Source: a virus | UHGV virus genome: UHGV-2170436 | Reading direction: 5' to 3' (one strand) | Length of the DNA stretch: 35,580 nt | Shown here: positions 1 through 35,580 of the stretch, in pieces | Layout of the letters: each line of letters begins with the position of its first letter | Position numbering within the stretch: the first letter of the stretch is position 1 | The notes under the pieces: model-generated | What the model saw: only the letters and a program-made list of their open reading frames with translations | Databases searched by the model: none | Told to the model about the DNA's origin: nothing | Translations under genes and position numbers: made by a program

Positions 1-273
1 ATGAACATCGGTAAAGCAATCATCAACTACGCAGCGCGTCGCAACATGGACATTACCTTGATTGACGATGAGACCGTGGCGCTCTGGGAAGCGGATAACG
101 ATTGTGAATGGATGTTCTCCTACATGATTGGTAATGATGGTTTCCTCCACTTTAAAGGCAATGTGTATCTGCCGCAGGATATTAAAGAAGAATTACCAGC
201 GTGCATCGATACAGACAAGAAGCTGAAAGAAGTAATCAACTTTATCGCTAAAGAGTTTATCAGCAAGAAGTAA
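1..273 (+). CDS. hypothetical protein (may be 5'-truncated by window start)
   Basis: ORF from ATG at 1 to TAA at 271-273; no recognisable motif. Confidence 0.4.
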   Translation: MNIGKAIINYAARRNMDITLIDDETVALWEADNDCEWMFSYMIGNDGFLHFKGNVYLPQDIKEELPACIDTDKKLKEVINFIAKEFISKK

Positions 274-311
274 TTTCTAATTTGGCGGGTACTATTCCCG
301 CAGATTTAAAC
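271..311 (+). repeat. Intergenic repeat unit, copy 1 (taatttctaatttgg + hairpin gcggg-N7-cccgc)
   Basis: 15-nt core taatttctaatttgg identical to 713-727, followed by a stem-loop of the same architecture; seen directly. Confidence 0.5.
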
Positions 312-323
312 GGAATACAGACA

Positions 324-722
324 ATGTTCAATATCATGATTCGTAAATTTGGTGAGATGACTTTCGAGAAAGCTGGTGTTGCTCGTACCGAAGAAGAAGC
401 AATGGCCTTAGTTCTGGTAGCACTGAGATCATCACCTGAGATTATCGACGCTGAATATGTAGCCGCAGAAGGTGAGATTAAAGAGATTAAAGCAGTGGCT
501 AAGGAATTAGGTGTTAAAGGTTTCCGTAAGCTGAGATTGAATCGTGAGACTTATGTAATTGGACAGCAAGGACAATACCTAGATGAGAATACCGTGATTG
601 TTCTACTGAATAAGATTACCCGCTACGGTTGGAAGATTGAGCAATATAAAACGTGTTTCGAATTATACGAAAAAAGGTTTGCTGGATACTCTGACCATCG
701 TTCGCGCTTAATTAATTTCTAA
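324..722 (+). CDS. hypothetical protein
   Basis: ORF track begins at a TTG (282); first ATG is at 324 (MFNIMIRKF...). Start is uncertain. Confidence 0.4.
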   Translation: MFNIMIRKFGEMTFEKAGVARTEEEAMALVLVALRSSPEIIDAEYVAAEGEIKEIKAVAKELGVKGFRKLRLNRETYVIGQQGQYLDENTVIVLLNKITRYGWKIEQYKTCFELYEKRFAGYSDHRSRLINF

Positions 723-756
723 TTTGGTGGGTGCAATTCCCACCGCTTTTTAAACT
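713..756 (+). repeat. Intergenic repeat unit, copy 2 (taatttctaatttgg + hairpin ggtggg-N7-cccacc + T-run)
   Basis: Same 15-nt core as 271-285; stem has compensatory base changes relative to copy 1; followed by gcttttt. Confidence 0.5.
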
Positions 757-852
757 GGAGAATCAAACATGTTAGCTTTTATCTCATTCGTGGGAGGTAG
801 TCTCACAACTATGATTAGTCTTTCTTATATTGTCGTTAGTATGGGGTGAGCA

Positions 853-978
853 ATGAAACAATTTCATGATGGCATTTCATCTAAGACATTCAAGAAAGAA
901 TATAGCGGCTTGTGTATTGACTGGATGGATTTGATTGGCGCGGTTGTGTTTGGTCTGATTATTAGTATTAACTTTTAA
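853..978 (+). CDS. small membrane peptide candidate (41 aa, C-terminal hydrophobic helix)
   Basis: ATG at 853 preceded by GGGGTGAG Shine-Dalgarno-like sequence; MKQFHDGISSKTFKKEYSGLCIDWMDLIGAVVFGLIISINF; below ORF-track length cutoff. Confidence 0.3.
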   Translation: MKQFHDGISSKTFKKEYSGLCIDWMDLIGAVVFGLIISINF

Positions 979-1023
979 CGATATAAATATATCGTAATTC
1001 AAACAACAAGAGGAAGTTCTACT

Positions 1024-1437
1024 ATGAAAAAGATTATCGCTGGTGTTGTTCTTGCTCTGGGTTTGGTTGGTGCTGCGAATGCTAATACCTATTATGTGTG
1101 TAATTCCTACTTCGAACATAAAGGAGATGATACACAATATCTTCGTGATGGCGACCGTTATTATCATGCGCCGTCTGGCAAATACCGTGGTTTTATCGGT
1201 GTAAAGGTTCGAGTGAATGATGATAATAGTCAATTTGCTTTCAACGATCCGGTATTTGATAAAACAATCAAAAGCCCAAAACTGAAAGAAGATAAGAACG
1301 AGAAAGAAGAATATTATGGTTCCGAAGATGGTAAATCCTACATCAAATATCTGCATTCTGTAGATGGCGCGCCTATATTTGATGTTAAAAAAGGTGATAC
1401 GTCTTATTCCCTGATTAGCTGCCGTGAAATTCTTTAA
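1024..1437 (+). CDS. secreted protein of unknown function (Sec signal peptide)
   Basis: N-terminus MKKIIAGVVLALGLVGAANA is a typical signal peptide with A-x-A cleavage motif; RBS agaggaag upstream. Confidence 0.6.
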   Translation: MKKIIAGVVLALGLVGAANANTYYVCNSYFEHKGDDTQYLRDGDRYYHAPSGKYRGFIGVKVRVNDDNSQFAFNDPVFDKTIKSPKLKEDKNEKEEYYGSEDGKSYIKYLHSVDGAPIFDVKKGDTSYSLISCREIL

Positions 1438-1451
1438 TCTTTAATCACCTA

Positions 1452-1487
1452 GCCCCTATCGTTATAATACGCGGTAGGGGCGTTTTT
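1452..1487 (+). terminator. Rho-independent terminator candidate
   Basis: Stem gcccct/aggggc with 18-nt loop followed by gtttttgttt, directly after the 1024..1437 gene. Confidence 0.5.
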
Positions 1488-1500
1488 GTTTGGAAATGGT

Positions 1501-3180
1501 ATGAAAACTAAACTGTATTCGTATATTCGCTTCTCGTCTATGCGTCAGAATGATGGTTCGAGTTATGAACGACAAATCAGGATGGCTAGAGAGATTGCGG
1601 TAAAGTATGACCTTGAACTGGTAAATGATTATCAGGATCTGGGTGTATCTGCGTTTAAGGGTGCTAACTCCAAAACAGGGGCGCTATCTCGTTTCCTTGA
1701 TGCAATAGGTAGATCCGTTCCTGTTGGTAGCTGGCTATTCATCGAAAACTTGGACCGTTTATCCCGTGCCGATATTGTCAGTGCGCAGGAGTTATTCCTT
1801 TCAATCATCCGTAGGGGGATAACCATTGTTACTGGCATGGATAACAAGATCTACTCGCTGGATACTGTTACCGCTAACCCGATGGACCTGATGTTCTCCA
1901 TCCTTTTATTCATCCGTGGTAATGAGGAAAGCCAGACTAAGCGCAATCGTACTAACTCAAGCGCACTGATTAAGATTAAAGCTCATCAAGAAAATCCACA
2001 AAATCCGGCTGTTGCAATCGAGGAAATTGGAAAGAATATGTGGTGGACTGATACCACATCTGGTTATGTGCTTCCTCATCCGGTCTTCTTCCCTATTGTT
2101 CAGGAAGTTGTGGAATTACGCAGGAATGGACGGTCAACCGCCGAGATACTGGATCACCTTAACGCGACATACACACCACCACCAGCCGCAAGTCACAAGA
2201 GGCATTCAAACTGGTCACGGGCAATGATTGAAAGGTTGTTCCATACCCGCGCTTTGATTGGTATCAAGGAAATCTCTGTAGATGGCGTTAAGTATGAGTT
2301 AAAGGATTATTATCCTCGTGTGCTAGATGACGCTGAGTTTTATCACCTTAAGAAAAGCATTGGTGTTAGAGCATGTAACTTTGGAGACAAAGAAGAAGTT
2401 AAACCTATTCCCTTGCTTAGTGGTGTTGGTCTATTGAAATGTGAACATTGCGGTTCCGCTATGGTTAAGGTGAAAGGAACAAACAGACGGCCTAACCAAT
2501 ATCGTTATTCATGCGATGCAATGCGCTCTAGTCGTATTGAATGTGTGCATACAAACTGGAGTTTTCGCGGCGACCAATTAGAGAAAGCTGTATTGCAATT
2601 GCTGGCTGATAAAATCTGGATTGCTGAAGATAAGGCTAATCCGGTTCCGGCTTTGAAAGTACAGATTGATGAAATATCACGCAAGATTGATAACCTGATT
2701 ACCCTTTCTGCTATGACAGGAGCAACGAAGGAGCTAGCCGATCAGATTACTACCCTCAATAGCGAGCGTGAAACACTCTACAATCAAATTAAGATGGCAG
2801 AAGAGGAAATGTATTCTGTTGACTCTCAAGGCTGGGAGAAGCTCGCAGAATTTGATTTAGAAGATGTTTACAACGAGGATCGCATTAAGGTCCGGTTTAA
2901 GATTAAGCAAGCTCTAAAACGGATCGGGTGTAGCAGGATTGACAAGTACAAAAACTTGTTTGTACTGGAATACATCGATGGCAAGACCCAGAGAGTTGTA
3001 ATAGAAAATTCAAGAGGACCGAGGAAAGGCCGGATCTTCGTTGATTTGAAGACTATCAATGATAGGCAGATTCTGGAGAGTAACGGGCTTGTTCTGCATC
3101 CATGTTTAGACATGCTGACAGATAAGAACTGGAAACCAGAAGAAGAAATACCAGGTCCATTACAAGAATTTGGAATTTAA
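1501..3180 (+). CDS. large serine recombinase (putative integrase)
   Basis: N-terminal resolvase catalytic motifs (YIRFSSMRQ with nucleophile Ser; ENLDRLSR), central recombinase domain, Cys-rich zinc ribbon (CEHCGS...YSCDAMRSSRIECVH) and coiled coil. ORF track starts at 1486; Met at 1501 gives the canonical MK..Y.R.S N-terminus. Confidence 0.9.
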   Translation: MKTKLYSYIRFSSMRQNDGSSYERQIRMAREIAVKYDLELVNDYQDLGVSAFKGANSKTGALSRFLDAIGRSVPVGSWLFIENLDRLSRADIVSAQELFLSIIRRGITIVTGMDNKIYSLDTVTANPMDLMFSILLFIRGNEESQTKRNRTNSSALIKIKAHQENPQNPAVAIEEIGKNMWWTDTTSGYVLPHPVFFPIVQEVVELRRNGRSTAEILDHLNATYTPPPAASHKRHSNWSRAMIERLFHTRALIGIKEISVDGVKYELKDYYPRVLDDAEFYHLKKSIGVRACNFGDKEEVKPIPLLSGVGLLKCEHCGSAMVKVKGTNRRPNQYRYSCDAMRSSRIECVHTNWSFRGDQLEKAVLQLLADKIWIAEDKANPVPALKVQIDEISRKIDNLITLSAMTGATKELADQITTLNSERETLYNQIKMAEEEMYSVDSQGWEKLAEFDLEDVYNEDRIKVRFKIKQALKRIGCSRIDKYKNLFVLEYIDGKTQRVVIENSRGPRKGRIFVDLKTINDRQILESNGLVLHPCLDMLTDKNWKPEEEIPGPLQEFGI

Positions 3181-3184
3181 GCTA

Positions 3185-3442
3185 ATGAAGATGATTAAGA
3201 TTTTAGGTTTGATTTTATCTATGAATTCTTGCCTGGCATTGGCAACCGTAGACCAAGAAATGCGTAGACCGCTAACCTATAGAGAAGATGCTTTCATTGA
3301 TGGAGCACATAAGACATTGAAATTGCTATGTCAAAAGACCACCAGTAATTACGGTGAATACAGAAAATGTTATGAGGAATCACTAGACATTTATTCTGAT
3401 GAGGTGAGAAAGATTTTCATAGAACAAGAAAATAAATCATAG
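3185..3442 (+). CDS. small secreted or lipoprotein-like protein
   Basis: MKMIKILGLILSMNSCLALA... hydrophobic signal with Cys; ORF track start at 3170 is a TTG inside the recombinase 3' end, first ATG is at 3185. Confidence 0.4.
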   Translation: MKMIKILGLILSMNSCLALATVDQEMRRPLTYREDAFIDGAHKTLKLLCQKTTSNYGEYRKCYEESLDIYSDEVRKIFIEQENKS

Positions 3443-3478
3443 GCGGCCTAAATCGCCGTATAACGAACCAAACGCTTT

Positions 3479-3509
3479 AAGGGGTACATCCGTACCCCTT
3501 TTTAATTTA
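3479..3509 (+). terminator. Rho-independent terminator
   Basis: aaggggtac-atcc-gtacccctt hairpin followed by ttttaattt. Confidence 0.65.
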
Positions 3510-3524
3510 ATTGCGTTAGAGAGT

Positions 3525-3722
3525 CTATAATTGGCTTAAATCAAGCTCTAGGTCTTCCGGTTCTTTCATTACTTCAACCAGAGACGGATCTACTTCGTCA
3601 AAAACGACTTTATCGTCTGCGGTATATTTGTCTATAATGAAAAAATAGTCAGAAATATAGCTAACGTCGCCAGCATATTCTAACAAAAAAGCGCCCACCA
3701 GAGGCGCTTTTGTTTTATCCAT
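3525..3722 (-). CDS. hypothetical acidic protein (last gene of late/lysis operon)
   Basis: ORF overlaps the endolysin stop by 8 nt; no recognisable motif. Confidence 0.4.
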   Translation of the reverse strand: MDKTKAPLVGAFLLEYAGDVSYISDYFFIIDKYTADDKVVFDEVDPSLVEVMKEPEDLELDLSQL

Positions 3723-4068
3723 TCCACCGTGATTTTTTTGATCTGGAATCGATATGCGTAAATGTTTTATATTTTCCTAAGCCGTATTGAGTAGGATATT
3801 TCCCATCAAGATAAGCATGAACAATATCAGGTGAGACACCCTTGATAACAATGTCAGCCGCACGGCCTCGAACGTGATAGCTATTGGCTGCCCCGCCTAC
3901 ATTCTTGTTATGAGTCGGGCAACGGTTGCCACTGTTAATAATCACTGGTTTACCGAAGTGCTCTCGTACATCCTCAAGAATTACCAGTAATTCAGCGTCG
4001 ATTGTATCATAATCACATTTTCCGCATTTACATTTAAATTCCTTGCGAGAAAAATGTTTGCTTAACAT
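3715..4068 (-). CDS. endolysin, peptidase M15-type (zinc cell-wall peptidase)
   Basis: Motifs SGNRCPTHNKNVGG, SYHVRGRAADI and FTHID match the His/Asp zinc-binding signature of the M15 peptidase family; position at the end of the late operon. Confidence 0.75.
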   Translation of the reverse strand: MLSKHFSRKEFKCKCGKCDYDTIDAELLVILEDVREHFGKPVIINSGNRCPTHNKNVGGAANSYHVRGRAADIVIKGVSPDIVHAYLDGKYPTQYGLGKYKTFTHIDSRSKKSRWNG

Positions 4069-4077
4069 ATTACCCCC

Positions 4078-4425
4078 TTAGATCATTTCGAAGATATAAC
4101 CAATAAAGCGCATACCCTTGATATAATAAGGAGCAGTGCCTACACACACCGCGCGTGCATCGCCCAGACAATTAAAGCTATAAGGATTAACTACATCGAC
4201 TTCTTGCTCGACACGAAAACGATACTTAGGACGTTTAGCCAATGTAGCGACACAAAACACGGTCCCCTTTTCATGGTCACGGATACATTCTTTATATTGT
4301 TTATGTTTAACTCTCTTCGCCTCAAAATCATAAGTCATTGATTCTGGACTAATGCCATTAATAAAAATACCGGAAAGCTGATCGACCGGATAAGTAGGAA
4401 ATTCAGTGAAAATATTTTTAGCCAT
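4078..4425 (-). CDS. hypothetical protein (lysis-region gene)
   Basis: ORF with ATG start; no recognisable motif. Confidence 0.4.
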   Translation of the reverse strand: MAKNIFTEFPTYPVDQLSGIFINGISPESMTYDFEAKRVKHKQYKECIRDHEKGTVFCVATLAKRPKYRFRVEQEVDVVNPYSFNCLGDARAVCVGTAPYYIKGMRFIGYIFEMI

Positions 4426-4463
4426 GTTATACCCCCATAAGATTCTATGAGGGTATTTATGGA

Positions 4464-5147
4464 TTAAACGTATCTCATGCGCGATTTAATGTGCTTATTA
4501 ATGTTCTTAAGCATCATTTCCTCGTTGCTTTCCCACGATCCTAGCGTCGAATAACGAGTAGAAATTTTATCCGACTTAACGGCAACAATTCGCTTACTCT
4601 GTTTCTGGATGCGTTTCTCTAAGCGACGTTTTGCCACCGCCGATCCATTCCTAGCGCGTTTGGTTCGGGATTTCTTAGGCTTGTACTTCTTCATGATAAA
4701 AGTTCCTTCCTTGTTTTCTACCTTGATGAAGTTGCCGTTTTCGATGTTACGCATCATCTTACCGCCTTTGATGGCCTTAATGTTCCCGTGGGCGTCTAAG
4801 ACCTTACCGTTAGCGATTGGCACTAGCTTATTGATTTTGCCACCATCGAAATAGTGTTTCAGATAGTCATCCTGACTGCCGATCTTCTTGTCCTTATCCC
4901 TTGCGCCCTTGATGAAGATTTGGTGTCTCGTCCCTGATCGGTTCTTGTAGTTGGTATTACCTACAGCTTGTTGAGTCCATCGAGTAGGTCTATCAACATT
5001 CTTGTTAATCTTCTTCTGGAGTGCTCTGGAAGCAAAGATCGCCCCTTCCCCTAGTGCCCTTTCGAATGTATCGGTTGCCTTTTCAGACCATTGCCGTAAC
5101 GCTTTCTTAGTCCTTAGAGCGTTTCGTTTATTGGTACTGGTTGCCAT
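4464..5147 (-). CDS. hypothetical highly basic protein
   Basis: Lys/Arg-rich 227-aa ORF; function not inferable. Confidence 0.4.
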   Translation of the reverse strand: MATSTNKRNALRTKKALRQWSEKATDTFERALGEGAIFASRALQKKINKNVDRPTRWTQQAVGNTNYKNRSGTRHQIFIKGARDKDKKIGSQDDYLKHYFDGGKINKLVPIANGKVLDAHGNIKAIKGGKMMRNIENGNFIKVENKEGTFIMKKYKPKKSRTKRARNGSAVAKRRLEKRIQKQSKRIVAVKSDKISTRYSTLGSWESNEEMMLKNINKHIKSRMRYV

Positions 5148-5148
5148 G

Positions 5149-5319
5149 TTAGCCCCCTAATAACGAAAAGACCCCCGCCAGTGTCCTTAGCAATTGTTCA
5201 TCCACGGTCATAGCCGGGAGTTCAAGCCCAAAGGACGTTAGCAGAGGTCTAATAGCTACGTTATAAGTGAGGGCGACAATCAAGAGATAACCAAAATATT
5301 TCTTAAGTTTATTCTTCAT
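5149..5319 (-). CDS. small membrane protein (56 aa), holin-like candidate
   Basis: ATG at 5319 with AAGGGGTG RBS; single hydrophobic helix YFGYLLIVALTYNVAI; stop abuts the start of the 4464..5147 gene. Below ORF-track cutoff. Confidence 0.35.
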   Translation of the reverse strand: MKNKLKKYFGYLLIVALTYNVAIRPLLTSFGLELPAMTVDEQLLRTLAGVFSLLGG

Positions 5320-5337
5320 ATATTCACCCCTTTATTA

Positions 5338-5616
5338 TTATTTTTGTTTGAGTATGTCGAGAACTTGGTCAAATTTAGCATCCATCGCAACCACTTTCTT
5401 CTCTATACCGTGTAGTGTTTGTTCCATTTGGTAAACACGTTCAGCAATCTGAGTATGGTTATTCTGCATCGTCTCAAACTTCTGGTTTAACAATGCGTCG
5501 CTGGATTCCAATTTAGATAACCTATTTTCAGTTGCTAATTGATTTCGGTGAAGTCTCCAAAGACCACCGCAAATTAAGGCGATAACACCGATACCGCCAT
5601 ATATAATTTCAGTCAT
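5338..5616 (-). CDS. membrane-anchored coiled-coil protein (holin or i-spanin-like)
   Basis: N-terminal transmembrane helix IIYGGIGVIALICGGLW followed by heptad-like coiled coil; first gene after the J-like gene terminator. Confidence 0.4.
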   Translation of the reverse strand: MTEIIYGGIGVIALICGGLWRLHRNQLATENRLSKLESSDALLNQKFETMQNNHTQIAERVYQMEQTLHGIEKKVVAMDAKFDQVLDILKQK

Positions 5617-5654
5617 TACGCCCCCGATATTTTTATAATTTCATGGCAGAATTA

Positions 5655-5701
5655 TTTAGATAAAAATAATCCCGCCTAACTCAAAAGAATTAAGCGGGAT
5701 T
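5655..5701 (-). terminator. terminator candidate after J-like gene
   Basis: 8-bp stem aatcccgc/gcgggatt (5668-5675 / 5694-5701) followed on the minus strand by a T-rich run. Confidence 0.5.
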
Positions 5702-5720
5702 AATTATTAAAATTAAATTT

Positions 5721-8700
5721 TTAAGAAACAGTAATACCCGTAGTAGCTTTTTTAGTTACCATTACAGTTAAATCACTGATCCATGTGCTAGGCGTCCAGT
5801 TGTTGATTGCGCTTGATTGCACTTCAAAGGTCAAGGTCACAGCACCTTTACCCGCTGGCATATCAATAACACCTGAGTAAAGACCAGTATTACCGCCATA
5901 CGCCCTATTATACAACTCTGACCCATTCTTACGAACAATCAGGCGACAGGTGTCGTAATAGGTATTATTGTTCGACCCTTCACGCGCTCGCAATCCACCA
6001 AAACTAATTGCCGGAATAACGATTTGACGATCGAACTTGTGATCATCTTCAACGCGAACGGTTACTGTACCTTGCGGATAGCCACCATAACCATTATCAA
6101 CGTTAACATCACGGTGTGGGAACTTACGACCAATCACCTTAACGAAATCACCCTTAACCTGAGTAGCTTCAAGCATACCCTTAATAACACAGCTAGAGTT
6201 AATCGTGACGTTGTTCAGAGTACCGGAATCAGCCGTGATATTACCTTTAACGGTAGCGTTCATGAACGTAGCACTACCGTTCTTATTGATATGCCATCCG
6301 GTAGATCCGTTCCAGTTGGAAGACTGGATATAGTTACCGATTTTAGCGTTATCAATTGCGCCATTTACAATCTTGGCGTTGGTGATCGCGCCGTCTTGGA
6401 TTTTCGCTGAATTGATCGCAGCATTGCCAATTTTAGCCGTGGTGATACTAGCATCAGTAATCTGTGCTGATCCGATTGAGGCATTACGAATCATCGCATT
6501 ATCGAGATAAACCTTGTTACCTTCGATACCAAACGGGCAAACATCGGTCCCGTTCTGCGGAGCTACAGCAATTTTATCAGCCGTAAAGATGATTTTAGTC
6601 GGTTGTGCCGGATCGTTAGTTGCGCTCATGTGAATGCCAGCCACGCGACCATCTGCATTAACTGCTAGATTGTATTTGCTGTTAATGGTTCCCTTCAAAG
6701 CATCGATCTTAACGTCCGCTTCCTGATTCACACCAGCAATCTTGCCATCCATTTCTACCCGAACTTGGTCAATCTTACTTGCGCTTGCTGCTTCACTGGT
6801 AGCAATAGCTTGTTTCAGGGTTGTAGCGGAGGCGCTAACTTCTTTGGTGATATCGCCTTTCAGTTCAGCTTTAACCTGATCAATCTTAGTTGAACTTGCC
6901 TTATCACCAGAAGCAATCAGACTCTTTAAGGTATCGGCTGAGGCTTGAACAGTTTTACCCGTCTCGGTAGTGATTTGCTTATGCATTGCATCAATTTTAG
7001 CATCGGCATTAGCGCCAGCTTGAGCAATAGCATCAGCGATGGTTTCATCTAAGCGATCTTGTAAACCAATCAGGTCTTCCAGTGCTTCTTTGTCCTGATC
7101 GTCCCAGCTAATGGTAGATTTCATTTGCATGAAATACGGTTCAGACCAAACAGCATCATCCATACCGAAAATATCGTAGTGAGCACCACGGATATAATAA
7201 TCACCGTCAGCAATATCAAAGGAAGTATGGCTAACACTATTCGTGCTTACTGCCCTTGCATCTGAGAAAGTGTTGTCGGTTGCATACTGGATGATTGACC
7301 CTGCATAGTCATGTTCTACGTCATCCGCCCAGCTAACAAACGCAGTATTAAAGCCACCACGCGCACTAAAACCTTTCATTGGCTTATGTTGTGGGTTGAT
7401 AGCCACTAAACGCGCTGGGGCGCTCTCTGAGTTGTTATAGCCCTTAGCTGATACTTCTACCGTCAGTTGACGCGAAAGGCCGTTAAACTGGTTCATATCA
7501 AGCGTATAAGTCCATGATTCAGGATCGCGGGTACGGTACTGAATAGACTTACCAGCCTTGTTAGTCACCTTGATAATGTATGCTTCAAACAGGTCACTAA
7601 ACTTGTTAGTTTCACCGTTGATCATCACATCTAATTGTTGCTGGTTTTCCCATTCGATAATCAGATCATTACCTTCGAAAGTTCCTGGCGTGCTACCCTG
7701 ATTTTTGATTCGAATAACCGGAGTCGGCAATTCATAGGTAACGGTAGGATTCTGGTTAACCAGTTCTACCCAATCGGATCGCGCGATGATACCGAAAGCA
7801 CAAACTCGGTAATCGTAGGAACGATCTTTTGCCAGTGCATTGACACTGAAAATTTGCTGTGAAGTCTGTCCCAACTTAATCCAGTTAGGTGATCCGCTTA
7901 CACGGTAATCAATCTGGAAGCCGTAGCGGTTAAAATCTTCCGGTGCATCCCATGTCAAAGTAACGTTTTTACCGTAAATCGTCTCGCCAGTTGCCTTAAT
8001 TCTGAAATTAGTAGGCTTCTGTACTGTCATTGAATCCGGTAAACCACTTGGTCTATTGTCTGGAGTTGCCGCATAGTTCAGGTCAGTATAAACCTGAGAA
8101 TTATATTCTGTAGCGGTGATAGTCATCATCCCAGCAATACCAGAATCAATAGAACGATCAATTGCGGTAATACGCCAAAGTGAATTATTCAGTTTCAATT
8201 CATCATAGGTTACGCTGATAACGTCCCAAACTTCGGCAGTGAATGCGTCAGTAGTCATAAAGCTGATAACCTGAGTGATACGAGATTTATTTCGTTCTAC
8301 ACTCGCAAGTTTATCAATCTGGGCTTTAGACTTAACAAAACGATATTCAATATCTTTAGCGATAATTCGACCATCTTGACGAATAGTAGCATCGTTTTCA
8401 GCATCAGCCGGATAACGTAGCATTTGCTCGGAATAGTCAATTGATGGTTCCTGATACATCGCGTTAATGGTATTGAAATAACCGTTAGTGCCACCTGTTT
8501 TCAGTGATACCTTACCCATCATGATATTGTCTTCATTGAAGGTATGCTTAACAATATCAGGAGCATCCAGTTTCAGGGTAATTCTTCCGAAGGATTCGAA
8601 CATCACCCCGCCGAAAGTCTGCATAAGGCTAGTTAAGTTCTCTTTAAAGCTGGCGTTCGGATCACATGCACCGTTTGAATGCAAATCCATCTGGCGTACT

Positions 8701-9497
8701 TGCTTACGTACTTTCAGGAATGAATCAACGTTAATGTTTTCAATTGGTACGGATAAGCCATATTTTTCATTTGTTAGGTAGTGGAAAATCTGGTCCACGC
8801 CGTTAGTGCTAGCCTCAATAGCATTGGTTTCAAGGTTACGAATCTTTAAGCCCATAACATCGACTGCCACTTGGCTATTTGGTTGAAGGATATCAACACC
8901 AGCAGCAAGAGATTTGTCATCACGACGTAACACAATACACATGGTTGCAATGCCGTTACCCTTGTAAGCATCGGTCCAGTCTGAGCCTAAATGCTGTTTT
9001 GCCAGTGACAAAGCGGTGTTAGGATTCTTACCCGTGCGGAACTCAACCTCCAACACTTTCCGGTATTCTTCTTTAATGTTGCCCTTATCGAGAATGCCAT
9101 CACGGATCGTCATGTTCTTACCAACAAGAACATTTTTATTATCGATAAACAGTGCTTTGTAGTGGTCGATTTCACCCTCTGCTACAGCGAAGATTTGCAC
9201 TAACTTATTGTTTTCTCTTTTAGAAATTGCTTTGTAAACGCAGTTTGTACCAGTACGGGTAACACCGAAAAGAACGGGTAATACTGTCTTCGGATCGTTT
9301 GATGTTCCTAGTGTCACCGCATTATCTGGGCTTTGTACTTTAGGTGTTTTTGGTGCGCCTACAGTGGAAGCGATCAAGGTCATTGCACCAGCAGCCATAC
9401 CGATAGCGACTGCGGTCATAACAGAAAATGTTGCGGCTGCCGCCATCCCCGCCGAAGCACCAGCGATCACCGCGCCTACCAATATTTCAAATCCCAT
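5721..9497 (-). CDS. central tail fibre / host specificity protein (lambda J-like C-terminal receptor-binding domain)
   Basis: C-terminal ~170 aa closely parallel the lambda J receptor-binding end as I recall it (SGTLNNVTINSSC..., VEDDHKFDRQIVIP..., IDMPAGKGAVTLTF..., MVTKKATTGITV); size 1258 aa; position after M/L/K-like genes. Confidence 0.85.
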   Translation of the reverse strand: MGFEILVGAVIAGASAGMAAAATFSVMTAVAIGMAAGAMTLIASTVGAPKTPKVQSPDNAVTLGTSNDPKTVLPVLFGVTRTGTNCVYKAISKRENNKLVQIFAVAEGEIDHYKALFIDNKNVLVGKNMTIRDGILDKGNIKEEYRKVLEVEFRTGKNPNTALSLAKQHLGSDWTDAYKGNGIATMCIVLRRDDKSLAAGVDILQPNSQVAVDVMGLKIRNLETNAIEASTNGVDQIFHYLTNEKYGLSVPIENINVDSFLKVRKQVRQMDLHSNGACDPNASFKENLTSLMQTFGGVMFESFGRITLKLDAPDIVKHTFNEDNIMMGKVSLKTGGTNGYFNTINAMYQEPSIDYSEQMLRYPADAENDATIRQDGRIIAKDIEYRFVKSKAQIDKLASVERNKSRITQVISFMTTDAFTAEVWDVISVTYDELKLNNSLWRITAIDRSIDSGIAGMMTITATEYNSQVYTDLNYAATPDNRPSGLPDSMTVQKPTNFRIKATGETIYGKNVTLTWDAPEDFNRYGFQIDYRVSGSPNWIKLGQTSQQIFSVNALAKDRSYDYRVCAFGIIARSDWVELVNQNPTVTYELPTPVIRIKNQGSTPGTFEGNDLIIEWENQQQLDVMINGETNKFSDLFEAYIIKVTNKAGKSIQYRTRDPESWTYTLDMNQFNGLSRQLTVEVSAKGYNNSESAPARLVAINPQHKPMKGFSARGGFNTAFVSWADDVEHDYAGSIIQYATDNTFSDARAVSTNSVSHTSFDIADGDYYIRGAHYDIFGMDDAVWSEPYFMQMKSTISWDDQDKEALEDLIGLQDRLDETIADAIAQAGANADAKIDAMHKQITTETGKTVQASADTLKSLIASGDKASSTKIDQVKAELKGDITKEVSASATTLKQAIATSEAASASKIDQVRVEMDGKIAGVNQEADVKIDALKGTINSKYNLAVNADGRVAGIHMSATNDPAQPTKIIFTADKIAVAPQNGTDVCPFGIEGNKVYLDNAMIRNASIGSAQITDASITTAKIGNAAINSAKIQDGAITNAKIVNGAIDNAKIGNYIQSSNWNGSTGWHINKNGSATFMNATVKGNITADSGTLNNVTINSSCVIKGMLEATQVKGDFVKVIGRKFPHRDVNVDNGYGGYPQGTVTVRVEDDHKFDRQIVIPAISFGGLRAREGSNNNTYYDTCRLIVRKNGSELYNRAYGGNTGLYSGVIDMPAGKGAVTLTFEVQSSAINNWTPSTWISDLTVMVTKKATTGITVS

Positions 9498-9916
9498 TAT
9501 TCACCCCCGAATCTATAAACTTGTTCATAGTCAATGTCTGAAACAGGAATGGTCATCCAGATACCATCTTCTTCAACGAGGCCATAACCGGAATAATGAG
9601 GAACTACGGAATAATAATTACGGTTTCCTAATTTGTGGGCTGTGACCAGTAAGTCGCCGTCCTGTAAATCATCAGTGACTAATTTGAAATGTTTCTTTAT
9701 TGGTTGAAGGATGTTTGAATATCCGCTTAATTCTTTGCAGATTTTCAAGCCTTCTTCTTTAGTTGAATATTTTTTATAAAGAGAATTATATAGGTCAGTA
9801 CCAGCGAGAATATCGATGATCTTACATGCAATGAGATTGCAATCATTCTCGCCTTGAACGAACTCCTGACCTATTAAAGAATTGATGTAATCGGTGATAA
9901 GCCTAGTTTTTAGCAT
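9497..9916 (-). CDS. minor tail protein, NlpC/P60-like (lambda K-like)
   Basis: Cys motif ENDCNLIAC and downstream His; start set at ATG 9916 with GGAGG RBS rather than ORF-track 10072; stop overlaps J-like start as TAATG. Confidence 0.5.
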   Translation of the reverse strand: MLKTRLITDYINSLIGQEFVQGENDCNLIACKIIDILAGTDLYNSLYKKYSTKEEGLKICKELSGYSNILQPIKKHFKLVTDDLQDGDLLVTAHKLGNRNYYSVVPHYSGYGLVEEDGIWMTIPVSDIDYEQVYRFGGE

Positions 9917-9962
9917 GTTGAATACCTCCATGCTGTTATTTACTAGGCTTAGGGAGAAGGGA

Positions 9963-10616
9963 TTATTTCTTAGAGCTAAACCACTTCGACTCGCTTTGCC
10001 ACTTCCCGGCACGAGAGAAGAATAGATCGTTCTCGTTTCCAACATAGGATCGGTGGATACCATCGGAGGCATGACTACGAGCGTTTTTATCTAGAACTTC
10101 CCAGATACTATTAAGCTGAAATTCTGATTCGTTTTTACACTCATCATCTTCATGTTCGATGTTAATACCGATGGAATCGACTACCCCACGGAAAACAGGG
10201 TAAGTAGTTTCAACCTTGCCCGTGTTGGGGTTAAGGAAAACCATCTCGATTTTCACATCAGATTTATCGAATTGCTTGTTTCGAATCAGGCTAATGTATT
10301 CTTCGCGAACGTTAGAAACAGTTACGTTGATCCCGTTGTTGTTGATCTCCTTCTCTTCGGTATTCGATGAGATTTGAAGAAAATCACCCGTTGCGAGATA
10401 TGTAAAACCGTTATAGTCCAAATCGAAATACCCATCTGTAAGCCGTAGAACGTCCCCTGACGCTGTTATCACTTCGATAATGTGAAACATCGAGCCAGTA
10501 GAGAAAAGCTGCGGTAGAGTCAATCTAGACACATTCTGACCTGTCTGGTCGTTGTATACCTCGATGAAGTCCAGATTAGTGCATAGTTTGCTGAATGATT
10601 CCTGAATAGTTGCCAT
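9963..10616 (-). CDS. minor tail protein (lambda L-like)
   Basis: Synteny between M-like and K-like genes; start set at ATG 10616 (MATIQ...), overlapping the upstream stop as TAATG. Confidence 0.45.
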   Translation of the reverse strand: MATIQESFSKLCTNLDFIEVYNDQTGQNVSRLTLPQLFSTGSMFHIIEVITASGDVLRLTDGYFDLDYNGFTYLATGDFLQISSNTEEKEINNNGINVTVSNVREEYISLIRNKQFDKSDVKIEMVFLNPNTGKVETTYPVFRGVVDSIGINIEHEDDECKNESEFQLNSIWEVLDKNARSHASDGIHRSYVGNENDLFFSRAGKWQSESKWFSSKK

Positions 10617-11176
10617 TATACATTCTCCACTAATTCGAATTTCATCTTGCCAATCTGGGCGATCTTCCAATCGATATTTTCCGTTTTGAGAACAAATTCA
10701 CCTTCTACGTTCTGATACTTGATCACCTCACCAGCCAGGACGTTCTGACGCAAATTAGGGAAGAGTTTCATTTCGCCACCTGATTTCACATCTTCGGTGA
10801 TCGTGTAGATTTTCTTGTGGTTCTCAAACTGGATGATAGTTCCCGCTTTCAGTGTTCCGGTGAAGTTGGAGATTCTCACCTTACGCCCACCGCGAGCAGT
10901 ACCAGCAGCAGCCGTAACCATCTGGCGTACATCACCTGTATATTTTGAAAAGTAAGACAGTGGCACACTAAAAGGACGACCAAAAAGGTGACGTGCTACA
11001 AATTCTTTTACTTCGTTAATATCCTGAGCCATGTAATTCGCGGTAAATTCTGCTTCGTAAAAATGAATGCCAGTAAAGCGACGTTGAAATTTACCGGAGA
11101 TAGATTGCGCCTTGAAGAAAGGCTGTTTTGATTTAAGAGTAAAATCTGTGATTTTAATATTCTTGGATTTGAACAT
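10616..11176 (-). CDS. minor tail protein (lambda M-like / distal tail)
   Basis: First gene after tape measure; weak pattern similarity to gpM-type proteins. Confidence 0.45.
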   Translation of the reverse strand: MFKSKNIKITDFTLKSKQPFFKAQSISGKFQRRFTGIHFYEAEFTANYMAQDINEVKEFVARHLFGRPFSVPLSYFSKYTGDVRQMVTAAAGTARGGRKVRISNFTGTLKAGTIIQFENHKKIYTITEDVKSGGEMKLFPNLRQNVLAGEVIKYQNVEGEFVLKTENIDWKIAQIGKMKFELVENV

Positions 11177-11182
11177 AGAAAA

Positions 11183-11220
11183 GCCCCCATAGTTTTATGA
11201 TTATTTATGACTATGGGGGC
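11183..11220 (-). terminator. Perfect 10-bp stem hairpin between tape measure and M-like gene (attenuator/terminator candidate)
   Basis: gcccccatag / ctatgggggc with 18-nt loop; on the minus strand followed by TTTTCT and the ATG at 11176. Confidence 0.5.
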
Positions 11221-11226
11221 TTTTAA

Positions 11227-13656
11227 TTACATCTTACGGCGTTGTGCGTCTTCTACCGCCTGAGCAACTAACTTAGCGTGACGTTTGATAGCATCCATGA
11301 CCATCTTGTCTGAGCTATTAACGTTGCCGTTAATGTTCAAAGGTGCGTTAACTTCAATCGGCTGAGAGTTGCCACCGCCTGATTTTTGAGCAGCAAGGAA
11401 GTCTTTCAAATCACCGTTAGTACGCTGATCAACTACTCGTTCACCCTTATCAAGCAACCATGTACCCTCACGAGGGATATTATCGATACCATCATGAGCC
11501 ATACCGCTAACGTTAGTAGACTTGATGTTTGCGATGTTCCCCATGTTCTGAGAAACAGCCAATGCAGCAGCAGCGATTTTTTGACCTGTGGTTACGTTGG
11601 TCGGATCGTTCCATGCATCGGTAGCAGCCGTCCACATGTTCACCGTCGCTTGTCCGATAGAGAATGCTTTATGAGCATTGAAAGCCATCTGCATAGCTTT
11701 AGTGTTTTCCTGCCCGAAGAGAGTCATTGCAGCAGCAAAACCGCCGTACATATCATCGGCTATTGACTGGCGAGCATCAGCATATTTCTTCTCAATTGCA
11801 GCCATTCGTTTTTGATGGTTTTCATTGAGTTTTTCTAATTCTTCCATCCGTTTAGCCGGATCGGTGATCCCATCAATCTTGAGTTTATCGGTTTTATAAT
11901 CTTGTTCGGCTTCCGATTTCTCTTTATCGATTGCATTAAATTTAGCAAACGGATTATTTGAGTCCTGATAGTCTAAGCTATTGGTCAACTGATTGGTTTT
12001 AAAACCATCCATTCCATGCAAAGAATCTTCAATCTGCGAATAACTTTGTTCGGTATCATTCACACGACGCATATATTCTTCGTAGGAGATAGCCTTACCA
12101 TCAAGTAACCGTTTATGGCTTTCTAACTCATTATCCCTGATTTGTTGCAATTGTGTTAAAGCATTCAGAGCATCAACCGGATCAGCACCTAAAATCATCT
12201 TGTATACGTTTTCAGTATTCTGATCGATTAAGGATTGGCGTTTCGCGGCTGCGTCTTGCTGAGAGATTAAGCCCAGATCTAAAGCAGTATCCAAATCTTT
12301 CAAGCTGGCTTCTAACTGCTTGTTTTGAGAAGCAATAGACGCTGCAACTTGCCCTTGCAATTTAACATCAAGTGCATTCAGACGCTTGATTGCATCCTCA
12401 CGTTCTTTCTGTGCTTTTTCTGCGGCTTCCTTAGCCTTTTTAGCTGCCTCTTCCGCTTTCTTGCGTGCTTCTTCCTCGGCTTTCTTCTCGTTGCCAGATT
12501 TACCCAATGATTCTGGTCTTACTGGTTTATTTGGTAGAGTTAAATCAGTGTTAGGATCTGCCTTGCGTGTCAGATGTTCACCAGCATCTACGACAATCAG
12601 AGCACCATTTTTCTTATAAGACCCACCAAAACGTTTCTTAAATCCTTCTACATCAAAGCCAGCAGTACGAGGATCGACACCAGCACCACGGATCGCGGCC
12701 TTTTCCCAATCTGCTAGATTATTCCAACGCTTTTCTTTATTGTACTTGTCAATAATCTTTTGAGCGTCTTTATGGTTGGTGTTAAGAATACCACCAGTTG
12801 CGGTCTTACCTTCTTTATTCAGACGGTCTAATGCCCTGAATAGAGAACTCTTTTCCCAATCAATATTAAACCATTCAAATAACCAGTTTAAGCTATCAAC
12901 CAAAGGACCAGTAATGGTCATGGCTGCGCCTTTCAGGTTATTTTCCAGCTTATTAATATTCTGAGAAAATTTATCATATTTTTTAGCGTTTTCTTCGGTG
13001 ACGTTAACAGATTGATTCTGAATAGCGATCATCGCCTCTTGAGCACTATTATATTTCTCAAGCTGGCTGGTCATATGGCTTGAATCACTGGCTAAAGATT
13101 CCATCATGAACTTGATTTCAGCCATTGATTTTCCGGCTTTCTTCATGTCATAGAACACTTGGATCGCCGCTTTCATACCACCTTGCGGATCTGTCATGAA
13201 GTGAGCATAGTTTTCTAACTTAAGACCAACCGATTCTAAGTCATCAGCAATACCACCACCGTTAGCCCATGCATCACCCATCTTATCTAAGGTGTCTTTG
13301 TTGATATCACCGAATTTTTCAACTGTTAGGCCAGTACCAGAAAATTCCTTTTCCAGTCTTTGAAGGGATTCAATCGAGAGTCCGGTCGCCTTAGATACTT
13401 CTGAATATTGTTTAACGTATTCCGCGCCAGCTTTAGCGGCTGCAACCACTGCGGTCGCAACTAAGCCGATACCACCAGCAGCCAAACCAGCAGAGCCAGC
13501 GATCCCACGAAGAGATCCAGTCAGACCAGATAAGCCACCACCAAAATCAATATTACTTGCCTTTTCAGACAAACTATCGAGAAGGTCGGCGGCTTCATTG
13601 GTACTTCTCCTTAGACCTTTATTATCCCCTTCTATTGTTACTATATGTTTTGTCAT
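11227..13656 (-). CDS. tail tape measure protein
   Basis: 809 aa, Gly/Ala-rich N-terminus, long coiled-coil central region with Lys/Glu repeats, located after the chaperone pair. Confidence 0.85.
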   Translation of the reverse strand: MTKHIVTIEGDNKGLRRSTNEAADLLDSLSEKASNIDFGGGLSGLTGSLRGIAGSAGLAAGGIGLVATAVVAAAKAGAEYVKQYSEVSKATGLSIESLQRLEKEFSGTGLTVEKFGDINKDTLDKMGDAWANGGGIADDLESVGLKLENYAHFMTDPQGGMKAAIQVFYDMKKAGKSMAEIKFMMESLASDSSHMTSQLEKYNSAQEAMIAIQNQSVNVTEENAKKYDKFSQNINKLENNLKGAAMTITGPLVDSLNWLFEWFNIDWEKSSLFRALDRLNKEGKTATGGILNTNHKDAQKIIDKYNKEKRWNNLADWEKAAIRGAGVDPRTAGFDVEGFKKRFGGSYKKNGALIVVDAGEHLTRKADPNTDLTLPNKPVRPESLGKSGNEKKAEEEARKKAEEAAKKAKEAAEKAQKEREDAIKRLNALDVKLQGQVAASIASQNKQLEASLKDLDTALDLGLISQQDAAAKRQSLIDQNTENVYKMILGADPVDALNALTQLQQIRDNELESHKRLLDGKAISYEEYMRRVNDTEQSYSQIEDSLHGMDGFKTNQLTNSLDYQDSNNPFAKFNAIDKEKSEAEQDYKTDKLKIDGITDPAKRMEELEKLNENHQKRMAAIEKKYADARQSIADDMYGGFAAAMTLFGQENTKAMQMAFNAHKAFSIGQATVNMWTAATDAWNDPTNVTTGQKIAAAALAVSQNMGNIANIKSTNVSGMAHDGIDNIPREGTWLLDKGERVVDQRTNGDLKDFLAAQKSGGGNSQPIEVNAPLNINGNVNSSDKMVMDAIKRHAKLVAQAVEDAQRRKM

Positions 13657-13667
13657 AAATTACCCCT

Positions 13668-14054
13668 TTAACCGCTTCTGAGTTTCTCAAGCAAAGATGG
13701 ATCAAACATGTTCAGCATTGCCGCTTTACGTTCTTCTTCTTTCTTGCGTGCAATTTCTTCCAGTTCTTCTTTAGTTTTAAAGAGTTTTTCTTCTCTAATT
13801 AATTGGAATTGGCTAGGCTTGAGTTTGCGTGCAGTTTCGCGTGTCATTCCTTGCGACGTCATATACATGGAATATTGCAACATCGCATTCTGCATATCAT
13901 GAAACGCGGGGCTTTGTGGTTCTAAGTAGGTGTCGAAAATGTATAATTTCCAAAACAGAGTGATTGGCATATTATCCATTTCATCTTTACTAAGCCCCGA
14001 TCGCATCATTTGCCGAAAATAGAAATTCAGAAGCGGGTTTACTTTACCTCGTTT
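13668..14054 (-). CDS. tail assembly chaperone extension (gpT-like, putative -1 frameshift product with the upstream gene)
   Basis: Reading frame open from 14054 to 13668, in the -1 frame relative to 14039..14347 and overlapping it by 13 nt; no RBS before the internal ATG at 14009. Confidence 0.45.
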   Translation of the reverse strand, partial: KRGKVNPLLNFYFRQMMRSGLSKDEMDNMPITLFWKLYIFDTYLEPQSPAFHDMQNAMLQYSMYMTSQGMTRETARKLKPSQFQLIREEKLFKTKEELEEIARKKEEERKAAMLNMFDPSLLEKLRSG

Positions 14055-14347
14055 TCAATTACTGTCGGATCTTGCATCAATGACGCTTGAGCAACCAAAC
14101 CGATTAATTCACTGCGGACGTTAGTATACAGTGCCTTAACTTGTTCCATAGATTCAAATACTGGTTTACCGTCTTCATCTTCAATACAACGAAGAATAGA
14201 ACGTTCATCACGGTCATCTTTATCGGTATTGAAAACATGTTCGTTAAATTCTTTTACTGACATAGGGCGAGCATAGAAAGTGAATCCACCGATGGTCAGA
14301 GATTCGCGTTTCGGAGAAAGAGCTTTCAGCATTTCATTAATATTCAT
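14039..14347 (-). CDS. tail assembly chaperone (gpG-like)
   Basis: Small acidic protein immediately upstream of the tape measure, with an overlapping -1 frame ORF. Confidence 0.55.
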   Translation of the reverse strand: MNINEMLKALSPKRESLTIGGFTFYARPMSVKEFNEHVFNTDKDDRDERSILRCIEDEDGKPVFESMEQVKALYTNVRSELIGLVAQASLMQDPTVIENEVK

Positions 14348-14389
14348 TCTTGTTTCCTCTTAAGTTAATTCGATATGTTTATTTAGAAT

Positions 14390-14896
14390 TTAAGAGATTT
14401 TCAAAGTCTGCTTAGTGCCAGTCTTCTTAATGTTATTGAGGAAAGCTGCCGGAGGATTGCTTAACCAGTAGTAATGAAAACCACTTTGCATACTGTTATA
14501 AGGAACAGTGACAGCAGCACCACCCAAATTAACGGTTATATTCCCCGCTCTACCGTTCTGGAGATATACAGCCATAGTAGGAGTACCGCCATTGAATTGA
14601 CCAACGATAACGCCAATTAGACGGCCTACGCCCACGTTTTCGGGGTTCTCCATAGATCCTTTGCTTTGCATACCGGAAACAGGATAGTTTGAAGCAGTTA
14701 CACCCCAGTTATTACCCAATGAAGTAGACCACGATGCAGTAGCTACAACCGTATCCATACCACGACCAGCCATTGCCGACATATTACGCGGAGCCGGAAC
14801 TTTTAAAGCTGTTAATGCTTCTTTCATCCATCGCTTACCCGTCACCGATACAGCAGATGATCCGACCCAGCCGGGCTTATTAACGACATTTGCCAT
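14390..14896 (-). CDS. hypothetical tail-region protein
   Basis: ATG at 14896 with GGAG RBS; Gly/Ser/Thr-rich, no recognisable motif. Confidence 0.4.
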   Translation of the reverse strand: MANVVNKPGWVGSSAVSVTGKRWMKEALTALKVPAPRNMSAMAGRGMDTVVATASWSTSLGNNWGVTASNYPVSGMQSKGSMENPENVGVGRLIGVIVGQFNGGTPTMAVYLQNGRAGNITVNLGGAAVTVPYNSMQSGFHYYWLSNPPAAFLNNIKKTGTKQTLKIS

Positions 14897-14911
14897 TTTG
14901 ATTACTCCAAT

Positions 14912-14940
14912 AAAAAAGCCCCACCATTAAGGCAGGGCTT
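14912..14940 (-). terminator. Rho-independent terminator after extended major tail protein ORF
   Basis: Minus-strand RNA AGCCCUGCC-UUAAU-GGUGGGGCU (9 bp incl. two G-U pairs) followed by UUUUUU. Confidence 0.6.
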
Positions 14941-14944
14941 AAAA

Positions 14945-15070
14945 TTAATTCTTAGCCTTGCGGCCTCGTTTTGCTGTGGCTTTCGCCGTAACTTCTTCTA
15001 CTTCTGGAATCACCACCGCTTCATGTTCCGGTAGTGGTTCCGGTTCTATTAAAGGAAGTTCTTCGTTAGT
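14945..15070 (-). other. In-frame post-TGA extension of the major tail protein gene (41 codons; putative readthrough domain)
   Basis: Translates in the same frame as 15071..15541 as TNEELPLIEPEPLPEHEAVVIPEVEEVTAKATAKRGRKAKN, ending at TAA 14945-14947. Confidence 0.5.
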
Positions 15071-15541
15071 TCATCCGGCAGTGAAGATTTCCTGTTTGAT
15101 CGGCTTTCCGTCCACCGCGAAGGTAAACTCTTTGGTTACAACTTCTTCATCGCCACCGTTCATAGCAACTTTAGAAATAAAGCCGTTGAAAGCGGTGCGA
15201 ATACCAGTCTGTTTTGCTGCATCAACATAGTATTCAATCTTAATCTGAATTCGAGTACCGTCTTCGGCAGCTTTAATGAGCTTCTCGTGCACCGCATCGC
15301 CTGGGATGTAGTTAACGGTCAGAGTCAGATCAGGAACGTTCAGTTTCCCTACCAGCTTACGGTTATACTGAGAAGAGAAGGATTTAACTTCTACAGTACC
15401 GCGCTCGATACCAGTTTCAGGAAAACCAGCACACTCTTTAATTTCTTCGTAACCGGAGTGATCGAGAGCGGTGTTAGTGGTATCAGCGTGATAGAACAGA
15501 CTTACCAGACCACCAGTAAAAATATCATTAAATTGAGACAT
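15071..15541 (-). CDS. major tail (tube) protein candidate
   Basis: Position upstream of chaperone pair and tape measure; AAGGGG RBS; ends ...EIFTAG-TGA. Confidence 0.55.
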   Translation of the reverse strand: MSQFNDIFTGGLVSLFYHADTTNTALDHSGYEEIKECAGFPETGIERGTVEVKSFSSQYNRKLVGKLNVPDLTLTVNYIPGDAVHEKLIKAAEDGTRIQIKIEYYVDAAKQTGIRTAFNGFISKVAMNGGDEEVVTKEFTFAVDGKPIKQEIFTAG

Positions 15542-15597
15542 AGAATTACCCCTTAATTAAAATTGTTATTACGGGGGAACTAGTCCCCCGACTTTTA

Positions 15598-18500
15598 TTA
15601 TTTAGTTGCTTTGAGTTCGGCAATCTCTTTAGTCAATGCTTCAATCTTAGCTTGATATTTGGCGTCCATTTCCTGAATAGCTTTAATAATCAAGGCATTA
15701 ACAGCAGAGTTAGAAATAGTCTTAATTGCTTCCGGTTGTTCTGGATCTTCGGTGGATTGAATACCTACTGCTTCCGGCAACACTTCTTCCAGATCCTGAG
15801 CAATAATACCTACTTCGCGTTTAATCACTGTGTCATCTGAAAGAGATTTAACTTTATCGTAGGTGTAGACTTTCAGGGAGTTTACTTTCTCTAATGCGCC
15901 GTCCTGTAATTCTTCCTTGTTAATCTTCAAACGGGAGTCAGAGCGAATGTAAACATCGTTAAAGCTACCGTTACGACCTGCGGTAAAGTCACCATCCATA
16001 GTAAATTCCCAGCGTGCTTGCTGCCCGTTGGCGTTATCGCCACGCATACGGATAATACCAGTACGCCAACCGTGAGTCGAACCGCTACCCGTCCAACCAA
16101 ACTCGAAGGACTGACGATAACCAACATCACCTAAGTTACTATAGCCAGCGATAATAGGGAAATATGCACCAGACCCCTTAATACTATCCATGTTAACCAA
16201 GAATGGAGCACGGTCACGAGTTACATCAGAGATATCGGAATAACCTAAACCATTTTTGTTAGCAACAACAACACGACGGTTAAAGGTAATGCCGCCAGAT
16301 GTGTGACGAACAACATTAACGTTATTAGCGTAGGTATCAAGGACACCATCACCGTTTTGTTTAAATCCAGTATCACTATCGCCTAAAACAATAGAATTTC
16401 CACCCAATCCGTTAGCAACACCAACACCAAAACCGCTATTAAACTTAGGAATGGTTGCATCCTGACTAATAGACAGTTGGGGAGCGTTAATTTTACCGTT
16501 TACGCTAAACTCGATTGCGGTAGTACCAGGACCGCCAGCACGCTGTGTGTAGAAATGCCAGCCGCTTTCATCTGCGCATTCTAATACTTGTTTACGAGTA
16601 TCATTACCCCATGCACGAATATTGAAGCTAGATTGTCCGGTATTCTTACCCCATCTCATTTGACCAGCAACTTCAAGATCACCTAAGAAATATGCCTTTA
16701 GTCCACCTGTAGCCATATTACGTTCGGTGCTGAAATGGCGACCTTTGCTGTCTTCGAGGTATAAAACGTTATCACGGGCGTTGTTGCTATCGCCCCAATG
16801 ATTAAATCGAATATAATCACGCGATCCAGAACGCCCAGCGTCGAAAGTCAAAAAACCTTTCTTAATGTAAACGTCATTACTAAAACGAGCGGCACGGCTT
16901 GCACGTTCTAACGTTAATGCATCTTCGTTACCATCACCGCCTAATTGAACGTTACCGGAAGTCAGATCATAAATGAATGGTCGATAAGTATTCCAACCAC
17001 CAAACTTATCGTTTTCAGCCGTTGACAGAAGATAAACTTTTGCGGAGTCATTGCGCCAAAATGCACCATAATTGCCGTAAATCATACGGAATGCATTTGA
17101 GTTAGCAGCTACATACTCGCCGTTTGTATATACAATTTTAGTTGCACCAGTGGTAATAGAGCATTGACCGTTAGCTTCTAGCTGAAATGAGTTTTTCCCC
17201 TGATCGCTATACCATTGGAAGTTATTTGTTTCAGCACTACCAAAACCAATCCAACCTTGACGAGCATTAGCACCATTGCGGCGGTCTTGCCATTCAATAT
17301 AGTTTGATTGATTACTAGGACGCTCTAATCTAAGAACGTTTTGTCCGGCATCAAATACACCTTTACCAGTAAACATGGTGCGACCAGTGATTCGTAGAAC
17401 TTCGCTAGAATCGGTAGTACCAGTCGCTAAACGATAAACGTTACCTTGAACAGTTTCATGCCAGATTGTTTCTGCGGCTTTACTACGGAATTTACGAAGA
17501 TATTTTTTACCAGTACCTGAATCGTTATTCAAACTGACAATATCATATGTACCCTGTCCGTTATTATCAAACATCAACGTTCCGGCCTTGTTTTCGGTGT
17601 TGAACATTGTAATAACACGTCCATCTGTAACACCAGTAGACGGCTTAACGTTAGTCATAGCTGGGGTGTCATGAACAGTCAGTGAAACACCGCTAGTCTT
17701 ACCATATTCGACAATAACGTTATCAGTATAACGACCGTAGTTAACGTAAATGTCGTAGTTATCACCGGAAGTATTAACCGCAAATACTTGATGAACGTTC
17801 AAAGAGTTTCGACGATAAGCAGCAATACTAACGCCTTTCGGGTTATTGTTACCGGAACGGATAACAATTTCAAGGAAATCAACCTGATCATAGGAGTTAA
17901 CGTTATAACCATTACCACCGAAGATACGAAGCATTACCATACGACCATTTTGTGGGATCGTAGCCGTAGCAATCTTGAAATAAGCACGGGATTCACTACC
18001 AGAAGGAACAGACATTGTGACATTTTTAATAAACATCTTATCAATTTCGCCTTTGGTATATGCGCCAATTTCAGCAGGAGTCGGTTTATCCCCTTCGTGA
18101 TACATTTTATAGCTAAACGCTTTTTGTCCCTGAGCATCAAAACCATAGGTTTCAACACGAGATCCGCCAGACGCATAACGGAAAGTAAATCCTCGACCAT
18201 GCGCTTTACCGGAAGAGTGAGGAACGTTAAGGGTTAGATCCATGAGTCCATCTTGACCATTGGTACGGAATGCACCGAAGTAATTAAGATCTCTCGCGGT
18301 TGAATCTTCCAGATAGTTACCAGTCTTGCTATACAAATACGCGCCGTGATAGGTCTTTGTGTTCTTCTTGATATATGCTGCGTTAGCACTACCTTCAATA
18401 CCATCAATTCGCTTGTTGGCGGCTGTAATTGCGGCATCGGTCGATGATTTGTTCTGGTCTACCTTGTTGTTAATAGCGGTATGGTTACTATTCACAGTGC

Positions 18501-19206
18501 CAGTAAGGTTACTGATTTTAGTATCAGCATCTTTCTTGTTGTCGGAAACGACCTTTTCAATCGCTGTTTTGTTAGCTGCAACCGTGCTAGTTAAGCTAGA
18601 AATTTTGTTATCTGCATCGGTTTTATTTGCAGTAACAGTTTTAGTTAAGTTGCTAACGTTGGTGTTAGTGGTATTAACCTTGTTGTTAATCGCGGTGTTA
18701 TTGTCAGTGACCGTTTTCGTTAAAGCTGCATGTTTGCTATCTGCATCAGATTTGTTTGCGGCAACGGTTCTTTCAATTGCGGTCTTATTCGCAGATACGG
18801 TCCCCGTAAGGTTATTGATCTTAGTGTCGGCATCGGTTTTATTTGCCGTAACTGTCTGGGTTAAGTTACTAACAGTGGTGTTGGTAGCATCAATGCGCTT
18901 ATTGGTTGCGGTGTCTTTAGCGGTAATAGTCTGATTCAGTTCAGCTTTAACACTAGCCAGATTATTAGCGGCCTCTTGTTTGTTGGAAGCAATAACACGG
19001 TCAGTGCTAGTTTTATTCTGGTCTACTTTCGTGTTAAGTTCAGCGTGTTTTTCTGGAGAAACAGAGATTTGAACTACTGCGTTATTTTTATCTTTGGTAT
19101 ACAGAACGTGATCAGCAAGGTTAATAGCCAATTCACCCTGTGATAATTGTTCCGGCGTTGGTTTTTTACCAGCCGTTTGTGTGCGTTTAAATTGGATTGA
19201 TTGCAT
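15598..19206 (-). CDS. long (side) tail fibre protein with C-terminal intramolecular chaperone domain
   Basis: 1202 aa; N-terminal repetitive NKTDADTKI..LT.TV shaft repeats; C-terminus SDSRLKINKEELQDGALEKVNSLKVYTYDK matches the autoproteolytic chaperone (S74-type) signature of endosialidase/T5 pb1-type fibres. Confidence 0.8.
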   Translation of the reverse strand: MQSIQFKRTQTAGKKPTPEQLSQGELAINLADHVLYTKDKNNAVVQISVSPEKHAELNTKVDQNKTSTDRVIASNKQEAANNLASVKAELNQTITAKDTATNKRIDATNTTVSNLTQTVTANKTDADTKINNLTGTVSANKTAIERTVAANKSDADSKHAALTKTVTDNNTAINNKVNTTNTNVSNLTKTVTANKTDADNKISSLTSTVAANKTAIEKVVSDNKKDADTKISNLTGTVNSNHTAINNKVDQNKSSTDAAITAANKRIDGIEGSANAAYIKKNTKTYHGAYLYSKTGNYLEDSTARDLNYFGAFRTNGQDGLMDLTLNVPHSSGKAHGRGFTFRYASGGSRVETYGFDAQGQKAFSYKMYHEGDKPTPAEIGAYTKGEIDKMFIKNVTMSVPSGSESRAYFKIATATIPQNGRMVMLRIFGGNGYNVNSYDQVDFLEIVIRSGNNNPKGVSIAAYRRNSLNVHQVFAVNTSGDNYDIYVNYGRYTDNVIVEYGKTSGVSLTVHDTPAMTNVKPSTGVTDGRVITMFNTENKAGTLMFDNNGQGTYDIVSLNNDSGTGKKYLRKFRSKAAETIWHETVQGNVYRLATGTTDSSEVLRITGRTMFTGKGVFDAGQNVLRLERPSNQSNYIEWQDRRNGANARQGWIGFGSAETNNFQWYSDQGKNSFQLEANGQCSITTGATKIVYTNGEYVAANSNAFRMIYGNYGAFWRNDSAKVYLLSTAENDKFGGWNTYRPFIYDLTSGNVQLGGDGNEDALTLERASRAARFSNDVYIKKGFLTFDAGRSGSRDYIRFNHWGDSNNARDNVLYLEDSKGRHFSTERNMATGGLKAYFLGDLEVAGQMRWGKNTGQSSFNIRAWGNDTRKQVLECADESGWHFYTQRAGGPGTTAIEFSVNGKINAPQLSISQDATIPKFNSGFGVGVANGLGGNSIVLGDSDTGFKQNGDGVLDTYANNVNVVRHTSGGITFNRRVVVANKNGLGYSDISDVTRDRAPFLVNMDSIKGSGAYFPIIAGYSNLGDVGYRQSFEFGWTGSGSTHGWRTGIIRMRGDNANGQQARWEFTMDGDFTAGRNGSFNDVYIRSDSRLKINKEELQDGALEKVNSLKVYTYDKVKSLSDDTVIKREVGIIAQDLEEVLPEAVGIQSTEDPEQPEAIKTISNSAVNALIIKAIQEMDAKYQAKIEALTKEIAELKATK

Positions 19207-19286
19207 CTAGAATCACCTCACTATAAAACAGGAATAAGGGAGGCGTTAACCTCCCCGCGTCATGTTTTATTTAGGTAGGAGAATCC

Positions 19287-20120
19287 TTAGTATTCGCCGA
19301 AATCGATCCGGTCAGTCTTAGCCACTGCGCCAATTTCGCTAGGTGTCGGTTTCTCGTTTGTAGAATAGACTTTAATCCATTCAGATTTACCGTTTTCCTG
19401 AATATTTCGGACGCGTAAACGCGGTGCGCCAGAAGTATTACAGGTTAATTGCCATGCGCCATGCTCATTAGCTTGAAGATGAATTAACGATGTATCAGCA
19501 CCATAAGGGTTAGTGCTAGCAGTTCCCTTGTAAGTTACGAAACGGTTTCCTGTCAGAGATTCACTATCAATAGGACCACTGAAAGGATTTACACCAGCAC
19601 CGATACCAAAATCACCCTGACGTAAGATCCGGCCTTCGGTAGCAATACCCCTTGCCAAAATCCCGCCATCTGGTTCAAGTTTAAATTCCAGTGTTACAGC
19701 TTTGTTATCTGCGCCACGGGTTTTGTGACTAGTGACATAAGCGTCATAGATGACATAGTAACCAGTGTTAGCAGCACTATAGCCAGAGTTCACAACATAG
19801 AACATACGGAAGCGTAAAGGTGTTTTATCCTCTACCGCTTTCATCAACATTGCTTGATGTTCATCGTCAAGAACACGGTTTAATGTGAGTGTTGTCGGTT
19901 CCAGTCTACGATAACCAGCAAGTTTCCCCGTAGCGTCCTGATCGTACTCTTCCAGAGTTTCTATCTCTGTGGATTCGGTTAGCGTAGGGAATGCTGCGAT
20001 GTTCTCCATAGAACTAAAGCTAGGATCGAAAAAGTCGACCTGATTGTCTATCTGGTTAGAGATCGACACTTCAACATGTGATCCAGTGAAAATATCTAAG
20101 TTATCTTGTGTAATATTCAT
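19287..20120 (-). CDS. tail protein of uncertain role
   Basis: C-terminal KVYSTNEKPTPSEIGAVAKTDRID resembles an internal segment of the long tail fibre (KMYHEGDKPTPAEIGAYTKGEID). Confidence 0.4.
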   Translation of the reverse strand: MNITQDNLDIFTGSHVEVSISNQIDNQVDFFDPSFSSMENIAAFPTLTESTEIETLEEYDQDATGKLAGYRRLEPTTLTLNRVLDDEHQAMLMKAVEDKTPLRFRMFYVVNSGYSAANTGYYVIYDAYVTSHKTRGADNKAVTLEFKLEPDGGILARGIATEGRILRQGDFGIGAGVNPFSGPIDSESLTGNRFVTYKGTASTNPYGADTSLIHLQANEHGAWQLTCNTSGAPRLRVRNIQENGKSEWIKVYSTNEKPTPSEIGAVAKTDRIDFGEY

Positions 20121-20129
20121 TATTACCCC

Positions 20130-20552
20130 TTAAAAACGCGCTAGATAAGAAAATTTAAGGCTAAGTGTCCCAACGATACCCCCATCACTAGAATCATCGT
20201 CATAATCGGTATTAGAGGCTACTGGAGTGATATCTGAAATAGAGAAGCCCAAATCTTTAAAACGTGGGTTATCCGGCTGAATCTGGATTATCTGGCAAAT
20301 ACCCTCATGGATTTTTGTTTCATGAATCTGAGAATATAATTGCATTTCGATAACGCATTCAGCTTGCATTGCATTACCACCACGGACCCTAGTGTAAGTC
20401 TCATTCATGCCAGTAATCCAACAAACCACGTCATCACTAAAACCTTGCTGAGTTTGTTCTACGTTTAAAGCCAGACCTAAATCTTGTTCGATAATATCTT
20501 GCAAGGCGCGTTTGATTTTCAGTCTAGGCATATTATTAACGGTAGCGAGCAT
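20130..20552 (-). CDS. hypothetical head-tail joining/completion protein
   Basis: Start set at ATG 20552 with AGGGGG RBS; position between capsid and tail genes. Confidence 0.35.
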   Translation of the reverse strand: MLATVNNMPRLKIKRALQDIIEQDLGLALNVEQTQQGFSDDVVCWITGMNETYTRVRGGNAMQAECVIEMQLYSQIHETKIHEGICQIIQIQPDNPRFKDLGFSISDITPVASNTDYDDDSSDGGIVGTLSLKFSYLARF

Positions 20553-20826
20553 GTGTACCCCCTGCCAGAGTAATAAAGCAATCAGTGGTATTATCACCAT
20601 TGCGCTTAACGTATTGAACTTTGAAACGCTGGTTTTCTACAATGACAATATCACCCTGATTTAAGTCTCCCTCACGACAGAATAGAAATTCGGTTTCTGT
20701 CATTACCCCCGATTCGTCGGTAGTAGTAATTTCATGATAAGCACGAATTGATTTACCACCTTCCACCGAAAATACAGGAGCACTCTTAAACATTCTTGAT
20801 AATTGTGATTCTGATAATTTGAACAT
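20536..20826 (-). CDS. hypothetical head-tail connector protein
   Basis: Start set at ATG 20826 (MFKLSESQL...) with AGGGGG RBS; first gene after the capsid terminator. Confidence 0.35.
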   Translation of the reverse strand: MFKLSESQLSRMFKSAPVFSVEGGKSIRAYHEITTTDESGVMTETEFLFCREGDLNQGDIVIVENQRFKVQYVKRNGDNTTDCFITLAGGTHARYR

Positions 20827-20856
20827 AGTTACCCCCTTTATGGAGTATTTACATAC

Positions 20857-20882
20857 AAAAAAGCCCCGCACTAGGCAGGGCT
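20857..20882 (-). terminator. Rho-independent terminator after extended capsid ORF
   Basis: Minus-strand RNA AGCCCUGC-CUAGU-GCGGGGCU followed by UUUUUU; related in sequence to the terminator at 14912-14940. Confidence 0.6.
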
Positions 20883-20887
20883 AATTA

Positions 20888-21016
20888 TCATTCTTTAGGC
20901 TTGCGGCCTCGTTTTGCTGTGGCTTTCGCCGTAACCGTCTGGGATTCTTCTTCCGGTTTAGGAATCAGATTTTCTTCCCCCGAATCGGGGGAAGGTTCAG
21001 AAGGTTCTACAGGAGT
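20888..21016 (-). other. In-frame post-TGA extension of the capsid gene (42 codons; putative readthrough domain)
   Basis: Same frame as 21017..23071; translates TPVEPSEPSPDSGEENLIPKPEEESQTVTAKATAKRGRKPKE, ends at tandem stops TGA-TAA; contains no in-frame ATG/GTG/TTG. Confidence 0.5.
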
Positions 21017-23071
21017 TCAGTCAACTTTTTTCTGAACTACGGTCAGTGCGCTATGGTCCATAACAGCCCAATCCAGATCAGCCCATACACGGAAGTACAG
21101 GTTGCCAGCCGCGCGACCTGTGGTATCGTCGCAATCCAGTTCCAGCGATCCGAAGTCTGCAACAACAAGGGAGCTAAAGTCACCAAACAGCATGGTATCC
21201 TGAGCAACTACACCAGAGCCATAGATCGGACGGTTAACCAGTTTATCGCCTTCTACCAGGAAGCCCGGAACATTAGCTGCTTTGAGTTGCGCTGCCAGTT
21301 CAGCTTTAACAACACCACGGGTAGCAAATGCCAGATCCGCTTCGTTATAACCTTTGTCGGTCAGTTCAGCTACCAGTTTCAGGAACTCGGCATAGGTCCA
21401 ATCAATCTGTTTAACTTTGCCAGCGTCGGTCAGGATCTTAGTCAGACCATCACGAGCGTTAGTGTTAGCAGCATTGGACAGAATCGCTTTTTCCAGAGCG
21501 ATAGCACTGTGTTTCAGCATGTGCTCACCAACGATAGCGCCAATATTGGGCAGTGTGATTGCAGCCTGACGCGTTACAGGAACAATTCCGTTAAAAGTCT
21601 TGAGAGTCATCGGCTGCGCTGCAAACTTAATAGTACCTTCACCAGCGGATTGACCTTCTGCAACAAAACCGAAGTTTTCCAGATTGCTGGAAGTCAGAGA
21701 CGGCAGAGAAACAGGACCAGTTGCGTTAATGGTACGCACACCCAATTTACCCAGAATAGAACGTTCCATGATCATATCAACGAAGCAATCATGGCGGATT
21801 TCTTCACCAACTACTGGTTTCAGAGATTCCATGTTCTGGCTAGCACGCAGAGCGGACGCCGGAATGAATACGGAGTTAGAACGCTGCGCACGACCACGCG
21901 CTGCGGCTTTACGTGCTTCTTCCTGAGAATATTCAGCTTCTGCGCCAGTCAGGGCTTTACCCTCTGCGATTGCACGTACAGCTTTATTAAGATCGAAACG
22001 GGATTCCAGAGTTTTAATGGTATCGGTCATGGTAATTTTTCCTTTAACAAAAGTTTTAGATTCGGTAGTATTTAGTGCGCGTGCTTTTTCTTTAAAATTT
22101 TCAATAGTCACGGCACTATCTTTAATTGCAGCTTCAATCACGTCTTCGGAGATATTTAGATGTTTTCCGATAGCACGAATTTCGGCGGTATCTTCGCGAG
22201 AACGTTCAAACGGTTTTTCTTCGTCTTCAATCTTTTCTTCTTCGACTGGTTCGGATGTATTTTCCGTTTCGTCGTTCTCGTCTGTATCTTTATTTAGTTC
22301 TTCTGTTTCTTCCGGTTCATCTTCGGAACGTTCTTCTTTTTCTTCTGGCGTTACTTCTTGCGGTTCTTCCACATCTTCGCCACTGTCAGCACTATTTCCA
22401 GAATCGGAATCAATTTCTTCATTTTCTTGTTCCTCTTTCTCTTCTTCGGAACGTTTTTCTTCATCTTCCGGTTTAATTTCTTCGACCGGAGTATCTTTAA
22501 TTTCGTCTTCCACTTGTTCACCCTCCAAAACAATCATTTCGTTGTCTGTATTTAGAGAGCGTCCAACACCCGCATTAAATGGATCTGCGGCACACGTTAC
22601 AAGACTGCATTCGAAAGGTTGCCAGCGTGTAACATAATAGATCCCTTTGTTAAAATCGGCTTTGCCATCAAGAACGTTATAACCGACGCTAACTTGTGAA
22701 AGTGTTCCCTCTTTTACCTTCTCAAAGCATTCATTAGCCAGTTGGCCTACTTTGGAGAATTGGACAAGGCAACGACCTACACGGTCTTCGTCAATACGAG
22801 CGGAGCCAGGAACAATCTTGCCGATATGAAGATCCAGATTGTGATTAAACAGAAGACTTGCGTTAGTCTCGTTTAAAACGGATAGATCAACCGCTGATTC
22901 ATCGTGTACGAGAATCTCTTTTAATTCGACTTGCTCGCCGTCCTGATTCATGTAATAACGTGTATAAGGAGCCTCGCTTGAGAAAGCCAATTCAATAATT
23001 CGTTCGTCTTTTTCTTCGATAAAATCAGGGGTATCTACCGCAACACTACGACGGAATTGTTTTGTTGTCAT
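21017..23071 (-). CDS. prohead protease - scaffold - major capsid protein fusion
   Basis: 684 aa: N-terminal ~170 aa protease-like region, highly acidic Glu/Asp-rich linker, C-terminal ~400 aa capsid-like domain; follows the portal gene. Confidence 0.65.
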   Translation of the reverse strand: MTTKQFRRSVAVDTPDFIEEKDERIIELAFSSEAPYTRYYMNQDGEQVELKEILVHDESAVDLSVLNETNASLLFNHNLDLHIGKIVPGSARIDEDRVGRCLVQFSKVGQLANECFEKVKEGTLSQVSVGYNVLDGKADFNKGIYYVTRWQPFECSLVTCAADPFNAGVGRSLNTDNEMIVLEGEQVEDEIKDTPVEEIKPEDEEKRSEEEKEEQENEEIDSDSGNSADSGEDVEEPQEVTPEEKEERSEDEPEETEELNKDTDENDETENTSEPVEEEKIEDEEKPFERSREDTAEIRAIGKHLNISEDVIEAAIKDSAVTIENFKEKARALNTTESKTFVKGKITMTDTIKTLESRFDLNKAVRAIAEGKALTGAEAEYSQEEARKAAARGRAQRSNSVFIPASALRASQNMESLKPVVGEEIRHDCFVDMIMERSILGKLGVRTINATGPVSLPSLTSSNLENFGFVAEGQSAGEGTIKFAAQPMTLKTFNGIVPVTRQAAITLPNIGAIVGEHMLKHSAIALEKAILSNAANTNARDGLTKILTDAGKVKQIDWTYAEFLKLVAELTDKGYNEADLAFATRGVVKAELAAQLKAANVPGFLVEGDKLVNRPIYGSGVVAQDTMLFGDFSSLVVADFGSLELDCDDTTGRAAGNLYFRVWADLDWAVMDHSALTVVQKKVD

Positions 23072-23113
23072 AGATCACCTTGAAAATTATTGGGGGCATT
23101 GCGCCCCGTTGGG

Positions 23114-24637
23114 TTATTCATTTTGAGTATCAGGAGATTTTTCTTTTTCAGTCTCACCCTCACTCACGACGCATGTATTTAGCATGTGTTTTTCTGCCTC
23201 AATTTCTTTAAAGACCTGAGACGGATCTTGACCCATTTCCATAATGACCTGAGCTTTAGACTTCAATCCGCTTTCTATTAACAGAACTTCACTCTGAATA
23301 TCTTTGATCGGTTCAATAGACGTAACGCGAGGTCTAATAATTGTCGTTGCATCCAAAATAGAATCGATCTGCGTCATGCGAACATTGATTTTTGAGTTAA
23401 TTACCGCGTGACGTAAAAACGCCTCAAATAATGGAAGAATAACAGTATCAACTAAGCGATCTTGATGCGTCTTGAAGCGAGCGGATTCAATATTATGACC
23501 GAATTTTGCTGATGAGTAGTTAATAGAACTTGTATCTCCTGTAAGAGCTTGTTTAAAGCTAGACAGACCCATAGAAATAGAAGTCAGCATTGCTTCATTG
23601 AATTTTTCGAAATCATCGCCGCCTTGAGTTGATTGTACCGTTTTAACGTCTTGCCCCGGTTCCAGTATATTGATAGTACCCGGTTCGAAGTCAGTGATCA
23701 TTGTTGGCGGTTGATAGTTTTCCGTGTCATCTTCACCAACATCAAATGAATCTTGATTTTCTTTATCGCTTGTGATAAAGGCCATGCTGCTTGCGTGCAC
23801 GCGCTTACCGATTATTACAGTCTCGCGGAACGCTTCAAGATGAGCTATATCTTTGATTATTGGCAAGAAATCAGTAATACCACGTAATGCGTCGGCTGTA
23901 CCAGGGATAAAGTAATGCAGCACTCTTTCCGCCGGGATTCGTACACGTTCGCCAGTAAAGGACTGAGTAAACAGGTCACGACGCCTAAACCAATATGCAA
24001 CGGGCTTTTCATCTTCATATTCGATGCCAGCGTAAACGACATTACCGTTATCTAAGGTGCGCTGATCTGACCAATCAACACAATCCGCACCATAAATGGA
24101 TACTTGCAGATCCTTACCATCTTCATGGAGTACCAGAAACGCATCACCACCCATCACGCGCTCTTTTTCCATCAACTTTAAGCATTCAAGGAAGTTAATC
24201 TTTCCGATGCGCGAGAATCGTTTCTGAGAGCTAGCCCAACGCCAAAAAGCATTCTCAATAGCGGTGTTAGTGGTTGCGTCCAGCTTTTCCCCTTTCATAA
24301 CGAAGGTTCGAGGCTGTAAGCCAGTACCTACCACGGAATCAATAACGTGTTGGCAATAACGGGAGCCAATAGAAGTGTTTAACGCAAGATAACGGCCTTG
24401 ATTGTATAGACGTGATGCGGACCCCTTAATCGCGCTGTTAATGCTGCCAGTGATGACATTACGCGCCATACTTCCTTCAATGCGGTCGCTTTCAACCAAT
24501 CCCAAAGAGCGTTTATGTAAGTCTTTGGTAAATTCTTCAATCTTGCGATCTACAAATAATTTGCGGTGTTGGCGAATACCGATTTTCTTAACCGGATTCA
24601 CGGGCATATCTTTTTTGCGTTTGAAAAAATTAAACAT
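23114..24637 (-). CDS. portal protein
   Basis: 507 aa, positioned between large terminase and capsid, acidic C-terminus. Confidence 0.7.
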   Translation of the reverse strand: MFNFFKRKKDMPVNPVKKIGIRQHRKLFVDRKIEEFTKDLHKRSLGLVESDRIEGSMARNVITGSINSAIKGSASRLYNQGRYLALNTSIGSRYCQHVIDSVVGTGLQPRTFVMKGEKLDATTNTAIENAFWRWASSQKRFSRIGKINFLECLKLMEKERVMGGDAFLVLHEDGKDLQVSIYGADCVDWSDQRTLDNGNVVYAGIEYEDEKPVAYWFRRRDLFTQSFTGERVRIPAERVLHYFIPGTADALRGITDFLPIIKDIAHLEAFRETVIIGKRVHASSMAFITSDKENQDSFDVGEDDTENYQPPTMITDFEPGTINILEPGQDVKTVQSTQGGDDFEKFNEAMLTSISMGLSSFKQALTGDTSSINYSSAKFGHNIESARFKTHQDRLVDTVILPLFEAFLRHAVINSKINVRMTQIDSILDATTIIRPRVTSIEPIKDIQSEVLLIESGLKSKAQVIMEMGQDPSQVFKEIEAEKHMLNTCVVSEGETEKEKSPDTQNE

Positions 24638-24646
24638 GTTAAATCC

Positions 24647-25144
24647 TTATCGAGTTAAGCGTACTTTAATCGGTGTAATTGGTGAGTAATTGCCAGCCTT
24701 GCGCCGTTCTTGCTGAATGAGTTTTACGAGTTGTTTTTCGTAATCCCTTTTCAGTTGTTGTAAAACCGCAATTGACTCGTAGGTAAACGAATTACCCTTT
24801 ATCGTCATTGCAGATAACGCACTTTCATCATTGGCTAGGCGCGCATAGATGGTATTTTCGATTAAAGCAATCGTTTCGCGCAGATATTCTTTTTTGGATT
24901 GTTTGGCGAATACTGGCAATACAGTTAATTCCTGCATTGATACCAGTTCTTCTTCCAAAGTGGTTACGATGGTATATTTACCCTCGGCAAAATCTAAGGT
25001 TTTAATCTCGTGATTAGCCGGAGTATCATCAACCTGATAAATGATACCTTTACTATTTCCTACCTGAATTGTTACACCCTCTTCATTCGCCAGCGTGATT
25101 TTTTCACCTTTACGAATTACTAAGGGAATTAGTTCTAAACTCAT
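24647..25144 (-). CDS. hypothetical head-morphogenesis protein
   Basis: ORF between large terminase and portal; no motif recognised. Confidence 0.35.
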   Translation of the reverse strand: MSLELIPLVIRKGEKITLANEEGVTIQVGNSKGIIYQVDDTPANHEIKTLDFAEGKYTIVTTLEEELVSMQELTVLPVFAKQSKKEYLRETIALIENTIYARLANDESALSAMTIKGNSFTYESIAVLQQLKRDYEKQLVKLIQQERRKAGNYSPITPIKVRLTR

Positions 25145-25216
25145 AATTACCCCTTATTTAATTGTTATTGGATTAACAATATTTAGGAGTAAGCCGCCCC
25201 GAAGGACGGCGAGTTA

Positions 25217-27121
25217 TTAGAACGATGTTACCCAGCTACGGCCTCTATTTGGGCGTCTGGCGATGTTTTGACGTTGTGGTCGTGTGATTGGCTTAGTTTC
25301 TTCGATTTGCTCGTCAGATTGCGTTTCAGGAGCTTTTACGGGTTCTTCTGGTTCACGGTTCAAACTATCTTTGATGGCTTCGAGTTTTTCCCATGACATT
25401 TTATTGAGTACATGGCGAGAAGCAGCATAGGAATAAGCCAGGCAGTCGAGAGCCTCGTTTCGTTGCTGACCAACTTTTACCCAACGTGTGGTATTACCCT
25501 GCCGTTTCAACTGTTCAGAAAGCAATTGCTCGCAATAGTCATCAGGAACGTCACCAATCTGGAAGACAGTATGAGGATCGCCATCTCTCAAGTTCCGGTT
25601 AATCATTTCACGGATCATCGTCTTAAGGTTGTTTACGCCCAGAATTTTGAGAGTAAAACCGCCCGTTCTTGTGTCCTTAGCCGGAAGGATTGGAGCATCA
25701 GCATTACTTGCGCCTTTAATGGCGCATAGGTTTTGCCACCTAGTGCAAAAACGGTAGATCACGTTTGTAGCTCGTCCGTTCGATGAGTCCACGAAAGCAG
25801 ATAGCATCGGGATTCGTTCACCGGATCGGGTATAGAATTTCGCTTTCAGGAAGTTATAAAGCTGGTCATATGCTGGTGATTCGTGGCGTTCGCAGTTCAC
25901 ATCATAGAATGATCGGTGATCAACTACGCATATCCCCTTACGAGAGATACCCAGCAAGGTAGATTCCAGACGGTCTTTTTGCTGGTCAACTCCACCTACC
26001 AGAGCCAGTACATCATCAGGAATATTGTCTAGGCTAATATCAGTTTTCAGCGTTTCCAGTTCGTCGGCTGTGCGATCTTCGTTAAGATCATCGAAGGTTT
26101 CACCGAGGACTGTATTGTAGAACGTTGCTAGTGACATATTCGCGTAGCTATCAGCAAAGTCCACCACACACGCACGGATAGAACTAAACGGAGACATAAG
26201 GCGGTTAGCATGAAAACCGATTACTTCCGCATTTGGTTCTGTAGCAATCCATTCACCTTGAGCAACAGCACGTAGGCGATCCCCTTCTGTCCAATCAGTT
26301 TCACATGACGGGCAACGATAAACGGCAGTATCTGGATTCGGCAGTGATTTACAGTTAATCGTATGCCAATCAAAGAAAACTCTACTCCATTCCATTACGT
26401 GCTTGTGTCCGCAATGCTGGCAAACGACATGATATTTTCTCTTATCCGAGAGTTCCCATTGTTGGTTAATCGCCCCATCACGAGCGGTTGGAGTGGAAGC
26501 AATTACGATCCTTGCATCTTCCCCGAAAGTGGTTGCGCGTTGTTCCGCTAGCTGGATCGGGTTCCCTTCGTCTGACTCATCAGCCGCATCAACTTCATCA
26601 AGAATAATCAAAGGGAGTGTTTTACCGCGAAGATGTGACGGACTATTCAACGACATGAAATACATAAACGATCCGTTACGAAGCTGAATAATCGATGAGT
26701 TGTTAACGGCATTGCGATCTGATTTGTCGGTGATCATCGCCTTTAATTCTGGTGTTGCCTCTAATACTGGCTTCACCTTACCAGCGATCCAGCTATTCAA
26801 CTCGCGGACATTCGATTGCAACACCCCGATATTAGTAGGGTTACTCGCGATCCGATGGAAGATAATTCCGTTAAGAATCATGGTCTTACCCAACTGTGCC
26901 GAACATTTAAACACAATTTTTCTACGGTCTTCGGTGATCGCGTCCATCATTCCACGTTGGAAGGGATGCAATTTAATTAGCGATCCGGCTTTAACACCAT
27001 CGGTCGCAACTACATTAGCCTCTACCCATTCGCTAGGTTTCATGGTTTTAGGTGGACGAATTGCAGCAGAGATATTTTTGAGAATCTTTTTTAATTTTGC
27101 CTTATTAGAAATCAGTTTCAT
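25217..27121 (-). CDS. terminase large subunit (lambda gpA-like)
   Basis: Walker A CSAQLGKT, Walker B LPLIILDEVD, Cys-rich nuclease region; GAGGGT RBS before ATG at 27121. Confidence 0.85.
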   Translation of the reverse strand: MKLISNKAKLKKILKNISAAIRPPKTMKPSEWVEANVVATDGVKAGSLIKLHPFQRGMMDAITEDRRKIVFKCSAQLGKTMILNGIIFHRIASNPTNIGVLQSNVRELNSWIAGKVKPVLEATPELKAMITDKSDRNAVNNSSIIQLRNGSFMYFMSLNSPSHLRGKTLPLIILDEVDAADESDEGNPIQLAEQRATTFGEDARIVIASTPTARDGAINQQWELSDKRKYHVVCQHCGHKHVMEWSRVFFDWHTINCKSLPNPDTAVYRCPSCETDWTEGDRLRAVAQGEWIATEPNAEVIGFHANRLMSPFSSIRACVVDFADSYANMSLATFYNTVLGETFDDLNEDRTADELETLKTDISLDNIPDDVLALVGGVDQQKDRLESTLLGISRKGICVVDHRSFYDVNCERHESPAYDQLYNFLKAKFYTRSGERIPMLSAFVDSSNGRATNVIYRFCTRWQNLCAIKGASNADAPILPAKDTRTGGFTLKILGVNNLKTMIREMINRNLRDGDPHTVFQIGDVPDDYCEQLLSEQLKRQGNTTRWVKVGQQRNEALDCLAYSYAASRHVLNKMSWEKLEAIKDSLNREPEEPVKAPETQSDEQIEETKPITRPQRQNIARRPNRGRSWVTSF

Positions 27122-27207
27122 GTAATTACCCTCATTACGAAATATGAAGGTATTTATTAAATTGTTGATATTTTGATAAATACGGTATTAAGATTTAAGG
27201 AGGGTGT

Positions 27208-27801
27208 ATGCTAATTAATCAGCAAGAAAGAGATGAATTAGCCTTGTCTTGTACCGATCATGAATATCGTTTGCCAGTAAAACATAAGCACTTAAAGACC
27301 GATTACACTACATCCGGTTTTAGTCGCGAAGAAGCGAAAGAGATTTTAATCGAGTTGTATCGCGATCATGGGTATACCGATATTCACAACTTCTTTAAGA
27401 AGCATAGAACATCACATACAGAGTTTCGGAGAGTCCGAGATTGGTTTGATTTTGATATCAAGCGTTATTATCGCATTGATGACGGTCCTATCTATCGGTT
27501 GCAGTGGAAGTCGATCCGAGAAGTGTTGAAACAGAAGAGATTGAATCACGCTATTACACGCTATCGTAACGAGGCTTTCAAGAAAGGCTATGGTGATACA
27601 AGGGAACTATTCGTTGAACTCGCTAACGTGAAGTACAGCCACTATTACAACGATCCTAAATCCTTCTTTGAAGTGCTTCGCAAGGTTGATATAAGTCGGG
27701 GTACATACTATTCACGGTTGAAGAAGTACGGGATTAAGGCAGAGTTCTTTATGTCGGTTGACGATGGAGAACTTTTTCCGATAAAATGTAAGTCACTCTA
27801 A
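27208..27801 (+). CDS. DNA-binding protein with duplicated resolvase-type HTH-like modules
   Basis: Two internal segments ending in a recognition-helix-like motif (ISRGTYYSRLKKYGIK), paralogous to 27834..28067 and 31103..31285; AAGGAGGG RBS. Confidence 0.45.
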   Translation: MLINQQERDELALSCTDHEYRLPVKHKHLKTDYTTSGFSREEAKEILIELYRDHGYTDIHNFFKKHRTSHTEFRRVRDWFDFDIKRYYRIDDGPIYRLQWKSIREVLKQKRLNHAITRYRNEAFKKGYGDTRELFVELANVKYSHYYNDPKSFFEVLRKVDISRGTYYSRLKKYGIKAEFFMSVDDGELFPIKCKSL

Positions 27802-27833
27802 ATAAAAGTGAACATTCACTTTAATTTGGAGAA

Positions 27834-28067
27834 ATGACTATGACTACTAAAGCTACTCGCGGTCGTCCTGCCCGTTTTAACGCTGAACAAATGGCTGATA
27901 TTGCCTACGCTTATTATACAGCGGATCGTGGTAAGGAAGCGAAAGAACAGATTCTTAGTGAACATGGGATTTCAATTGCCCAATTCTATAAGAATATGAA
28001 GAAGTTAGACATTAAATTCTATGTTCAGATCGGTGATGGTCAGATCGTAGAAGCAACAGGTTTTTGA
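27834..28067 (+). CDS. small HTH DNA-binding protein (excisionase/RDF or regulator candidate)
   Basis: TRGRPARF...GISIAQFYKNMKKLDIK resembles resolvase-type HTH; 77 aa. Confidence 0.45.
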   Translation: MTMTTKATRGRPARFNAEQMADIAYAYYTADRGKEAKEQILSEHGISIAQFYKNMKKLDIKFYVQIGDGQIVEATGF

Positions 28068-28082
28068 GTTTTGATTCTCTTT

Positions 28083-28106
28083 GCCACTCTTCGGAGTGGC
28101 TTTTTT
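28083..28106 (+). terminator. Rho-independent terminator
   Basis: gccactc-ttcg-gagtggc followed by tttttt. Confidence 0.7.
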
Positions 28107-28215
28107 GTATCTATAGGGTTGTCCAAAACGCCATCGGCGAGTTGGTGGAAGATGGCGCGAAAAGTCGCGTGATGTAGGTATGAAAAAGCCCCGCACGAGG
28201 CGAGGCTAAAAATTA

Positions 28216-29031
28216 TTACAGTCCGAAGACTTCCAGTGATCCAACATTCTGGCGGAGACGTTCAGCCGCTTTATTTTGAATCAGAATAGTGTTGTTCGGC
28301 TTAGGAAGATTCAGAGTTGCTTTTTGTTCTTCTTCCAGAACACCCAATTCAACCAGCACCGGAAGCACATCAACAGTAAACTCAAGCTGGTAGTGAGCAT
28401 TCATGCGGCAGAAAGACAGAGAAGAGTCATTAGCAACATACCCACACGGCTTGTTATTTTCATCATAGACGCGCTCAATGTATCCAGCAGTACGTAAGGC
28501 CGTCAGTGCTTCTTTAACCTTCGTAGCGCCCTTTTTAGCGCCTAACAGACGTGTCATTGAATGGCTGTCTACAGACTTACGAACATGAAGTTCAATCAGC
28601 TTTTTATTTTCACGAGTTTTCTTTAACGCCAGTTCGATCCAGTCGGTTTCTTCAAAGTCTGCATACGGGTTAACGGCTAAACGTTCCTGACGCAGTTTTT
28701 CATTTTCTTCTTTCAGTCGTTTCCATTCCTGAATAACGATCATTCGACGCTTAACATCGTAACCAGTGACAAGAGTCAGCGTCATTTCTTCGTCAAGGTG
28801 ATATTCGGTTTGTTCACGTCCACACTGATCAAGATAGGTGCGCTCAAAACTGAGCACATCTAATTCCAGAGCATCGAGCATGGATTTAATATCACGTTTA
28901 ACGTTTTTATGCTCTTTTCCGGTAAATTCAGCGATCTGACGAGAAGACATGGTCAGCGGTTTGGTGTTATCAACAACCAGAGACACGGAAGCAGGTTTAA
29001 TAGCAGTATTCATAGTAGTAACAGTATTCAT
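28216..29031 (-). CDS. Rha-family phage regulatory protein / antirepressor-like
   Basis: N-terminal SSRQIAEFTGKEHKNVKRDIKSMLD matches the Rha-type signature (..IAE.FGKRH.NVLRDI..L). Confidence 0.6.
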   Translation of the reverse strand: MNTVTTMNTAIKPASVSLVVDNTKPLTMSSRQIAEFTGKEHKNVKRDIKSMLDALELDVLSFERTYLDQCGREQTEYHLDEEMTLTLVTGYDVKRRMIVIQEWKRLKEENEKLRQERLAVNPYADFEETDWIELALKKTRENKKLIELHVRKSVDSHSMTRLLGAKKGATKVKEALTALRTAGYIERVYDENNKPCGYVANDSSLSFCRMNAHYQLEFTVDVLPVLVELGVLEEEQKATLNLPKPNNTILIQNKAAERLRQNVGSLEVFGL

Positions 29032-29122
29032 AGTAAAAATTCCCCTTAAACGGTTTAGTGATTTGGTCCTCCTAGTTCCGGCAGCATCACCGGAACAATT
29101 TTATTTATAAGAAGTTTTTATC

Positions 29123-29269
29123 TCATTTAGATTCAGCAATCGCGCGATCAATTTCTTCTTGAATGCGACGCTGGCGTTCATGGAAGTCAACCATTGAGAA
29201 ATTCAGGTTTGGGGTCCACGGTTTGCGGTTCGGGGTTTTACGTCCATCAATTTTCTTAGTAGTGTTCAT
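29123..29269 (-). CDS. small basic protein (48 aa)
   Basis: ATG at 29269 with GAGGA RBS; MNTTKKIDGRKTPNRKPW...; immediately upstream of the Rha-like gene. Confidence 0.35.
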   Translation of the reverse strand: MNTTKKIDGRKTPNRKPWTPNLNFSMVDFHERQRRIQEEIDRAIAESK

Positions 29270-29327
29270 AATTAACATCCTCTTTACAAATCTAGGTCAA
29301 ATAGGATCAAAGTTGTCAAGTGCGATA

Positions 29328-29356
29328 ATCATAAAAAAGTCAGAAATTTTTGTCAA
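29328..29356 (-). promoter_or_regulatory. sigma70-type promoter (TTGACA - 17 bp - TATGAT) with overlapping inverted repeat
   Basis: Minus-strand TTGACA at 29356-29351 and TATGAT at 29333-29328; -35 lies in the palindrome ttgtcaa-N7-ttgacaa (29350-29370). Confidence 0.55.
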
Positions 29357-29392
29357 TGCCCCCTTGACAAGACGCCAAGGGGTTGACCTAAC

Positions 29393-29860
29393 TTACAGCA
29401 TATCTAAGCCTTCGTCGTAACCGTAGAAGCCATTCTGAGAAGAAAAACAGATTGGTGCGTAGTCGTCGTCATCTTCGTCTTGTTCATCTTCTTCTGGGGC
29501 TTCCTGAGCGGTTTCTTTGCCGTAGTTAAACATTGCTTCATCCAGTTCATAGACAGTAACGAAGCTACCCAGGTCAATGTCACCGGAACGGACTTCAAAC
29601 GGAAGATCATCACGAACAATAATTGCTGGTAGATCCTGGTACTTTAAGCGTTCTTCATCGGTGAAGACGTTAACAACAATGGTCGGCTTCTTATTACGGT
29701 AAAACGCATACCATGCACTAGAGAAATGGGATTCATCAGAGTTGAAAAGGATGTTATAACCACGTTCACGGAACATCTTCATTAACTTGTCATTGTGGAA
29801 GCTATCAGAATCCAGACCCAGAAGGATAAAAGGAGTAGTGGTAGTCATCTTGTGGTTCAT
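29393..29860 (-). CDS. hypothetical protein with strongly acidic C-terminal tail
   Basis: ...EAPEEDEQDEDDDDYAPICF; transcribed divergently from the early control region. Confidence 0.45.
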   Translation of the reverse strand: MNHKMTTTTPFILLGLDSDSFHNDKLMKMFRERGYNILFNSDESHFSSAWYAFYRNKKPTIVVNVFTDEERLKYQDLPAIIVRDDLPFEVRSGDIDLGSFVTVYELDEAMFNYGKETAQEAPEEDEQDEDDDDYAPICFSSQNGFYGYDEGLDML

Positions 29861-30060
29861 AGTGGAAATTCTCTAAAAGAAAGTGAATCAATCTAATATT
29901 ATTTATAAAGAGAAAATTCTTGTTATTATGAAAGGTGATTGTATTCAGTCGGGCAAAGCCCTCCTTCATAGATTTTGAATAAATCATCATCAAAACGAAG
30001 AAGTATCTTTAGAATATAAGAATCTTTCTTTTGGAGAAATAATAATCAGGAAGCAATTTG

Positions 30061-30089
30061 GCAACCGAAGGTTGCAATCCCGAAGGGAT
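30061..30089 (+). repeat. Two adjacent GAA-triloop hairpins
   Basis: gcaacc-gaa-ggttgc (30061-30075) and atccc-gaa-gggat (30077-30089). Confidence 0.4.
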
Positions 30090-30436
30090 AACCAATACCT
30101 TTCTAGAAAGTGATTGTTACTCACTTCGTTCGTTTACTAGAATCAGTTAGTAACTAGTATTAAATCCCTTTCTGAGAAAATCCTTTCAAAAGCGAGTGAA
30201 CGCCGTAGGTGTGAACGTGAGCGAAGCGAACTATCCAATCCCTTTCGAATCCTGCTTGCAGGTCTTAGAAGGTGTTGATGGGCGCTTCGCGCACGGCTAC
30301 GCCGTATTCTTTTTGCGAGATCTTTCTTGAACGTAGTGAGAGAAAACGAGCAAAAAGGAGAACGTTAGTTCGAATTTTATATTCTATGGTCTGTGTGGTG
30401 AAATGTCTTTCAAGATCATACACTTATGAGATTGAA

Positions 30437-30534
30437 GTGTAGGGTTAGTGTAGGTGTGTAGGTGTTATAGTGTAGGTTTACTGGCTAGTGTAGTGTAGGC
30501 CAATCCCTTTAAAGCGTAGGTTTGTAGTGTAGGT
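30437..30534 (+). repeat. Iteron-like direct repeat array (GTGTAGG core, at least 6 exact copies plus variants)
   Basis: GTGTAGG at 30437, 30448, 30456, 30470, 30493, 30527; variants at 30488 and 30514; four copies of the 10-mer TAGTGTAGGT spaced about 22-34 bp apart. Confidence 0.7.
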
Positions 30535-30730
30535 TTTTCATCAAAAATTTTGATAGAAAATTCTTGTATATTATTTAACCAGAAAATCACCAAAAACCGC
30601 TGTAAATGCATGATTTAAAAAGAATCATCAAAAGGTCGCCGTGCTATAATAGGTTATAAAGGTTGATAATCGTTATCCGCCATTTTCACACAAAAATTTT
30701 GATAGTCATTTCTCGCTTAGATCAAGTGTA

Positions 30731-30759
30731 TTGACAACTGTCAAGGATTATTTTATACT
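30731..30759 (+). promoter_or_regulatory. Near-consensus sigma70 promoter (TTGACA - 17 bp - TATACT) with operator-like palindrome
   Basis: TTGACA 30731-30736, 17-nt spacer, TATACT 30754-30759; -35 is part of the near-palindrome TTGACAACTGTCAA. Confidence 0.65.
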
Positions 30760-31102
30760 TTTTCTCGTTGGTAGGGGTTGAAATTTTCGAAACAATCCAC
30801 ATATTGATGATACGCAAGATTTTTTCGTGTATAAATACATGCATGAAAATGATTGTTCACTTCTGAAAATCCCCTGATTCACTGTTAATTCATACAGCAC
30901 TGGCTAAACATACAGTGCTTATTCGATTGAATAATGTACGAATTGATTAATTATTAATCTTCTCTTTAGCAATTCGTGCTCCCACTGATCGGATATACAG
31001 TGGTTTTACAGGGTTTTTCGAAAAACATTTTATAAATAGAATTGTTCAGAGCGAAAAGCTCTTTTTTAAGAAATCATTATTCCAGATTTAGGAGGATATA
31101 AG

Positions 31103-31285
31103 ATGGCACGACCTGTTAAGTTCACTCGTGAAATCGTTTTAGAAATGGCAAAGCGTTATTTTGAACTGACACCTGATGTAGTGATGGGTGAATGGTTTAA
31201 AGGTGAAGGTATTGATCAATCAACCTTCCACAAACTCTTAAAGAAGTATGACATTAAAGTAAAGATTACCGCCGAGGTCTGGTAA
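31103..31285 (+). CDS. small HTH DNA-binding protein (paralog of 27834..28067)
   Basis: MARPVKFTREIV...GIDQSTFHKLLKKYDIK; GGAGG RBS. Confidence 0.5.
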   Translation: MARPVKFTREIVLEMAKRYFELTPDVVMGEWFKGEGIDQSTFHKLLKKYDIKVKITAEVW

Positions 31286-31328
31286 TAACCTTTCACTGAG
31301 AATTATATGATGGCTTTAAAAATAAAAA

Positions 31329-31357
31329 AGCCTCCCTGTTGGCGCAAGGAGGCTTTT
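31329..31357 (+). terminator. Rho-independent terminator
   Basis: agcctcc-N12-ggaggct followed by tttt. Confidence 0.65.
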
Positions 31358-31401
31358 GATATGAACAATTAAACTAACACAGAGCATTCAGGAGTATTTA
31401 T

Positions 31402-32397
31402 ATGAAAAATTCTAAGCGCATTACCTTCAACATGTTTATTAAATCCAACGGCAAACTGAACATCACTGTCATGGAAGGTAAAGCAAGCAAACAAGACAAA
31501 TCCTTTGAAGTAGTATCAGGTAAGACTCTGACCGAAATGCGTCAAAATGCTGGCATCAAAGACGGTGCTGAATGGCAGATCACCAACCGTTTCGACAAAC
31601 GTCACGTTAAACCTACACTGGTAGAAGGTGAATCCGTTTATTGCTTCGCTCGTGCTGTTAAAGCTGATGAAACTTACTATCTGGCTGTTGTTAAAACGGC
31701 TTCCGGCTTCCGTGCTGTAATGCATCACAAGAGCAAACGTAACGAATACGGCGTAGAGACCCAGGAAGTCGCAAAACGCTTCCGTACTGTTGCTACCGAA
31801 TCCACTGTAAAGGATGTTTCTGGTACTGTTAACACCGCTAAAGGCGGTTCCTTCTACAACCACGCATTACAGGTTACTTCCTCCTTCTTCTGCAAAAAAG
31901 AAGCACAGAAAGAAGTTTCTCCGGTAGTAGTTGAAGAAGTTAAAGAAGAAGTTGCAGTGGTTGAATATTCCGAAGTTGAAGCACTGAAAGCACGCATCGC
32001 TGAACTGGAAGCTGAAAACGCATCTCTGAAAGCTGAACTGGCAGCACAGGAAACCACTTTCGAAGTAGCAGCGGTTGAAGTTGAAGCAGTTGAAGAAAAA
32101 TCCATTGATGAAGAACTGGAAGAACTCCTTAACTATCGCTGGGGTGTTGTTGCAGAAGTAGAACAAGAAGTTGCTCCGGTAGTTGTTCCGGTTGAAGTTG
32201 AAGAAGAATCCGCACCTGTTACTAACTTTGAATCCCTGCGCAATAACTTTATGGCTAAATTCAAAACCACTTGGGAAGATACCGAAGAAGAACAAGAAGA
32301 GATTGAAGTAAACGAAGACGAGATCCGCGAAGCACAGATGGCACTGCATGACGCTATCTACGACACCAACTACAGCGCCTACGCATACGCAGCTTAA
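31402..32397 (+). CDS. hypothetical early protein with acidic, Val/Glu-rich coiled-coil C-terminal half
   Basis: AGGAG RBS; 331 aa; no motif recognised. Confidence 0.45.
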   Translation: MKNSKRITFNMFIKSNGKLNITVMEGKASKQDKSFEVVSGKTLTEMRQNAGIKDGAEWQITNRFDKRHVKPTLVEGESVYCFARAVKADETYYLAVVKTASGFRAVMHHKSKRNEYGVETQEVAKRFRTVATESTVKDVSGTVNTAKGGSFYNHALQVTSSFFCKKEAQKEVSPVVVEEVKEEVAVVEYSEVEALKARIAELEAENASLKAELAAQETTFEVAAVEVEAVEEKSIDEELEELLNYRWGVVAEVEQEVAPVVVPVEVEEESAPVTNFESLRNNFMAKFKTTWEDTEEEQEEIEVNEDEIREAQMALHDAIYDTNYSAYAYAA

Positions 32398-32412
32398 TAG
32401 AGAGGTGAATTT

Positions 32413-32655
32413 ATGATGAATCAAAACAAAGAATTTCTGGGTAATCTGATGTTAGAAATTACCAAAATGAAAGAAAGAATGGTAGCGATGGAATCAGAGA
32501 TTAAAACACTTAAAGCTGATAATAAGGCGTTGAGAAAGTCCTTAAAGCTGATTGATGAGACTAATGCGGTTATGATGGATCATGTATTCCCTGAGTGGCG
32601 AAATGAAACTAAACCTACACAACATAAGAAACTTACACTTCGAATTGTTGCATAA
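32413..32655 (+). CDS. hypothetical coiled-coil protein
   Basis: GAGGTGA RBS; 80 aa. Confidence 0.4.
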   Translation: MMNQNKEFLGNLMLEITKMKERMVAMESEIKTLKADNKALRKSLKLIDETNAVMMDHVFPEWRNETKPTQHKKLTLRIVA

Positions 32656-32925
32656 AAAAAGGGACTTCGAAGAGTCCCTAGTAAGTTTAGGTTAGGTTTG
32701 CACAACAAAGATGAGGTTATAATGAACATAATGCCACATTATTCTTTAAAGCCAGAAAAATAACCGCCCCGAAGGGCGGGAGGATTAACACTCAATCTAT
32801 ACTTGTTATGTTTTTATGTTGTATGATCACTGACTATGAAAACACTGTTTTAATGGCTTTTAATCGGGAATCCTCAAAGAAGATCCCCTATTAATAACCA
32901 TAAGGAGAAAAGGCAGATTACACTA

Positions 32926-33099
32926 TTATTTAGTATCCTTTTTACAGCAACTAAAAAGAATAAACAAAAAGAAGCATACCCAGCCGTAAGGCGTACCGAT
33001 TAGAAATTTGAAAAACACCACCAGCGATATAAAAATCAATTTAATGCCAGCGACGATAGTCAAAAACAGCAGAGTAGCAAAGTAGACAAAAAGATCCAT
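32926..33099 (-). CDS. small hydrophobic membrane protein (57 aa)
   Basis: ATG at 33099 with AGAGGA RBS; MDLFVYFATLLFLTIVAGIKLIFISLVVFFKFLIG...; below ORF-track cutoff. Confidence 0.35.
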   Translation of the reverse strand: MDLFVYFATLLFLTIVAGIKLIFISLVVFFKFLIGTPYGWVCFFLFILFSCCKKDTK

Positions 33100-33350
33100 A
33101 GATAATCCTCTTTGAAAACGACCATCATCTATAGTTCAATTCATCGATTTAATTAATGATACTTGAAAGCGTTACACAAAGTAGAAATGCCAATATGTGC
33201 CAGTGAATATACGATAGTTAATCCTACAGCCAGATAAATCAAAAATTCAACCATAGGTAAATCCTCAAATAAGAAAAAGGTTAGCGGGGGATGTTCTCCC
33301 CCGTAGACGTTGACCATCAACATCTTTCATACATTTATTTATAACGCGTT

Positions 33351-33905
33351 TTAAGACACATCAAATTCATCGTCTTCTTCTGGTTCTTGTTCCGGTTCAT
33401 CCATTAATGGTAATTCTTCTTCCTCGTCTTCTCCCAAATCAGCATTTTCGAACAAGTCCCCTACTTCATTTAAACGACGCTCGATGATCTCCCTTAGCTT
33501 ATTCTTCAATGTTTTCTGGTCATTGGCAGATTCGAGAATTTCTAGGGCATCGATCGTACAAATCTGCAAAATAGTCTGTTTCACTTTCCCGCAGTATTCC
33601 GCTAGTTCCTGTTCTACATAACCGACAGGAATCAGGAGATTCATTTTTTCCTGGTTCTCTCGTTCGGCTGCATCTGCCAAAGCACGTTCACGGCGTAATT
33701 TCTCTACATCGATTTGTTCTTTGATAGAAGTTTGTTTAAGCGGGTTGATAATATTTTTCAAGACCCATTCTGTTCCTTCTTTGGCTGGCACGCGGCGGGT
33801 ATTGGTGTTAAATGGCAATCCCCTTTCTATCCATCGCTTAGCGCCACCATTCAATGAATAGCCGTATAAACGGGAAATTTCTGTAAGGGTTAATTCTTCT
33901 TTCAT
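33351..33905 (-). CDS. terminase small subunit (lambda Nu1-like)
   Basis: N-terminal winged-HTH LTLTEISRLYGYSLNGGAKRWIERGLPF and following EKLRRERALADAAE parallel Nu1 (KKQLADIFGASIRTIQNWQEQGMPV; EKLRREVEELRQASE) as I recall it; acidic C-terminus. Confidence 0.55.
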   Translation of the reverse strand: MKEELTLTEISRLYGYSLNGGAKRWIERGLPFNTNTRRVPAKEGTEWVLKNIINPLKQTSIKEQIDVEKLRRERALADAAERENQEKMNLLIPVGYVEQELAEYCGKVKQTILQICTIDALEILESANDQKTLKNKLREIIERRLNEVGDLFENADLGEDEEEELPLMDEPEQEPEEDDEFDVS

Positions 33906-34263
33906 TGGTTATCCTCCATTAAATTTGCGTAATTTTATTTATTGGTTTTACGCACAATCTAAGCGCCTAAATCGCATTCTAACGAAGGGAAAGATCCAGT
34001 AATGGTAAGGGCTAGGAAGTGGGTTAATAGTCGCGTAGCGACCGCGCTAGGACTGCACTGATCACGTTTTAAAATCTCACACGCGTATCAAATACCGGGG
34101 TGCCGAAAACTCCCTTTATCTCATCCGTGGAACAGTACCTTTTTAATTTGTCAAGCATTAATTTCTTAATTTAATTACTAAATCTCATCCCAATAATTGA
34201 AAAAATATCAAAAATCAATAAAGTAAGCATCTAAAAGTCAGTCCATACCAAAAGAGGTATAAA

Positions 34264-35058
34264 ATGAAAAACATTATCGCTGCTATCGTGCTTTCTGCTA
34301 CTGCTTTCGGTGCTGATGCTGCGTCCTTTGATTGCACTAAGGCTACTACCAAATCAGAGAAGTTTATTTGTGCTAATGAGTCAATCTCCGCACTGGATTC
34401 TAAACTTCATGAAGTATATGTTAAGGCTGTTAAGATTGACCCGTCGCTTAAACAAGAGCAACGCAACTGGAATAAAACTGTTCGTGATACAATGATCAAT
34501 ATCGGGCAGATTCAGCCACTGGAGGCTGTATACAACGCTCAAATCCAAAACTTGATGAACGTATTATCTAAAGAAGAAACCGCGTCAGAAAGCGATTCAG
34601 AGACTTCTGCGAAGGTTGAAGAAGAACAACCGAAGGCAGTAGAAACTCTAAAAACCAAAGAGAAACAAGTTGTTCTGGAAAAGTCCCCAAATAGCAACTT
34701 CGTATATATTTGTCCGAAAGTAGTTAAAATAACCACAATTGACGGACTGAGTGTAGAAGATCGTGATATAGTGAAAGAAAACACAAAAATTGTAATCGAT
34801 AAAAACAAAGACAAGGCAAAACTTCTAATTTCTGGAACGATGCACCCCCCAGTTGTAGTGGAAATGAATATTGACGCTGATGGATTCATGTCAAAAACTA
34901 CTAAAACTGGTGTAGAGTTATACGCACAACACGGAAAAACATATTCCGGTGATAAGATGGTTGATGATGTAAGAACACTGGACTATCATCATATTTATGT
35001 TGACAACCGTACCGGAAAGGAAATCGAATGGAAATATTCTTGTGTAGAGAAAAAATGA
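34264..35058 (+). CDS. secreted DUF1311 (LprI-like N-terminal domain) protein, phage moron candidate
   Basis: Signal peptide MKNIIAAIVLSATAFGADA; motif FDCTKATTKSEKFICANESISALDSKL..Y matches the DUF1311 Cys-x-Ala...Glu...Cys...Leu-Asp pattern. Confidence 0.55.
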   Translation: MKNIIAAIVLSATAFGADAASFDCTKATTKSEKFICANESISALDSKLHEVYVKAVKIDPSLKQEQRNWNKTVRDTMINIGQIQPLEAVYNAQIQNLMNVLSKEETASESDSETSAKVEEEQPKAVETLKTKEKQVVLEKSPNSNFVYICPKVVKITTIDGLSVEDRDIVKENTKIVIDKNKDKAKLLISGTMHPPVVVEMNIDADGFMSKTTKTGVELYAQHGKTYSGDKMVDDVRTLDYHHIYVDNRTGKEIEWKYSCVEKK

Positions 35059-35256
35059 TAGAGGCGACATAATACAATCAGAGATAGTTAAACGCCCGAA
35101 TATTACTAGTTAGTTCCTAAGTTCATTTCTTATGGTGTTAATTGCGACTCAGTTGCTATAGAATTCTTCTAATTCATTGATTCTATAGCCCTGTCCTTGT
35201 GATGGGGCTTTTTATTGCAAAATTTTTAGTTATTTTGGGTTGACTACATTCGGGTT

Positions 35257-35559
35257 GCCAATTCGCCTGGCTAACTCTTGCTGAGTGATTTCTGACTGTA
35301 AAAAAGCATTTAACAGCAATACCTTAGAGGCGACGCTCAAAGGTACTTCAATAAAGTGATCATGACTATTTAATGGCGAAGGTAACGGGATAAGCTCGTT
35401 ATCTTCAAAATAAAAATCAAATGCGGTCAGTAAAGCATCTTTTGCCGCTTCCATCGCTTCAGCGACAGTTTCGCCCTGCGTCAACGCTTCAGGGATATCC
35501 ACAAAAGAAACCATATAACCGCCTTCCGGCGCGGGTGTAAGAGTGACGGGATAACGCAT
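35257..35559 (-). pseudogene. hicB: hicB antitoxin gene, 3'-truncated (HTH domain lost)
   Basis: MRYPVTLTPAPEGGYMVSFVDIPEALTQGETVAEAMEAAKDAL fits the HicB N-terminal signature; the HTH begins at ...ITQQELARRIG and is replaced by NPNVVNPK-stop encoded by AT-rich DNA. Confidence 0.65.
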
Positions 35560-35580
35560 AATTTCGACTGTCTCTCGCAT

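Follow-up and report, generated by a model that had tools for sequence, protein, structure and literature searches.

The DNA analysed here (35,580 nucleotides of the virus genome UHGV-2170436, referred to below as the window) is best read as a prophage of about 35.3 kb whose right junction lies at 35255/35256 inside E. coli hicB. On this reading, for which confidence is put at roughly 0.9, the prophage was inserted at a TT dinucleotide by a serine recombinase, and the truncated HicB that it leaves behind should no longer repress. The argument rests on the exact position of the junction in hicB, on the second hicB fragment at the other end of the element, on the structure of the attachment sites, on the recombinase gene near the left end, and on the recurrence of the same break point in other E. 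coli genomes.

Truncation of hicB at the right prophage end

The open reading frame at 35230..35580 (minus strand; 116 aa) corresponds to the 5' part of E. coli hicB and ends in QQELARRIGNPNVVNPK followed by a stop codon. It was aligned with hicB of K-12 MG1655 (L003), in which the hicAB locus is uninterrupted. Between 35580 and 35255 every base of the window agrees with K-12; phage-specific sequence begins at 35254, and from there leftwards the DNA is unrelated to K-12 hicB. In K-12 numbering, the common part stops at HicB residue 101 of 138 (...RRIG), beyond which the K-12 protein reads KPKQEITRLFNLHHATKIDAVQLAAKALGKELSLVMV; in the window, the last 37 residues are replaced by eight phage-encoded codons (NPNVVNPK), with the stop codon at 35230-35232. 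The hicB 5' portion (35255..35580, minus strand) thus comprises K-12 residues 1-101 preceded by a 7-codon upstream extension (MRETVEI), and ends in the common TT. This portion is the host side (B' arm) of a junction that is named attR here in the window orientation only.

The sequence-only reading of this DNA had proposed that an element boundary interrupts hicB, with a switch at 35256/35257 to a foreign NPNVVNPK-stop tail, and had suggested alignment with an uninterrupted hicAB locus. The tail was read correctly and the alignment with K-12 defined the exact junction, with identity ending at 35255. The position of the switch was right to within 2 bp; the first divergent base is 35254, and the TT at 35255-35256 is common to both junctions.

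Domain searches located HicB_lk_antitox (PF15919) at residues 10-74 of the window protein and also in K-12 HicB. HTH_3 was found at residues 88-134 of full-length K-12 HicB and was absent from the window protein. The break after residue 101 spares the first HTH-motif helix. The recognition helix is lost, together with the remaining helices and the dimerising β-strand of the HTH domain, as part of the last 37 residues; the complete C-terminal HTH (Xre-type) DNA-binding and dimerisation domain is absent. The alignment and the Pfam assignments agree in this with the earlier description of a frame that is intact through the N-terminal domain and the first HTH helix, and of an HTH domain cut short by the element boundary. 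The common part of HicB is 100% identical to the E. coli HicB of PDB entries 6U0I and 6HPB, and PGAP annotates the truncated gene as a pseudogene. The junction is far beyond chance, as 35 complete genomes and several IMG/VR contigs break at this very point.

Left junction and attachment sites

Position 1 of the window is the ATG of the first prophage gene, and the left junction was read in related genomes (E275a and L002) rather than in the window's own. E275a carries a near-identical element (99.7% over window 1-3000), in which a fragment annotated as 'hicB, missing N-terminus' stands directly left of that ATG and is followed by ydcR, as in K-12. In genomes with the same element, the hicB 3' remnant (37 codons) lies 42 bp beyond the left edge of the window, as read in L002; the expected second junction, with the rest of hicB, is therefore present just outside the window. 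With these 42 bp of phage DNA added, the element comes to about 35.3 kb.

The uninterrupted site, attB, lies at hicB codons 101-102 and reads ...CTCCTGTTTAGGT-TT-GCCAATTCGCC... (short form AGGT[TT]GCC, left flank TTTAGGT). The left junction, attL, reads ...CTCCTGTTTAGGT-TT-CCCTAATATCATG... (AGGT[TT]CCC) and the right junction in the window, attR, reads ...GACTACATTCGGG-TT-GCCAATTCGCC... (CGGG[TT]GCC). The attP site reconstructed from them is ...TTATTTTGGGTTGACTACATTCGGG-TT-CCCTAATATCATGTACCCATGATAA..., with the predicted core GACTACATTCGGG-TT-CCCTAATATCATG. For this attP type, the TT dinucleotide at 35255..35256 contains the sole bases common to attL, attR and attB, and sharing of TT alone is the signature of the 2-bp staggered cut of a serine recombinase. 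No target duplication accompanies the 2-bp crossover of attP and attB, as is usual for large serine recombinases.

The phage half-site of attR (25 bp, 35230..35254, TTATTTTGGGTTGACTACATTCGGG), the minus strand of which encodes NPNVVNPK and the stop codon, is kept among related lysogens. It is complementary at 17/25 positions to the other arm, taken from attL in L002. This dyad symmetry about the TT equals the maximum in the window and is reached by 4 of 35,528 positions (background mean 6.3, sd 2.2, maximum 17); attB scores 7/25. The reconstructed attP is accordingly a site of about 50 bp with imperfect dyad symmetry, in keeping with the large serine recombinase class.

When the two hicB halves were joined in silico (left side of attL with right side of attR), the protein obtained was identical to K-12 HicB, and the rejoined gene differed from that of K-12 by three synonymous changes in 438 nt. 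Nothing is duplicated or lost, so that precise excision would rebuild hicB; reconstitution of the target gene upon excision, which marks gene-intervening prophages, was in this way reproduced in silico. The exact reconstructed attP string was absent from IMG/VR, and no free or circular phage genome carrying it was found in that collection.

The large serine recombinase

A large serine recombinase is encoded at 1501..3180 (plus strand; 559 aa when counted from the ATG), with the left prophage end some 1.5 kb away. The mechanically called reading frame starts at a TTG at 1486, which sets the length at 559-564 aa. Resolvase, Recombinase and Zn_ribbon_recom domains were all detected above the curated Pfam cut-offs: the catalytic domain (PF00239) at residues 11-158 (E = 2e-14), PF07508 at residues 203-291 and PF13408 at residues 315-373. 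Both the size and the C-terminal recombinase and zinc-ribbon domains fall within what defines the large serine recombinases (about 450-700 aa). The N-terminus, MKTKLYSYIRFSSMRQ, contains an R-x-S motif, and YIRFSSMRQ within it is the presumed catalytic-serine motif.

Annotation of the near-identical prophage in E275a shows no recombinase besides this serine recombinase. From its domains and its place in the element, the protein encoded at 1501-3180 is the predicted integrase that made the hicB junction, and the domain assignments bear out the sequence-only reading, which had taken the element for a large serine recombinase prophage inserted in a coding gene. A tyrosine integrase or a transposon was considered as the agent and rejected, the serine recombinase alone being present and the target showing no duplication beyond the 2-bp core.

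In tblastn searches of sequenced phages, the best matches of the recombinase were in the lambdoid E. coli phages Perceval and 4A7 (YbcK-like) and in Burkholderia phage Bcep176, with at most about 30% identity over 80-84% of the protein. A recombinase of this class performs attP x attB recombination by itself, and excision needs a directionality factor; none was identified in the element. Separately, a 184-aa protein encoded at 33351-33905 (minus strand), 6 kb from the large terminase gene, has an HTH-like N-terminal region and an acidic tail. It weakly resembles a small-terminase family (phrog_57, E = 4e-12), and could be a small terminase or an Xis-like directionality factor.

Prophage genes and relatives

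The prophage body (1..35254) comprises the element without its leftmost 42 bp, as judged from PHROGs, from the PGAP annotation of the E275a copy and from the left junction in L002. Genes were assigned for an endolysin (3715-4068), a tail-tip protein (5721-9497), a tape measure protein (11227-13656), a long-tail-fibre protein of 1,202 aa (15598-19206, minus strand), a protease-major-capsid fusion (21017-23071), a portal protein (23114-24637), a large terminase (25217-27121) and a Rha/Ant-like regulator (28216-29031); a major tail protein was also recognised in the prophage body through PHROGs. With packaging, head, tail and lysis genes and an integrase enclosed by att junctions, the element has the make-up of a tailed temperate phage. 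In the early region (27-34 kb), neither a repressor gene nor replication genes could be recognised.

The product of the last prophage gene (34264..35058, plus strand) has an LprI (lysozyme inhibitor) domain, according to Pfam (LprI), phrog_14799 and its PGAP name. The gene belongs to a variable cassette, related elements having 256-, 259- or 264-aa versions of the gene or unrelated small genes, and it looks like an accessory (moron) gene. At the left end, a 40-nt direct repeat (268-307 and 710-749; 83% identity) was noted, with one copy after each of the first two small genes and a GC-rich hairpin in each copy; terminators present twice, or a cassette boundary that was duplicated, are possible explanations.

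When 25 kb of the element was compared with sequenced phages by megablast, a tail-fibre segment was the sole match, and the large terminase is at most 43% identical (amino acids) to that of any sequenced phage. These comparisons point to a prophage lineage without a close sequenced phage relative. The 27 IMG/VR contigs that carry the recombinase are all of the prophage type, with the recombinase 1-1.6 kb from one contig end.

Within the long-tail-fibre distal-subunit gene (15598-19206, minus strand), the stretch at 15905-18327 is 74-86% identical in nucleotides, over 1.2-1.8 kb, to gene 37 of virulent RB49-like T-even phages, which suggests exchange of a receptor-binding module between temperate and virulent phages. 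In the E275a copy (L046), an IS2 element lies inside the tail-fibre gene and IS421 is also present (17365-18593 and 34798-35910); the copy in HCP5S3_I4 has IS5 and IS1 near the recombinase gene. The window's copy is without these insertions.

The inverted repeat and terminator next to attR

A 9-bp inverted repeat had been reported inside the element, starting at 35157. The repeat is present; it is in fact a perfect 10-bp repeat, GCTATAGAAT (35155-35164) and ATTCTATAGC (35180-35189) separated by 15 nt, and the 9-bp form begins at 35156. The repeat is 65 bp away from the core and folds as a hairpin (RNA fold) next to an intrinsic terminator. A count of perfect repeats in the window (9 bp or longer, gap of 3-30 bp) gave 11 distinct ones (20 seeds, versus about 5 in Markov-1 random sequence), and the 10-bp repeat is no rarer than chance. 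No significant further copies of the 10-mer were found, 16 of 100 shuffles doing as well.

The left arm of the repeat is missing in L031, L032 and L035, all of which use the same att site. Likeness between element variants resumes at about 35170-35176, inside the repeat, and database matches of the junction query begin at query position 71 or 77. The terminator abuts the repeat (35187..35216, plus strand; stem-loop 35187-35209, with a 9-bp stem, a 5-nt loop and a T-run) and was recognised by a terminator scan and by RNA folding; the stem-loop and the 25-bp attP arm are conserved in divergent lysogens. It is predicted to end transcription of the LprI-domain gene before an antisense run into hicB. 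An attP of about 50 bp suffices for large serine recombinases, which do without accessory sites; a repeat 65 bp away from the core would therefore not be expected to contribute to recombination. The repeat was accordingly rejected as an att accessory site or operator, such repeats being common in the window and the left arm missing in relatives with the same site; it has no demonstrable link to the att site. The likeliest reading is an incidental feature or a minor additional hairpin before the terminator.

Distribution in E. coli

Complete E. coli genomes (n = 5,426) were searched with the junction. The hicB part of the query was matched in 5,323 and the phage-hicB junction was carried by 35 (about 0.6%). 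The lysogens came from human, pig, cattle, chicken, goose and river water sources and included O55:H7 and O6:H16 strains; they keep the gene context rlhA-yncJ-hicA-hicB and have several protein alleles of the rlhA neighbour.

The phage side of the junction varies and the break point is constant. At the left junction the variants TT|CCCTAAT, TT|GCCTAAT and TT|CACTAAT all break at the same TT. At the right junction, a first attR type (GACTACATTCGGG|TT) gives the tail NPNVVNPK and a second (ACAACATTTAGGT|TT) gives KPKCCKPQ. Several attP and cargo variants at one TT argue for repeated independent integrations by a phage family rather than for a single inherited scar.

hicA alleles in lysogens

The window ends at the hicB start codon, and hicA would lie about 46 bp beyond 35580. 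In related lysogens, hicA is adjacent to hicB and was labelled intact in 27 of 35 and frameshifted in the other 8; an intact gene was confirmed in five divergent lysogens. An extra nonsense codon was noted in hicA of L040.

The null allele, seen in L001, L038, L040, L043 and L045, is a 22-bp frameshift deletion that leaves a 44-aa product. It occurs in two SNP subtypes (199 and 606 genomes), about 805 of the 5,426 complete genomes in all (14.8%). A sizeable share of E. coli thus carries a naturally inactivated chromosomal HicA toxin, irrespective of the prophage. The allele was found in 22.9% of lysogens versus 14.8% of all genomes (OR 1.7, p = 0.23, uncorrected for phylogeny). An apparent enrichment of about 8-fold in lysogens (8/35 vs 191/5,391, p = 3e-5) was discarded as an artefact of counting one of the two SNP subtypes. 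Since the null allele is not significantly enriched in lysogens, there is no sign that truncation of hicB selects for loss of the toxin.

The closest match to the last 1,851 nt of the window is L043 (2 mismatches), which carries the 22-bp deletion. The toxin is thus probably already dead in the window's strain, and the question of what the truncated HicB does may not arise there.

Proposed mechanism and consequences for hicAB

Integration would proceed as follows. Recombinase dimers would bind attP and attB and cut both at the TT with 2-nt staggers, and the half-sites would rotate and then be religated. The insertion splits hicB into residues 1-101 with eight phage codons and a stop at one end of the element and the 37-codon 3' remnant at the other. 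The inverted repeat would play no part in this.

In HicB, the N-terminal domain covers the active site of HicA and so neutralises the toxin, and the C-terminal HTH of E. coli HicB binds the operator and dimerises via the β-strand that follows the HTH motif (PMC11594946). Of the two hicAB promoters, HicB represses one, and the transcript of that one makes the antitoxin only (PMC11594946). The truncated HicB would keep the domain that masks the HicA active site and may still bind HicA one to one; with the recognition helix and the dimerising β-strand gone, the HicB-controlled promoter would no longer be repressed. Loss of autorepression with neutralisation retained is plausible from the domain content of the truncated protein, and is compatible both with the published domain roles (PMC11594946) and with the intact hicA of 27/35 lysogens. 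Because the HicB-controlled transcript makes only antitoxin, derepression would favour an excess of antitoxin, and such an excess would explain why lysogens tolerate an intact hicA. Half an HTH domain might also destabilise the truncated HicB, and tolerance of intact hicA could simply reflect low hicA expression.

Alternative explanations

That the 116-aa protein is a native short variant of HicB, with no insertion at all, has practically no chance of being right. Its reading frame is intact with its own stop codon, and the exact 116-aa sequence is widespread (1,225 blocks of the assembly collection). Yet phage DNA with the LprI-domain gene lies directly downstream in 10 of the 10 places read in detail, the missing hicB 3' fragment stands at the other end of the element, the joined halves rebuild K-12 HicB exactly, and the sister attP variant gives a different tail, KPKCCKPQ. 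No uninterrupted hicB was found to end in NPNVVNPK, the ending by which the sequence-only reading would have recognised a native variant; the tail occurs only at the phage junction. A fixed defective remnant, with the junction as a vertically inherited scar at a site that is out of use, is a better founded proposal and still an unlikely one. It would account for the absence from IMG/VR of a free phage genome or intact attP, for the want of a close cultured relative, for the failure to recognise repressor or replication genes, and for the decay of some copies by IS2 and IS421 (E275a) or IS5 and IS1 (HCP5S3_I4). However, the window's copy has intact long reading frames for the recombinase and for tail, head, packaging and lysis functions, the lysogens belong to different chromosomal backgrounds (rlhA alleles, O55:H7, O6:H16, varied hosts), and several attP and cargo variants have entered at the same TT.

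Two further proposals concern function within an integrated prophage. The inverted repeat at 35155-35189 could be an accessory site for the recombinase or a directionality factor, or an operator, and its perfect 10-bp arms, its distance of 65 bp from the core and its hairpin fold beside the terminator would suit such a role. This is very improbable given how common such repeats are in the window, the lack of significant repetition of the motif elsewhere, the relatives that lack the left arm at the same att site, and the modest requirements of large serine recombinases at attP. The insertion into hicB could also be adaptive for phage or host, as a reversible switch or by disarming HicAB as a defence, rather than a neutral landing site. 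Exact restoration of hicB upon excision and the dedication of an entire phage family to the hicB site speak for adaptation, and HicA toxin domains have been linked to anti-phage defence in a published proposal (PMC10865869). Adaptation is nonetheless improbable: there is no sign of regulated excision, about 15% of E. coli already have a null hicA allele that shows no association with lysogeny, which suggests weak selection on the locus, and large serine recombinase phages often land in non-essential genes with no known benefit. The most elaborate form of the idea is that an E. coli phage family targets hicB such that insertion yields a toxin-binding, non-repressing HicB and excision restores autoregulation, a reversible toxin-antitoxin and defence switch; this would be a long shot. 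If it were true, a toxin-antitoxin system proposed for phage defence would be rewired by, or coupled to, the state of the prophage, in a manner comparable to comK or spsM, at a toxin-antitoxin and defence locus in an enterobacterium. The reading preferred here remains insertion of the prophage into hicB by its serine recombinase, with a truncated HicB left at the right end.

Significance and comparison with known systems

The system supplies a natural attP/attB pair with its large serine recombinase from E. coli, defined at base-pair resolution, as raw material for genome-engineering toolkits, and makes hicB a further prophage attachment site of E. coli. The 'partial hicB' pseudogenes annotated in about 0.6% of complete E. 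coli genomes are accounted for by the prophage. Lysogens with an N-domain-only antitoxin beside an intact toxin gene also constitute a natural experiment on the HicB domains. Searches of open-access full texts yielded no description of hicB as an attachment site in E. coli, and absence there is not proof of novelty.

The mechanism is the standard one of a large serine recombinase prophage in a host gene, and no new mechanism is involved. Gene-interrupting phages of this kind include A118-type phages in Listeria comK, Bxb1 in groEL1 and phiC31 in a pirin-like gene. A further such prophage is SPβ, which with its recombinase SprA interrupts spsM of B. subtilis (PMC4191935, PMC5499854). The hicB prophage resembles SPβ, A118, Bxb1 and phiC31 in having a phage-encoded large serine recombinase beside one prophage end, a short crossover core in coding sequence with gene fragments at both prophage ends, and a target gene that conservative excision would reconstitute. 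It differs from them in its host, E. coli, in its target, an antitoxin gene, and in being without known developmental or regulated excision. The recombinases of Perceval, 4A7 and Bcep176 share the three-domain architecture of the window recombinase, whereas their identity to it is about 30% and their phage backbones are unrelated to the element. Compared with HicAB of K-12 (PDB 6HPB), the HicB encoded in the window is identical over the first 101 residues, the whole HicA-neutralising N-terminal domain included, and has its last 37 residues exchanged for eight encoded by the phage.
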